A stretch of DNA of 60,783 bases, the filler included. It is 5 parts of 5 records of this genome, joined end to end, with 100 filler letters (N's around TTAATTAATTAA, not from the genome) between each part and the next. Parts side by side here need not be neighbours in the genome. Positions count along the whole stretch, not along the records: positions 24,332 to 41,660 come from DRR378314_1926; 4 more parts are not named here. The stretch is one strand, 5' to 3'. Position 1 is the first letter of the stretch; each line of letters opens with the position of its first letter. Shown in pieces: positions 1-60,783 of the stretch. The position numbers were made by a program, and so were the translations under genes. The notes under the pieces are model-generated. The model was given only the letters and a program-made list of their open reading frames with translations, did not search any database and was not told the DNA's origin.

Positions 1-1
1 T

Positions 2-1090
2 ACGCTGGGTGTGAAATACCGAAATGAATATCCCGATGGGACGGTTTCCGGTGGTCCGATGTACTACATGACCAAAGGGTTCAAGGAACGCGGGCTGCCC
101 GGGGGTAAGGTGCTGGCTGTGATCTTTGCGATCTTCACCATCGGTGGCGCATTGGGCGGCGGGAACATGTTCCAAGCCAACCAAGCCCATGCGCAGATCA
201 CCAATATCACCGGCGATTTCTCTGGTTTGATCACCGGTGTGATCTTTGCCGGTGTTGTTTTTGCGGTGATTGTTGGCGGGATTAAATCCATCGCCAGCGT
301 GACTGAGAAAGTCGTGCCCTTTATGGGGGTCATGTATGTCTTGGCCGCCCTGGTTATCCTGATCATGAACGCGGATCAGATCGGTTGGGCCTTTGGTCAG
401 ATCTTTGCCGGTGCCTTTACCGGGCTGGGGGTCGCGGGTGGTTTTGTCGGTGCCTTGATCCAAGGGTTCAAACGGGCGGCGTTTTCGAACGAAGCGGGCG
501 TTGGTTCTGCGGCGATTGCGCACTCTGCGGTGAAAACCAAAGAGCCGGTGACAGAGGGCGTTGTGTCCCTGCTAGAGCCGTTCATCGACACGGTTGTGAT
601 CTGTACGATGACAGCTTTGGTGATCACCATCTCTGGTGTGCTGGTGATGGATCCTGCAACGGGTAACTTTGTGCTGAATGAAGCTGGCACAGCGATCAAA
701 ACCGTCGACGGGTCAAGCGGTGTAAGCCTGACATCTTCGGCCTTTGCTGCTGGGTTCAGCTGGTTCCCATATGTTTTGGCTTTGGCTGTGATCCTGTTCG
801 CTTTCTCGACGATGATCTCTTGGTCCTACTATGGGCTGAAGGCGTGGACCTATCTGTTTGGTGAAGGCAAGACGACGGAGTTGGTGTTCAAGCTGATCTT
901 CTGCTTCTTCATCATTGTAGGTGCCGCGGCTCAGCTTGGTGCGGTGATCGACTTCTCTGATGCGATGATCTTTGCCATGGCAGTTGTGAACATCACGGCG
1001 TTGTACTTCCTGATGCCCATCGTGAAACGCGAGATGAACAGCTATTTTGATCGTCTGAAGTCAGGTGCGATCGTGCGCCACAAGCATTAG
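2..1090 (+). CDS. Alanine/glycine:cation symporter (AGCS family), 5'-partial
   Basis: Motifs [31 protein letters not shown] and LEPFIDT; multiple TM helices; frame is open to the window edge. Confidence 0.93.
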
Positions 1091-1136
1091 TCTTGGCATT
1101 GATCTGATTGACAAACCGGGCATATGCCCCTTCTTT

Positions 1137-1166
1137 CGGCCCCTGAAGCATTTCGGGGGCCGTTTT
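1137..1166 (+). terminator. Intrinsic terminator-like hairpin after AGCS gene
   Basis: CGGCCCCTGAA-gcat-TTCGGGGGCCG followed by TTTT. Confidence 0.55.
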
Positions 1167-1169
1167 CTA

Positions 1170-1772
1170 TTGCGCTATCATTTTCCATTTGCGTCCGCCG
1201 GTCAGGTGATTGGCCTGTTGGGGGGGTCGTTTGACCCCGCGCATGAGGGCCATGCGCATATCACGCGCGAGGCGCTCAAGCGGTTCGGGCTGGATCGGGT
1301 GTGGTGGTTGGTGAGCCCCGGGAACCCGTTGAAAACCCGGGGGCCGGCACCGCTGGAAGACCGGATGGCGCGGGCGCGGCTGGTGATGCGGCACCCGCGG
1401 GTCGAGGTTACGGATATCGAGGCACATTTGGGCACAAGGTACACAGCACAGACCCTGGTGCGGTTGCAGATGCTCTATCCGCAGGTGCGGTTTGTCTGGC
1501 TGATGGGCGCAGATAACATGGCGCAATTCCATCTTTGGCAGGACTGGCGCGGGATCATGCAAAGCGTGCCGGTCGGGGTGCTTGCCCGGCCCGGTCAGCG
1601 TATTTCAGCACGGATGAGCCGGGCCGCAGCGCTTTATGCACCTTACCGGATTGCGGGCAGATACGGGCAGTTGTTGGCCCGCGCCGAGGCTCCGGCGTGG
1701 AGTTTTGTAAACGTGCCGATGAATGATGCATCCAGTACAGCGATCAGGGCCAAGGGTGACTGGTCAGCGTAA
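1170..1772 (+). CDS. nadD: Nicotinate-nucleotide adenylyltransferase
   Basis: [14 protein letters not shown] (HxGH), SPGNPLK, WLMGADN, SSTAIR; start placed at TTG 1170. Confidence 0.92.
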
Positions 1773-2588
1773 GCGGGTCGAGGCGATGCCACTGGCCAGA
1801 ATGACCGCAAGACCGGCCCAAGTATAGGCGTCCGGCAGGTCGCCAAAAATGCTCCACCCGAAACCGACCGCAGCGATCAATTGGAAGTAGACCAGCGGTG
1901 CAAGCCGTGTGGCATTGGCAATGCGGTAGGCATAGAGCAACAGCAGGTTGCCCATCATTGAACAGAAGGCGGAAGCAAGCGTCAGTGTGGCGATGGGCGC
2001 TGTGGCTTCGGGCAGGTTCATCAGGCCAAAGGGCAATAGGATCAATGCGCTGAGCAGCAGCTGGGTGAAGGTCAGGGCGATGGGGGTGCCGATGCCCGAA
2101 AGCCAGCGCGACATGGTCAGGAAGGTGCCGTAACACAGCCCCGCGATTGCAGCCCAGATGACACCGGCTTCACCGCCCATACCGGGACGGACGACCAATA
2201 GGACGCCAGCGAAACCAGTGACGATCAACACGGATCGCACAGGGGTGACGGGTTCGCGCAGGAAAATGACGGCCAAGATATAGGAGAATATCGGACCGAT
2301 GAAGAATGCGGCGAAAACCGTCGCGAGATCAGCGGTTTGCAGGGCCATCTGGATAGAACTGATGCCACAGGCAAGGACCAGCGCCCGCAACCAGACCCGC
2401 CAGTCGCGCAGCAATCCGAAGGCAGAGGGTGAGATGAAGGGCAAGATCATCAGCGCGCCAAGGACGAAGCGAGACCATGCTACAAAAATCGGCGCAACCC
2501 CCAGAGAGGAAGACAATAATTTGCCAGCGCTATCCCCGGCGGGGATCAGCGACATGGCGACAAACATGATCAGGGCGGCGCGTTGCAT
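1764..2588 (-). CDS. DMT/EamA family transporter
   Basis: About 10 TM helices, FLREPV and LAPLVYFQL motifs; start at MQRAALIM. Confidence 0.88.
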
Positions 2589-2673
2589 GGCGCCGCATAA
2601 CACGCAGGTCGCCGGTTGAAAATGTGTAACCGCAGCGCTTGAAGCGGGAGGGCGATCAGGGTTAAGTCGGGCC

Positions 2674-4176
2674 ATGGAAAATAGGTTTAGCAGACGTGGT
2701 TTTTTAGGTTCCGTTGCGGCATTTGCAGCGATGGGGCAGGGGCTATTGGCTGCGCCACCCACGGAATCACTGCGGCCTGTGCTGCGGGGCGACGACTTTT
2801 TCAAAAAGGCCGTTCCTGAAGTTTCCGAGATCATCAGCGGGCAGAAACTGTCGGGCCGTGTGGCTTTTGCCCTGGCGGATGTGCAGACCGGGGCTTGGCT
2901 GGAATGTGAGAACGAAAGCATTGGCACGCCGCCTGCCAGTGTGACCAAAGCCATCACTGCGCTTTATGCGTTGGAGACTTTGGGTGCGGATCACCGGTTT
3001 GAAACGCAGCTGGCTGCAACCGGTGGCATCACCGATGGCGAGGTGCAGGGGGACCTGATCCTGATCGGCGGAGGGGATCCAACGCTGGACACGGATCAGC
3101 TGGCGCAGATGGCGGCAGATTTGAAAGCGGCCGGTGTGATCGGCGTTAAGGGCGGGTTGAAAGTCTATCAGGGGACCTTGCCTGTCGTGACAGGGATTGA
3201 CCCAGAACAGCCTGATCATGTGGGCTATAACCCGGCGGTATCGGGGATCGCGCTGAATTTTAACCGTGTGCATTTTGAATGGCGGCGCAACAGCGGGAAA
3301 TACACAGTGACGATGGACGGGCGGTCGGAGAAATACCGCCCCAATGTTACCTTTGCTGCGATGCGGATCGAGGATCGCGCCGCCCCTGTCTATACCTACC
3401 GCGACCAAGCGGGCCGTGATCAATGGAGCGTGGCACGTGGTGCGTTGGGCGGTGCCGGATCGCGCTGGTTGCCGGTGCGCAAGCCTGCGCTCTATGCAGG
3501 AGAGGTTTTTGCCACTTTGGCGGGGGCGCATGGTATCCGGCTGGGCAAGCCCGATGTGATCGAGGTGCTTCCGGCGCATGAGGTTGTGCTGCGCCATCAA
3601 AGTCAGGATTTGCGTATGATCCTGCGCGGCATGCTGCGGTTTTCAACAAACCTGACGGCCGAGATGGTGGGGCTGGCGGCAACGCAGAAGCGTTTGGGTG
3701 CGGTGGATGGTTTGCAGGCTTCGGCGGCAGAGATGAACCGTTGGGCGATTGGCGCGCTGGGCATGAAGGCACCGGCCTTGGTGGATCATTCGGGGCTGGG
3801 CGATGCGTCGACCCTGACGGCGCTTGATATGACGCGCGCCCTGTTGGCAGTGAAAGATGAAGGGTTCCGGTCGATTCTCAAGCGGTTCGGATTTCGCGAT
3901 GCCAAGGGCAGACCGGTCAAGGATCAAGCGATTGCGGTGGACGCAAAGACCGGCACGCTGAATTTCGTGTCAACCTTGGCGGGGTATATCACGGCGCAGG
4001 ACGGGCGCGAGATGGCGTTTGCGATCTTTGCGTCTGACATGGCGGCGCGGGCAAAGATCAGCCGTGCGGAACGGGAATCCCCCGCCGGGGGACAGACTTA
4101 CAACAAACGTGCCAAACGGGTTCAGCAGAAATTGATTGAACGCTGGGATGCGCTTTACGGGCGGGTCGAGGCCTAG
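2674..4176 (+). CDS. dacB: D-alanyl-D-alanine carboxypeptidase/endopeptidase (PBP4, peptidase S13), Tat-exported
   Basis: PASVTK (SxxK), FSTN (SxN), AKTGT (KTG), GGGDPTL; SRRGFL twin-arginine signal. Confidence 0.92.
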   Translation: MENRFSRRGFLGSVAAFAAMGQGLLAAPPTESLRPVLRGDDFFKKAVPEVSEIISGQKLSGRVAFALADVQTGAWLECENESIGTPPASVTKAITALYALETLGADHRFETQLAATGGITDGEVQGDLILIGGGDPTLDTDQLAQMAADLKAAGVIGVKGGLKVYQGTLPVVTGIDPEQPDHVGYNPAVSGIALNFNRVHFEWRRNSGKYTVTMDGRSEKYRPNVTFAAMRIEDRAAPVYTYRDQAGRDQWSVARGALGGAGSRWLPVRKPALYAGEVFATLAGAHGIRLGKPDVIEVLPAHEVVLRHQSQDLRMILRGMLRFSTNLTAEMVGLAATQKRLGAVDGLQASAAEMNRWAIGALGMKAPALVDHSGLGDASTLTALDMTRALLAVKDEGFRSILKRFGFRDAKGRPVKDQAIAVDAKTGTLNFVSTLAGYITAQDGREMAFAIFASDMAARAKISRAERESPAGGQTYNKRAKRVQQKLIERWDALYGRVEA

Positions 4177-4595
4177 CTAAGGTGCCGTGCCCGTGCGCCC
4201 CGTTCGATGGCGGCGGCATGCAGGCGGTCGATCTCCAACTCGTAGCGGATCTCCTCAAGTAGGCGCAATTCCGCTTCATCCAGCGTGCCATCGGCGGCGG
4301 CCACATCACAGGCCAGTGCATATGCGGTTTCAAAAAGACGCTCGGGCAGGGCTTCGCGGATCAGACCAAATAGCGCGTCCAGCCCGTCTTCCTGTTCGAA
4401 AAGGTCAAAGACGGTTTTGCTGATCACGGTCAGCCGGTCGTTGTCGTATTCGGCGAATATCGGAAGCATGTTCACGGCGGACTGAATCTTGATCAGCTCG
4501 GCGGTGCGGATGTTTTCATCAGAGGCGGAAACCGCAACCATCAGGGCGACAAGGCTGTCTTGGGCGCTAAGCGCCAGGGAAGGGCCGTTGGTCAT
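4173..4595 (-). CDS. TerB-family protein
   Basis: Two acidic metal-binding repeats (SASDENI..E and AAADGTLDEAE). Confidence 0.8.
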   Translation of the reverse strand: MTNGPSLALSAQDSLVALMVAVSASDENIRTAELIKIQSAVNMLPIFAEYDNDRLTVISKTVFDLFEQEDGLDALFGLIREALPERLFETAYALACDVAAADGTLDEAELRLLEEIRYELEIDRLHAAAIERGARARHLS

Positions 4596-4718
4596 GAGGG
4601 TCTCCTTTGGGAGGGCTGTTGTTGCAGAGCAGAATATTGACGCACCTCAGGGGACGCAATAGGTACACGCGAGCCGGCGTGCATGGGGCACGGAATCGGC
4701 GGAAAATGGATGATACAA

Positions 4719-6299
4719 ATGTCTGAGATGCGGGAAGCGGCGATGAGCAGCAAAGCGTGGCCTTTTGAAGAGGCCCGTGCGGTTTTGAAACGTTATGCGA
4801 AAGCCCCGCCTAAGAAGGGGTTTGTGTTGTTTGAAACGGGTTATGGCCCGTCCGGTCTGCCGCATATCGGCACCTTTGGTGAGGTGCTGCGCACAACGAT
4901 GATTCAGCGGGCGTTTGAGGAGATCAGCGATATTCCAACCAAGCTGGTGTGTTTCTCTGACGATCTGGACGGGATGCGCAAGGTGCCCGGCAATGTGCCC
5001 CAGCAGGAAATGCTGGCCGAGCATATGCACAAGCCGCTGACATCGGTGCCGGATCCGTTTGGCGAATTCGAGAGTTTTGGCCATCACAACAATGCAATGT
5101 TGCGCCGGTTTCTGGATACTTTCGGGTTCCAGTACGAGTTTTACTCTGCCCGCGAGTTCTACCGCGCTGGGCATTTCGACGAAATTCTGAAGCTGGCCTG
5201 TGAACGTTATGATCAGGTCATGGCCGTGATGTTGAAGTCGCTGCGCGAAGAGCGTGCGGCGACCTATTCGATCTTTTTGCCAATTCATCCCGAGACCGGT
5301 CGGGTGCTGTATGTGCCGATGAAGAATGTCGATGCGGTGAACCACACGGTTACATTTGACGATGAAGACGGCAAGGAATGGACGCTGCCGGTGACTGGCG
5401 GAAACGTGAAACTGCAGTGGAAGCCGGACTTTGGCGCTCGCTGGGCGGCACTGGACGTTGATTTCGAGATGTACGGTAAGGAACATGCGACCAATACGGC
5501 GATCTACGACCGGATTTGCGAGATATTGGGCGGCAAGAAGCCGAACCATTTCAGCTATGAGCTGTTTTTGGATGAAAACGGGCAGAAGATCTCAAAGTCT
5601 TCGGGCAACGGGATTTCGATTGATCAGTGGTTGACCTATGCCAGCACGGAAAGCCTGTCGTACTTCATGTATCAAAAGCCCAAGACGGCCAAGCGGATGC
5701 ATTTTGATGTGATCCCCAAGGCAGTGGATGAATATCATCAGCAGTTGCGGGCCTATGAGGGGCAGGATGCGAAGGGGCGTTTGAACAACCCGGTTTGGCA
5801 TATTCACGGCGGTGATGTGCCCAAGTCGGATATGGTTGTGCCGTTTTCGATGTTGCTCAATCTGGCGTCGGTGTCCTCTGCTGAGGATAAATCGCAACTT
5901 TGGGGCTTTATCCAGCGCTATGCGCCCGAGGCGTCTGCGGAGAACAATCCCGGTATGGATGCGGCGGCGGGTCATGCGGTGCGGTATTTCAACGACTTTG
6001 TGAAGCCGCATAAGGTGTTCCGTGCGCCAAGTGATCTGGAGCGCGAAGCCTTGGAAGAGCTGCGCGACAACCTGAAAGTCTGGGATGGCGGATTGGATGC
6101 TGAGGGCTTGCAGACCATGGTGTTTGCCGTGGGCAAAGAGCGGTTTGATCCGCTGCGCGACTGGTTCACTGCGCTTTACGAGGTGTTGCTGGGTGCAAGC
6201 CAAGGGCCACGGTTTGGCGGTTTCATTGCGCTTTATGGTGTTGATGAGACGGTTCAGCTGATTGATGACGCGCTGGCAGGGAAACTGCTGGCGGCGTGA
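4719..6299 (+). CDS. lysS: Lysine--tRNA ligase, class I
   Basis: [15 protein letters not shown] (HIGH-like), KISKSSGN (KMSKS-like), QGPRFGGF. Confidence 0.96.
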
Positions 6300-6356
6300 A
6301 ACTCTTGCCCTGCTGGCCGCGTGACTTAACGTAAGGGCCAGCAGGGGAGAAGTGAC

Positions 6357-6770
6357 ATGTGGAAATCTGTAAGCCGGATGCTGGGCGGGATGATCCTTGC
6401 CTGTATCCTTTGCTTTGGTGTTTCGGCGCAGCAGGCCGAGATCGAAGGCACGATCAGCGCCCAGATCGAAGCCTTTAAAGCGGATGATTTTGAACAGGCG
6501 TTTACCTATGCAACGCCGACTCTGCAGCGTTTGTTTCAATCACCGCAAAACTTTCGCCGGATGGTGACAACGCAATATCCAATGGTTTGGCGGCCTGCGG
6601 AAGTGCGGTATCTGGAATTGAAGGAATACGAGGGTTCGGTTTTTCAAAAGGTTCAGATCATGGATGCAAAAGGGGTGATGTACCTGCTGTTGTATCAGAT
6701 GCAGCCTACCGACGCGGGATGGCGCATTGCCAGCGTGCAGTTTCTGGAGGCACCGGGGGCCTCAGTCTGA
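6357..6770 (+). CDS. DUF4864-like secreted protein
   Basis: Signal peptide; QIEAFKADDFEQAFTYA...F..MV...YPMVWRP...WRI pattern. Confidence 0.8.
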   Translation: MWKSVSRMLGGMILACILCFGVSAQQAEIEGTISAQIEAFKADDFEQAFTYATPTLQRLFQSPQNFRRMVTTQYPMVWRPAEVRYLELKEYEGSVFQKVQIMDAKGVMYLLLYQMQPTDAGWRIASVQFLEAPGASV

Positions 6771-6854
6771 AGCGTTTACCCTGCGGTTGACCAGCGAAAG
6801 GGCTTTCGATCGTCCGCTGTTGCGCGGTGTGGCGCGCGGTGGGCTTAGCCCCGA

Positions 6855-6869
6855 TTAACTCATCATTGA
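6855..6869 (+). promoter_or_regulatory. CtrA-like box (one mismatch)
   Basis: TTAA-CTCATCA-TTGA, about 85 nt upstream of the ATG at 6954. Confidence 0.5.
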
Positions 6870-6953
6870 TATTTCCCTGTCCCGAACCGGCATGTGCCGG
6901 AGGTACGGCAACAACCGAAGGGCGGCTGGCGCCTTTGTGGAAAGGGATTTTTG

Positions 6954-9242
6954 ATGAACAAGGCAATTACCGATGGTCTGATACTGACGCCGACACCTTT
7001 TGCGGCGGGTCTGGATGTCTGGTCAAGCGGGGATGGCACAGCGGGGTCCGACACCTATGAGAACGCGGCAAATGCGTTGTTTGTGGCCGCGGATCAGGAT
7101 TTTGCTGGGGCGCTGGAGCTGCTGAAGACGCAGAACACCCAAAAGCTGCGCTACATGGGGCAGACACCGATCTTACCTGGATGTTATTTGCAGGTCACGG
7201 CACGGGTAAAGGCGATTAGTGGTAACCTGCCATCGGTGCGCATTGCCGGTTATCCGGCCTATGGCAGTGGGGCACGGGTGAATGGGTTGCCGGAGTTTAC
7301 AACGTTTACGACCCTGCAAAATTACGGTGAAGTGGTCGAGATAAAGGGGATCATTGGCACCGGGGGGCGCGGTGGTGTTGATCTGGTCTGGGGCACAGAG
7401 CCGGTTTACGGTCACTTCGGGATTGATCTGGTGGGGCCGAACGGCGGTATCATTCGTGTTGATGACATTCAGATCGAGGATGTCACGTCGGTCTTTATCC
7501 GCGACATGATTTCGATTGTGGATGTTGTGGACTACGGAGCCATTGGCAACGGGAATACGGATAACACCGCCGCCTTTGAGGCGGCCAATTCTGCCGCGAA
7601 CGGGCGGACGGTATTTGTCCCTGAGGGCAATTTCCGGCTTGCGAACAATGTGACAATCGACACGCCTGTGAAGTTCGAAGGCCGGGTCAGCATGCCGGAT
7701 ACGGCGGTTCTGTTGCTGCGCCGGAACTTTGATTTGCCCACCTATATCGAGGCCTTTGAGGATGAGGAGGTGGCATTTAAAAAGGCGTTTCAGGCGCTGT
7801 TGAACAATTCGGATCACGAAACGCTGGATATGGGCGGGCGCAAGGTGAATGTGACGGCACCACTGGATATGGCGGGCGCTGTACCGGGAACACATTCCTA
7901 TGCGACGCGCCGGGTGATCCGCAATGGCCAGCTGGAAGCTGCGGCCAGCGCGGCATGGAACACTGAGGTCGTTACCTCTGCGGCGACCTATTCGGCGGGA
8001 GATTCCAAGACGCTGACGAATGTTACCAATGTGGCAAGTATTCCGGTTGGGTCGCTGGTGGAGGCCACAGGTGTAGGTCGTGAGGTCTATGTGCGCAGCA
8101 AGGACCTAGCCCGTCAGGAAATTACGTTGAACAAGCCGCTGTATGATGCAGAGGGGCGGCAGAATTTCACCTTTCGCAAGTTCAAGTATCTGATTGATTT
8201 CGGAGGCTTTAACGCGCTGAGCAAATTTGTGATGGCGGATGTGGAGCTACAGTGTAATGACCGTTGTTCGGGGATTATGCTGTCGCCCGGCGGGATTACC
8301 TTTCATGTGCGGGATTGTTTTATCAGCCGACCGATGGATCGAGGTATCACGTCGATTGGGACCGGTTGTCAGGGGTTGATCGTTGATCGCTGTCAGTTCC
8401 TGTCCGCCGAAGATGCCCTGGCTGTGCCTGCACGCAAGACCATCGGGTTTAACGTCAATCAGAACGACGCCAAGATCCGCAACAACCGCGCCACGCGGTT
8501 TCGCCATTTTGGTCTGTTGGGCGGGTCGAATAACATCTTTACCGGCAACCATTTTTTCCAAGGGGACGGGGTGGCAAACGGTGTTCGATCGGGCGGTATC
8601 ATTCTGGCAAGCACCAGTGTGGGGACGGTGATTTCGAACAATTATATCGACAATTGCTTTATCGAGTGGACCAATGAACATGATCCAAGCCCGGCATTCA
8701 CCGGTGGCTTTTCGTTCAGCGCGTTAAGTGTGACGGATAACATGTTTCTGTCCGGGGACGTTGCCCCCTGGTTCAGTTATATCGTGGTCAAGCCGCATGG
8801 GGCGGGGCATTTCCTGAATGGCGTGTCGATTTCCGGAAATCGGTTTCGCAGTCTGAATGGGTCCATTGATCGGGCAGAGCGGGTCGATACCACATTTGCG
8901 GATCTGGACATGTCGCGGTGCAAGAATTTCACCATGGCGGCCAATTCCTATCTTGGGGTGACGGCACAACCGGTAAACCCCGCTTATGTCGATTTTACCC
9001 AAGCGGCGGTGGATGACAATTGGACGATTGATGTCTCGCAGTACCTGGCGTTTGGCGGTGAAGCCCTGTCAGAGGATGCAATTACGGCCATCGGGCCGCT
9101 GCGCAACACCAACAACGTCAAGCAATTTGTGACACCCTATGTGGATACAGTGCAGGGGGCGCAACGCGATCAGATCAGACTGGTTTGGCCAAGCGACGTG
9201 CGGGGCAAGATTCAGGCGACGGTGCGGATGGACTTCCGCTAG
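6954..9242 (+). CDS. Right-handed beta-helix protein (pectate lyase 3/GH28-related, tailspike-like)
   Basis: VDVVDYGAIGNGNTDNTAAFEAA...VFVPEGNF motif and Asn-rich helix rungs; no evident signal peptide; start at MNKAITDG. Confidence 0.8.
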   Translation: MNKAITDGLILTPTPFAAGLDVWSSGDGTAGSDTYENAANALFVAADQDFAGALELLKTQNTQKLRYMGQTPILPGCYLQVTARVKAISGNLPSVRIAGYPAYGSGARVNGLPEFTTFTTLQNYGEVVEIKGIIGTGGRGGVDLVWGTEPVYGHFGIDLVGPNGGIIRVDDIQIEDVTSVFIRDMISIVDVVDYGAIGNGNTDNTAAFEAANSAANGRTVFVPEGNFRLANNVTIDTPVKFEGRVSMPDTAVLLLRRNFDLPTYIEAFEDEEVAFKKAFQALLNNSDHETLDMGGRKVNVTAPLDMAGAVPGTHSYATRRVIRNGQLEAAASAAWNTEVVTSAATYSAGDSKTLTNVTNVASIPVGSLVEATGVGREVYVRSKDLARQEITLNKPLYDAEGRQNFTFRKFKYLIDFGGFNALSKFVMADVELQCNDRCSGIMLSPGGITFHVRDCFISRPMDRGITSIGTGCQGLIVDRCQFLSAEDALAVPARKTIGFNVNQNDAKIRNNRATRFRHFGLLGGSNNIFTGNHFFQGDGVANGVRSGGIILASTSVGTVISNNYIDNCFIEWTNEHDPSPAFTGGFSFSALSVTDNMFLSGDVAPWFSYIVVKPHGAGHFLNGVSISGNRFRSLNGSIDRAERVDTTFADLDMSRCKNFTMAANSYLGVTAQPVNPAYVDFTQAAVDDNWTIDVSQYLAFGGEALSEDAITAIGPLRNTNNVKQFVTPYVDTVQGAQRDQIRLVWPSDVRGKIQATVRMDFR

Positions 9243-9250
9243 GGTTACCT

Positions 9251-9277
9251 GCCCCGTCCCTGTGTGAGGGGCGGGGT
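9251..9277. terminator. Hairpin between convergent genes
   Basis: GCCCCGTCCCT-gtgtg-AGGGGCGGGGT. Confidence 0.55.
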
Positions 9278-9284
9278 ATGGCGC

Positions 9285-9956
9285 TTAAAAGCTGTGCCAG
9301 ATTCCAAGTTTTAGCGCGGCGCGGTCGTCCTCGTCGAAAGGAATCTGGGCCCCGAGTTTGACACTGAATTTACTGTCTTTCGGGCGGATCAACAGGGAAG
9401 GTTCGAATGCGCCATAGGTATCGTTGTTTTGTGAGGAATGGGTGACCTCCAAGAGGCCGGTGGTGATGCCGCCAAAGTGCAGCCCCAAGGTCGCGTCGAA
9501 TTTAGTGATATGGCTGCCCAAGGTCGGTTCATAGATAAAAGCGGCGTCCATGTTTACCCATCCGCTACGGTTGTGAAACTGGAAACCGCGTCCCCATGAG
9601 AGTGTGGTTTTTAATGTGGGCAAGTGCCGTTCATTGCCCCATAGCCCGCCCACCCCAAGTTCGTAGGCCCATCTATTTGGTTGGTCCGTGGGCCCGATGG
9701 CGCGGCGGATAAACAGGTTGCCAAAGCCGTTTCGGACATTCAGGGCATTGGTGAAGGTGCTGACATCCAGGCCGATGGTTGTTTTATCGCTGAGCCCGTA
9801 TTCGATATAGAGCGCGTTTGTGGTTTCTGAAAACTGCGTGGCCCCGAAGCTGAGTGAGGCGAAACCGCTGCCCTCGTCGCGCAGCCAGGCACCAGCATGG
9901 CCGATACTGGCCATGCACTGGCACGTCATCACTAAAACGGCGAATAAAGTCTTCAT
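9285..9956 (-). CDS. Hypothetical exported protein, probable small outer-membrane beta-barrel
   Basis: Signal peptide ending in GHA-GAW, amphipathic beta-strands, C-terminal GIWHSF aromatic beta-signal. Confidence 0.7.
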   Translation of the reverse strand: MKTLFAVLVMTCQCMASIGHAGAWLRDEGSGFASLSFGATQFSETTNALYIEYGLSDKTTIGLDVSTFTNALNVRNGFGNLFIRRAIGPTDQPNRWAYELGVGGLWGNERHLPTLKTTLSWGRGFQFHNRSGWVNMDAAFIYEPTLGSHITKFDATLGLHFGGITTGLLEVTHSSQNNDTYGAFEPSLLIRPKDSKFSVKLGAQIPFDEDDRAALKLGIWHSF

Positions 9957-9989
9957 CGCACCTCCGGTCCGTAGACTGAGGGGAGGTTT

Positions 9990-10005
9990 GTTAACAAAAG
10001 GTTAA
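9990..10005 (-). promoter_or_regulatory. Consensus CtrA box
   Basis: Minus strand reads TTAA-CCTTTTG-TTAAC, about 35 nt upstream of the ATG at 9956. Confidence 0.75.
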
Positions 10006-10049
10006 TGGATGATTTGACGCCTTAAGTTTGTGGTGATTTTGGCGCAAGC

Positions 10050-10079
10050 AAAAGCCCGACGCAGATGCGCCGGGCTTTT
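10050..10079 (-). terminator. Intrinsic terminator (possibly bidirectional)
   Basis: AAAAGCCCGACGCA-ga-TGCGCCGGGCTTTT. Confidence 0.7.
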
Positions 10080-10098
10080 CTTGTATCTTGATCGAATA

Positions 10099-10287
10099 TT
10101 ATACGCGGACGGACCCGTTGCCACGTGGGCCTGCAATCAACCAGATGATCAGGCCGAGGATCGGCAAGAGCAGGATTGCAACGGTCCAGATGATCTTCGC
10201 CAAGCCGGACGCACCGGATGTAAGCACCTGATAGATCGCATAAATGTTGGCGATCAGGATAATCAGTCCGAAAATACCATATTCCAT
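10099..10287 (-). CDS. PLDc_N-domain small membrane protein (62 aa)
   Basis: Two TM helices; KIIW...LLPILGLIIWLIAGPR; GGAG RBS. Confidence 0.85.
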   Translation of the reverse strand: MEYGIFGLIILIANIYAIYQVLTSGASGLAKIIWTVAILLLPILGLIIWLIAGPRGNGSVRV

Positions 10288-10322
10288 TGTTAGTCTCCCT
10301 AGAATGTCTCTGTTGCAGGGAT

Positions 10323-10347
10323 AACAATGGACAGGCGAAATGGTTCC
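10323..10347 (-). promoter_or_regulatory. Putative sigma-EcfG (ECF15) promoter
   Basis: Minus strand GGAAC-N17-GTT upstream of the PLDc_N gene. Confidence 0.55.
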
Positions 10348-10495
10348 AACGTTTTTAGACACTGGTCCGCCAACAGCGCGTTTGCCTGCGAGAGCAAGGA
10401 GTTGGATTGCGTGGAACCGCCCCGCGCCAAAGGTGAACAGGCGGGGTGCAGTCACTGCGCAATCAAGCATGATCAATGCTCTTGGGGGGACGTGG

Positions 10496-11015
10496 TTAAG
10501 AGCGCCCTCGCCGTCGCTTTACCCCGCCCCGCATGCCGCCACGGCCCATAGAGGAACGACCTGAAGCTTTCTTGGCGTCGTCCACCGCCTTTTCCACGGC
10601 GTATTGCCGCGCCATCGGGTCATCGGCAATTGCCAGATCCACCGCTTCCAACCGTTTGACCTCGTCGCGCAGACGCGCGGCTTCTTCGAATTCCAGATTT
10701 TCGGCGGCCTTGCGCATGTCGCTGCGCAGTCCTTCCAATACCGCCTGCATGTTGGAACCGGCCAGGTTTTTGTCGATCGTGGTGGTGACGCGGTTCATGT
10801 CCACATCGCCCTTGTAAAGGCCCGCCAGAATATCCTCGACGTTCTTTTTCACGGTGGTCGGTGTGATACCGTGTTCTAGGTTATAGGCCTCTTGCTTGGC
10901 GCGGCGGCGTTCGGTTTCACCAATGGCGCGTTCCATCGAGCCGGTGATGCGGTCGGCATACATGATCACCCGGCCTTCGGCGTTGCGCGCGGCGCGGCCG
11001 ATGGTCTGGATCAGC
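10496..11015 (-). CDS. uvrB: Excinuclease ABC subunit B, C-terminal part
   Basis: LIQTIGRAARN, YN..HGITP, and UVR domain AAENLEFEEAARLRD; truncated at the contig end. Confidence 0.96.
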
Positions 11016-11115
11016 NNNNNNNNNNNNNNNNNNNNNNNNNNNNNNNNNNNNNNNNNNNNTTAATTAATTAANNNNNNNNNNNNNNNNNNNNNNNNNNNNN
11101 NNNNNNNNNNNNNNN
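11016..11115. other. Artificial contig spacer
   Basis: N44-TTAATTAATTAA-N44. Confidence 0.99.
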
Positions 11116-11116
11116 G

Positions 11117-12136
11117 CGCGGCCGCTCTGGCCGTCAGGGTGACCCAGGCCGCACCGTGTTCTACCTAAGCCTTGAAGACGACCTGATGCGCATCTTTGGT
11201 TCAGAACGTCTGGACAAGGTGCTGACCACATTGGGCATGAAAGAAGGTGAGGCGATCATCCATCCTTGGGTGAACAAATCGCTGGAACGTGCGCAATCCA
11301 AGGTCGAAGGTCGCAACTTTGACATGCGTAAGAACGTGTTGAAATTCGACGACGTGATGAATGACCAGCGTAAGGTGATCTTTAGTCAGCGGCGCGAGAT
11401 CATGTCAGCAGATGATCTGTCAGATGTCGTGTCAGATATGCGCGAGCAAGTGGTCGACGACATGATCGATGAGTTCATGCCGCCAAAAACTTATGCCGAT
11501 CAATGGGATACCGACGGCCTGAACGAGGCGGTCAAAGAGAAACTGACCATCGACGCCCCAGTTCAGGATTGGGCTGCGGAAGAGGGCGTTGACGACGAAC
11601 AGATTCGTGAACGTCTGATCAAGGCCGCCGATGAAATGATGGCACAGAAAGCCGTCGCCTTCGGTCCCGAAAACATGCGCAACATCGAAAAGCAGGTATT
11701 GTTGCAAACCATCGACGGCAAATGGCGCGAGCATCTTTTGACGTTGGAACACCTGCGCTCGGTTGTGGCATTCCGCGGCTACGCCCAGCGCGATCCGCTG
11801 AACGAATATAAAAACGAAAGCTTCCAACTGTTCGAAAGCATGCTGGATTCGTTGCGTGAAACCGTAACGCAGCAATTATCCCGCGTGCGCCCACTGAGCG
11901 AAGAAGAGCAGAAAGAAATGCTGGCGCAGATGGCTGAGAAACAGGCGCAAACGCAGAACGCGGTGGATCAGGCCACAGATAAAGCCGAAGCACTGGCCGA
12001 GGCGCAGGCGTCTGGCGATGCGCGCCCGGGTTTTGTCGAAGATGACCCCTCAACCTGGGGGAACCCGTCGCGCAATGATCAATGCCCCTGCGGATCAGGC
12101 AAGAAGTTCAAGCACTGCCACGGACGGTTAACCTAA
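11117..12136 (+). CDS. secA: Preprotein translocase SecA, C-terminal part
   Basis: [36 protein letters not shown] motif [14 protein letters not shown]. Confidence 0.98.
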
Positions 12137-12238
12137 CGTCACCCCACCTTTCCGACACAATGAGTCCGCCTCACGGCCACATATTGGCCGTGTTTCAGCG
12201 GCAAATTGCGACTCGCTCCTTCAACTGGGGAGGGTGTC

Positions 12239-13159
12239 TTGTTTGTAATAAAGAACTACGTGACCACGGGCGGTACCGTTGCCTGCGCTCTGGCTATCGG
12301 ATATTTGATGCAGAACGGCTCGGCGCACCAAGCCGGTGCCGAGCCAAGTGGTGAACGCATCGCGTCGATCTCGGATCAGGATTCAGACCTGGCCGGGCTC
12401 GAAAGTGTCGTGCTGACCTCTTCTTCCCCGACAGAGCCACGCCGCAAGGTGTTACCCAAATCCACGTTGCCGACCCCGGAACAAAGCCGGTTGCCGTCAA
12501 CCTGTGGCCTGACTGCACGCGCCATGGCCGTGCCTGGTGCGAATGCGCGGTTGCGGGTGAAGGCACCGTGTCACGCGAACGAAACCATCGATGTTCATCA
12601 CAACGGACTGGTCTTTAGCACCAAAACCGACGCGCTTGGCAATTTGAATCTGACTGTACCGGCATTGTCAGAATACGCGATTTTTCTGATCTCGCTGCCC
12701 GACGACAAAGGCACGGTTGCAACGACGCATGTGCCCGAAATCAACAATTTCAACCGGATCGCGTTGCAATGGCAGGGCGAAACAGATCTGCAACTGCATG
12801 CGCTGGAATTCGGCGCGGGTTACGGGGAAGAAGGCCATGTGTGGTCTGGGTCCGATGCTGGTGGTGCGGGCTCGGTGATCCATCTGGGTCAGGGTGGCTC
12901 TGACGCTGCGCGCAACATCGAGGTTTATTCCTTCCCTATTCAATCCGCGACCAAAGACGGAACCATCACGCTGTCGGTCGAAACCGAGGTCACTGACGCC
13001 AATTGCAACAAAGCGCTGAACGTACAATCGCTGGAATGGCGCACGGATCAGCGTCTGCGGTCTCGTGATCTGACGCTGGACATGCCCGACTGTGCCGGAG
13101 TTGGCGACTTTCTGGTGTTGAATAATCTGTTCTCAGACCTGACAATCGCTGCAAAATAG
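12239..13159 (+). CDS. Conserved hypothetical membrane-anchored/periplasmic protein
   Basis: GGAGG RBS before TTG; N-terminal hydrophobic segment, Pro/Ser linker, beta-rich domains with Cys pairs. Confidence 0.7.
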   Translation: MFVIKNYVTTGGTVACALAIGYLMQNGSAHQAGAEPSGERIASISDQDSDLAGLESVVLTSSSPTEPRRKVLPKSTLPTPEQSRLPSTCGLTARAMAVPGANARLRVKAPCHANETIDVHHNGLVFSTKTDALGNLNLTVPALSEYAIFLISLPDDKGTVATTHVPEINNFNRIALQWQGETDLQLHALEFGAGYGEEGHVWSGSDAGGAGSVIHLGQGGSDAARNIEVYSFPIQSATKDGTITLSVETEVTDANCNKALNVQSLEWRTDQRLRSRDLTLDMPDCAGVGDFLVLNNLFSDLTIAAK

Positions 13160-13184
13160 GCAGCAAGCAGTTCAACGGTCCACA

Positions 13185-14741
13185 ATGAAAATTCCTCGTG
13201 CGGTGTTGGCCGCGCTTCTTACCCTGTCATTGGTGCAGGGCGCACGCGCACAAGACATCACTTTGACCTCACATGATGGCGAGGTCGAAGTGGTCGGTAC
13301 TTTGCTAGGGTATGACGGTGAATTCTACCGGGTCGAAACGCAATTTGGCGAACTGACGGTCGATGGTTCGGGCGTCACCTGCGACGGTCCCGCCTGCCCC
13401 AATCTGACCGATTTCGTAGCCGAGGTTCGCTTTTCAGGTTCATCCGTCATGGCCGAAACGCTGCTGCCCGCACTTGCCCAAGGCTTTGCAAGACACGAAG
13501 GGCTGACGGTATCCCATTTGGAAACCGCCGATGCGCTGCAGGTATATGTTCTGCACCATCCTGACCGCCAAGCACCTTTGGCCCGGTTGACGTTTCGCGC
13601 GACCGACACCTCTCAGGGCTTTTCCGATCTGGCAAATAACAACGCGGATATTGTGCTTGCACAGCGCGAGGTTCGGCCCAAAGAACTGGAACTGACCCGC
13701 AACGCCGGATTGGGAGATCTGACGCAGGCGCGCCGATCACGTGTTCTGGCGCTGGATGCAATGGTTCCGATTGTGTCGGCTGACAATCCGGTGCGCCAGA
13801 TATCCCCCGCCGATCTCGCGATGATCTTTGCAGCCGAAATTACAAACTGGTCCGAACTCGGCGGTCCTGACGCACCGATCTCGCTGCACTTGCCCCGGGC
13901 AGGATCAGGCTTGGCACAAGCAGTCGAAGATCTGTTGCTGGCTCCGGTTGACGCGGTAATCTCTGCCGACGCCCGGCGCCATGAACGAAATAGCGATCTG
14001 GTGCGCGTGGTCTCGAATGATCCCTTCGGTATTGGGATCGCAAGCCTTTCCGAAACTGGCGCTGCGCGTACCCTGCCGCTGACCGGTGGTTGCGGTCACG
14101 CCCTGTCCGCCACCCGACAATCGGTTAAGACCGAAGATTACCCGCTGACTTCTCCGATGTTTATCTATCTGCCGCAGAGACGATTGCCCCGGGTTGCCAG
14201 ACAGTTTCTGGCCTACACCCAAAGTGGTGCGGCGCAGATGGTCATACGGCAAGCCGGGTTTGTCGATCAATCGCCAGAAACTATCGCGATTGGTCTTCAA
14301 GGCGATAGGCTGGCCAACGCCATCAGAACGGGCGGAACCGAAGTTGGTTTGGACGAATTGCAGCGCATGATTGAAACCCTCAGGCCGCTGTCCCGTTTAT
14401 CATTGTCCGTCCGATTCGAACCCGGTTCGTCGCGGCCCGACGCCCAGTCCCGCTCAAACATTCTGCAACTGGCACAGGCACTTGAAAGCGGAACGCTGAA
14501 TGCGCGTCAACTGACCTTTGTTGGGTTCAGCGATGGGGAAGGGGCCGCCGCCACCAATACGCGTATCGCCCTGCAGCGTGCCAAAACCGTACGCAATGCG
14601 GTGCTGGCGGCGATCGAAACAAGCATCCCTGACAGCGTCGAGATCACGGTTGAGGGCTTTGGCGAGGCCATGCCAATGGCGTGCGATGACACTGAATGGG
14701 GCCGAAAAGTGAACCGCCGCGTCGAGGTCTGGGTCCGATAA
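13185..14741 (+). CDS. PstS-like substrate-binding domain fused to an OmpA-like peptidoglycan-binding domain
   Basis: Signal peptide; FSGSS, ALDA.VPIV..DNPV, EDYPL; C-terminal GFSDGEG...ALQRA...NRRVEVW. Confidence 0.85.
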   Translation: MKIPRAVLAALLTLSLVQGARAQDITLTSHDGEVEVVGTLLGYDGEFYRVETQFGELTVDGSGVTCDGPACPNLTDFVAEVRFSGSSVMAETLLPALAQGFARHEGLTVSHLETADALQVYVLHHPDRQAPLARLTFRATDTSQGFSDLANNNADIVLAQREVRPKELELTRNAGLGDLTQARRSRVLALDAMVPIVSADNPVRQISPADLAMIFAAEITNWSELGGPDAPISLHLPRAGSGLAQAVEDLLLAPVDAVISADARRHERNSDLVRVVSNDPFGIGIASLSETGAARTLPLTGGCGHALSATRQSVKTEDYPLTSPMFIYLPQRRLPRVARQFLAYTQSGAAQMVIRQAGFVDQSPETIAIGLQGDRLANAIRTGGTEVGLDELQRMIETLRPLSRLSLSVRFEPGSSRPDAQSRSNILQLAQALESGTLNARQLTFVGFSDGEGAAATNTRIALQRAKTVRNAVLAAIETSIPDSVEITVEGFGEAMPMACDDTEWGRKVNRRVEVWVR

Positions 14742-14744
14742 CCC

Positions 14745-15500
14745 TCACAAATACCCCTGAGACCGAAAGCTTAGCTCGGTCGATTTACCAATGATCAGGT
14801 GATCATGCAGAGTAAGCCCAAGCGCTGAACATGCATCCTGAATCCGGTTGGTCATATCGATGTCAGATTGCGAAGGCGTCGGATCGCCAGACGGATGATT
14901 GTGTACCAGAATCATGGCCGATGCATTGAGCTCCAGCGCCCGTTTGGCAACCTCTCGTGGATACACAGGGACATGATCCACGGTGCCTTTGGCCTGTTCC
15001 TCATCCGCGATCAGGACGTTCTTGCGATCCAGATAGAATACCCGGAATTGCTCGGTCTCGCGATGGGCCATCGTCGTATGACAATAGTCCAACAGCGCAT
15101 CCCAGCCCGAAATCACATGCCGCTGCATCACCCGTGCGCGCGCCATCCGATGGGCGCATGCCTCAAGAATTTTCAGATCTGTGATTACGGTATCCCCGGC
15201 GCCCTTGATTTGACGCAACCGTTCCTCGGGCGCGGTGAGGACACGGTTGAAATCACCAAATGCGTCCATCAAGGCGCGCGCCAGCGGTTTCACATCCTGT
15301 CGTGGGATCGACCGGAACAGCGCCAGTTCCAATAATTCGTAGTCGGGCATCGCAGATGATCCGCCCGCCATGAACCGTTCGCGCAGCCGCTTGCGATGAT
15401 CTTTGATGTAGGAGGGTAACCGACCACTCGGTAGCGGCTGCGCCGGAGCTTCGTCCGTATCGAACAGCATGGGGGCTTCGGCAAATGCGTCCTGAGTCAT
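14745..15500 (-). CDS. radC: RadC (JAB/MPN domain) protein
   Basis: HR.RLRERF, HNHPSGDPTPSQSD, LHDHLII. Confidence 0.95.
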   Translation of the reverse strand: MTQDAFAEAPMLFDTDEAPAQPLPSGRLPSYIKDHRKRLRERFMAGGSSAMPDYELLELALFRSIPRQDVKPLARALMDAFGDFNRVLTAPEERLRQIKGAGDTVITDLKILEACAHRMARARVMQRHVISGWDALLDYCHTTMAHRETEQFRVFYLDRKNVLIADEEQAKGTVDHVPVYPREVAKRALELNASAMILVHNHPSGDPTPSQSDIDMTNRIQDACSALGLTLHDHLIIGKSTELSFRSQGYL

Positions 15501-15585
15501 GGGCTCACCTTGACGCAGAATCGGTTTCCAAGAGGTTAACGCGCTTCATCCCGGCGTGCTGGATCGGCAACGCACGGATCCCCCG

Positions 15586-15647
15586 CTTCATCTGGCCATA
15601 AATATCTCGGGGGAGTCGCCCAAAGGGCGGCGGGGGCAGAGCCCCCC
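15586..15647. repeat. REP-like palindromic intergenic element of Rhodobacterales type
   Basis: CTTCATCTGGCC..AAATATC..GGGG, then hairpins GTCGCCC-aaa-GGGCGGC and GGGGGC-aga-GCCCCC; single copy in this window. Confidence 0.55.
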
Positions 15648-15660
15648 TTGCTGAACCGGA

Positions 15661-16812
15661 TCAGCCTTTCATACCATCCCAAAAAGATTTGACGGATGAA
15701 AAGAAGCTTTTTGATTCCGGGTGATTATTATCTTCACCCAGATCGTCAAACTCGCGCAAAAGCTCTTTCTGTCGGCTGGTCAGATTGACCGGGGTTTCCA
15801 CCGCCAGTTCAATGAACATGTCCCCTACACCGCCGCCACGTAAGGCAGGCATGCCCTTGGCTCTCAGGCGCATCTGGCGACCGGACTGGCTGCCGGCGGG
15901 GATTTGAATGCGACCACGGCCACCGTCGATGGTTGGTACTTCGATCGAACCACCCAACGCGGCCTTGGCCATGCTGACCGGCACGCGGCAATAGAGGTTC
16001 ACGCTGTCGCGTTCGAACAGTTTGTGCTCGGACACCTCGACAAAGATATAGAGATCGCCCGGAGGGCCACCGCGCATCCCGGCTTCACCTTCACCCGCCA
16101 GGCGAATGCGCGTACCGGTTTCGACACCGGCGGGGATGTTGACCGAAAGGGCGCGATCCTTTTCAACGCGGCCCGCGCCCTGACAGGATTTACAGGGGTT
16201 CTTGATGATCTGACCCAATCCCGAACAGGTCGGGCACGTACGCTCTACCGTAAAAAAGCCCTGTTGCGCGCGGACTTTGCCCATGCCGGAACAGGTGGGG
16301 CAGGCCGTAGGTTCGACGCCACCTTCAGCCCCAGTGCCTTCGCACGAAGAACAGGCAACGGCGGTCGGCACGTTGATGGTTTTTTGCAGACCTGCATAGG
16401 CCTCTTCCAGCGAAACCCGCAGGTTATAACGCAGGTCAGAGCCGCGCGCGGCACGGCGTCCTCCGCCCCCACGCTGACCGCCCATGAAGTCGCCGAACAG
16501 ATCGTCAAATACGTCCGAAAATGCGCTCGAGAAATCACCCTGACCGCCAAAGCCACCGCCGGGACGTCCTCCGCCGCCCATGCCGTTTTCGAACGCGGCG
16601 TGGCCAAAGCGGTCGTAGGCGGCCTTTTTCTCGGCGTCGCGCAGCACATCATAGGCCTCGTTGGCCTCTTTGAACTGCGCCTCGGCGTCTGGGTTGTCCT
16701 TGTTGCGATCCGGATGCACTTCCTTGGCTTTCTTGCGAAAGCCCTTCTTGATTTCATCCGCCGAAGCGCCCTTGGACACGCCGAGCACTTCGTAATAGTC
16801 GCGTTTGGACAT
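15661..16812 (-). CDS. dnaJ: Chaperone DnaJ
   Basis: HPD motif, G/F-rich linker, four CxxCxGxG repeats; start at MSKRDYY. Confidence 0.98.
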
Positions 16813-16838
16813 CAGTATTTCCTTCTGCCTCAACGTAA

Positions 16839-16869
16839 TTGGGCCGGCCCGGCAACCGGACCGGCCCAA
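16839..16869 (-). terminator. dnaK-dnaJ intercistronic hairpin
   Basis: TTGGGCCGGCCCGG-caa-CCGGACCGGCCCAA. Confidence 0.55.
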
Positions 16870-16886
16870 ATTGGCCCGGTTTCCCG

Positions 16887-17331
16887 TTAGTTACGCTTTT
16901 CGTCGTCCAGATCTTCGAACTCGGCGTCGACAATGTCGTCCTCGCCCGGCGCTTGGTCGGCTGCTGCTGGTTCGTCATCACCTTCTTCGGCCTGCGCCTT
17001 GTAGATGGCTTCGCCCAGCTTCATGGCCGCTTCGGTCACGTTCTGGATGCCCGACTTGATCTTGTCGGCGTTCTCGGTTTCCAGCTCGTCCTTGAGCGCG
17101 GCGATGGCCAGCTCGATGGCTTCGACGGTCGTCGGATCGACTTTGTCCGAATGCTCTTCGACGGACTTCTCGGTCGAGTGGATCAGGCTTTCCGCCTGGT
17201 TCTTCGCCTCGATCAGCTCGCGGCGTTCCTTGTCCGCCTCGGCGTTGTCCTCGGCGTCCTTGACCATCTTGTCGATATCTTCATCCGACAGGCCACCCGA
17301 TGCCTGGATGGTGATCTTCTGCTCTTTGCCG
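16887..17331 (-). CDS. dnaK: Chaperone DnaK, C-terminal part
   Basis: [18 protein letters not shown]...MKLGEAIYK...[10 protein letters not shown]. Confidence 0.97.
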
Positions 17332-17431
17332 NNNNNNNNNNNNNNNNNNNNNNNNNNNNNNNNNNNNNNNNNNNNTTAATTAATTAANNNNNNNNNNNNN
17401 NNNNNNNNNNNNNNNNNNNNNNNNNNNNNNN
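17332..17431. other. Artificial contig spacer
   Basis: N run with TTAATTAATTAA. Confidence 0.99.
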
Positions 17432-17506
17432 CCAGCTCTATTGTGTTCGAGATACGGGGCATGCGCTCATGGTTCATCCATACTTCCGTGCAACCCATTG
17501 CTGCAG

Positions 17507-18409
17507 ACGAATCCAGAACTACCTCACCTCGCACCCCACGGAGTGGCAGCCTGTTTTCTACATGGGTGTTATGGTACGCCAGCAAATCAATTAGCAGGGT
17601 TGAAGCACTCTACCCTCTAAGCTCTGTGAAACAGTAGCTCCTCAACTTCGCGCTTTCGCGTCTCAAAGTCTGTGGCACAAACGCCGTGAAGACGAGCGCA
17701 GGAAAGCCACACGCCACGCTCACCGACCGCGTAGGCGCACAAGCCGGTGTGTGTCGTAGTTTCCCACGACGTCAACGAATATTTGCGCTGCAGCTTGTCG
17801 ACACGATCCGCCTTGCGCGTAATTCTTCGCGTTAGCGGTTTCAGAGCTTCTGCGCATCGCTTCCTTCGAGGAGAAAGGACGGTCCTGTGCGTAGGCAGCG
17901 CGCTCTGGAAAGCGGCACCCTGCTCCTCGCCTTACTCACAGTCTTGGCAGCAGCAGCGGCCTCACGCTATCACGCGGTGCGCAGGGATCACCTCTTGCGC
18001 CTCGTCGTGCCCACGCCAGTCTATCCCCCCCCCCTTAAGAAGGAATGACATTGCTGCCCGCGCACACTCTTGTCGCCTGACGATGCTCTGACAAGCATGC
18101 AATCCTCGGCGTGGTCCTCTCTTACCGCAGGAGCTCGACTCGCGCACGCGGCGCATGGTTCTCAGTCTCTGGGTCGGCCACACGATCAATTGGCAAAACT
18201 CGGGCCTTCGCTTCGAGCGCCGCACACGATTCTTCTTGCATCTGCGTGAAATTCTCGAGGAAGAAGGATTCACCTACGTCCTTCCAGAGCAGCCGATCAC
18301 CATCCGGCAACAGGATATGGGAGCGCACGTCGTCCAACCTCCAGCGTTTCTCCAACCTGCTGGTGGGCAGGCACCGCCGCTGCACCCCATCGGCGCAGCT
18401 TTCCACTGA
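17507..18409 (+). CDS. Eukaryotic MscS-like (MSL) mechanosensitive channel, last two exons: join(17507..17573,18131..18409)
   Basis: Spliced peptide RIQNYLTSHPTEWQPVFYMGVM|ELDSRTRRMVLSLWVGHTINWQNSGLRFERRTRFFLHLREILEEEGFTYVLPEQPI resembles the C-terminus of plant/fungal MSL proteins; intron GTACGC...TCCTCTCTTACCGCAG, phase 0. Confidence 0.8.
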
Positions 18410-19499
18410 TGCGAAGCTCCTTGGCGTGCAAACGCTCAACAATGATACATGCTATGTAGTAAGCTACACATGGTATTAGCAAATGAACGTATATTGCCTA
18501 ATAAAGTGTATGGGTAAATATGAAAATCCGGTAGCGATGGAGATATCACAGAGGCCGGGCCAGAAGCACCAAGCGCAGTCGAAGCTGCAACGCCGCGGGA
18601 AGCAAAAGTGGCAACGACGTACGTCAACCGGCCAAGTCCAGCAGTACACCATTCCTACATTATACCTTGGAGGCGAAATCATTCCCAGTTGCAAAATTGT
18701 AAGTGCTGCATATGAAAACAGGAAAGTCACCCCAGTCCTACGCCGATGGGGCACACTCCCTGCGCACTGCGTAAAACCAACGGACGGGGAGCAGCAACAT
18801 GGCAAGCGGAACGCCGCACATGCGAGCGTGTGCGGCCGAGAGGCGGGCGCCACTTCCAATCAAAGGCAGTCGCCGGTGCACGGATTTCCAGTGCTCGTGC
18901 GCAATAGTTTCAAATAACCAAGCCCCTTTGGCCGTGCTTCGCTGGGCAAATGTGGGGGCGCTGGTATATTGAAGCACGTCAGTCGGAAGAAACACGGCAC
19001 GCGCGCTACTGCCTTGCCAAGCACATTCCTAACCCTACCCCCAACTCTCATCAGCCCAGCGTCACGGCGGGGGTTGCCGCTCGCTTCTGACGGTGAGCCG
19101 CAGCTTGAGGAGTCCGGAAAAGGGCTATACGCTGCTTGCGTATCAACGGAATCGTGTGGTCCCAGAGATCGCACATATAGTGCACGGAGCTGAATGAAAC
19201 AGCGGCGCTACGCTACTCCTTTTACGCGCGTGCTGGGCAGCGGGAAGCGAAACCGGGGTGCCGTGTTCAATCTTTCGCAAAACAGTGGCGGCAAGAAGAC
19301 AGCGCAAACATCTTGCAAATCATTGTATTCGCTGATACGAACAGGTCCTTACGCACGGCTTGCCATAGACGCGCGATTGGCTCCAACACAGTGGCGGCGA
19401 GCAGACAGCGACAATAATCTTGCAAATCATTGGATTTGCTGATGCTTGCAGCTCCCAGCGCACAGCTTGACGTCGACGCGCCTGGATCGCGTCGCCCGC

Positions 19500-20095
19500 C
19501 GCCGTCGCACCTCGCCAGCATACAAACCAGCGCCGCAGCCCCGCTTCCCGCTGTACACTGTACTATGCCCACGCTGCCCTTCGAGTCGCCAACCAATACA
19601 CTTTCAGTAGATGGTCGCATCGTTCGGCGCACTGTTCCGATCCCATCGCCCGCCGCTGCTGCCGACGCAACCGCTGAGCGCCAAAAGTTCGCGAGCCGCC
19701 GTCGCACCTCGCAAGCAGTCACACCGGCGCCGCAGCCCCCGCTTCCTGCTGTACACCGTACTATGCCCACGCTGTGCTACGAATCGCTAATCAATAAAAT
19801 TTCAGGAGATCCTCGCATCGTTCGGTACACTCCATAGATTGCGCTGTCAGCCGCTGCTGCCGCCGCTGCAGCCACAGCGCGTCAAATGCTCGCGAGGCAC
19901 TGCTGCACCTCGCCCGCCTGCGAACCGGCGCGGCAGCCCCCGTTTCACGCTGTACACAGCCCATTGCCACGTCCTCTCCACCATCGAAACCCCGCAGCTG
20001 TTCACGACTTCTCCGCCCAAAGCAAAATGTCTATGCGCCACTAGTCGGATCGCGTTGTCCGCCGCTGCTGCCGCAACCGCAGCGCGTCCGTGTTC
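19500..20095. repeat. Three diverged ~200-bp tandem repeat units
   Basis: GCTGTACAC at 19550/19748/19949 and GCCGCTGCTGCCG at 19652/19850/20061. Confidence 0.8.
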
Positions 20096-20583
20096 GCCTT
20101 GGTGAGGCGATCGAGTGCCTCGCGGAGCGGCTGGCTGACACTGCACTGTGAAACATTCACCTCGCGCAGCGAGCGGTTCGAGACAAGAGCGTCGCGCAGG
20201 GCCGTCGCACCAACGTCCCCGATGTCGTTTTCGCTCAAGTCCAGCGTCTGCAGCCATCGAGATGTCGAAATCGCCTGGGCAAGCGCGACGGCACCGTCGT
20301 TTCCGATGCGATTTCGGCGTAGGGAAAGTAGCACAAGCCCGGGGCACCGGGGCAGCAAGCTCGCAAGGACCAGCGCGCCTTCGTCGCCGAGCTCGTTGCT
20401 GTCGAGTACCAGCTCGCGCAACTCCCGTTGGTTCTGCAATAGCTCAACCAGCTCCCGCACATGCTTCGGGCGGAACTTCTTCTTGATGATTGATATCTCA
20501 GGAGTAGCTTTCTCGCGCAGCATGCGAACGTGCTCCAAAGCGCGACGTGCGCGGCTGCGCCACAATTTCTGGAACTTGGGCAT
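20041..20583 (-). CDS. Eukaryotic leucine-rich repeat protein (ribonuclease-inhibitor/RanGAP-like LRR)
   Basis: 28-aa repeats LVLDSNELGDEGALVLA, LSLRRNRIGNDGAVALA, LDLSENDIGDVGATAL; start at MPKFQK. Confidence 0.82.
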   Translation of the reverse strand: MPKFQKLWRSRARRALEHVRMLREKATPEISIIKKKFRPKHVRELVELLQNQRELRELVLDSNELGDEGALVLASLLPRCPGLVLLSLRRNRIGNDGAVALAQAISTSRWLQTLDLSENDIGDVGATALRDALVSNRSLREVNVSQCSVSQPLREALDRLTKANTDALRLRQQRRTTRSD

Positions 20584-23014
20584 GCCGCGTCGTCGGCGAG
20601 GAGCGGAGCGCAACGATGCGCTCGCGCGCGAACGAAAAAGGAAACGCGAGCAGCTGGCGGCAGCCAGCGTCAGCGTGCTGTCGGCCTCGCTGCCGCGCGG
20701 AGCAGGCGCAGGATAGTTCACCCTCTGCACTGCGCCCGCTCCCTTCGATAGCAAAACCCAAAAAAAAAACAAATCAGCTGGTTTTGTTACCCCGAATGCC
20801 GAAAGTAGGGCGATGCTCTCCACGAAAGGAAAGCTTTGTGTTTACCGGCAGGCTCTCGCGCAGAACGCCGCGCTGCCAACCCCGCGTGCCGCGCCAGTGC
20901 CACTGGGCACCTTCCTAACGGCACGCTTCGCTAGCGCGTAACCAGAGAGGCGGCCCAACTAGCACGCTCAAACGTGACGTCGCCCGCCAACGCCCTTCCG
21001 TTAATACTGGGAGAGCAGGGTCAGTAGCAAGAGGCTGCGAGTGTAGTATATAAGCGCACCAAGCGCAACCACCACGGAGTGCTCGGCACAAACGCAGATG
21101 CTCGCCGACAGCTCCAACCGAGTGCGGAAGACAACGGAACAGGAAACCCGCCCTCAGAGTGTCGGTTGCGATGGTGGGGCTACGCAGAAGCTTTCTCCTC
21201 CGCAGCCGCTCGAGCCTTCGCTCGGCTTGACCATCACGCTCGACATTCACCGCAATGGTGCCGCTGGACGTCTCTCCCAACGGCGTTGACTTTGCAAGTA
21301 CAGAGTTCATCGTACATTCGATGGGCGTAGATAGCACGGACAACGTCTTTACATTGCACCGGTGTGTCCTACGCAACGCCAGCTTCGGCGCTATACCCGC
21401 CCGCGTACAGGCGGCGGCAGTCGGAGAACGCTCCTGCGATCAGAAGAGCGCCCGAACCCAACTCCCCCACCATCACCAATTGCCGCACGATCGGTGCGCT
21501 GCGCAACCATTCATTCCATACACGCTCTTGAACCATCGTGCAAAACACGCTTAGGGTCGGCGGGCTACTCAGCCTATGCTTCCATGTGTTCCCGGTCCTT
21601 CCGAATGGTAAAGACGTTCTCGAGAGGACCTGCCAGTCAGCCTCCCTTCCGCCGTCCACATAAAATATCCCATCCGCAACTAATAATAAGGTAGAACAGA
21701 CATATCAATATACAGCACGGCCATCTTCCATCGATATCATTCCTTACATCAAAGTTGGAGTGCGTGCCATCAAAAGCCTTCTTAGCTATTGCTCGCGATT
21801 ATGGCACCACGAAGTCGGAGGAACGCCGTGCGCGCTCTCGTGCCACAGCGCGCACTGCGAGTGTGCGCGTTCGAGACACGCGAATTCGCCAGCAACGTGC
21901 ACGGGTGCAATGCTCACTGGCCCAAGGGTATACGCAGGATCCTCACGGGACAGAAGCGATCCGCCTGCCAACGCCATCGATAGCCAAACGCTCTCCGAGA
22001 TCCCCGGAACCAATCCCGTCCGCTCCATGAGCCGCAACATTACCGAGCGTGACCGCAGAGAGACACTTGCGCTCCCAACCTGCAGACATTCGAACCGACC
22101 ACGCACCAGAGAGAGGCGGAGAAGACATGCAAGACCGCGCAGATAAACAGGATACCAATTGTAACGCTAGGTAAAGCGCATAGATACAGGTGTAAAGGCA
22201 TCAGACGCGCGATAAACAGAACCAGTGCCAGAGGTCCAACCCAACGCTTTCATTGCAACGGGTTCGAGGCTGACGCCGCCGCGCGGCGACACCTAAAATA
22301 CCACCACAATAATATATTATATCCCTAAGTATATGCAAGCGAAAATATCAAAAAAAGAGGATACATATCGATATCCTCCGGCCCCGCGTTGCTCGTTTAC
22401 ACACATCCTCGGCGTGCAGCCAAAGAAGAGGCCGCACGGCGGAGGAACACGTATATCATCTTACCCGCTAACTGTAACCCACTGCTCTGCCACACGACTG
22501 CGCGAAAACGAAAAAAAAAAGACTTACAATATCACCAAACCTCAATCCTACAGCATCGGAGCGAAATCAACGACACGATACCATCATCCTGGCTCTATTC
22601 TAGCTGTCGCCAGAAACTTGTGCTTGTAAAACCAAGATTTCAGAGACCGCCGCGCACGAAATACGAACTTCTCGGGAAAACCAACCAGGTCGCGAAGGGC
22701 AAGGCTCGCCCTGGTGCGCGCGCTAACCCTCAGCTTGCTAGCAGTTCCGTGAGTGCCCAGGCCGTACACTCCAGCAACAGCAATGCTTACGGATCACAAC
22801 AGTGACGCCGCGTTCGCAAGCAAGCGCTCAGCAGCTGATCGCACCCATTTGCAGTATGCCGCGCTTTCGCGTCGGCAAACTTGGTTGATGCCTCGGCGTG
22901 TGGCAACCTTTCTCCCCGCAAGCAAGCCTTGAACACACTACGAGAGACACACAACCCAGTATTTCATATCAACACAAGCGCCTCTGTATCAATCGCTTCT
23001 TTCAAGCACAATGG

Positions 23015-24231
23015 TTACTGACGACACTCTGTCGCTGCACTGTGTAGTAGCTCACTCCTTGTGCCGCGCACGATAAAGGAGCAGCAACGAGTGTAGAAGT
23101 GGCAGCGCAAACCGACCTGCACATACGAGGGCGCGCTTGTCGAGTGGCCATAGCCGGGCGGGTGAAACGGCGCCGCGATATAGTCGTACGCAAGCACAGA
23201 CGCCATGCGCTCCGGCGCCTTGAAAATCGCGTGTGTCGCACACGTATGCGTGAACAAGTCAAAAAACAAGACTTTTTCCGCGGCAATCGACCGCCAGAGG
23301 CTAAACGACGAACGGATGCGCTCGTCGTCGCTCCACGACGGATGCGATGGCGCGGCGGCGAGAATCTCGTCCCCGCGCATAGCCTGCACGCGATCGCCCG
23401 AGACACCGTCGCTCTCGTGTGCCAACTTCAGCATTGTATCCACATGATCACACGATGCCCCAGTGCACAGAATGAGAAACGGCCAATCGTTGGGAAGTGC
23501 GCGGTACATCTGCACAAGCGCACGATGAGCGGCGCGAGTAACGGCTTTCGCAGCATTCGCACCAGCTCGCTCCGCCACGGCGCTAGCAGAAGCCTCACTC
23601 ACAATCATGATCGCGAGCTTGAGCGGATGCGAGGGATAGAAGAACTCGACCGTCGGAGGTGCCCGACCGGGGACCAGCTCATCCGTTTGTGTATATTCAA
23701 GCTGCATGTACGGAGACACGTAAACGACAATATTCACACACAGTAGAGGCGGATGAGCATCACTACAGCCTGCCAGAAACGAGTGGCGCCAGAATGCGGG
23801 AAGCAACAATCGCCTGCGACAATCTCGCCGCCAAAAAAAAAAAATCTTACAATTGTGCACGCCTTAACAACGACACAGCTATCATTGTAAACATCAAAAA
23901 AGAGTGACATTCAATCGTAGAACAAAAATACAACGAGCAGCGCCACGGTCGTGCCGCCCCTACGTATTCCTCGGTACATGGCCCCCCGCCGTACATGGAG
24001 AATGCGCTTGTCGTCAGGTTCCGCCAGCACCGCCTCCGGACAATACTCGTAGAACGCCGCGAGTTCTTGCTTTCGCATGTACTTGTAGACGCCGTGTGCA
24101 CCTAAGCATCCCGGAGTAAAATATTTTTCACACGCGAAATCTCCAGCAACAAGAGCAGGCGCAACGCGGTACCTGCAAGACGTCGGCAGCACGGCAGCGA
24201 GACACAGCAGCAGCAGCAGCAGCAGCAGCAG
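23015..24231 (-). CDS. Eukaryotic DUF5672-like (glycosyltransferase-like) secreted or anchored protein; exons 24231..23995 and 23701..23117 (or read-through to the stop at 23015); 5'-partial
   Basis: Poly-Leu N-terminus; intron GTACGG...ATGCAG joins the exons in phase 0; LWRSIAAEKVLFFD...C...YDYIAAPF resembles the DUF5672 core. Confidence 0.6.
24205..24231. repeat. (CAG)9 microsatellite at contig end
   Basis: Nine perfect CAG units; reads CTG (Leu) in frame on the minus strand. Confidence 0.95.
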
Positions 24232-24331
24232 NNNNNNNNNNNNNNNNNNNNNNNNNNNNNNNNNNNNNNNNNNNNTTAATTAATTAANNNNNNNNNNNNN
24301 NNNNNNNNNNNNNNNNNNNNNNNNNNNNNNN
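24232..24331. other. Artificial contig spacer
   Basis: N run with TTAATTAATTAA. Confidence 0.99.
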
Positions 24332-25059
24332 TCACCCGCTTTTACATCGTCTTTTTCACCAGGGTGCAATGGAAACGCCAGCGGCCAGTCGGCGTTGTGC
24401 TTCACTGCTTCCATAAATTCGTCGGTAATCAACAGGCTAAGGTTAAACTGGCGCAGACGACCGGCTTCTCGCTTAGCTTGGATAAACTCACGAACATCAG
24501 GGTGGCCAACATCGAAGGTGCCCATCTGAGCACCTCGACGACCACCTGCGGATGCCACGGTGAAACACATCTTGTCGTAGATATCCATAAACGCCAGCGG
24601 CCCGTTGGTGCCAGCCCCCGCGCCAAACACAAACGCTCCCTTATGGCGCAGCGTCGAAAAGTCGTAGCCAATACCGGCGCCAGACTTCAACGTCATGCCA
24701 GCATCAACGACGGAGTCGAGAATATCGCGCATAGAGTCGCGAATAGTGCGCGAAACCGTGCAGTTAATCAGGCTGACCGCAGGTTTGTAGGCTTCAGCGC
24801 CCGCATTGGAAAGGATTCGTCCGGCAGGAATAGCGCCGTTTTCTAACGCCCAGCGGAATTTTGGCAGCCACTCGTTAGCATTGTCACCTTCAACCGCCGC
24901 TAACGCTCGCGCGACACGCTCAAAGGTAGCACCCACATCCTGATCAACAGGCTGGCTATGGCGATCTTTTAACCGATATTTAGCATCCCAGATATCTTTT
25001 GAGGGAACCTGTAGTGGGACGTCATTCGAAGTCTTCATAGCCTTTGCTGCGGTGCTCAT
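24332..25059 (-). CDS. nrdJ: Adenosylcobalamin-dependent (class II) ribonucleotide reductase, N-terminal part
   Basis: IWDAKYRLK, PAGRILSNAG, SLINCTVS, GIGYDFSTLR, GGRRGAQM; no ATP cone; GAAGGAG RBS. Confidence 0.9.
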
Positions 25060-25148
25060 GTCGCGAAACTCCTTCACAACGGGGTGAAATTAGCGCTCAA
25101 AACGGTGCGATTATACGTTCTGCGACTATGAAGTATAGACTTGACTTT

Positions 25149-25195
25149 ACACTATATGCGGCATTTTTCTTGTTAAAGACTACTACATATAGAAA
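25149..25195. promoter_or_regulatory. Tandem NrdR boxes
   Basis: ACACTATATGCGGCAT (25149-25164) and CTACTACATATAGAAA (25180-25195), 31 bp apart, upstream of nrdJ. Confidence 0.75.
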
Positions 25196-25267
25196 AATCA
25201 GCGCGTTACCTTTTGCTTATCTTCAACAAACGATAGGCTAATGTTTTTCTTGTGCGATGCCACCCCT

Positions 25268-25825
25268 ATGCCTACTTTAAAGCCTTTTGCGTTAGCGGCC
25301 TTCAGCGCCCTACTTTCCAGCACTGCGCTGCCTAGCATGGCAGCAACGTTCAATATTGATGCCGAACAGCCCCACGATCATTGGCAGTCAATGGCGTTAA
25401 CGTTAGGCAGTGAGCGGCACTTTCGCGCCGTGGAAACTCATAGCTATTCGGATGCCACCTTGAGTTTGAACGCAACCCAAGGTGTTTGCGACTTACCATG
25501 GCTGGAAATGCGGGTCACGCTGGCTGAACAGCAAGGCGAAAGTCGCGCGGTTAACTTAGTGCCTACCAGGATCCGGGTGGATGATACGCCTATCATTGAT
25601 ACCATGGCCGAGTTTATTACCGAGCGTGGCGATGATGGGTTTTATGCGCATTTCTACCTAAGCGACCTGCAAACATTAATGGCGCAAATGAGCCAGGGAG
25701 AGCAGCTGTTTATTGGTTTCGATCAACAGGATAGCGACCCTTGGTATATGACCTTTAGTCTTGACGGTGCTGATGATGCCATAGCGAGAATACAGCGCTT
25801 ATGCGACCGCGCCGACGACCAATGA
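25268..25825 (+). CDS. Hypothetical secreted protein (IalB-like C-terminus)
   Basis: Signal peptide ending in SMA-A; C-terminal FSLDGADDAIARIQRLC. Confidence 0.6.
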   Translation: MPTLKPFALAAFSALLSSTALPSMAATFNIDAEQPHDHWQSMALTLGSERHFRAVETHSYSDATLSLNATQGVCDLPWLEMRVTLAEQQGESRAVNLVPTRIRVDDTPIIDTMAEFITERGDDGFYAHFYLSDLQTLMAQMSQGEQLFIGFDQQDSDPWYMTFSLDGADDAIARIQRLCDRADDQ

Positions 25826-25834
25826 TAGCGCGTG

Positions 25835-27874
25835 TCACTGCACGCTTTTGTCAGCGATTTCAACGCGGTTACGCCCATTGTGCTTAGCTCGGTACATCGC
25901 AGCATCGGCCCGGGCGATAATGGTTTTGCAGCTATCATCGGGCTGCCATACTGCGACACCGATGCTGACCGTTATCGCTTGGCCCAAGCCCTTCACCTGC
26001 AGTGTTGCCACTAGCCCACGTAATCGTTCAGCAAGCCCTTCGGCGGCTTCCATACTGGAGTGGGTCGCCAATACCACAAACTCTTCCCCTCCCCAGCGCC
26101 CCAAATGATCACAGCCCCGCAGTGAGCTTTCCACCATGCGTGCTAGCGAAATCAGCACATCATCGCCCACGCTATGGCCGAGGGTGTCATTGATCTGTTT
26201 AAAATGGTCGACGTCAAATAACAACAGCGCGAAAGCCGCCCCATAGCGTTTTGCTGCTACCAGCTCTGCATCAATAGCCTGCTCGATGCGGTAGCGGTTC
26301 CACACCTGAGTGAGCGGGTCAAAATGTGCCAACTGCTCTAACCGCTGATTCGCTTCTGCCAGCGCTTTACGCTCGCGCTCCAGATGCATATTGAGCGTGC
26401 TGATCTCATAAGCAGAAATGGCCAGCGTTAAATCTTCTCCTAAATCTATCGCGGCTAGCCGCTCAACCCGTTGCCAGGCTTCGCTTTTTCCTGTGACCTC
26501 CTCGCACCACGCGTCAGAAGGCGACATCATCATCGGCGGCTGGGATGCAGAAGAGGGTTGCATCGCCCAGTAGAGCGTCTCCACTTGCTCAGGACGAAAA
26601 AACATCAGCCAGCCGCGCTGAGCAGGATCGGTAGGCAGCGGCACGGCGAGTACTCCACTCTGCTCTAGCATGTCTAAAGAGCATGTTAGCGGCTCCTTGG
26701 CTGTCTCTTGGGTACACCATGGGCCACTATGGATATGGGATTTTTCAATCCGCGTGACCAACTGGCCGATCGCTTCCGGCTTGGGCGTATTGCCTGATTG
26801 ATAGATACTGCCTTTCACCCATAACGCAACGCCATTGGCACGAAAGAGCGACTTCCATGTCTCGGCATGCTCGGTAAACAGCTGATAAGGCCCCTGAGGC
26901 TTTAAGCGATTATTACTTGAAAGCACCAGGCTATCTTGTACGCGCTGCAAATAGCGCGCTTCTTGGCGAGCTCTCAGCAGTAACAGCCGCTGCGTAGCCA
27001 TTTGCACCAAGGTGCGTACCGCATCTCGTACGGGCGGCGCTACGGGGTAAGGCGCTGCCGAGTGGCAGAATAGCAGCCCCCAAAGGCCGGTATCTCCCTG
27101 CATGGCCACGCTTAATGCGCCGCGCACGCCAAGTCGCTGTAAGTACTGTTGACGCTCAGGGGCCGGGGCACGCAAGAAGCTGTCACTTACATCTACCACC
27201 ACACTCGCTGGCAGTAAGTGCTCATAGGGTGCTGCGACATCTTGGATCAGCCGCACCGGATGGCGCTCATAGGCGCGCCGTAGTGCAATGGGGAAGTCCT
27301 TGGCGGGAAAGCGTTGCCCTAACAAGGCAGGCAAACGAACCGCCGCTAATTCGACACTCGACTGAGCGCGCCCTTTAGCTAACGACTCGGCTACGATCAA
27401 ACCATGCCAATCACTATCGAAATGGCATACAGACACCCGGTCATGCCCGGTTAATTCTTGTACCGACATCACTAGGTAATCAAGTAGCTCTTCTTGATGG
27501 GTCGCTTCCGCTAAGCGCATCAGGCGTTCGTTCACCGTGCCAAGCAGACGCTGCTTACCGAGGGAATGAAGGGGTTCTATCTCAACTAACACATGCGCAC
27601 CGGCACGGTAAGCATGTAACTGGAAACGGTTTGATCGAGCGGGACACTTAAAGGTGAGAGGCCCCGGCAAACGCTGCTGACCTTGTAGCTCATAGCGTAC
27701 GCGCTGGCTTAAGCGCTTGCCTAGAACGCTGGAGAGCGTTGCGAGACGCCCTTCAGGAAGGCTTACTCTCAGCAATTCAACAAAGTTGCTACTAAATGCC
27801 TGTATGCGCCGACAGTCTGCATCGAGCACCAGTAATGCACCGAACGACTGTAGTAGCGAGTGATGCTTCGACAC
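25835..27874 (-). CDS. PAS-GAF-PHY-GGDEF diguanylate cyclase (degenerate phytochrome, PadC-like)
   Basis: LQSFG, GHDRV, RFPAKDFP, LWGLLFCH, FRPE..W; coiled coil, DPLT, RGCD I-site and GGEEF. Confidence 0.9.
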   Translation of the reverse strand: MSKHHSLLQSFGALLVLDADCRRIQAFSSNFVELLRVSLPEGRLATLSSVLGKRLSQRVRYELQGQQRLPGPLTFKCPARSNRFQLHAYRAGAHVLVEIEPLHSLGKQRLLGTVNERLMRLAEATHQEELLDYLVMSVQELTGHDRVSVCHFDSDWHGLIVAESLAKGRAQSSVELAAVRLPALLGQRFPAKDFPIALRRAYERHPVRLIQDVAAPYEHLLPASVVVDVSDSFLRAPAPERQQYLQRLGVRGALSVAMQGDTGLWGLLFCHSAAPYPVAPPVRDAVRTLVQMATQRLLLLRARQEARYLQRVQDSLVLSSNNRLKPQGPYQLFTEHAETWKSLFRANGVALWVKGSIYQSGNTPKPEAIGQLVTRIEKSHIHSGPWCTQETAKEPLTCSLDMLEQSGVLAVPLPTDPAQRGWLMFFRPEQVETLYWAMQPSSASQPPMMMSPSDAWCEEVTGKSEAWQRVERLAAIDLGEDLTLAISAYEISTLNMHLERERKALAEANQRLEQLAHFDPLTQVWNRYRIEQAIDAELVAAKRYGAAFALLLFDVDHFKQINDTLGHSVGDDVLISLARMVESSLRGCDHLGRWGGEEFVVLATHSSMEAAEGLAERLRGLVATLQVKGLGQAITVSIGVAVWQPDDSCKTIIARADAAMYRAKHNGRNRVEIADKSVQ

Positions 27875-27897
27875 AGAGATGGCCTCAAGAAATCTCT

Positions 27898-28569
27898 TTA
27901 CCCCTCAGTCTGCTGCCTTAGCAACAGTTCAACGCGCCGGTTGGCGGATCTACCTTCCGGTGTTGCGTTACTTTCCATGGGTTGGGTATCGGCGTAACCG
28001 ACTGCCCGCATACGTGAAATAGCAACTCCCTGGCGCTCAAGATGCCGGACCACCGCAATGGCTCGCCCTACCGAGAGATCCCAATTTGAGGGGAAGCGAG
28101 AGGTAGCAATGGGAACATTATCCGTATGCCCTTCTACTGAAATTTGACCCTCAAAGGATGCTAACACTGCCAGAAGGCTTTCTAACACATCTTGCCCCTG
28201 GGGCGTTAGTACGGCATCACCGCTAGGGAAAAGCAAGCTGTCGTCGATGCGCAGCGTAACACCTTCTTCGCCTTGAGAGACACTAACCCCAGGGATATTA
28301 AGCTCAGTCATTCGCGGCTTGAGCCCGCTGTGCCGGGGATGGATACCGGTTGCTAAGCTGGCCAACGGAAGCGAGGTGATAGCACTTACAGAATGCACTC
28401 TATCGCGGTCAAAGGCTTCCCCTCCCCCCGGCGGCGTCAACGCAAGCAGTAAGACAAACAGCGTGATTAACAGCGTTAATACGTCTAAATAGCTCGTTAG
28501 CCACCCTTCATCGCCCTCCCCAGGTACAGTGGGCAATTCCAACGCGTGCCGTGAATCACGATCTAGCAT
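27898..28569 (-). CDS. motB: Flagellar stator B subunit (MotB/PomB/MotS-like)
   Basis: WLTSYLDVLTLLITLFVLL TM segment with conserved Asp; OmpA domain GHTDN...NWDLS..RA...NRRVE. Confidence 0.88.
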   Translation of the reverse strand: MLDRDSRHALELPTVPGEGDEGWLTSYLDVLTLLITLFVLLLALTPPGGGEAFDRDRVHSVSAITSLPLASLATGIHPRHSGLKPRMTELNIPGVSVSQGEEGVTLRIDDSLLFPSGDAVLTPQGQDVLESLLAVLASFEGQISVEGHTDNVPIATSRFPSNWDLSVGRAIAVVRHLERQGVAISRMRAVGYADTQPMESNATPEGRSANRRVELLLRQQTEG

Positions 28570-28573
28570 GGCG

Positions 28574-29392
28574 CTACCCTTTTGCCGCAGAACTAACCGT
28601 TGGCCGCGGTTTTACAGCGGCATCGCGGATCTCGTCATGATAGTTAGCAACGAAGGAATTGAGCGTTTCTTCAATAAAAGAAGGCAGCCGCCGTTTGGTA
28701 ATTAACGAAATGCCTTCCAGCACCATGTTCATGGTGATAAGGCGCTCTTCCGTGCGCCGCTCTAGCTTGACGGCAATCGGTTTGAACACCAAGTTGGCGA
28801 GCAGAATACCGTAGAACGTTGTCAGCAGAGCCACCGCCATGCGCGGGCCAATAACGTCAAGATCGCCTGCATCCATCACTTCCAGCATATTGACCAAGCC
28901 CACCAAAGTACCGATCATGCCAAACGCGGGCGCGTAGGTGGCCATGGTACGAAATATCTGCGCCTCAGCATGCTCCCGTGCTTTTAATCGTGCGATGCGC
29001 CAGCGCAGCATATCGAAAATTTCGTCCTCTTTCGTGTTAGCAATCACCAGTTGAATCCCGGTGCGCAAAAAGGGGTTACGAGTGTGCTCTAGCTCCTTCT
29101 CAACCGCCCTGACATCGCCTTTAAACCACAAGCGCGCCATGGAAACCAGTTCGTTGATATCATCACGCACATAGGTATTTTCACGCCGAAACACCAATCC
29201 CACCAGGCGCACCACGCGTAGCACTTCTTTCAGCGGATAACTAATAAAGGTAGCCGCCAAGGTGCCCGTTACCACAATGGCTAGCCCCGGCAAGTTAATA
29301 AAGCTTTCTGGCGACTCTGCAGTAAAAAACAGCACGCTTACCAGCAACAGCATGCTGGCAAAAATACCGATCAGCGTAGATGGGTTCATCAA
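28574..29392 (-). CDS. motA: Flagellar stator A subunit (PomA/MotP-like)
   Basis: APAFGMIGTLVGLVNML and MAVALLTTFYG. Confidence 0.88.
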   Translation of the reverse strand: MMNPSTLIGIFASMLLLVSVLFFTAESPESFINLPGLAIVVTGTLAATFISYPLKEVLRVVRLVGLVFRRENTYVRDDINELVSMARLWFKGDVRAVEKELEHTRNPFLRTGIQLVIANTKEDEIFDMLRWRIARLKAREHAEAQIFRTMATYAPAFGMIGTLVGLVNMLEVMDAGDLDVIGPRMAVALLTTFYGILLANLVFKPIAVKLERRTEERLITMNMVLEGISLITKRRLPSFIEETLNSFVANYHDEIRDAAVKPRPTVSSAAKG

Positions 29393-29428
29393 CGGCTCCT
29401 CGCCGGTTAGTCGTGATTAATAGTGGCG

Positions 29429-30130
29429 TTAGGTGGTGTCATATAAGCGAGCGCGAAGCCTGCTAATCGCTTGGCTGTGAAGCTGGGAGACTCGGGATTC
29501 GGTCACACCCAGCACCGCCCCGACTTCTTTAAGGTTCAGCTCTTCTTGGTAATACAACGCCATCAGTAGCTTTTCACGCTCAGGTAAGGCGTCAATCGCG
29601 TCAATTAACGACTGGCGTTGCTGTTTATCTAACAACTGATCGAAGGGCAGGTTAGTGGCTTCCTCCCTTGCGGACTCGGCCCCTTCGGCCACCAGTTCTT
29701 CGAAGGGCAGCAACTGGCCACTGTTCGTATCATTGAGCAATTGCTGATACTCACTAAGCGGCATATCCAGGTCACGCGCGATCTCACCCTCTTCCGGCGG
29801 GCGCCCTAACTGCTGTTCAAGGCGACGCACCGCATCATCCACGGCTCTGGCAGAGCGGCGTACACTACGCGGCAACCAGTCACGTGTGCGCAGCTCATCC
29901 ATCATGGCACCGCGAATACGCTGACTTGCAAACGTGGCGAACGTTGCTCCCTGGGTCGCATCAAAACGCCCTAGCGCTTCTAATAAACCCACCATGCCAG
30001 CTTGAATAAGATCATCCAACTCAATACTTGCGGGTAGTCTTACCTGCAGCGTTAAGGCCTGACGTCTTACCAGTGGCATGTATTGGGTTAACAGCTCGCT
30101 CTGTTTAATCCTGCCTTGTGCTGTATACAT
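29429..30130 (-). CDS. fliA: RNA polymerase sigma-28 factor
   Basis: DDLIQAG, RIRGAMMDELR..DW.PRS, VTESRVSQLHSQA. Confidence 0.97.
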   Translation of the reverse strand: MYTAQGRIKQSELLTQYMPLVRRQALTLQVRLPASIELDDLIQAGMVGLLEALGRFDATQGATFATFASQRIRGAMMDELRTRDWLPRSVRRSARAVDDAVRRLEQQLGRPPEEGEIARDLDMPLSEYQQLLNDTNSGQLLPFEELVAEGAESAREEATNLPFDQLLDKQQRQSLIDAIDALPEREKLLMALYYQEELNLKEVGAVLGVTESRVSQLHSQAISRLRARLYDTT

Positions 30131-30156
30131 CCTCGTGCCTCACGGCTGAACTCTGT

Positions 30157-30597
30157 TCACTGGTAATTCACAATCACTTGCAGTTCCTGCACCCGTACTG
30201 GGCGCTGGCCCGGCGTCAACGCAAAACGAAAGTGCAGCGGCCCACTGACCTGTTTTCCGGCTAACGCAGTGGTTGAACCGCGCATAGCAGTTAAAGGAAC
30301 ACACTGCTCAGGGTGGCATAGCCACGCATTAACCGGCGCATTAACCGGCATTTGAAAACGCCAATGAATACGCTCTATCGCAGCATGCTCTACCTGCGCC
30401 CCTGCTGGCGGCTGAATGGGCTGACTGCTGACAGCTCGGTCACTCATCGCGACCAGTACGCTGGGCACCTCACTACTCCAACTGCCCGTCGCGGCATAAG
30501 CACTCATGGTGATGACGCTTAGCGCCACCATCAACACGCTTTTGAGCAGCCTGTCAGCTTTGCAGGTATCGACCTTGAAGTCAGCGAGCATCGACAT
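30157..30597 (-). CDS. flhE: Flagellar protein FlhE
   Basis: Exported; LC...CVPL...G.T.ALAG and C-terminal QVIVNYQ; start uncertain. Confidence 0.85.
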   Translation of the reverse strand: MSMLADFKVDTCKADRLLKSVLMVALSVITMSAYAATGSWSSEVPSVLVAMSDRAVSSQPIQPPAGAQVEHAAIERIHWRFQMPVNAPVNAWLCHPEQCVPLTAMRGSTTALAGKQVSGPLHFRFALTPGQRPVRVQELQVIVNYQ

Positions 30598-30664
30598 TGT
30601 TATTCCTTATCGGGGCGCTTGATAGCCGCTGTTAAAGCACGGCTACATAGCGTCAGGCTAGCTG

Positions 30665-31243
30665 TCATCGCGCCAGCAGTAAAAGCTCTATATCCAAGTA
30701 ATAGCTGGCTGCTTCGCGCAGGTTATCGAGTAGACCTCGGCGCGGCAAATCTGGCTCGTGCAGCGCTAACAGCTGCCTAGGGCCACCGTTTTCCTGCATT
30801 TGCCGCAACGAGCGGTACATCTGTGCGAAAGCATCGGCATCGCTATTAATCCATAGTGCCCAACGCGGAAAGCGCTCTTTCAGTTGGCTAAGATTAGCGG
30901 CATCCGCATTGACGATGTGAATATCCCAATCATCCGGGTCGCCAGCCCAACGTCGCCCCAGCACTGACCATTGGGCTAGGCGCCCTTTTACTCTTGCCAC
31001 CTGCTGATCGCCACCGTTAGGCATACCGATCACGATAAGCGGCTTCTGCGGCACCGAGGGCGATGCGCTGGTTTGCGCTTGGGCAGCAGTTGGCGGCACC
31101 GTTAAAGAATCGGTCATAGCGGTCAGTGGTTCAGCCGCAAGTTCGTCTCCCGTGGGATCACTCTCAACTGACTCTGCTTGGCGCTGCTGGCGCTGTAAAT
31201 CTGCCCACTTGCGCAGGCCCGCTGCCTGATCCGGGGCGCTCAT
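30665..31243 (-). CDS. Degenerate FlhG/FleN-like protein lacking the ATPase motifs
   Basis: N-terminal DQAAGLR; occupies the flhG position between flhF and fliA; no GKGGVGK Walker A. Confidence 0.65.
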   Translation of the reverse strand: MSAPDQAAGLRKWADLQRQQRQAESVESDPTGDELAAEPLTAMTDSLTVPPTAAQAQTSASPSVPQKPLIVIGMPNGGDQQVARVKGRLAQWSVLGRRWAGDPDDWDIHIVNADAANLSQLKERFPRWALWINSDADAFAQMYRSLRQMQENGGPRQLLALHEPDLPRRGLLDNLREAASYYLDIELLLLAR

Positions 31244-33450
31244 GCCAGCCCCTCACGGCTAACGCTGCTGAGTTGGCGAATGGCGTCACGAGCCATAAAC
31301 GCGTGAACAAGCGCATCTAGCATCGCTGTGTCGCGCCGCTTACGCGTGGTGGCCAACAACCTTAACAAATCGGAACGCAGTGCTATCGCAGCGTCATCAT
31401 TGGCGATATCTAAGTGTCCCGCTGCAGCAGCGACACCGCTGGCCATCAATAAGCGTACCTCTGTGCTTACTTCGCCATCATCCGCATCTTTCAACTGCTG
31501 CCAAGCGCGTTTGGTTAGGCTAGACACCCCTTCGCTTTGCAGCTGGATAACCAGCAGCGAACGCACATCTGCACCTAATCGAGCAGGTGTTAACCAGTAG
31601 CGGCGCGCGATGCGTTTGCCATTTTCTGGATCGCGAACTTCACCAACCCATGCCAACAGCGGAGTACCAGCGGCGTCCTCGACAGCAATATGGGTGTGCC
31701 ATAGCTGCACCGTTTGACCACGAAAACGTAGATCAGTGTGATGTGTGAGCGGGCTATCTGTGAACAGCTGACGCTGGGCATAACGCTCGCCCTGACAGTA
31801 TACCCGTTGAGTGGCAGCTACTTGCGTGATCCAGGTCAAGTGTTGGGCTTCTAGCCATGCTAACGTGGCGGGGTCGGGAAACACGGGGAGCAGATGTACG
31901 GCGGCCCCCATCGTTTCGCCTTGGTGCAGCAGCCGTGATTGCCAGCCTGCGGGCTGACGGTGCTGTAGGCTGGTTAGCGCTAGCCAACCACCATCGGCGT
32001 CTAGTCCAAGATCGGGCATCGACCAGTCACAGCCTCGCTCATTACGGCGGGGAGACCATGCCATGCCCAGCCCCTTATCCGCGCAGGGCTCGCTAGCCAG
32101 TAGTGCATCCAAGCGTTTATCTTGCAGCACGCCCGGTAAGGAGGCGATATCCCATACCGACTCTAGCGCTGAAAACCCAACAATCCTTTCACGCAGCCGC
32201 GTCAGCACAGAGCTGAGGCGGCGCCCTTGCCCCAGCACGTCCCGCGACCAGCGCGGCAGACTCACCGAGTGAGGCTGCGCAGCGGAGGGCGAAGATTGCT
32301 CTTCACGCACCCTCCCCAATGGGGTATTAAGCGCTTGATCGATCAGCGCAGCAGGGTCCGCAACCGCCATATCTTCTGGAACACGTTGCCCGTACGAACC
32401 AAATAACACGCGCAAGCCATGGCGTATGACAATATCTAGCACGGGGGCTAACCGGCCAGCTTCGTCCTGCTTGGTAATAATGCAATCATCTAACTCAGCG
32501 CCAGCCGCCCGTGCGGCTTGGCGATAGCGCAACACGACCTCTTCTAATGTTTCAGGCTGGCTAGCTGCATTCAACAGCAGCACTAAGCGCACGGACGCTT
32601 GCCCACCCTGCAAATGGGCAATTTGCTCAATCACACGCTGGTCACGCTGACTCATACCGACGGTGTCGATAATCACCCACTGTTTACCTTGCAGTCGTCC
32701 GACCAGCTCATCAATCGGCTGCTCGGCGTCTAAGGCATACATGGGGGTATCCAGCAGGCGGGCGTAAATTCGTAGCTGCTCGTGGGCACCAATACGAAAG
32801 CTATCGGTGGTGACAAGGGCCACAGGGCGCGTACCGTGGCGCATCACGAAACGTGCTGCTAGTTTCGCAGTGGTGGTAGTTTTCCCCACCCCCGTAGGCC
32901 CCACCAGCGCGACAATTCCCGCTTGATCGAAAAAACCGGTTTCTTCTTTCAGTACCGGTAACCGCGCCATTAGCTGCCCACGAAGCCACTCGATTGCAAG
33001 CGCGCTATCGGCATCCGGCTGAGCCAATGACGTCGGCAGCGCCGCCAGCACCTCGTCGCTTAGCTCCTCGCTGAAACCAACGCTAAGCAGCTGTTGGCGC
33101 AAACGAAAGATTGGGTCGTCAGTGGTGGCAGAGACGGGCGCATCGGCAGCAGGCTGCCGCTGGGCAAGCAGCTCCCGCATCTCCTGCATCTCGCGCAGCA
33201 AGCGTTCACTCATTGCCTGCAGCGGATCGGAATCTTGCGCTGAAAAGGCGATTTGGGGAGCTGGGGTAGGTGGAGGTGGCGACGTAGGGGAAGGTTCAAA
33301 ATGATCGACCGCTTCATCCGCCATCGCCAATATTTCAACCCCACCCTCGGTACGGCGATTGGCGACAATTAAAGCGTCATCACCTAATGTTTCGCGCACT
33401 TGGCGCATCACATCGCGGCTGTTTGCTCCAACAAATCGTCTCACGCTCAT
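31240..33450 (-). CDS. flhF: SRP-type GTPase FlhF with long C-terminal extension
   Basis: GPTGVGKTTT, TDSFRIGA, DTVG, TKQDE, GQRVPED. Confidence 0.95.
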   Translation of the reverse strand: MSVRRFVGANSRDVMRQVRETLGDDALIVANRRTEGGVEILAMADEAVDHFEPSPTSPPPPTPAPQIAFSAQDSDPLQAMSERLLREMQEMRELLAQRQPAADAPVSATTDDPIFRLRQQLLSVGFSEELSDEVLAALPTSLAQPDADSALAIEWLRGQLMARLPVLKEETGFFDQAGIVALVGPTGVGKTTTTAKLAARFVMRHGTRPVALVTTDSFRIGAHEQLRIYARLLDTPMYALDAEQPIDELVGRLQGKQWVIIDTVGMSQRDQRVIEQIAHLQGGQASVRLVLLLNAASQPETLEEVVLRYRQAARAAGAELDDCIITKQDEAGRLAPVLDIVIRHGLRVLFGSYGQRVPEDMAVADPAALIDQALNTPLGRVREEQSSPSAAQPHSVSLPRWSRDVLGQGRRLSSVLTRLRERIVGFSALESVWDIASLPGVLQDKRLDALLASEPCADKGLGMAWSPRRNERGCDWSMPDLGLDADGGWLALTSLQHRQPAGWQSRLLHQGETMGAAVHLLPVFPDPATLAWLEAQHLTWITQVAATQRVYCQGERYAQRQLFTDSPLTHHTDLRFRGQTVQLWHTHIAVEDAAGTPLLAWVGEVRDPENGKRIARRYWLTPARLGADVRSLLVIQLQSEGVSSLTKRAWQQLKDADDGEVSTEVRLLMASGVAAAAGHLDIANDDAAIALRSDLLRLLATTRKRRDTAMLDALVHAFMARDAIRQLSSVSREGLA

Positions 33451-33503
33451 GCTTTACCTGCGCCTCTTTTTGATGGTTTGGTAACGAGTGTTCTGCGTCA
33501 ATC

Positions 33504-35588
33504 TCACGCCCGTCCTCCTACTACCGTAGTGACTCGTAACGTACGGTCATCCGGTATTTCTGCTTGAGACATCACCACCAAATGACGCACACGCCGACGT
33601 AAGAAACGCGATAGCACAGCACGCAGCGAGTGCTGTACGACCAGCACCGGTGCTTCACCGCTACCTTCATGACGCTCCAGGGCCTCTTGTGCCTGCGTCA
33701 TGAGCGTATCAGCCAGCCCTGGCTCCATCGCACCGTTACCATTCATGGCCTGCATAAGCACTTGCTCTAACTGGGCATCGAGTCCCATCACGTTGAGCGT
33801 TTCCTGGCCGGCAAACCACTGCTGGGTAATCGCTCGACCCAAGGCAACACGCACCAGTGCGGTCAGCTCATTAGCATCTTTTTGCTGCCCAGCATGCTCT
33901 GCCAGCGTATCCAGCACCGTGCGCATATCGCGTATCGAAACATCTTCATCAAGCAGATTCTGCAGAATACGCTGCAGTACGGTGAGTGAAATGGCTTTCG
34001 GCACCACCTCTTCGACTAGCGACTTTTGATCCTCACCCAGCTTATCGAGCAGCTTTTGCACTTCTTGCCGTCCCAGCATTTCTGGCGAGTGGCGATGCAG
34101 CAGGTGGTTTAAGTGAGTAGCAATGACCGTACTGGCATCCACCACGGTATAGCCGTACACCTGGGCGTGTTCACGCTGATTGGCATCGATCCAGATGGCG
34201 GGCAAACCAAAGGCTGGGTCTTGGGTGGGCGTCCCCTGTAATTCGCCTGATACCTGACCTGGGTCGATTGCCAGCCATTTGCCCGGCTGTGCATCCGCAC
34301 GGCCAATTTCCGCCCCCTTCATAGAGAGTACGTAGGTATTCGGCGGCAGCTCCAGGTTATCGCGTATATGCACCACGGGCGGTAAGAACCCAACCTCTTG
34401 GGCAAACTTCTTACGCACACTTTTGATCCTAGCCAGCAGTTCCCCTTTCTGGCGGGAGTCCACTAGGGGAATAAGCCGATGCCCCACCTCAAGTCCCAAC
34501 GTATCAACCAGTTGCACATCTTCCCAACTGGCTTCCGGTGACTCTTGTTGGGGCAGTGGCACGGCTGAGATTTCCTCTTTTACCAACGCCTGCTCTTTTT
34601 GACGAATCAAATACCACGCTAAACCCGCCAGTAGGGCTGTAAAAATCAGAAATACCAGGTTTGGCATCCCAGGCACCATGCCCAGCAGCCCCATCACCAT
34701 CGCAGAGAGGATCATGACCTGAGGATTAATAAATAGCTGGCTGATCATTTGCTGACCAACATCTTGGTCAGTATTGACGCGTGATACGGTGACACCGGCG
34801 GCGGTTGAAATCACCAGCGCAGGGATCTGGGCCACCAGACCATCGCCAATGGTTAGCAAGGTATAGGTACGGGCAGCATCAGCAAAGCCCATATCGTGCT
34901 GCATCATGCCGATCAATAACCCACCGATAATATTGACCACCATGATGACCAAGCCAGCCATGGCATCACCACGCACAAACTTGCTCGCACCATCCATTGA
35001 GCCATAAAAATCTGCTTCCTGGGCGACTTCAGCCCGCCGCTTTTTAGCGTCCTCTTCACCAATCAGGCCTGCGTTCAGGTCCGCATCAATCGCCATCTGT
35101 TTGCCGGGCATGGCATCCAGCATAAAACGAGCGCCCACTTCGGCAATACGCCCAGCCCCCTTGGTAATAACCATGAAGTTGATGATCACCAGGATCAAAA
35201 AGACCACCAGACCAACGGCAAAATTACCGCCGACCAGGAAGGTACCAAACGCTTCAATGACTTTACCGGCCGCATCCCCGCCTTGGTGGCCTTCCATTAG
35301 CACGACACGGGTCGAGGCCACATTGAGCGATAGCCGTAATAGCGTGGTAAATAACAGCACCGCAGGGAAAGCGGCAAAATCGAGTGGCTTTTCCGCAAAC
35401 ATGCTGACCAGCAGCACCATGATGGCCAGTGCGATATTGAACGTGAACAGCAAATCGAGCGCGAAGGGCGGCAAGGGCAGAATCATCATGCCCAAGATCA
35501 TTAGAATCAGCAGCGGCCCTGCGAGCAGCTTCATGCGCACATCGCCCATCCAATCGCGCTGATTGATCAATTGGGTTAAGCCTTTCAT
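33504..35588 (-). CDS. flhA: Flagellar export gate protein FlhA
   Basis: FHIPEP motifs RF.LDAMPGKQMAIDADL and FYGSMDGASKFVRGDA. Confidence 0.98.
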   Translation of the reverse strand: MKGLTQLINQRDWMGDVRMKLLAGPLLILMILGMMILPLPPFALDLLFTFNIALAIMVLLVSMFAEKPLDFAAFPAVLLFTTLLRLSLNVASTRVVLMEGHQGGDAAGKVIEAFGTFLVGGNFAVGLVVFLILVIINFMVITKGAGRIAEVGARFMLDAMPGKQMAIDADLNAGLIGEEDAKKRRAEVAQEADFYGSMDGASKFVRGDAMAGLVIMVVNIIGGLLIGMMQHDMGFADAARTYTLLTIGDGLVAQIPALVISTAAGVTVSRVNTDQDVGQQMISQLFINPQVMILSAMVMGLLGMVPGMPNLVFLIFTALLAGLAWYLIRQKEQALVKEEISAVPLPQQESPEASWEDVQLVDTLGLEVGHRLIPLVDSRQKGELLARIKSVRKKFAQEVGFLPPVVHIRDNLELPPNTYVLSMKGAEIGRADAQPGKWLAIDPGQVSGELQGTPTQDPAFGLPAIWIDANQREHAQVYGYTVVDASTVIATHLNHLLHRHSPEMLGRQEVQKLLDKLGEDQKSLVEEVVPKAISLTVLQRILQNLLDEDVSIRDMRTVLDTLAEHAGQQKDANELTALVRVALGRAITQQWFAGQETLNVMGLDAQLEQVLMQAMNGNGAMEPGLADTLMTQAQEALERHEGSGEAPVLVVQHSLRAVLSRFLRRRVRHLVVMSQAEIPDDRTLRVTTVVGGRA

Positions 35589-36751
35589 GATTGCGCCTCA
35601 CTGCCACCGGCATCTCGATTGGAACGTTCCATTTCGGGAGGGACCGATAAATTGTCTGGGGTTGGGGGCACCTCGCCTCCTTGTTGTGCGACCTGCTTCA
35701 GGCGGTAAGCCCAGGCCATCACTTCAGCCACTGCGGTATACAGTTCCGCAGGTACTTCAGCATCTAAATCCACGTGATGATACAGAGCGCGCGCCAAGGG
35801 AGCGGCCTCCAATCGCGGCACACCGGCTTCCAAGCCTATTTCGCGGATACGTGCGGCCACTACATCGGCCCCTTTGGCCACTAGCCTTGGGGCACCCATG
35901 CTACCTTCCTTATACGCCAGGGCCACCGCATAGTGGGTTGGGTTGGTGATAATAACGTCGGCATCAGGCACTTTACTCATCATCCGCCCTCTGGCCATTG
36001 CTTGCTGCTGCTGGCGAATACGCCCCTTGACGTGGGGGTCGCCTTCCGACTCTTTATGCTCTCGCTTAACCTCTTCCTTGCTCATACGCAGCTTTTTCGC
36101 ATTACTCCAAAGCTGAAAAGGCACATCAATTAAGATAACCACCACTAGCGATAAAACGATCAGGCCAGCGGCTAGCGCCGACATATTCAATGCGCTTGCC
36201 AATGCTTGCTGAATGGGCTGATTCATTAGCCCCATAAACTTACCAAGGTTGGCGTACAGAAACGCCGATGCAATGCCGCCGACCAGGATTGATTTGGCAA
36301 TCGCTTTGGTTAATTCAATCAATGCCTGCGACGAAAAAATACGCTGTAACCCTTTCACCGGGTTTAGCTTCGACAGTTTGGGCTGCATTGATTTTGCCGA
36401 GACTAACCACCCCCCAAGTAATGCGGGTGCGACCAGGGCGATCACCGTCAACAGCAAGAACAGCGGCAACATTGCAAATAGTGTGCGCTGCCCCAGATCC
36501 AGCGCATTGACCAGCATCGGGGTACTTTCCATGGCATGACGACGCTCAAATAAGAAGGCCTGCTCCATCACCATGCCCAACTGGTCATAGAGCATTTGCC
36601 CCATGCTCCACAGCCCAATCACACCGCCCAATAGCAGCAAAAAGGTCGCCAGTTCTCGAGACCGGGGTACTTGGCCTTCTTCCCGGGCTTTGTCTAAGCG
36701 TCGGGGTGTGGCCTCTTCCGTCTTTTCCTGATCGCTGTCGTTATCTGCCAT
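35585..36751 (-). CDS. flhB: Flagellar export switch protein FlhB
   Basis: EKTEEATPRR, EGDPHVK, NPTH autocleavage motif. Confidence 0.98.
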   Translation of the reverse strand: MADNDSDQEKTEEATPRRLDKAREEGQVPRSRELATFLLLLGGVIGLWSMGQMLYDQLGMVMEQAFLFERRHAMESTPMLVNALDLGQRTLFAMLPLFLLLTVIALVAPALLGGWLVSAKSMQPKLSKLNPVKGLQRIFSSQALIELTKAIAKSILVGGIASAFLYANLGKFMGLMNQPIQQALASALNMSALAAGLIVLSLVVVILIDVPFQLWSNAKKLRMSKEEVKREHKESEGDPHVKGRIRQQQQAMARGRMMSKVPDADVIITNPTHYAVALAYKEGSMGAPRLVAKGADVVAARIREIGLEAGVPRLEAAPLARALYHHVDLDAEVPAELYTAVAEVMAWAYRLKQVAQQGGEVPPTPDNLSVPPEMERSNRDAGGSEAQS

Positions 36752-36789
36752 GCGGCCATCCGGCGGTATCTTGCGTGGCTTATCATAAA

Positions 36790-36815
36790 TTCAGCCGCCC
36801 CGAGGGACGGCTGAA
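36790..36815 (-). terminator. Hairpin between cheZ and flhB
   Basis: TTCAGCCG...CGGCTGAA inverted repeat. Confidence 0.45.
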
Positions 36816-36868
36816 CAAATGCCTATAGTGCCAGATACTGCCTTTCACAATGTCTTAATAACAACGCA

Positions 36869-37564
36869 TTAAAAGCCTAATTCGTCCAATAAGTCGTCTA
36901 CCTGATCCTGACCAGTAACGATGTCAGGCGCATTGTCCTTCACCTGAGGACCATTCAGCAGCTCTTCATTACGACGTGCGTTGTCATTTTTCCATTGGTC
37001 TTCTGCCTTACGCTGCATCGACTCACGGACATGAGCACCCGGCACGTTATCGATCAGCACCTGCACCAACTGATGCTCAATTTCTCGGATGACATCCATC
37101 ATCTTTTTGATAACTTGGCCGGTAAGATCTTGAAAATCCTGGGCCATCATAATGTCGAGCAGCTCTTTATTTGTCGCTGCAGCGATGGTTGGCACATCAC
37201 TTAGATAGGTGCGCGTCTCTTTTACCAAAGCTTTGGCATCATCCAACTCTTGGGGCGCTTCAAACCACTCTGCCCAGCGCTTATCGAGCGCTTCAGCACG
37301 GTCAGAGAGTTGGTCTTGCAATGGCTGAGCGCGATCAATGGCGTTTAATGCACGTTCAGCCGCCTGCTCAGTCATGGTAGCGACGTAATGCAACCGGTCA
37401 CGCGCGTCAGGAATTGCTTCCGCTGCTTTCTCGATCTCTTTGTCCAGACCCAGCTCTCGCATGTTGTCGCGTAACATGCGGGTAAGTTTGCCGATGCGAA
37501 AGATCAGGTCTTCAGCGGCTTCCTCAGATAGCTGGGTAGCGCTATCCTGCTCATGCTGACTCAT
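36869..37564 (-). CDS. cheZ: CheY-P phosphatase
   Basis: [12 protein letters not shown] and C-terminal [13 protein letters not shown]. Confidence 0.97.
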
Positions 37565-37606
37565 CGTGTTGTCTCCTCGTTAACCGAGCACTCAGGCGCA
37601 GCCGCT

Positions 37607-37996
37607 TCATTTACCCATCTTATCGAAGATCTTATTTAGCTTTTCTTCGAGTGTGGCTGCTGTAAACGGCTTGACGACGTAGCCATTAGCGCCCGCTTGG
37701 GCGGCCGCGATGATGTTCTCTTTTTTGGCTTCCGCGGTCACCATCAATACGGGTAGCCCTTTTAGTGCTTCATCCTGGCGAATCTCTTTAAGCATTTCTA
37801 AGCCGTCCAGGTTTGGCATATTCCAATCAGATACGACGAATTCGAAGTTACCCGCACGCAGCTTATTCAGCGCATCCTGACCATCTTCTGCTTCATCAAC
37901 ATTGGTAAAACCCAGCTCTTTCAACAAGCTGCGAACGATCCGACGCATGGTGGGAAAATCGTCAACTACCAGAAAACTCATGTTCTTATCGGCCAT
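37607..37996 (-). CDS. cheY: Chemotaxis response regulator
   Basis: [19 protein letters not shown]. Confidence 0.98.
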
Positions 37997-38036
37997 TGGT
38001 CATCCTCTCAATCAAATTATTTCTTACATAACGATG

Positions 38037-38093
38037 CTTAAAAATCGTTCTTAAAACCGCCCTTAAAACGGCTCTTACAACAATCCTTAAAAC
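38037..38093. repeat. Five ~12-bp degenerate tandem repeats (CTTAAAA core)
   Basis: Cores at 38037, 38050, 38062, 38074 and 38086. Confidence 0.8.
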
Positions 38094-39779
38094 CTAGAAC
38101 GCTTCCCACTCGTCGTGGTGGCTAGGCTCTGGGATTCGGCGAGGGCTGGGCGCAGTGTCTGCCTGCGGCCTAGCCGCAGGCACGTTTACTTGGCTACTCG
38201 CTGGCAGTGCTTGACGCTGCACGCCCGCTTGGCTAGTTAACAAAGCAAAGACAGCCACCGCCTCTTCTAACTTGTTTGCTTGCTCTTCAAGCGACATAGC
38301 CGCCGCGGAGGCTTGCTGAACCAGCGCTGCATTCTGCTGGGTCACTTCATCCATCTGCCCTACCGCTTGGCTGACCTGCTCAATGCCATCGCTCTGTTCC
38401 TGAGACGCTGCAGAAATCTCATCCATAATATCGGTCACCCGACGGACAGCCGTCACCACATCGGACATGGTAGTGCCCGCTTGCTCTACCAGCGTAGAGC
38501 CTTGCTTGATTTGTGCAACGGAGGCATCAATCAGCGTTTTGATCTCTTTTGCCGCATCGGCACTGCGGCTAGCCAAGTTGCGCACCTCACCTGCCACAAC
38601 GGCAAAACCACGCCCTTGCTCGCCAGCGCGTGCCGCTTCGACCGAGGCATTGAGCGCCAAAATATTGGTTTGAAAAGCGATAGAGTCGATCACACTGGTG
38701 ATATCTGCCACTTTCTGGGAGCTGGTAGAAATACCGTGCATGGTCTGCACTACCTGCTCAACCACTTGGCCCCCCTGCTCGGCAGTAGTGGAGGCATCTG
38801 CTGCCAGCGTGCTTGCCTGGCGCGCATTGTCGGCATTTTGTTTCACCGTGGCTGTCATTTGTTCCATGCTGGCGGCCGTTTCTTCGATCGAGGCGGCCTG
38901 CTGTTCAGTGCGTGATGACAAATCCGCATTGCCACTGGCTATCTCTCGCGTGCCGTGATGAATTTCACTACTGCCTTCACGAACCCGCGTCACAATCGCC
39001 GTCAGGTTTTGCTGCATCGTGCCCATCGCTGAAAAAAGACGCCCCACTTCATTTTTGCCTGATGCAGGAACGGGTTCCGTTAAGTCAGCCTGGGAAATTT
39101 TGTCTAGTCGCCTTACGGCGTCATTCAACGGCGCGATGACCGTACGGCGTAATGCTATATAGATGAGCACAGTCACCAATAGCGCAATTGCTACGGCAAG
39201 CGCATTGACTAACATAAACATATCGCCTTGCGCTTCAGCGTCGCCACGAATGCTATCTACCTGCTGAAAACCATGCTGCACAAAAGCAGTGGCGCTATTG
39301 GCTAAATTGCTCAATGGCTCAACCAGCTCGCCCCGAAGCCGATTAAAAGCATTGATGTCCATAGTTTCGAACGTCGCATGTTGCTGTTTGACCAAGGCCA
39401 GTACGTCGCGAAAGTCATCTATCAATGCCTCGCCCAATGCGTCGTTTGTCGTCGTAGCGAAGCGTTCAAAACGCTCTTCGGAACGGGCAATTCGATCCAG
39501 AGCAATGTCGACCTGGGCATTGGATTGGCGCGTTTGACCGACCATTAAAAAGTTGGATGCCGTTTCCATAGCCAGCATCGCCTGATTGAGCAACGAGTCA
39601 GCGCGATTAATCTCATTGAGCTGACTATTGCTGATGAGGCTATAGGTTGACAGGTTAGCCTGAGCATTACGGTCTGCCATAAAACTGATACCAGCTAACA
39701 CCACTATCAGCATGACGAAGCTAGCCAACGCAGCAATAACGGCAGAGTGAATACTGATATGACGCAGTGAGCGTGTCAT
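38094..39779 (-). CDS. Tar/Tsr-like methyl-accepting chemotaxis protein
   Basis: Two TM segments, [31 protein letters not shown]-terminal pentapeptide EWEAF. Confidence 0.96.
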
Positions 39780-39816
39780 TTTTGTCCCCTTTTTTTTATT
39801 TATGCGCAATGGGGTG

Positions 39817-40878
39817 TTATACCCGCTGAGCACGCCCTGAAGCGGCAATTAAGGCCATCAACCGCGATGGAATATCATCTAATGCAACCACTTCGACTGC
39901 TCCCCCGACGGCGATGGCTTCTCTTGGCATACCAAACACCACACAGCTTTGTTCATTTTGCGCAATGGTAGCCGCCCCGGCTTCACGCATCTCAAGCAGA
40001 CCTGCAGCGCCATCCTTGCCCATGCCGGTCAAAATCACCCCAATGGCGTTTTTACCCGCATGCTTGGAAGCAGAGTGAAACAGCACATCAACAGAGGGAC
40101 GGTGACGGTTGACCGGTGGGCCATCATTTAAGCGCACGACATAGTTAGCACCACTGCGGACAAGCTCTAGGTGCTGGTCGCCTGGGGCAATGTAGGCATG
40201 GCCTGGCAAGACACGCTCGCCATCGGTGGCTTCTTTTACGCTAATTCGGCACAGCCGATCTAGCCGCTCAGCGAAAGAGCGGGTAAAACCACCCGGCATG
40301 TGCTGGGTAATCAAGATGGCTGGCGCATTCGCCGGCAGTGGTTCGAGCACTGAGCGAATTGCCTCTGTGCCGCCGGTAGAAGCGCCAATGATAATCAGCT
40401 TCTCGCTCGACACCATGGGTGCTTTTAGCTGTGTGGGTGGCGGCGCATTTTTATGACGGGCCTGGCGAGGACGCGAGCGGGCAGCGGCGCGAAGCTTGTC
40501 GGTAATTTCAGTTGCATACTCCATCATGCCACTGCGAATACCCAAGCTGGGCTTGGCCACAAAATCCAATGCGCCTAACTCTAACGCACGCAGAGTGATC
40601 TCTGAGCCGCTCTGGGTCAGCGATGACACCATGAGCACCGGCATAGGGCGCAGCCGCATTAAACGCTCAAGAAAATCAAGACCATCCATCCGTGGCATTT
40701 CTACGTCCAATGTCAGCACATCAGGATTGTGTTGTTTGATCAGATCCCTCGCAGCAATCGGGTCTGGCGCGACGGCGACGACTTCCATATCCGGCTGAGA
40801 GTTGATTATTTCCGTTAACAAATCACGAATCAGCGCCGAATCATCAACGCACAACACTTTGATTTTGGCTGCGCTCAA
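39817..40878 (-). CDS. cheB: Chemotaxis methylesterase
   Basis: Receiver domain plus [18 protein letters not shown]. Confidence 0.98.
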
Positions 40879-40966
40879 AGCACGCCTCCTTTATGACGGT
40901 AGCCACCTGTGTGCCAGCCCACTCCGCTAAGGCGATTGCCAAAAGGAGTCAACGCACGTAACCGAT

Positions 40967-41659
40967 TTATTTTTTTGCGAGGGTATAAACCGTTTGCCCA
41001 CGCAGCTTGAATGCATCGCTGATATACGAAAAATTTTCCGAGTGTCCCGCAAACAGTAAGGCGTCTGGCTTCATTAGCGGGGCAAACCGTTTTAATATCT
41101 TGGCCTGGGTATCTTTATCGAAATAAATCATAATATTACGACAAAAAACGGCATCAAAAGGGCCTTTTACCGACCACTGGGACGCCAGCAAATTGAGCGG
41201 CAAAAACTCCACCAACGATGAGACTTCTGGCCTTATACGTGCCAAACCTGCATGACCACCGGTGCCTTTCTGGAAAAATCGCTTAACCCGCCCTTCGTCT
41301 AATTTACGCACCTGTTCAAGCGGATAAATACCGGCACGCGCTTTACTGAGTGCGTCGGTGTCAATATCGGTGGCAATGACTTTGGCCTGGGTGGCTTTTG
41401 GCCCCAAGGTTTCTAGCAGCGTCATTGCAATCGAGTAGGGCTCTTCCCCGGTGGACGCCGCTGAGCACCAAATAGTCACGGGACTTTGCTGTTTCTTAAT
41501 GTGCTCAGCTAATAGCGGAAAGTGGTGCGCCTCACGAAAAAAAGCCGTGAGGTTGGTGGTTAAGGCGTTGGTAAACGCCTCCCACTCTCTAGCGTCCGGC
41601 TGACGCTCCAACCGAGACAAATAGTCGGTAAAACGCGTAATACCATGGTGACGCAGTCG
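40967..41659 (-). CDS. cheR: Chemotaxis methyltransferase, 5'-partial
   Basis: TTNLTAFFRE, STGEEPYS, FCRNIMIYF. Confidence 0.97.
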   Translation of the reverse strand, partial: RLRHHGITRFTDYLSRLERQPDAREWEAFTNALTTNLTAFFREAHHFPLLAEHIKKQQSPVTIWCSAASTGEEPYSIAMTLLETLGPKATQAKVIATDIDTDALSKARAGIYPLEQVRKLDEGRVKRFFQKGTGGHAGLARIRPEVSSLVEFLPLNLLASQWSVKGPFDAVFCRNIMIYFDKDTQAKILKRFAPLMKPDALLFAGHSENFSYISDAFKLRGQTVYTLAKK

Positions 41660-41660
41660 C

Positions 41661-41760
41661 NNNNNNNNNNNNNNNNNNNNNNNNNNNNNNNNNNNNNNNN
41701 NNNNTTAATTAATTAANNNNNNNNNNNNNNNNNNNNNNNNNNNNNNNNNNNNNNNNNNNN
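41661..41760. other. Artificial contig spacer
   Basis: N run with TTAATTAATTAA. Confidence 0.99.
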
Positions 41761-41761
41761 G

Positions 41762-42331
41762 GCCTGGTGGATTTCCTGGTCACCGTTCGTTGGTATGTTT
41801 ATCGCCCGCGTATCCAAGGGCCGCACGGTTCGTGAATTCGTAACGGCGGTTCTGATCGTGCCGACTGTCATTACTGTGGTCTGGATGAGTGCATTCGGGG
41901 GTTCCGCACTGGAGCAGATCCAGGACGGCATTGGTGCCTTGGCTGAAGATGGCCTGACTGACGTGTCCCTGGCGATGTTCCAGATGTTTGCCAACCTGCC
42001 GTTGGTTGCCATCTCATCCTTCGTGGGCATCGTGTTGGTGCTGGTGTTCTTCGTAACATCTTCTGATTCAGGTTCGTTGGTGGTTGATAGCATTACGGCT
42101 GGTGGTAAAACCGACGCCCCGACTGCCCAGCGTGTGTTCTGGGTCGTGATGGAAGGCGCCATTGCCGCGGCACTGATTTTCGGTGGCGGTGAAGACGCAC
42201 TGGGGGCAATCCAGGCAGCTGCCATAACGGCAGGCTTGCCATTTACGGCGGTATTGCTGGTCATGACCTGGGGGCTTCTGAAAGGCCTCACCCATGAGCG
42301 CAAACTGCTGATTGCCGAAGGTAAGCTCTGA
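41762..42331 (+). CDS. BCCT-family (betaine/choline/carnitine) transporter, 5'-partial
   Basis: AWWISWSPFVGMFIARVSKGRTVREF and FFVTSSDSG. Confidence 0.95.
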   Translation, partial: AWWISWSPFVGMFIARVSKGRTVREFVTAVLIVPTVITVVWMSAFGGSALEQIQDGIGALAEDGLTDVSLAMFQMFANLPLVAISSFVGIVLVLVFFVTSSDSGSLVVDSITAGGKTDAPTAQRVFWVVMEGAIAAALIFGGGEDALGAIQAAAITAGLPFTAVLLVMTWGLLKGLTHERKLLIAEGKL

Positions 42332-42346
42332 GAAGAGTAAGAAGAT

Positions 42347-42376
42347 AAAAAAACCGGGGTTCGCCCCGGTTTTTTT
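42347..42376. terminator. Bidirectional intrinsic terminator
   Basis: AAAAAAACCGGGG-ttcg-CCCCGGTTTTTTT. Confidence 0.9.
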
Positions 42377-42394
42377 GTGCCCGCTATTTTGGGG

Positions 42395-43348
42395 TCAGAT
42401 GTTGGAAGTGAAGGTGTCCATAGCGAATGCGGCCCTTTCTTCCGGTGTAAAGTGCGTCCTTCTTAGGGCTTCGATCTGCCTTAGGCGCGGTAACAGTCCG
42501 CGACCATTGGCCATTTGGATGGCCAGGCCGGGGCGGGCATTCAGTTCAAGCAGCAAAGGTCCTTCATGCGCGTCCACAACCAGGTCGACACCCATGTACC
42601 CCAAACCGGTTGCCTCGTAGCACCGTGACGCCATCACCAGCATTTCCCGCCAGTCATCAATCACCAGATTTTCCAGCGCCAGGCCTGTGTCGGGATGCAG
42701 GGTAATAGGCCGATTGAACTGCACTGCGTTCAGGCTGTGACCGTTAGCGATGTTCAGCCCAACACCAACAGCGCCCTGGTGCAGGTTGGCCTTGCCATCG
42801 GAAGCCGTTGTAGCCAGCCGGAGCATTGCCATCACGGGGTAACCCTGAAAGACCACGATGCGGATATCCGGTACGCCCTGGAACGAGTATTTTGCAAGTG
42901 CAGGGATGGATTCCACCAGATTTTCGACAATGGCGACGTCGGGCGTGCCCGCTAGTGAATAGAGTCCGGCCAGGATGTTCGACAGGTGGCGTTCCAGATG
43001 GCCAGTGGACACTCGCGAGCCGGAGGCCTTGACGTAATCGTCACCGTCGCGGCCGGTAATCACGGTAATGCCTTTGCCCCCGGACCCCTTGGCCGGTTTG
43101 ATGGCAAAACCGGCCAGGTCCTCCGCCATTTCGCGGAAATGGGAAATTTCGTGTTGCTGGCGAACCACCTGTAGCAGTTTGGGCGTGCGAACGTCGTACT
43201 CGGCCACCACCAGCTTGGTTTTTAGCTTGTTGTCCACCAGAGGGTACGATGAACGGCTGTTGTACCTGGCAATGTAGTCCACATTGCGGCGATTCATGTT
43301 CAGCATGCCCAGCTGATTCAATGCGAAGGGCGAGATCCAGCCCATCAT
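42395..43348 (-). CDS. Alpha-L-glutamate ligase-like ATP-grasp protein (RimK-related)
   Basis: VDNKLKTK, IKPAKGSGGKGI, GVPDIRI, ANLHQG, ELNARPGL. Confidence 0.9.
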   Translation of the reverse strand: MMGWISPFALNQLGMLNMNRRNVDYIARYNSRSSYPLVDNKLKTKLVVAEYDVRTPKLLQVVRQQHEISHFREMAEDLAGFAIKPAKGSGGKGITVITGRDGDDYVKASGSRVSTGHLERHLSNILAGLYSLAGTPDVAIVENLVESIPALAKYSFQGVPDIRIVVFQGYPVMAMLRLATTASDGKANLHQGAVGVGLNIANGHSLNAVQFNRPITLHPDTGLALENLVIDDWREMLVMASRCYEATGLGYMGVDLVVDAHEGPLLLELNARPGLAIQMANGRGLLPRLRQIEALRRTHFTPEERAAFAMDTFTSNI

Positions 43349-44862
43349 TTATACGCCTTCATCGGATAGAAACGACGGAGCTCAGAGAGCTTGTAGCCGG
43401 TGTACTGTCCCATCAGCAGAATCAGGCCCAGGACCACGAAATGCAGTTCCGGGAAGTTGAAGGTCAGGTGGCTGGCGAGGGGAGTGCTCATGATCAGGAA
43501 CGCACACACCGCGACAAACAGGCTGCCGGCACCCTGAACAAGGACCTCCCGGGCGCCTTCCTCTTCCCAGAGTATGGACATTCGCTCGATCGTCCAGGCG
43601 ATGATCACCATCGGGAAGAAGGTCACCGTCATCCCTGTGTTGAAGCCCATTTGATAGCCTGCAATGCTCAATCCGGCGGTGATAAAGATCACCAGAATGA
43701 TTAACGCCGAAATTCGTGAGACCAGCAACAGATTAAGGCTCGACAGGTAACCGCGCATGAGAAGACCAATCGCCACCACGGAAACAAAGGCAATCAGCCC
43801 TGGAATCAGAGTTGTCTGGACGAACGCCACGGCGATCAGTATGGGCATGAACGTGCCGGACGTTCTGATGCCCACGACGATGCGCATGAAGGCGACGACG
43901 AGCGCGCCCAGGGGAAGTAGCAGAAGCATCCTGAACATGCTCTGTTCTTCGATCGGCAGTTGGTAAAGGCTCAGGAACCCGAGACCGATCTCGTTAGAGT
44001 GGGCCTGGGCCAGTTGTAATGCCGGGATGGTCTGCCTGAGCATGGAGAAACTGACTTGTGAATTGTCACCACCAACCAGATCCAGCAACGAAACAGCCGC
44101 TTGTCGCCAGAGCAGTACGTGTTCCGGGAGACCCTGTTCCGCGGTTCTGGGGTTGAACGTCAGCCATCTCGAGCCGTCATAGATTTGCAGGAATGGCCGG
44201 AGTTGTTGCCGGCGCCTGGCGTCCTCCAGGGCCAGCCCGTCTGCAGTACGTGCAGGAATGCCAGCATGGTTCAGCATTCGGGTAAGAAGATCGATATAGT
44301 TCGATTCAGACACAAGCAGGGTTGTGTTCTGGGCGCCTCCGTCGGGCTGGAGCAGCTTGATCAATTCCCTGGTCATGCTTTCCGGGGTGCTGGAGCGCGC
44401 CGAGGCCTGTTGCAATAGCTCTTCCACCGCCGTCGCCTGAGGTTCTTCCCAGAAGACGGGCTCTGGTTTTGGGCGCCGTTTGGACGTAGCGCCCGGGAAG
44501 GTCTCGTCCGGTAGAATCTGCACCTTGAAATAGAGCGTTTGGGGGCCGTTGACGTCGCGTTTTGACCACTCCGCCCGACGATCGCCGGAATCTTCCACGA
44601 TGGAGAAACCATAACCGGGAGAGGCGGCTTGTTCGGAAATGATGCGGAACCCCGGTGGTTGGTCGGGAATGTTCAGGCTGGCCAATACCGGCTCTCCGGT
44701 GCCTTCAAAGTCGATCCGGGCCTCCACCATCCAGACGGGTTTCTGTTCTCCGGTAAACCACGGGATGCCAAGCTCAAGGTGCCGCCAGGTGGCGATGGAG
44801 ATGCCTGCTGCAATGAGCAAAAGGATGGCGAAAAAAAACGGAATTCGGGAGCGGGAAGTCAA
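43345..44862 (-). CDS. Inactive transglutaminase domain fused to 7 TM helices
   Basis: N-terminal TM, GIPAR..GL.LED.RRRQ, C-terminal multi-TM region with TSGTFMP and QYTGY. Confidence 0.88.
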   Translation of the reverse strand: MTSRSRIPFFFAILLLIAAGISIATWRHLELGIPWFTGEQKPVWMVEARIDFEGTGEPVLASLNIPDQPPGFRIISEQAASPGYGFSIVEDSGDRRAEWSKRDVNGPQTLYFKVQILPDETFPGATSKRRPKPEPVFWEEPQATAVEELLQQASARSSTPESMTRELIKLLQPDGGAQNTTLLVSESNYIDLLTRMLNHAGIPARTADGLALEDARRRQQLRPFLQIYDGSRWLTFNPRTAEQGLPEHVLLWRQAAVSLLDLVGGDNSQVSFSMLRQTIPALQLAQAHSNEIGLGFLSLYQLPIEEQSMFRMLLLLPLGALVVAFMRIVVGIRTSGTFMPILIAVAFVQTTLIPGLIAFVSVVAIGLLMRGYLSSLNLLLVSRISALIILVIFITAGLSIAGYQMGFNTGMTVTFFPMVIIAWTIERMSILWEEEGAREVLVQGAGSLFVAVCAFLIMSTPLASHLTFNFPELHFVVLGLILLMGQYTGYKLSELRRFYPMKAYK

Positions 44863-45650
44863 GATTCGTCACCATTGTCTTCAACAGGCAGTGAGTTGGG
44901 CAGTTCCGTCGCAAACTCCTTGCCGACATCCACCAACATAACGTCTCTCAAAATGTTGCGACCAATCAGCACCGTATGGGACATCTGCTCCCGGTTGGTC
45001 AGCGTGAATTCCGCCTGCTGCCGGTGGTTTCCAATCATGAACTGCAACTCCACGACAATGCGGCGCTCCGATTCATCGGTGCTGGACTGGATAATCCGGA
45101 CCCTGCGGGAGACCTCTCGCTCCATCGTAACCAGCTTGTCTCCCCCGGGTACCGGAACGTCGAATCGTACCCAATTGTTGCCATCGCGCTCAAAACGGGT
45201 AATGTTTCTGGCATCCAGGGATGAGGTTTCGGCGCCGCTGTCGATCCGGGCGTCGTACACCAACCCCGGCCCGGCGAGATAGAACTTCTCCAGTTCGCCA
45301 ACGATGACCTTGCCCTGGAGCCTGTCAGCTCTGCCATTTCCGGATTGACCATTGGCTGAGCAGGAAGGCGTTTTGGGGACAGGTGGGCACGCGGGTTTCT
45401 CAACTTGCTCCGAGATTGCTTCCAGAATGTTCCTGGTTGATTCCTCGTTGAGACGGGTCAGCGACTGAAAGTTTTCATCCGTCCGGTTCTCCAGGCGAAC
45501 GACCTGTTCGCCCTGATTGATGACGGAGGTATTCAGCGCGTCAAGATCCTGCTTTGGCACCATGAAGTAATGATCCGCAGCGCAGCCGGAGAGAAGTGAT
45601 AGCACAAGGCCGGCTGCAGCCAGCTTTCCAAACTCTGAACGTATAGACAA
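44859..45650 (-). CDS. Retropepsin-like aspartic peptidase lipoprotein (putative ATP-dependent Zn protease family)
   Basis: Lipobox LSGC, ARIDSGAETSS, LIGRNIL; start placed at TTG 45650. Confidence 0.85.
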   Translation of the reverse strand: MSIRSEFGKLAAAGLVLSLLSGCAADHYFMVPKQDLDALNTSVINQGEQVVRLENRTDENFQSLTRLNEESTRNILEAISEQVEKPACPPVPKTPSCSANGQSGNGRADRLQGKVIVGELEKFYLAGPGLVYDARIDSGAETSSLDARNITRFERDGNNWVRFDVPVPGGDKLVTMEREVSRRVRIIQSSTDESERRIVVELQFMIGNHRQQAEFTLTNREQMSHTVLIGRNILRDVMLVDVGKEFATELPNSLPVEDNGDES

Positions 45651-45804
45651 GATCCGAAACCCCTGAATCCACGGCTTTGATACTTTTATTACAGGTGCTG
45701 CCAGCATAATTTCTGGTGTGTTAAAACAGCCACTTGTAATCACAGGCCGGCAGTATACAACATCATACCTGTTGAGTCGGTTTACAGATCCTTAACGGCG
45801 GGTA

Positions 45805-46191
45805 TTATTGCTTGCCAGATGACTGTGACAGGAAATGGTTTTTGGCAAGGACTTCTTCGGAGCGGAGGTATTCCTGCACAACCGGTGAACAGTTCAGATA
45901 GAACAAGAGCAGTTCTCTCTGGACATCCTGGTCCTGAATGCGCGACGCAAAGTGGATCAGGTCTCGGATGGATTCATCCCCGTTGTTCTGGAAGGTTTTG
46001 CCGTAGCGTCCTTTCAGGATGTTGGTCAGCCGTTCCAGATGAAACTCTCCCGTATGTGTCATATGCGGAAGAATGCGGAAACCGCCGTGGCTGGCTTTCG
46101 CCCCGGATCTGCGGTCTGCGCCGTCTTCCGCATCCGAACATCCGGAATGGGAGAACTCCGATCCCAGTTTTCTCCAAAGCTCTTTGAGCAT
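45805..46191 (-). CDS. Hypothetical protein
   Basis: 128-aa ORF with AGGA RBS; no recognised motif. Confidence 0.55.
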   Translation of the reverse strand: MLKELWRKLGSEFSHSGCSDAEDGADRRSGAKASHGGFRILPHMTHTGEFHLERLTNILKGRYGKTFQNNGDESIRDLIHFASRIQDQDVQRELLLFYLNCSPVVQEYLRSEEVLAKNHFLSQSSGKQ

Positions 46192-46433
46192 GTTGATTTC
46201 CTGTCCTTTATACTGCTCCTGGACCTTGGCACCCGGCTGCAAACCAGCCATTCTGTCGGTAGACGGGCTACATCACCCTTTTAGATGATATTACGTTCCG
46301 AGTCCAGACCCGGATGCTATGGGCCGACAAATTTGCCAATCAGTCCACCAGAACAGGTTAACGGGGAGCCTTTGACGTGCGTGCGGGCAAAAAGGTTCCG
46401 CCAATACGGTAAACTATTGTTCTATCGTAATGT

Positions 46434-48032
46434 TTGAGTCACTTATTGAAGGAGATCGGGGTGCCCGAGGCAATCATCGATATCGTGGGGGGGCGGCCGG
46501 CAACCATTACCTTGCTGATTATGCTGGCGTTAGCGCTGTGCCTTCTGGCATGGCTGGCTGTGAAAGGAAATCGAGCCAAAGCGGCCCTTCGTGATCTTGA
46601 GTACGCGCGGGCGATGGAGCAGCAACGCTTTCATCAACTCGAAACAGCGCTCGAGGATGAATCAACACGGGTGGAACAGGCCGGGCTCGATGGCGAGCAA
46701 TGGCGGCAACGAGCGACGACACTGGAAAATCGGGTGGCCGGGCTGGAATCCGAGAGTAAGGCCCGTCTGGCGCGTATTGAGCAGTTGGAAGCAGAAAGGC
46801 AGTCCCAGCAACGGCGTGCTGACGAGCTCTCGCGCGAACTCGGAGATGCCCGCGTTTCTCTGCGTGAGCAGGAAGTGACGCTGGATAAGGAGCGCCGCGC
46901 AACCACGGAGAAACTGGAACTGCTGGAACGCAACCGTGATGCGTTGAAACAGGAGTTCGAGAATCTCGCCAATCGTATTTTCGAGCAGAAGAGCGAACGC
47001 TTCAGCCAACAGACCCGCACCAGTATCGATACTTTGCTGAATCCCTTCCGGGATCAACTTCAGGATTTCCGCAAGCGGGTGGAAGATGTCTACACCACCG
47101 AAACGCGGGATCGACAGGCACTGAGAAGTGAGATCAAGTCGCTGCAGGAGCTGAATCGCCAGATTACGGAAGAAGCCTCCAACCTCACGAAGGCCCTTAA
47201 GGGCGACAAGAAAATCCAGGGCAACTGGGGTGAGCTGATTCTGGAGCGCGTGCTTGAGCGTTCCGGGTTGCGAAAGGGCATCGAATACGAAACCCAGGGC
47301 AGCTATCGAGATGACAACAACCAGTTGCTGAGGCCGGATGTCATTGTTCACCTGCCGGATAGCCGGAACCTGGTGGTGGATTCCAAGGTGTCATTGTTGG
47401 CGTACCAGCAATGGGCAACAGAAGAGGACGAGACCGCCAGGGAAGAGGCCCTTCGCCAGCATGTCGACGCTGTGCGAAATCATATACGCGCCCTGAGTGA
47501 GAAGGACTACAGCCAGCTCCATGGCTTGCACTCGCCGGATTTTGTGTTCCTTTTCATGCCGATTGAGCCGGCTTTTGTGGCTGCCTTTCAACAGGACGAG
47601 AACCTATTCGCAGAAGCTTTCGAACGAAAGATTATTGTGGTGACACCCACCACCTTGCTTGCCACTCTGCGCACTATTGAGAACATCTGGCGATACGAGC
47701 GTCAAAGCCAGAATGCTCGCAGGATTGCCGACCGGGCCGGCGCGGTGTACGACAAGCTGCGGGTGTTTGTGGAAGCAATGGAAAAGTTGGGAACCCAGCT
47801 GCACACTGCGCAGGGAACCTATGACTCTGCGATGAACACGCTCACTCGTGGTCGTGGAAACCTTATCTCACAGGCTAACCGCTTTGTGGAGTTGGGGGTT
47901 CGTGTTAAAAAAGAACTCCCGAAATCGATTTTGGATCAGGCGGAAGTGGATGCCGATGGTGGTGATGACCCCAGCGATCCGGTAGAGCCCCTGGCGGACG
48001 AAGACACCGTTGGGGACAATCAGCAGGAGTAA
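46434..48032 (+). CDS. rmuC: DNA recombination protein RmuC
   Basis: TM plus coiled coil; QGNWGELILERVLE, RPDVIV.LP, VDSK, PTTLLATLR. Confidence 0.95.
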   Translation: MSHLLKEIGVPEAIIDIVGGRPATITLLIMLALALCLLAWLAVKGNRAKAALRDLEYARAMEQQRFHQLETALEDESTRVEQAGLDGEQWRQRATTLENRVAGLESESKARLARIEQLEAERQSQQRRADELSRELGDARVSLREQEVTLDKERRATTEKLELLERNRDALKQEFENLANRIFEQKSERFSQQTRTSIDTLLNPFRDQLQDFRKRVEDVYTTETRDRQALRSEIKSLQELNRQITEEASNLTKALKGDKKIQGNWGELILERVLERSGLRKGIEYETQGSYRDDNNQLLRPDVIVHLPDSRNLVVDSKVSLLAYQQWATEEDETAREEALRQHVDAVRNHIRALSEKDYSQLHGLHSPDFVFLFMPIEPAFVAAFQQDENLFAEAFERKIIVVTPTTLLATLRTIENIWRYERQSQNARRIADRAGAVYDKLRVFVEAMEKLGTQLHTAQGTYDSAMNTLTRGRGNLISQANRFVELGVRVKKELPKSILDQAEVDADGGDDPSDPVEPLADEDTVGDNQQE

Positions 48033-48037
48033 ACGAG

Positions 48038-48898
48038 ATGGTTAAGATAACCCGAGTCGGGCGTTGTTCAGTAAGTGGTTTTGTTTTGGCATCCCTACTG
48101 ATGGCCGGTCAGGTTAGTGCCCTGGAGCCTGAGCATGAAACCCGGCGATTGATGCTTGCCACCGAAGAGGCGGTCGCCGCTGAGAGCTGGGGCGAGGCAG
48201 GCGAATACCTGAACCGCCTCCAGCAGTTGGAAGGGCAGAAGCCGGCGAACTACTTTTACTACCGTGGCCGTGTGATGCTGGAATCAGATCATTACAATGA
48301 AGCACAGGCAGCGCTGGAAAAATACGTCAGTCTTGCGGGTAGCGAGGGCAACCACTACACAGATGCCCTCAAATTGATAACCAGTGTCGAGAAAGCCCGT
48401 CAGCAAGAGGGCGCGAATGCCAACAACAATGGGGCGCTCGATCCTGACCCGGTTGCGATCATTGAGCCGGCTGGCGACCAGGCGCTGGGGGAACTCAGGG
48501 AGCTCTATCTGGCGGATTCGAACGCCGAAGCGTTGGTGATTCATGCCAATACGCTCCTGGACGTTGCGGGTTGGCGCGAGGATCAGCGAATCGTCAGGCT
48601 GGACCGCCCTGCCGATGTGTCGTACCAGATTGAACGGCTGAACGACACGATCAGTATTCAGGAATCGCGACGTGAGTCGGGTGGTCGGGTGGTCAGGACC
48701 ACCGAGTCCATGGGCGTGTTCGGGGTCAATCCCCAGATTGAATGGAACTGCGAGAGTTCAACCGCCAGTTGCTGGATCTACGATCCGCGCGATGGCTCGC
48801 GGCTGATGAAGCTGAGCCAGGACCGCGAGCGGGCCGAAGAAATCGCCCGTACCCTGGGTCGTCTCATCCGAACCATGCAAAGCCCTGGTCAATCCTGA
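48038..48898 (+). CDS. Secreted TPR-like hypothetical protein
   Basis: Signal peptide; helical repeat YFYYRGRV...YNEAQAALEKY. Confidence 0.65.
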   Translation: MVKITRVGRCSVSGFVLASLLMAGQVSALEPEHETRRLMLATEEAVAAESWGEAGEYLNRLQQLEGQKPANYFYYRGRVMLESDHYNEAQAALEKYVSLAGSEGNHYTDALKLITSVEKARQQEGANANNNGALDPDPVAIIEPAGDQALGELRELYLADSNAEALVIHANTLLDVAGWREDQRIVRLDRPADVSYQIERLNDTISIQESRRESGGRVVRTTESMGVFGVNPQIEWNCESSTASCWIYDPRDGSRLMKLSQDRERAEEIARTLGRLIRTMQSPGQS

Positions 48899-49908
48899 AG
48901 CTGCCCCCGCTCGCCTTCCCGGTAAGCTCCGGGGGTGACGCCGGTCCACTTCTTGAAAGCACGGTGGAACGTAGAGGGTTCGGTGAATCCCACCCGAAAT
49001 GCAATGTCATTGATCGGCAGGTCTGGCCGGGAAAGGTAATAAATAGCCATATCCCGGCGAAGCAGGTCCTTTATCTCCTGAAAGGAGGTGTTTTCCTGCT
49101 TTAATCGTCGGCGAAGGGTTTGCGGACTTGTATGAAGTTCTGTGGCGATCCATTCGAAGTCGGGCAGGGCACGGGCGAAATCCCTGCCAATAAGTGCACG
49201 AATGCGTCCGGTGTAGGTGTTGCTTTCGTCCGGGCGCGATAGCAGGTCGGCCGGTGAGGTTTTCAGAAACTGCCGCATCTCTGGCTTATCGCGTATCACG
49301 GGGGCCTGCAGAAAGCGCTTGTCGAACGTCAGCGCTGTTTCATTGGCTTCGAACGACAGCGGGCAATGGAAAATATGCCGGTATTCGTCCCCGTGAGGCG
49401 GTCTTGGGTAGCTGAATTCCGCTTTGAGCAACTCCACCGGTTGCCCGATCAACCAGCTTCCAAGACGATGCCAGATGACGAGTATGCTTTCCCTGAAAAA
49501 GTGCATCGGGTCATGGAGTTCCCCCTCAATCACCGTTACCAGTCGTGCCGTCGTGTCGTTCACTTCCAGTCGCATGCTCACCATGGGGTCGAATAGTCGA
49601 CAGAAGTCGAACGCCTGGCGATAAACGGCCTCCAGATTAGGGCAATCGATAACCAGTGCGCACATGGTGGCGAACGTGCCGGTACGACAGCGTCGTGGGC
49701 CAAGGCCCATAAACTCGTCTTCCATTGCGTTCCAGGCGGCTTGCATGAGGCGACTGTATTGTGTGCTGCTGACCCGAGCCATCTCTATCCTGAGCAGGTC
49801 TGGTGAGATTCCGGCTTCACGCAGCATCGCCCGCGTATCAATTCCCGCCCTCTCGGCGCCAACCAATGCGGCTTCCACGAAGTGTCTGGAAACGGTGAGT
49901 TCCGACAT
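48889..49908 (-). CDS. AraC-family transcriptional regulator
   Basis: TLRRRL...VGFTEPSTFHRAFKKWTGVTP; start at MSELTV. Confidence 0.93.
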   Translation of the reverse strand: MSELTVSRHFVEAALVGAERAGIDTRAMLREAGISPDLLRIEMARVSSTQYSRLMQAAWNAMEDEFMGLGPRRCRTGTFATMCALVIDCPNLEAVYRQAFDFCRLFDPMVSMRLEVNDTTARLVTVIEGELHDPMHFFRESILVIWHRLGSWLIGQPVELLKAEFSYPRPPHGDEYRHIFHCPLSFEANETALTFDKRFLQAPVIRDKPEMRQFLKTSPADLLSRPDESNTYTGRIRALIGRDFARALPDFEWIATELHTSPQTLRRRLKQENTSFQEIKDLLRRDMAIYYLSRPDLPINDIAFRVGFTEPSTFHRAFKKWTGVTPGAYREGERGQLQD

Positions 49909-50086
49909 GTCATCCTTTATCCTTGTTGAACGAAGCCCATCATAAAACCCCTTGGGTACAATGCAACCATCACTCCTGGCCCACCTTGGAAGAAATGGCC
50001 AATTGGAATGATGGAACCGGCAGTTGGCCCCGCGGGGAAAACAGGTCAGCATCAGGTCTTTCCCAAACATACAGAAGGAGGTTTGC

Positions 50087-51205
50087 ATGCCCGGCCCACT
50101 GAGCAACCTGAAGGTTCTGGATTTCAGTACCTTGCTGCCTGGCCCCTACGCCACCATGCTGCTGGCGGATATGGGGGCGGACGTACTGAGAGTGGAAGCC
50201 CCGGGCCGCCTGGACCTGACCCGTGTGATGCCGCCGCTTGAAGACGGCGTCAGCACGTCCCACACCTTTCTCAACAGGGGTAAACGATCCCTTGGGCTGG
50301 ATTTAAAGCAAGAGGGGAGTGCAGATGTCGTCAAACGGTTGGTGGCAGAGTACGACGTGGTGATTGAGCAATTTCGCCCCGGCGTCATGGATCGGCTCGG
50401 GATTGGTTATGACACCCTCAAAGCCATCAACCCGAACCTTATCTACTGCGCGATTACCGGCTACGGCCAGACTGGTCCCTACAAAGATCGGGCAGGGCAT
50501 GATATCAACTACCTGTCCCTCGCCGGTGTCTCCAGCCACTGTGGACGCCGGGAAACCGGTCCACCACCGCTGGGAATACAGGTCGCTGATGTGGCGGGTG
50601 GGTCCCACCATGCCGTCATGGGTATCCTGGCGGCTGTGATTCATCGTCAGCAAACTGGAGAGGGGCAATTTGTCGATATCAGCATGACCGATGCCGCTTT
50701 CGCCCTGAATACGATGGCCGGAGCAGCGGCTTTGGCGGGTGGCCAGGAGCAGACTGCGGAGGGCTCCATGCTCAACGGTGGTACCTTCTACGACTACTAC
50801 CAGACCAGCGATGGTCGGTGGTTGTCCGTGGGCAGTCTGGAGCCTCAGTTCTCAGGCCGGCTATGTGATGCAGTGGGTATTCCCGACATGAAGAGCCTTG
50901 CCCTTAGCCAGAACCCGGAGCACCAACAGACAATCCGAGAGGCGTTGCAATCCTCCATTGCACAAAAAACGCTGGCACAATGGAGGGATGTATTTTCGGA
51001 CGTTGATGCGTGCGTGGAGCCAGTGCTGACCATATCCGAGGCTGCCGAACACCCTCAAATGAAAGCGCGCAGCATGGTTATTGAGGTGGCGAAAGAGGGC
51101 GGGGGGACCCAAACGCAGATTGGCCACCCGATCAAGTTCAGTGCCACCCCCTGTGAAAGCCGTTACACCGGGCGAAAACTGGGGGCCGACAACGGCGATT
51201 TCTGA
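50087..51205 (+). CDS. Family III CoA transferase (CaiB/BaiF, alpha-methylacyl-CoA racemase-like)
   Basis: LPGPYA..LLADMGA, NRGKRS, FRPGVM, GHDINY, VADVAGG; AGGAGG RBS. Confidence 0.93.
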   Translation: MPGPLSNLKVLDFSTLLPGPYATMLLADMGADVLRVEAPGRLDLTRVMPPLEDGVSTSHTFLNRGKRSLGLDLKQEGSADVVKRLVAEYDVVIEQFRPGVMDRLGIGYDTLKAINPNLIYCAITGYGQTGPYKDRAGHDINYLSLAGVSSHCGRRETGPPPLGIQVADVAGGSHHAVMGILAAVIHRQQTGEGQFVDISMTDAAFALNTMAGAAALAGGQEQTAEGSMLNGGTFYDYYQTSDGRWLSVGSLEPQFSGRLCDAVGIPDMKSLALSQNPEHQQTIREALQSSIAQKTLAQWRDVFSDVDACVEPVLTISEAAEHPQMKARSMVIEVAKEGGGTQTQIGHPIKFSATPCESRYTGRKLGADNGDF

Positions 51206-52335
51206 GGCACCTTGGCGGAGGCCTGTTTCACATTATTGCGGCCATCGTGTTTTGCCGCATACAGTGCCTGATCGGCCCTGAGCAGGGTATCGTCTGTGCT
51301 TTCTTCACGGTGATACTCTGCCACGCCAATCGATACGGTGACCCGGAAACCGTCCCAGATTTCGGGAAACGTCAGGCGCTCTATGGCTTGACGTACTCTT
51401 TCCGCCTTGATGTGCGCGCCCTCAAGCGGTGTCTGGGGCAGGACCAGCAGGAACTCTTCACCCCCGTATCGGCCAAAACAGTCGATGGTTCTCAGCCCGT
51501 CCGTCACTGAGCGGGCAACGGCCTGTAGTATTGTATCCCCTGCCTGATGCCCGTAAGTGTCGTTCACCTCTTTGAAGTGGTCGATATCCATCAGGCAAAT
51601 GGAAAACGAGCCCGGCATTCGGCTATAGCGGTTGCATTCCTCTGTAATCACCTCGAACAGTCTTCGGCGATTGTAGACGCCGGTCAGTTCGTCCACGTTT
51701 ACCAGTTCCCGAATCTGCTCCATGGCTTCGCCCAACTCCAGATTTCGTTGCCTTAGCTTGCCCCGAAGAGTGCTGATGAAGCCGCCAATCACCGTTATTT
51801 CCGCCATCACCAGTGCGAAGGCGACCGTTTGCAGGATTTCCAGTTCACTGTTGAGTACTTCAGGGCGGTACGCCCATAGACCGAGATGAAGGAGGCCATA
51901 CAAGGCGAAAAACCACACCCCTACAACAATGAACTGGCGCGTTGTCAGCGCCAGAATGCCAAACAGCATTGGTACGACTGCAATCAACAGGAAGATGGCA
52001 CGGGCCTGACCTGCCTCCAGGAAAGCCATGACCCATATAGGGGGAAGCAAGGACACGATCATTTGTGCCGATGTCATGCTTGGATCATGGAATTTCAGGT
52101 TTCGACCCGTATGAATCAGCCACCAAAAGGTAGCGTTGATCAGTGAGGCAAATACCAGAAATCCGCCAGTAACGGGCAGCGAGATCATGCCCTGCACCCA
52201 GCAGTAAACAACGATGCTGAAGGTGACCAGGTAGGATGCAAACGACATAGTCAGTCGCCTAAGGCGAAGCGCCTGGTCACGCTTTAAATCTTGGACCGGA
52301 GCTTCACTGGCTCCGGTGCTTTCTGGTTGGCTCAT
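51163..52335 (-). CDS. Membrane-bound diguanylate cyclase
   Basis: About 6 TM helices, DELTG, RTID I-site, GGEEF. Confidence 0.92.
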   Translation of the reverse strand: MSQPESTGASEAPVQDLKRDQALRLRRLTMSFASYLVTFSIVVYCWVQGMISLPVTGGFLVFASLINATFWWLIHTGRNLKFHDPSMTSAQMIVSLLPPIWVMAFLEAGQARAIFLLIAVVPMLFGILALTTRQFIVVGVWFFALYGLLHLGLWAYRPEVLNSELEILQTVAFALVMAEITVIGGFISTLRGKLRQRNLELGEAMEQIRELVNVDELTGVYNRRRLFEVITEECNRYSRMPGSFSICLMDIDHFKEVNDTYGHQAGDTILQAVARSVTDGLRTIDCFGRYGGEEFLLVLPQTPLEGAHIKAERVRQAIERLTFPEIWDGFRVTVSIGVAEYHREESTDDTLLRADQALYAAKHDGRNNVKQASAKVPQKSPLSAPSFRPV

Positions 52336-52545
52336 AGGCTTTTTGTTTTTGAAATGAAGGAAATAAGCAGCGCAAACCGAAATAGTGCCACGCTCAACAA
52401 ACAGGATATGCGAAATGAATCATAATGCCACCCGAATAAAAAGTGAATCCTACGTCAGTTCTTAGCTAAAGAGTGGGTTGTCTGCTAATTTGTGAGAGTG
52501 AGTCACCTTTGGCTCATACATAACAATCACAATGGACAAATCACT

Positions 52546-55224
52546 ATGAAATCGCTTCGCAAACCTTTCGGAAGCGCCGACAAAGGCGCGTTGAAGGCTG
52601 CCGGGGTAGCGCTGGCCAGCAGCTTTCTGATTGCAGGGTGTTTCGACGGAAGCAGTTCTTCTTCCGGCTCCGATAGCTCGGTGAACGAACAGCTTTTCCC
52701 GGCAGACGGTACGTTTGAGGCAACCATCAGGAGAACGACGAACGGGGTTCCCCATGTTAAGGCCGACGACCTCGCATCGGCGGCGTTTGGGCATGGCTAC
52801 GCGCAGGCCCAGGACAACGTTTGTGTGCTGGCTGAAGCTATTGTTAAAGCCAGGAGTGAGAGAGCCAAGTACTTCGGCTCCGGCCCCAATACGCCATTCG
52901 GTGTAGGGCTTAACATCGTTAATGACTTCAGCTACAAGGCGCAGAGAATTTACAGCGGCGCCGAAGTTGAATTTCCGACACTCACGGACGAAAGCCGTGC
53001 GCTGATTGAGGGCTTCACGGCGGGTTACAACCGCTACGTGACCGAAACCGCTCCGGGCGATCTGCCTGCAGAATGCAGGGATCAGGAATGGGTAAAAACC
53101 ATCACGCCCGTGGATCTTTTGGCCCACTACAGAGTGGTTGGGCAATACGCCAGTGGTGCCCAGTTTGCTACAGGTGCAGTTTTCCTGGCCGTACCCCCCG
53201 GCGAGAGCCCGGCTCCGGTGACGGTTTCGGCGGTTGCCGATGCTGAACAGGTCGAGCAGTTGCGCAACGATGTCGTGGCGACGGCGGAAGCAAATGCCGG
53301 GGCAGTGCAGGACTTCACGGATATGGGGCTTGCCAGTAATGCCTGGGGTATCGGCAGCACCATGACCGAGCAGGGTCGCGGTGCACTTCTGGCCAACCCC
53401 CACTTCCCCTATACCGGCCACCGGCGCCTCTATGAGGTGCAGATGACCGTGCCGGGGTATCTGAACATTCATGGTGCCGGGTTGCTCGGTACGGCAATTC
53501 CGCTCATCAACTTCAATGAAAACCTGGCGTGGTCGCATACCGTGACCACGAGCCGGCGATTCACCTGGTATGAGTTAACCCTGAAAGCGGGGGACAACCT
53601 TACCTACGTAAAAGATGGTGTGGAAAAGCCCATCGAGGTTGAGACCTACCAGATAGAAGTGAAAATGCCCGGCATGCCTGAGCCACTGGTTCTTGAGCGG
53701 GATTTCTATTTCTCCGAGTACGGCCCCATGATCGCGGCCAATGCTGTCAACAACCAGTTGCCGGCCTGGGGTGGCAATGGCGCTCTGAATCCAACCGGAT
53801 CGGTCGCGATGACTTACCGTGATGCCAACGCAAACACAGGCGGCTTGCTGGACACCTGGCTTCAAATGAGCCTGGCGACGAACCTCTCTGAGTTCCAGGA
53901 TGTCTTCAGGAACTGCGGGTCTACGCTGTGGACGAATACCACCTACGCTGATGATCAGGGCAACGCGTTCTACATCGATAGCAGTTCGGTGCCCAATCTG
54001 TCCGACAAGGCCATTGCCCTTGTTAACTTCAGACGATTTGGCAGTGCTTCTTACGCCGGATTGTTCGATCAGGACGTCACGCTTCTTGATGGCAGCAAGT
54101 CCATTGAAGACTGGGTTGAGACCTCTTGCGGCCCATTGGTTCCCTACAGCGATAAACCCAAACTGGTTCGCACCGACTGGGTCCAGAATTCGAACAGCAG
54201 TCACTGGGCAACAAACCCTGATGAATTCCTGACAGGTTATTCCCCATTGTTTGGTCAGGAAAAAGCAGAGATCAATGCCCGTACCCGTTTGGGTATCAAG
54301 ATGCTTCAGAACCCGTTGGAACCTGGCGTTCCCTCTGCTCCGCTTCCTGCAGGGCAGGACGGCAAGTTCAATGCAGAGGAGCTTCTGGGGGTTATCTGGA
54401 ACAACCGGTCGTGGTACGCGGAACAGTTCCTGCCTGAACTGCTTGAGCGTTGCGACGCCATCGGCACTACTACCGTCAATGGACAGGATCTCTCATCCTG
54501 GTGTCAGTCGCTCGGAAATTGGGATGGCCTCTATAACCGCGACAGTGTTGGCGCCCATATCTTCAGGGTGTTCATGGCAAATTACCTTGAAGACGTGGAC
54601 AGCGATCTGACCCAACCGTTCAGTCCTTCCGACCCGGTGGGTACGCCTGCCAGTCCGTCTGAAGACAATGCGGGCACGCCCAGCGATACCATGCTCCTGG
54701 CTCTGTCAGAAGGCGTTGACGCGCTTGTTTCACAGGGCATTGCGCCCACAACCGCCCTGGGTGAGCTGCAGTTCTATCGCGCATCAGGTGGTGTTGTTCC
54801 GGGCCCCGACGGCACGCCAGTATTCCAGACCGATGAGATCCCCTGGCATGGCGGTGACGGTGGTATTGACGGTGCGTTTAATGCGATTGGTGTGGTGGGT
54901 GACCCATTTGCGGAGGATACCCGGTTCCCGCGGATTGCTCCAATAACCATACCCAATACAGCCGGCCTGTCTGACGGCAGTAACGGTATAGATGGCTGGT
55001 TGATGGCAAGGGGCACAAGCTGGCACTTCGGCTTGGAGTTTACGGATAACGGGCCAGAAGCCTATGGGCTGGTCAGTTATTCACAGTCAACCGACGCCAT
55101 GTCTCCCTACTTCAGTGACCAGAGTGAGGCATACTCCAACAAGGAATACCGGAAGCTCCTGTTCACCGAGGAGGAGATTGAAGCAAACCTGCTCCCGCAG
55201 GGTGAGACAGTGATATCTCAGTAG
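52546..55224 (+). CDS. Ntn-hydrolase acylase (S45; PvdQ/AHL-acylase-like) lipoprotein
   Basis: Lipobox IAGC, IRRT..GVPH, FG.GYAQAQD, beta-chain start SNAW (Ser codon 53335), LLANPHFP. Confidence 0.9.
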   Translation: MKSLRKPFGSADKGALKAAGVALASSFLIAGCFDGSSSSSGSDSSVNEQLFPADGTFEATIRRTTNGVPHVKADDLASAAFGHGYAQAQDNVCVLAEAIVKARSERAKYFGSGPNTPFGVGLNIVNDFSYKAQRIYSGAEVEFPTLTDESRALIEGFTAGYNRYVTETAPGDLPAECRDQEWVKTITPVDLLAHYRVVGQYASGAQFATGAVFLAVPPGESPAPVTVSAVADAEQVEQLRNDVVATAEANAGAVQDFTDMGLASNAWGIGSTMTEQGRGALLANPHFPYTGHRRLYEVQMTVPGYLNIHGAGLLGTAIPLINFNENLAWSHTVTTSRRFTWYELTLKAGDNLTYVKDGVEKPIEVETYQIEVKMPGMPEPLVLERDFYFSEYGPMIAANAVNNQLPAWGGNGALNPTGSVAMTYRDANANTGGLLDTWLQMSLATNLSEFQDVFRNCGSTLWTNTTYADDQGNAFYIDSSSVPNLSDKAIALVNFRRFGSASYAGLFDQDVTLLDGSKSIEDWVETSCGPLVPYSDKPKLVRTDWVQNSNSSHWATNPDEFLTGYSPLFGQEKAEINARTRLGIKMLQNPLEPGVPSAPLPAGQDGKFNAEELLGVIWNNRSWYAEQFLPELLERCDAIGTTTVNGQDLSSWCQSLGNWDGLYNRDSVGAHIFRVFMANYLEDVDSDLTQPFSPSDPVGTPASPSEDNAGTPSDTMLLALSEGVDALVSQGIAPTTALGELQFYRASGGVVPGPDGTPVFQTDEIPWHGGDGGIDGAFNAIGVVGDPFAEDTRFPRIAPITIPNTAGLSDGSNGIDGWLMARGTSWHFGLEFTDNGPEAYGLVSYSQSTDAMSPYFSDQSEAYSNKEYRKLLFTEEEIEANLLPQGETVISQ

Positions 55225-55278
55225 TCGTTGGGGTTAGATCGATAACCCACTGACTATCAGTGAAACAAGCAGTGAAGG

Positions 55279-55311
55279 AAGGCCGGCGATACTGAATCGC
55301 CGGCCTTTTTT
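55279..55311 (+). terminator. Intrinsic terminator of the acylase gene
   Basis: AAGGCCGGCGAT-actga-ATCGCCGGCCTTTTTT. Confidence 0.88.
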
Positions 55312-55415
55312 GTATCTGTTGACTCGCTCTGAATAGGGCACACATCCCAACTGGAAATATTGGAGGGTATTGTGAATGCAGGGGGGCGAGTGACCTGGTC
55401 TTTCGATTGGCCAAT

Positions 55416-55441
55416 AAAAAGCCCCGGAAGTCCGGGGCTTT
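55416..55441 (-). terminator. Intrinsic terminator of the lipase gene
   Basis: AAAAAGCCCCGGA-ag-TCCGGGGCTTT. Confidence 0.85.
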
Positions 55442-55457
55442 CAGGTTTCAGGTCAAG

Positions 55458-58328
55458 TTATTCGTCTTGATCCAGTGCGCTTTCCAGAGTATCGCTCTCA
55501 CCCAGCACTGACAGGTTTGCAGCGTCTTCCGGATTAGGTCCGGTTGTTGTCAGGACCGGAGCTCCAGCGATGGCCAGGATGGTCTGACGAACCATCTCTG
55601 AGAACGCTGGGATGGTGTTGGAGCCGCCAGGGCACTGCAGATCTTCAGGGTTAGGCTGTGTAGCCGGGCCGACAAACGTACCGTGGTTGGCATTGGTACA
55701 AGGGTTAGCGCCTGCGAAGAACGAGGCTGCTGGTAATGCGCCTTCGTTTGCTGCAGATCCAGTCTGTACGAGGCTTAGGCCAGCGCCGTCTGCAAGCGTA
55801 CCGCCACCAGCACCAAGATCAATCAGAGCCATCAGTGGCTCAGTAGATGCCAGCGGTGCAGAGAGCGCTTGACCCAATGGGTTGACGTTTGCTTCGTTCG
55901 GCACGGTTGAATCACCAATGACTTCGCTGATCAGGATGTTGCTCGTCGAGCCGCCAAGGGCCTCGGCGAAGTTCACCGGATCTGTTGCATCCACAACCGA
56001 CTGGAACACATACATGAAGCTCTCAAAGTTAGCAGAGCCCTGATTCACGCCAGCTGCGGCCAATCCACCAATGATGGGGGCTGAGAAGGCGGGAGAGTTC
56101 TCAATCAGGCGGGTTACCTGACCGCCAGTGTTATGCAGAACCACTGTAGACAGCGGCCGGAACTCAAACCCGTTCAGGGGTGAACCCGGAGATTGGTAGA
56201 TACCATTGACGGTCGCGTTCAAGGTTGGATCGTTGACCAGTGAGGCAAACGTTGTACCGGAAATGCCTCCCAGCGAATGGCCCACGAAGTGGACATCCAG
56301 GCCCGCAAGGTCACCGGAACTGGGCAGTCCATTGATGCCCATGGTTTGCACCGAAGCCGCCACGTTCAACAGATCGACAACGCCTTGACGCAGGTTGTCG
56401 CGGTTGTTGAGCATGTTGGACGGGTTAATGAACAGGCTACCCGATTCAACGTCGGCAAGATCAGCCGAGACCGGCTGCTGCTGGGCGTTGGCGGTGTAGC
56501 TGAAGTGACGTTCACCGATGTAGTCGGCACTGATCAGAGCGTTGAGCTGAGCGTCAAGTTGAGGGCTGCCTGTACCACCGTTGTTAAGAATAGTATTGAT
56601 TTCGGTAGTAAGAGCGGCTTCCGAAAGTGGTGTCAGACCAGGAACGGTTCCGGCTGTTGCACCAGCAAGACCGTGTAGCGGCTGGTCAATCGCAATGACT
56701 GCCTGACATGACCGGTTGGCGAGAAGGATGCCCGGAAGCATTGTTACGCTGCGGTCAACCGTGATGCCGTGTTGGAAGATCGTCACACCGTTGGGCACGT
56801 TGGGATCAGCACATGTGGCAGGACGGCTTGCTCCCGTGGCTGGATGGAATGCCACTACTGGAACAGTGGTGGTTGCCTTCTGTTCAGGGAAGGGGAAGTA
56901 ACCATTGACGTTGAGCGTGCCGTCGATATCCCGCAGGAACCGGAAGGTATCAACACCTGGCTCAAGAGACTCACTGATACCGGCTTCCAGGCTGGTGCTG
57001 CCCTCGAAACTTCCGGTTGATAGGGCGGAGCCGTCGGCACCCGGGAGGGACTGGAAGTAGGGTAGAGCAATAGCGCCCTGGGAAACCTGAACCTGGCTCG
57101 CCGCAAGCACGATCGGATTGTTGGCATCCTGGGCAGCCAGGCCTTGGATAGTTGCCAGATCACTGGCGGATGTCGGCGCAGAGAAGTATGACGGCCTGGG
57201 TACCGGCAGATGCAAAGAGTCGCCGACTTCAGCGGTAATTGCAGCCTCAATATTCGCCGGGGTCGTGATCGAGCCAAGCTCACCAAGCCTTGTGATGGCA
57301 GCAATTTCAGCCGCAGGTAAGGTAGAGATATCCAGATCTCCATTCTGAATAGCAGCTGCCTTCTGGCCGAGTTCCGAGAGTTTCGCAGTCAACTGCGAGA
57401 AGTTCAGCGTGGGGAAATTATCCCTGACGGCCTTCAATTGGGCTGTAAAGCCCACTTTCTGGCCTAAGGCCGATCCAAATGCCGCTGGTGCCATCATGGC
57501 TTCCAGGACTTCGGTATCCGAATTCGTTGTAAACGAGTAAGACAGAGCCGACTCGGATCCTGTGCTCATTGCCGTCAGGAAGCCATTGCCGAGCGCGTCG
57601 AGACTCTGGAGCAGGGACTTAACGTTGCCCAGCGCCGGGTTGCCCAGTGTGCCTTCGGCCAGAGCGATATCCTGCGTTGCGCGGGCAATGGGCTTGCCAT
57701 TCGCGCCCCTGACGTCGTCACTGATAACAACGAGGTACTTCTGGCCTTCCAGCAAGGGCTCAAGGGGTACAACGCGGATGGCGTTATTGGTGCCGCCATC
57801 AAGGCTGACAACATCGGCCCTGAAGTTTGGCTGCAGGCTCGGATCAAGCTCGAACGGATCCGCAGGATTAATGCCACTGGGATTGGTATTCGGCAACGCT
57901 TCAGGTGCCGAGGCAACAGCTGGCGGAACCTTAAGCGGTACCAGGAAAACGGTCGCGTTCGCCATAACCGACGCCGGGTTCAGCTCACCATCAAACTTGA
58001 GGCTGAAGGCACCGGAAGTGGAGAAGCCGGAAAGCCGGTTCACGGCATCGTCAGCAGGTGTGTTGCCCGTTGACAGGCCAGTGAAGTCATAGTCGGCGCT
58101 CTGGGTGGCGCCGAGCAGCAGAATCAGGTCCGAATTGATCGGGAACTGGGGTTCTGCGGCCAGGGGGTTCGGGTCATAAATAGGACGAACCAGACTTCTG
58201 TCGATGGTGGTGTCTTCAATCTTATAATCGGGATTCGCGTTACTGGACCCGGAACCAGCGCTGTCAAAGCAGCCTGTCAGTCCAACGGAAGAAGCCACGG
58301 CAAGACTTATTAGAGTTTTCTTGAACAT
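55458..58328 (-). CDS. Extracellular lipase/phospholipase lipoprotein (Pla-1/VolA-like)
   Basis: Lipobox LTGC, GFST, FQHGIT oxyanion motif, AIDQPLHG, RDNLRQ, GHSLG nucleophile elbow. Confidence 0.85.
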   Translation of the reverse strand: MFKKTLISLAVASSVGLTGCFDSAGSGSSNANPDYKIEDTTIDRSLVRPIYDPNPLAAEPQFPINSDLILLLGATQSADYDFTGLSTGNTPADDAVNRLSGFSTSGAFSLKFDGELNPASVMANATVFLVPLKVPPAVASAPEALPNTNPSGINPADPFELDPSLQPNFRADVVSLDGGTNNAIRVVPLEPLLEGQKYLVVISDDVRGANGKPIARATQDIALAEGTLGNPALGNVKSLLQSLDALGNGFLTAMSTGSESALSYSFTTNSDTEVLEAMMAPAAFGSALGQKVGFTAQLKAVRDNFPTLNFSQLTAKLSELGQKAAAIQNGDLDISTLPAAEIAAITRLGELGSITTPANIEAAITAEVGDSLHLPVPRPSYFSAPTSASDLATIQGLAAQDANNPIVLAASQVQVSQGAIALPYFQSLPGADGSALSTGSFEGSTSLEAGISESLEPGVDTFRFLRDIDGTLNVNGYFPFPEQKATTTVPVVAFHPATGASRPATCADPNVPNGVTIFQHGITVDRSVTMLPGILLANRSCQAVIAIDQPLHGLAGATAGTVPGLTPLSEAALTTEINTILNNGGTGSPQLDAQLNALISADYIGERHFSYTANAQQQPVSADLADVESGSLFINPSNMLNNRDNLRQGVVDLLNVAASVQTMGINGLPSSGDLAGLDVHFVGHSLGGISGTTFASLVNDPTLNATVNGIYQSPGSPLNGFEFRPLSTVVLHNTGGQVTRLIENSPAFSAPIIGGLAAAGVNQGSANFESFMYVFQSVVDATDPVNFAEALGGSTSNILISEVIGDSTVPNEANVNPLGQALSAPLASTEPLMALIDLGAGGGTLADGAGLSLVQTGSAANEGALPAASFFAGANPCTNANHGTFVGPATQPNPEDLQCPGGSNTIPAFSEMVRQTILAIAGAPVLTTTGPNPEDAANLSVLGESDTLESALDQDE

Positions 58329-58623
58329 GGGTGGAACCTTTTCCTGTTGTTGTGTCGTTATGTTCGGCAGCTGACGGGGCCGGTCTGGTCCGGTAAACCC
58401 GTTGTCAGCGGCCTGGTTTGCTTAGCTGTTGTCTGAAATTCTGGCCAGCGCTCTGTGCCTGATTTCTGTAACTCTGACTATAGCGGCAGTAAAGCAACAG
58501 TTGATCGCTCTAAAGTGTGATTCTGACCATTGGGAGCCTACCCGCACAGTCGGAGTTTGGCTTCAATGAAAAATAGTTGGCCCCAGGAGGTTTGTCGAGT
58601 CCGTCAGGGCGGGTGCAGCCAGC

Positions 58624-59397
58624 CTAGCTGAAGGTCGAGAAATCCGGTTTACGCTTTTCCGTGAAGGCCTTGATCGCCTCGGCGTTCTCAGGGGATTTCA
58701 GGCGTTCGGCAAACAGTTTTCCCTCCGCGAGCATGGTGGTTTTCAACACGTCACCGGTCGCCCGGTTGAGAAGCTCGCGGGTGGCACGGACAGCCGCCGG
58801 AGGCTGCGCGGAAAGCTGGGCGCAGGCTTCCATCGCCATGGCCTCGGTGTGTGCCGGTTCACACACACGATTGATCAGGCCCAGGCGCAGGGCGTCGTCC
58901 GCGGTGAAAGCATCGCCAAGCATCAGCAACTCTGCGGCACGAACCCGACCGAGCCACGCGGGCAGCAGCAGGCTGGAGCCGCCTTCAGGGCAGAGACCAA
59001 GGGTTGCGAAGGGCATCTGGAAGCGGGTGTTGTTGCCGGCAAATACCATGTCGCAATGCAGCAGCATTGTGGTGCCGATGCCCACGGCGGGGCCGTTCAC
59101 GGCAGCGACGACAGGCTTGTTGGTGGTGGCCAGCAGTAACAGGAAACGACCCACGGGGGTGTTCTCGAACTCACCGGGCAGGCCGGCTGCGAAATCACCC
59201 AGGTCATTGCCGGCGGTGAAACAGTCATCGCTGCCCGTATAAAGGATGCACCGAATATCACTGTCGTCCCGGGCCTGTTCGATGGCGTCGCCAAGAGCGG
59301 TATACATATCGTGAGTCAGGGCGTTCTTACGATCCGGGCGGTTAATTCGGACGGTGAGGACATGATTCTTCTTTTCGGTCAGGACAAGGTCGGTCAC
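58624..59397 (-). CDS. Enoyl-CoA hydratase/isomerase
   Basis: NRPDRKNA, FTAGNDL, AVNGPAVGIG, GLCPEGGSS. Confidence 0.93.
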   Translation of the reverse strand: MTDLVLTEKKNHVLTVRINRPDRKNALTHDMYTALGDAIEQARDDSDIRCILYTGSDDCFTAGNDLGDFAAGLPGEFENTPVGRFLLLLATTNKPVVAAVNGPAVGIGTTMLLHCDMVFAGNNTRFQMPFATLGLCPEGGSSLLLPAWLGRVRAAELLMLGDAFTADDALRLGLINRVCEPAHTEAMAMEACAQLSAQPPAAVRATRELLNRATGDVLKTTMLAEGKLFAERLKSPENAEAIKAFTEKRKPDFSTFS

Positions 59398-59580
59398 GGT
59401 GTCTCCTGGGGTTCGTATGTCGACGATAGCATCGATGTTACATTTTTTCGCGGCCGTTTAGCCAAGTTTCCCGCTAAAAACCTTCGCCGTGTGTCTGATC
59501 CCGCGTTCCAGGAATTTCTGGTAAACTTCGCGTTCCCTTTTAAAATGCCCAACCTATAAACCAGACCTGATGAGACGCCT

Positions 59581-60783
59581 ATGACCACCGTAATCCGCCA
59601 GGACGACCTGATCGAGAGCGTAGCGGACGCGCTGCAGTTCATCTCTTACTACCATCCCAAGGATTTTATCCAGGCTGTATACGAGGCCTACCAGAAGGAA
59701 GAGTCACAGGCGGCCAAGGATGCCATGGCGCAGATTCTGATTAATTCCCGTATGTGTGCCCAGGGCAAGCGGCCACTGTGCCAGGACACTGGCATCGTTA
59801 CGGTATTTGTTACAGTCGGCATGGATGTGCAATGGGATGCCGACATGGCGCTGGACGACATCATCAATGAAGGCGTCCGCCGGGCCTACATGCACCCGGA
59901 CAATGTGCTGCGTGCCTCTATCCTGGCTGATCCGGACGGCAAGCGCACGAATACCAAGGACAACACGCCTGCCATCATCCATTACAAGATTGTGCCGGGT
60001 AACACCGTCGACGTGCATGTCGCTGCGAAGGGCGGCGGGTCCGAGGCCAAGTCAAAATTCGCCATGCTGAACCCGTCCGACTCCGTGGTGGACTGGGTAC
60101 TGAAAATGGTGCCACAGATGGGCGCTGGCTGGTGCCCGCCGGGTATGCTGGGTATTGGTGTCGGCGGCACCGCCGAAAAGGCGATGGAATTGGCGAAGGA
60201 GTCGTTGCTGGACCCGATCGATATCCACGACTTGCAGGCCCGTGGTGCGTCCAACCGCTCAGAGGAACTGCGTCTGGAACTGTTCGAGAAGGTCAACGAA
60301 CTGGGCATCGGCGCTCAGGGGCTCGGTGGCCTGACCACAGTTCTGGATGTGAAGGTCAAAGACTATCCCACGCACGCCGCCAACAAGCCTGTGGCGATCA
60401 TCCCTAACTGCGCCGCCACCCGCCATGCGCACTTCGTGCTGGACGGCTCCGGCCCCTCACTGCAAACCCCGCCGAGCCTGGAAGACTGGCCAGAGATTAC
60501 CTGGGAAGTGGGCGATAGTGTGCGCCGTGTAAACCTGGATACGGTGACGCCGGAAGACGTGAAAGACTGGAAGCCGGGCGAAACCGTGCTGCTTTCCGGC
60601 AAGATGCTGACTGGCCGCGACGCTGCCCATAAGAAGATGGTGGACATGATCGAGCGCGGTGAAGAACTGCCGGTGGACCTGAAAGGCCGCTTCATCTATT
60701 ACGTGGGCCCGGTGGACCCGGTGCGCGAAGAAGTGGTTGGCCCGGCCGGTCCCACCACCGCCACCCGCATGGACAAGTTCACC
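59581..60783 (+). CDS. Class I (Fe-S) fumarate hydratase, 3'-partial
   Basis: MTTVIRQDDLIESVADALQFISYYHP, PLCQDTG, KGGGSE, WCPP, GPTTATRMDKFT; absent from the ORF track because no stop lies in the window. Confidence 0.95.
   Translation, partial: MTTVIRQDDLIESVADALQFISYYHPKDFIQAVYEAYQKEESQAAKDAMAQILINSRMCAQGKRPLCQDTGIVTVFVTVGMDVQWDADMALDDIINEGVRRAYMHPDNVLRASILADPDGKRTNTKDNTPAIIHYKIVPGNTVDVHVAAKGGGSEAKSKFAMLNPSDSVVDWVLKMVPQMGAGWCPPGMLGIGVGGTAEKAMELAKESLLDPIDIHDLQARGASNRSEELRLELFEKVNELGIGAQGLGGLTTVLDVKVKDYPTHAANKPVAIIPNCAATRHAHFVLDGSGPSLQTPPSLEDWPEITWEVGDSVRRVNLDTVTPEDVKDWKPGETVLLSGKMLTGRDAAHKKMVDMIERGEELPVDLKGRFIYYVGPVDPVREEVVGPAGPTTATRMDKFT

What the first reader, a model, noticed from the sequence alone, without database searches (positions are those of the whole stretch)
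25835..27874. 'Blind' phytochrome diguanylate cyclase at the end of the flagellar stator operon
Seen: full PAS-GAF-PHY-coiled coil-GGDEF (PadC-like) architecture with intact GGEEF and RxxD, but photosensory residues are systematically changed. The N-terminal extension with the biliverdin Cys is missing: the protein starts 7 aa before LQSFG, and an upstream in-frame stop excludes a longer start. DIP is DFP, the GAF C/M-H pair is ER, the conserved GAF Tyr position (xYxF) is Cys, WGG is WAM and PRxSF is lost. The frame is intact, and the gene lies 23 nt after motB. Inference: a phytochrome scaffold repurposed for a non-light input (redox, non-covalent ligand or stator contact) that makes c-di-GMP next to the motor.
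Basis: partly seen in the sequence, partly recalled or inferred. Interest (0 to 1): 0.75.

Follow-up and report, generated by a model that had tools for sequence, protein, structure and literature searches.

The report
Light-blind phytochrome diguanylate cyclase after motB
This gene encodes a c-di-GMP-making enzyme whose red-light-sensor half has lost its pigment-binding residues yet is still carefully conserved, and in this group of salt-loving bacteria it sits as the last gene of a flagellar motor operon.

Summary
ORF 25835-27874 (-) encodes 679 aa with PAS_2, GAF, PHY, a long helix and GGDEF. Its best solved relative is the red-light cyclase IsPadC.

- **Lost:** the N-terminal biliverdin Cys. 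DIP is DFP, the pocket Tyr is Cys, the pocket His is Arg, and PRxSF is gone.
- **Kept:** GGEEF, RxxD, the propionate-binding Arg residues and the second pocket His.
- **Not decay:** 69 of 69 orthologues (49-94% identity) carry the Cys. pN is 0.14 against pS 0.72. The 42-residue linker is kept in 68 of 69.
- **Context:** 5 of 6 orthologous loci keep flhB..fliA-motA-motB-DGC. Sighted relatives have a heme oxygenase gene directly upstream in 3 of 4 loci; blind ones never do.
- **Already in print:** Böhm et al. 2022 mention a Halomonas meridiana homologue "missing all essential motifs". They could not purify it.

Best reading: a bilin-free, probably basally active cyclase made together with the stator. 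A new thiol or ligand input at the invariant pocket Cys is the main rival. It is a new variant of a known kind, of moderate interest.

The parts
25835..27874 (-). Whole gene: 679-aa PAS-GAF-PHY-coiled coil-GGDEF protein (bilin-less PadC homologue), GTG start
27875..27897 (-). 23-nt gap between the motB stop and the DGC start, with GAGG 8 nt before the GTG and an in-frame TGA; no terminator-like site
27572..27856 (-). PAS_2 domain (residues 7-101). The N-terminal segment with the biliverdin Cys and the PIHxPG-type motif is absent upstream of it
26990..27493 (-). GAF domain (residues 128-295), the former bilin pocket
27425..27427 (-). Cys150 codon (TGC) at the position of the strictly conserved pocket Tyr (Tyr176 in D. 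radiodurans numbering). Cys in 69 of 69 clade rows; Tyr in 11 of 11 sighted rows
   Evidence: residue naming from PMC7164956 passages
27290..27298 (-). DFP in place of DIP (residues 193-195). Asp kept in 65 of 69 rows; Phe in 67 of 69
27152..27157 (-). Glu240-Arg241 in place of the x-His pair of SPxH. Arg in 60, Gln in 8 and Leu in 1 of 69 rows
27062..27064 (-). His271, the retained second pocket His (first His of CHH); His in 66 of 69 rows
26420..26890 (-). PHY domain (residues 329-485)
26507..26569 (-). Tongue remnant W436..W456: WAM instead of WAG, no PRxSF, 6 residues shorter than in IsPadC, low-confidence tip (442-452)
26318..26443 (-). 42-residue sensor-effector linker (L478 to D519 of DxLT, counted inclusively), the '+14' class. 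It lies inside one predicted helix, 469-517
   Evidence: counting rule and length 42 for HmPadC+14 from PMC9587094
25865..26329 (-). GGDEF domain (residues 516-670)
26078..26119 (-). I-site RGCD (586-589) and active-site GGEEF (595-599)
27898..28569 (-). MotB-family stator protein (OmpA and MotB_plug domains; nearest NCBIfam model MotD, below cut-off)
28574..29392 (-). MotA-family stator protein (nearest NCBIfam models MotP/PomA, below cut-off)
29429..30130 (-). FliA (sigma-28), above the NCBIfam cut-off
25241..25825 (+). Convergent 194-aa ORF with a signal-peptide-like N-terminus and no family. Its stop lies 9 nt from the DGC stop. It is syntenic in L001-L005 and a homologue lies near a sighted PadC in L007

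Best explanation
What is shown. The gene encodes a bilin-free descendant of the '+14-linker' lineage of phytochrome-activated diguanylate cyclases (PadC).
- It has the PadC architecture and fold.
- It has lost the Cys-bearing N-terminal segment, the pocket Tyr, the Ile of DIP, the central pocket His and the PRxSF tongue motif.
- All domains are under strong purifying selection.
- The GGEEF site, the RxxD site and the 42-residue linker length are kept.
- In Vreelandella the gene lies directly behind fliA-motA-motB.
- No heme oxygenase gene sits upstream, although one does in sighted relatives.

What is inferred.
- The protein no longer senses light.
- Its PAS-GAF-PHY module persists as the parallel-dimer, helical-spine scaffold. 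That scaffold holds two GGDEF domains in a productive arrangement through the coiled coil.
- In IsPadC a tongue-to-pocket latch keeps the enzyme off in the dark. That latch is gone here, so the enzyme is probably basally active and limited by I-site product inhibition.
- Its output is then set mainly by when it is made, that is, together with the stator and FliA.
- The c-di-GMP would feed back on motor or biofilm targets. No such target, for example a PilZ protein, lies in the window.
For: Architecture and homology
- Pfam finds the four domains.
- phmmer against PDB gives IsPadC 5llw at E 1.7e-101.
- The AF2 model has mean pLDDT 87.1 and one helix over 469-517.
- Foldseek's top six chains are IsPadC, best E 1.6e-61, TM 0.61.

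Loss of photosensory parts
- The motif changes are seen.
- I took the 67 columns that are at least 90% conserved in 11 sighted rows. In the 69 blind rows 46 are kept, 14 lost and 7 mixed.
- The lost columns include the Cys, Tyr176, Ile208, Ser257, His260 and PRxSF positions.

Selection
- Against L001: pN 0.142, pS 0.716.
- pN by part: PAS 0.24, GAF 0.11, PHY 0.18, linker 0.026, GGDEF 0.083.
- For comparison, MotB is 0.12 and FlhF 0.17.
- Linker length is 42 in 68 of 69 rows.

Operon context
- Gaps of 4 to 67 nt, or a 4-nt overlap, separate the genes from flhF to the DGC.
- No intergenic terminator-like site was found on the minus strand.
- 5 of 6 blind-clade loci keep flhB-flhA-flhF-x-flhE-fliA-motA-motB-DGC.

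Chromophore supply
- Heme_oxygenase (PF01126) lies directly upstream of the PadC gene in 3 of 4 sighted loci (L008, L009, L010; not L007).
- It lies upstream of none of 7 blind genes (window, L001-L006).

Mechanistic precedent (passages of PMC5336353)
- The stable tongue conformation inhibits the register switch of the IsPadC linker.
- A tongue-deleted IsPadC has substantially raised dark activity: 48 +/- 6 dark against 30 +/- 1 light in that paper's Table 1.
Against: - No biochemical data exist. The only reported attempt on a clade member (HmPadC+14) failed for lack of expression (PMC9587094).
- Apo-IsPadC is reported to be unstable (PMC6433076).
- The replaced pocket residues are not merely tolerated but fixed: Cys150 in 69 of 69 rows, Phe194 in 67 of 69, Arg or Gln241 in 68 of 69. 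Tyr-to-Cys also recurs in other blind lineages (P0128, P0139). This hints at a specific new role for the pocket beyond a scaffold.
- Residues that bind the bilin propionates are kept (Arg208 68 of 69, Arg235 69 of 69, Tyr244 67 of 69, His271 66 of 69). A pure scaffold model does not require that.
- The Billgrantia locus L006 has no flagellar genes within 10 kb, so the stator link does not hold for the whole clade.
- Co-transcription is inferred from spacing only.
- Synonymous sites are saturated, so the dN/dS values are rough.
- No c-di-GMP receptor lies in the window.
Confidence: 0.5

Rival explanations
1. Repurposed sensor. The remodelled bilin pocket (invariant Cys150, Phe194, Glu240-Arg/Gln241) is a new input site. 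It could be a thiol-based redox or electrophile switch, or a site for a non-bilin ligand. It would still drive the coiled-coil register and so regulate the cyclase.
For: - Cys150 is present in 69 of 69 blind rows, against Tyr in 11 of 11 sighted rows.
- Tyr-to-Cys also occurs in separate blind lineages on the tree (P0128, P0139).
- The lost pocket columns were replaced by new conserved residues rather than becoming variable.
- GAF is the most constrained sensory domain (pN 0.11) and the linker is nearly invariant (pN 0.026).
- A heptad-compatible linker length is kept in 68 of 69 rows, and also in other blind lineages at 28, 35 or 42 residues.
- Precedent: a bacteriophytochrome that lost its chromophore and became a redox sensor (Vuillet et al. 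2007, EMBO J). I saw only its citation in a reference list; the paper is not held, so its content is recalled.
Against: - No second invariant Cys that is new to the clade was found to pair with Cys150. Cys270 is also common in sighted rows (73%), and Cys387 and Cys649 are absent from the Billgrantia-type rows.
- Tyr (TAY) to Cys (TGY) is a single transition, so recurrence could reflect easy mutation.
- No coordinates were available to check pocket geometry.
- Conservation is equally expected if these residues simply fill and stabilise an empty pocket.
Confidence: 0.3
2. Still a photoreceptor. It would bind a bilin non-covalently, or through Cys150 as a new attachment site, and respond to light in an atypical way.
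For: - Asp193, Arg208, Arg235, Tyr244, Ser255 and His271 are retained. By offset arithmetic these are the counterparts of Asp207, Arg222, Arg254, Tyr263, Ser274 and His290 (residue roles for all but Arg222 from PMC7164956 passages; the Arg222 role is recalled).
- A new invariant Cys lines the former pocket.
- That Cys-less bacteriophytochromes can hold biliverdin non-covalently is recalled, not checked here.
Against: - The central His, which PMC7164956 calls strictly conserved, is Arg or Gln.
- The knot-forming N-terminal segment is missing.
- The Arg-Ser of PRxSF, which latches the tongue to Asp207, is gone.
- No heme oxygenase gene lies upstream of any of 7 blind genes, against 3 of 4 sighted ones. 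None was found among the window ORFs scanned.
- Böhm et al. class the Halomonas homologue as lacking all essential motifs.
Confidence: 0.07
3. Stator-coupled cyclase. The protein docks on MotA/MotB, or on the motor, and its activity reports stator engagement. This would be analogous to MotC stimulating SadC in Pseudomonas aeruginosa. It is not exclusive of the other readings.
For: - The gene lies directly behind motB in the window and in 5 of 6 clade loci.
- Precedent for a stator-cyclase interaction comes from the abstract of bioRxiv 10.1101/483339.
Against: - In that precedent the contact goes through SadC's transmembrane region. This protein has no room for a membrane segment, since PAS_2 starts at residue 7.
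- Billgrantia (L006) keeps the blind protein without neighbouring stator genes.
- Gene order alone is weak evidence of binding.
Confidence: 0.1
4. A decaying gene: a dead photoreceptor on its way to loss.
For: Five hallmark photosensory features are gone.
Against: - The frame is intact here and in orthologues down to 49% identity.
- pN is far below pS in every domain.
- The replacement residues are fixed.
- Linker length is invariant in 68 of 69 rows.
- GGEEF and RxxD are kept in every row that reaches that region.
Confidence: 0.03

Closest known systems
IsPadC, phytochrome-activated diguanylyl cyclase of Idiomarina sp. A28L (PDB 5LLW/5LLX/6ET7)
   Same: Same domain order and fold: PAS-GAF-PHY, helical spine, coiled-coil linker, GGDEF. 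The sequence match covers residues 7-671 (E 1.7e-101). It is the top Foldseek hit. It has GGEEF and RxxD.
   Different: IsPadC has the N-terminal Cys, DIP, the pocket Tyr and His, and PRKSF, and it is switched on by red light. Its linker is 35 residues (+7); here it is 42 (+14). About 31% identity.
HmPadC+14 of Halomonas meridiana (Böhm et al. 2022, PMC9587094; accession listed in the supplement)
   Same: [quoted passage not shown] It is 670 aa with linker length 42 (+14). The taxon group, length class and linker length match the clade found here. It is very probably an orthologue, but its sequence was not compared here.
   Different: It is only mentioned there. Expression was too low to purify. 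In the passages and searches I made, that paper says nothing about conservation across a clade, the invariant Cys or flagellar context ('flagell' occurs 0 times in the main text).
Chromophore-less, redox-sensing bacteriophytochrome of Rhodopseudomonas palustris (Vuillet et al. 2007, EMBO J 26:3322)
   Same: A natural phytochrome that lost its bilin and kept the scaffold for another input. This is recalled; only the citation was seen.
   Different: Its output is a histidine kinase, not GGDEF. It belongs to a different lineage and context. Its paper could not be read here.
SadC-MotC (Pseudomonas aeruginosa): a diguanylate cyclase stimulated by a flagellar stator protein (bioRxiv 10.1101/483339)
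   Same: It links a stator set with c-di-GMP synthesis (abstract).
   Different: SadC is a membrane protein contacted through its transmembrane region. It is not a phytochrome homologue. The abstract says nothing about gene order.

Membership tests
PadC (phytochrome-activated diguanylate cyclase) as defined in PMC9587094 | Conserved Cys in the N-terminal segment (C17 in IsPadC) that binds biliverdin | tested here: not met
   The protein starts 8 residues before the conserved Gln. The in-frame stop 10 codons upstream leaves no room, and those codons hold no Cys.
PadC (phytochrome-activated diguanylate cyclase) as defined in PMC9587094 | DIP motif in the GAF pocket | tested here: not met
   DFP at 193-195; Phe in 67 of 69 clade rows.
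PadC (phytochrome-activated diguanylate cyclase) as defined in PMC9587094 | [quoted passage not shown] | tested here: not met
   No counterpart in the alignment to IsPadC. The tongue is 6 residues shorter.
PadC (phytochrome-activated diguanylate cyclase) as defined in PMC9587094 | GGDEF/GGEEF motif | tested here: met
   GGEEF at 595-599.
PadC (phytochrome-activated diguanylate cyclase) as defined in PMC9587094 | Coiled-coil linker of a heptad-compatible length between PHY and GGDEF | tested here: met
   42 residues by the paper's inclusive count (+14); 68 of 69 clade rows. One helix over 469-517 in the model.
PadC (phytochrome-activated diguanylate cyclase) as defined in PMC9587094 | Biliverdin binding and red-light regulation of cyclase activity | not testable with these tools
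   Needs spectroscopy and enzyme assays.
PadC homologous lineage (common descent, not function) | Groups with PadC proteins in a tree, and PAS_2-GAF-PHY-GGDEF domains all above Pfam cut-offs | tested here: met
   Quick ML tree of 62 rows: the window protein lies in a 100* clade of 18 blind rows, nested among sighted PadC-like rows (LG+G4, SH-aLRT only, midpoint root).
GGDEF diguanylate cyclase | Complete GGDEF domain with GG[DE]EF active site | tested here: met
   PF00990 positions 1-161 of 161, 151 bits against a cut-off of 23.8. TIGR00254 156 bits against 37.4.
GGDEF diguanylate cyclase | RxxD inhibitory site five residues before GG[DE]EF | tested here: met
   RGCD-HLGRW-GGEEF. The spacing rule is recalled from PleD.
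GGDEF diguanylate cyclase | Converts GTP to c-di-GMP | not testable with these tools
   Enzyme assay needed.
Chromophore-less redox-sensing bacteriophytochrome (R. palustris type) | Phytochrome scaffold without the bilin-binding Cys | tested here: met
Chromophore-less redox-sensing bacteriophytochrome (R. palustris type) | Histidine kinase output | tested here: not met
   The output is GGDEF.
Chromophore-less redox-sensing bacteriophytochrome (R. palustris type) | Activity controlled by redox state through cysteines | not testable with these tools
   Only the invariance of Cys150 is seen.
Stator-stimulated cyclase (SadC-MotC type) | Transmembrane region that contacts the stator | tested here: not met
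   PAS_2 starts at residue 7, and the domains and model leave no membrane segment.

The most novel reading that the evidence does not exclude
The former bilin pocket has become a new sensory site built around the invariant Cys150. It could be a thiol switch, or a site for a non-bilin ligand or an unusual bilin linkage. It would still drive the 42-residue coiled coil. The cell would then couple a non-light cue (redox, electrophile or metabolite) directly to c-di-GMP synthesis, timed with stator production. Blind PadC forms arose more than once, so this would be a recurrent route by which phytochromes are recycled into other sensors.
Probability: 0.25. Interest if true: 0.75.

Novelty: new variant of a known kind. 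Interest (0 to 1): 0.5.

Why it matters
Phytochrome photosensory modules are widely used as models of long-range signalling and as optogenetic parts.

A natural lineage keeps the whole PAS-GAF-PHY-coiled-coil machinery under selection after discarding the chromophore. It shows which parts of the scaffold matter without light. It may also reveal how the apo state is stabilised; apo-IsPadC is reported unstable. If the pocket has a new input, it would be a template for non-light sensors.

Placing such a cyclase at the end of a fliA-motAB operon also offers a simple, testable link between stator synthesis and c-di-GMP in halophilic Gammaproteobacteria.

The basic fact, a Halomonas PadC homologue without the essential motifs, is already in print. 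The added value here is the clade-wide conservation, the fixed replacement residues, the loss of the heme oxygenase partner and the flagellar synteny.

Tried and rejected
- **Sigma-28 promoter.** The pattern TAAA-N14-16-GCCGATA (consensus recalled) gave 0 matches. GCCGATAA with 1 mismatch gave 67 matches against about 45 expected. One, CCCGATAA at 30607-30614 (-), lies just before flhE but only about 10 nt from its ATG. This is not convincing.
- **Promoter and terminator scan of 24900-31400.** Counts were at or below shuffle expectation. There is no intergenic terminator on the minus strand. A small hairpin at 25830-25845 (+) lies behind the convergent ORF.
- **Heptad-register scoring of the linker.** Blind and sighted rows give the same two phases with similar score gaps, so it is uninformative about a locked or switchable register.
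- **The search for related loci.** The chosen patterns (GRWGGEEF, [VI]WNRYRIE) were swamped by unrelated GGDEF genes. Only 10 of 79 loci held a full-length relative, so synteny rests on 6 blind and 4 sighted loci.
- **The listing of cluster members.** Organisms of the unnamed representatives P0121-P0269 therefore stayed unknown, except for what a later homologue search named.
- **My own early note.** I had written that the second pocket His is changed to Ser. That was wrong: the His 30 residues after the first pocket His is kept, and the variable residue is the one after it.
- **Complex prediction.** Not run. I do not claim binding to MotA or MotB, neighbouring genes alone are not reason enough by the tool's own guidance, and a homodimer would pass by likeness to IsPadC.
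- **Convergent ORF 25241-25825.** No Pfam or NCBIfam family. The Atlas gave only unnamed clusters.
- **Not possible here.** Whole genomes were not available, so I could not search them for bphO, a PilZ receptor or a sighted paralogue.
Full report
**What is there**

The minus-strand ORF 25835..27874 encodes 679 aa from a GTG start.
- The frame has a TGA ten codons upstream. The ten codons between hold no Cys and no usual start codon.
- The upstream ORF 27898..28569 is a MotB-family protein with OmpA and MotB_plug domains. It ends 23 nt before the GTG, and a GAGG lies 8 nt before the start.
- Pfam finds PAS_2 (7-101), GAF (128-295), PHY (329-485) and GGDEF (516-670, 151 bits), all above the curated cut-offs.
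- The best solved relative is the red-light-activated cyclase IsPadC (5llw), E 1.7e-101 over residues 7-671.
- An AlphaFold2 model built on 25 aligned sequences has mean pLDDT 87.1 and pTM 0.64. It shows one helix over 469-517. Confidence is low only at residues 1-3, 169-177 and 442-452.
- Its six best Foldseek matches in the PDB are IsPadC chains, best E 1.6e-61, TM 0.61.

**The photosensory residues**

| Feature | IsPadC | This protein |
|---|---|---|
| N-terminus | Cys-bearing segment present | starts about 22 residues later; segment absent |
| DIP motif | 'fpasdip' | 'fpakdfp' |
| Pocket Tyr | 'drvmiyqf' | 'drvsvchf' |
| Pocket His | 'splh' | 'aper' |
| Tongue start | 'wag' | 'wam' |
| Tongue motif | 'prksf' | no counterpart; tongue 6 residues shorter |
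| Active and inhibitory sites | GGEEF, RxxD | GGEEF, RGCD (intact) |

Passages of PMC7164956 call Tyr176, Ile208, Asp207, His260 and Tyr263 strictly conserved in D. radiodurans numbering. They name Arg254, Ser257, Ser272/274 and His290 as propionate or D-ring partners. They also describe the Arg466:Asp207 salt bridge as the link to the tongue. By offset arithmetic on the alignments, this protein has:
- Changed: Cys150 for Tyr176, Phe194 for Ile208, Ala238 for Ser257, Arg241 for His260. No Arg466 or Ser468.
- Kept: Asp193, Arg235, Tyr244, Ser255 and His271.

Two corrections to the finding. PadCs have WAG rather than WGG. The second pocket His is retained.

**It is a conserved clade, not a one-off**

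The word-indexed search listed 120 of 161 hits. Rows P0001-P0072 are orthologues at 49-94% identity. They come from Vreelandella, Halomonas and Billgrantia, and the nearest (94%) is named Vreelandella venusta.

I compared 69 'blind' rows with 11 'sighted' rows.
- Blind rows: the window protein plus P0001-P0072, after dropping four truncated rows (P0042, P0058, P0062, P0065).
- Sighted rows: P0073, P0075, P0077-82, P0086, P0088, P0118. P0074, P0076 and P0109 were left out.

Results:

| Position | Blind rows (of 69) | Sighted rows (of 11) |
|---|---|---|
| Canonical N-terminal C-x-x-E-P-[IV]-H-x-P-G segment | none | Cys column conserved in all 11 |
| 150 | Cys 69 | Tyr 11 |
| 194 | Phe 67 | Ile 11 |
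| 241 | Arg 60, Gln 8, Leu 1 | His 10 |
| 193 (Asp) | kept in 65 | conserved |
| 208 (Arg) | kept in 68 | conserved |
| 235 (Arg) | kept in 69 | conserved |
| 244 (Tyr) | kept in 67 | conserved |
| 271 (His) | kept in 66 | conserved |

- Of the 67 columns that are at least 90% conserved in the sighted rows, 46 are kept, 14 lost and 7 mixed in the blind rows.
- Several lost columns carry a new fixed residue rather than becoming variable.
- GRWGGEEF and RxxD appear in every row that reaches that region.
- A 12-residue GAF insert (about 166-177, low pLDDT) occurs only in the window protein and P0001-P0006.

**Selection**

Against the orthologue in L001 (76% identity), pN is 0.142 and pS is 0.716. 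Synonymous sites are therefore saturated and the ratios are rough.

| Part or gene | pN against L001 |
|---|---|
| PAS | 0.24 |
| GAF | 0.11 |
| PHY | 0.18 |
| Linker | 0.026 |
| GGDEF | 0.083 |
| MotB | 0.12 |
| FlhF | 0.17 |
| MotA | 0.03 |

L004 gives the same picture. The sensory module is thus constrained about as much as its flagellar neighbours.

Linker length was counted as in PMC9587094, from the Ile495-equivalent to the Asp of DxLT, inclusive. It is 42 residues in 68 of 69 blind rows. This is the '+14' class, seven residues longer than IsPadC.

**Wider family**

An exhaustive phmmer over 1.84 billion representatives gave 7207 hits at E 1e-30 or better.
- Among the full-length PadC-like rows I tabulated, further blind forms appear (P0121, P0122, P0124, P0127, P0128, P0130, P0131, P0134, P0139, P0144, P0145, P0153, P0182, P0074).
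- I built a quick ML tree of 62 of the 75 tabulated rows, keeping those of 640-720 aa. Settings were LG+G4, SH-aLRT only, midpoint root.
- The tree puts the window protein in a 100* clade of 18 blind rows.
- The other blind rows are scattered among sighted ones. Parsimony needs 5 changes, and starred branches force at least 2. Motif loss therefore happened more than once.
- Named relatives of the deep blind branch include a Marinobacter sp., Halomonas ventosae and H. marinisediminis, all with a 42-residue linker.
- Sighted proteins with a 42-residue linker, such as P0075 (Haliea atlantica) and P0275, show what the ancestor probably looked like.

**Genomic context**

In the window the following genes lie on one strand, separated by gaps of 4-67 nt or a 4-nt overlap:
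- flhB
- flhA
- flhF
- a 192-aa ORF without a family
- flhE
- fliA
- motA-family
- motB-family
- the cyclase

The scan found no terminator-like site in any intergenic gap on that strand.

The same order is found in 5 of 6 blind-clade loci: L001 Halomonas sp. DWK9, L002 V. lionensis, L003 H. olivaria, L004 a MAG and L005 V. azerica. The Billgrantia campisalis locus L006 (52% identity) has no flagellar genes within 10 kb.

The four outgroup loci L007-L010 (34-40% identity) all carry the Cys, Tyr, DIP, His and PRxSF-like motifs.
- Three of them have a Heme_oxygenase gene directly upstream: L008 Thioalkalivibrio versutus, L009 Oceanimonas marisflavi and L010.
- None of the 7 blind genes has one upstream.
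- None was found among the window ORFs scanned.

**What is in print**

I read passages of Böhm et al. 2022 (PMC9587094) and searched its supplement.
- The paper defines PadCs by the N-terminal Cys, DIP, PRXSF and GGDEF/GGEEF.
- HmPadC+14 is 670 aa with linker length 42. Its expression was too low for purification.
- The main text has no word starting with 'flagell'.

A search for phytochrome + diguanylate cyclase + Halomonas returned only this paper. A search on Cys-less phytochrome GGDEF proteins added nothing on this clade. So the bare observation is known, but uncharacterised.

Passages of Gourinchas et al. 2017 (PMC5336353) state three things:
- The stable tongue conformation blocks the register switch of the linker in the dark.
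- A tongue-deleted IsPadC has substantially raised dark activity.
- A variant that stabilises register 2 is constitutively active.

PMC6433076 notes that apo-IsPadC is unstable in E. coli. The abstract of bioRxiv 10.1101/483339 shows a stator protein (MotC) stimulating a cyclase (SadC) through its transmembrane region.

**How it most likely works**

Shown:
- A PadC-lineage protein without the bilin attachment site and without the tongue latch.
- An intact catalytic site and inhibitory site.
- Conservation in all domains.
- In Vreelandella, a position as the last gene of a fliA-motAB run.
- No adjacent heme oxygenase gene.

Inferred:
- It is blind to light.
- The sensory module is kept as the dimeric scaffold that positions the two GGDEF domains through the 42-residue coiled coil.
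- The dark-state latch is absent, so it is probably basally active and limited by product inhibition.
- Its c-di-GMP output follows flagellar late-gene expression.

I put this at 0.5.

The main rival, at 0.3, is that the remodelled pocket is a new sensor built around the invariant Cys150. In its favour are the fixed replacement residues and the near-invariant linker. The two readings differ only in an experiment that I cannot run. Residual photoreception (0.07), direct stator docking (0.1, not exclusive) and decay (0.03) are less likely, for the reasons given under the rivals.

**Verdict**

- It fails three of the four motif criteria of PadC membership, but it belongs to the PadC lineage by descent and fold.
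- It is a new variant of a known kind.
- Interest is moderate (0.5), because the core fact was already noted in 2022 and no function is shown.

Noticed in passing
window 9000-25100: A run of truncated housekeeping genes. They are: only the C-terminal part of UvrB (10499-11059 -); only the C-terminal part of SecA (11072-12133 +); a whole DnaJ (15664-16890 -); only the last ~110 residues of DnaK/HSP70 (16890-17375 -); and only the first ~247 residues of a ribonucleotide reductase (24283-25089 -). The orthologue of that reductase in L001 is a whole 709-aa ORF. Homology to L001 and L004 stops at window ~24338, and the rest of the reductase is nowhere in the window. This looks like breakpoints, an insertion or an assembly chimera.
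   Followed up: partly
window 17376-24282: About 7 kb between the DnaK fragment and the reductase fragment. Its only family hits are one LRR_6-type ORF (20044-20841 -; Pfam) and a weak, below-cut-off NCBIfam STM4015 match on that same ORF. There is no blastn match in the plasmid or phage collections, no Rfam family and no tRNA, and the Atlas gave nothing for ORF 23015-23860. Its origin is unexplained.
   Followed up: partly
window 25241-25825 (+); L007 7810-8397: A 194-aa ORF with a signal-peptide-like N-terminus and no family lies convergent to the cyclase, with 9 nt between the two stops. It is syntenic in L001-L005. A 48%-identical homologue lies about 1.5 kb upstream of a sighted PadC in the Halomonas MAG locus L007. 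The PadC-neighbour link may therefore predate the flagellar position.
   Followed up: partly
L004 13390-13941; L005 13405-13953: Two orthologous loci carry an extra GGDEF-encoding gene between the blind cyclase and the convergent ORF. It is 37% identical to the GGDEF domain of the window protein. It is absent from the window and from L001-L003.
   Followed up: no
window 51163-52335 (-): A second GGDEF protein of 390 aa, with an N-terminal part that has no Pfam family.
   Followed up: no
window 30665-31243 (-): A 192-aa ORF with no Pfam or NCBIfam family lies between flhF and flhE, where Pseudomonas-type clusters have fleN/flhG (recalled). It is conserved at 50-62% identity in L001-L005.
   Followed up: no
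L002, L003, L005: Many flagellar genes in these loci, and the cyclase too (in L002 and L005), align to the window proteins in two or three frame-shifted pieces. This suggests sequencing or assembly indels in those records rather than real pseudogenes.
   Followed up: no
window 36869-41620 (-): A chemotaxis cluster (cheZ, cheY, an MCP, cheB, cheR) lies next to the flagellar export genes.
   Followed up: no
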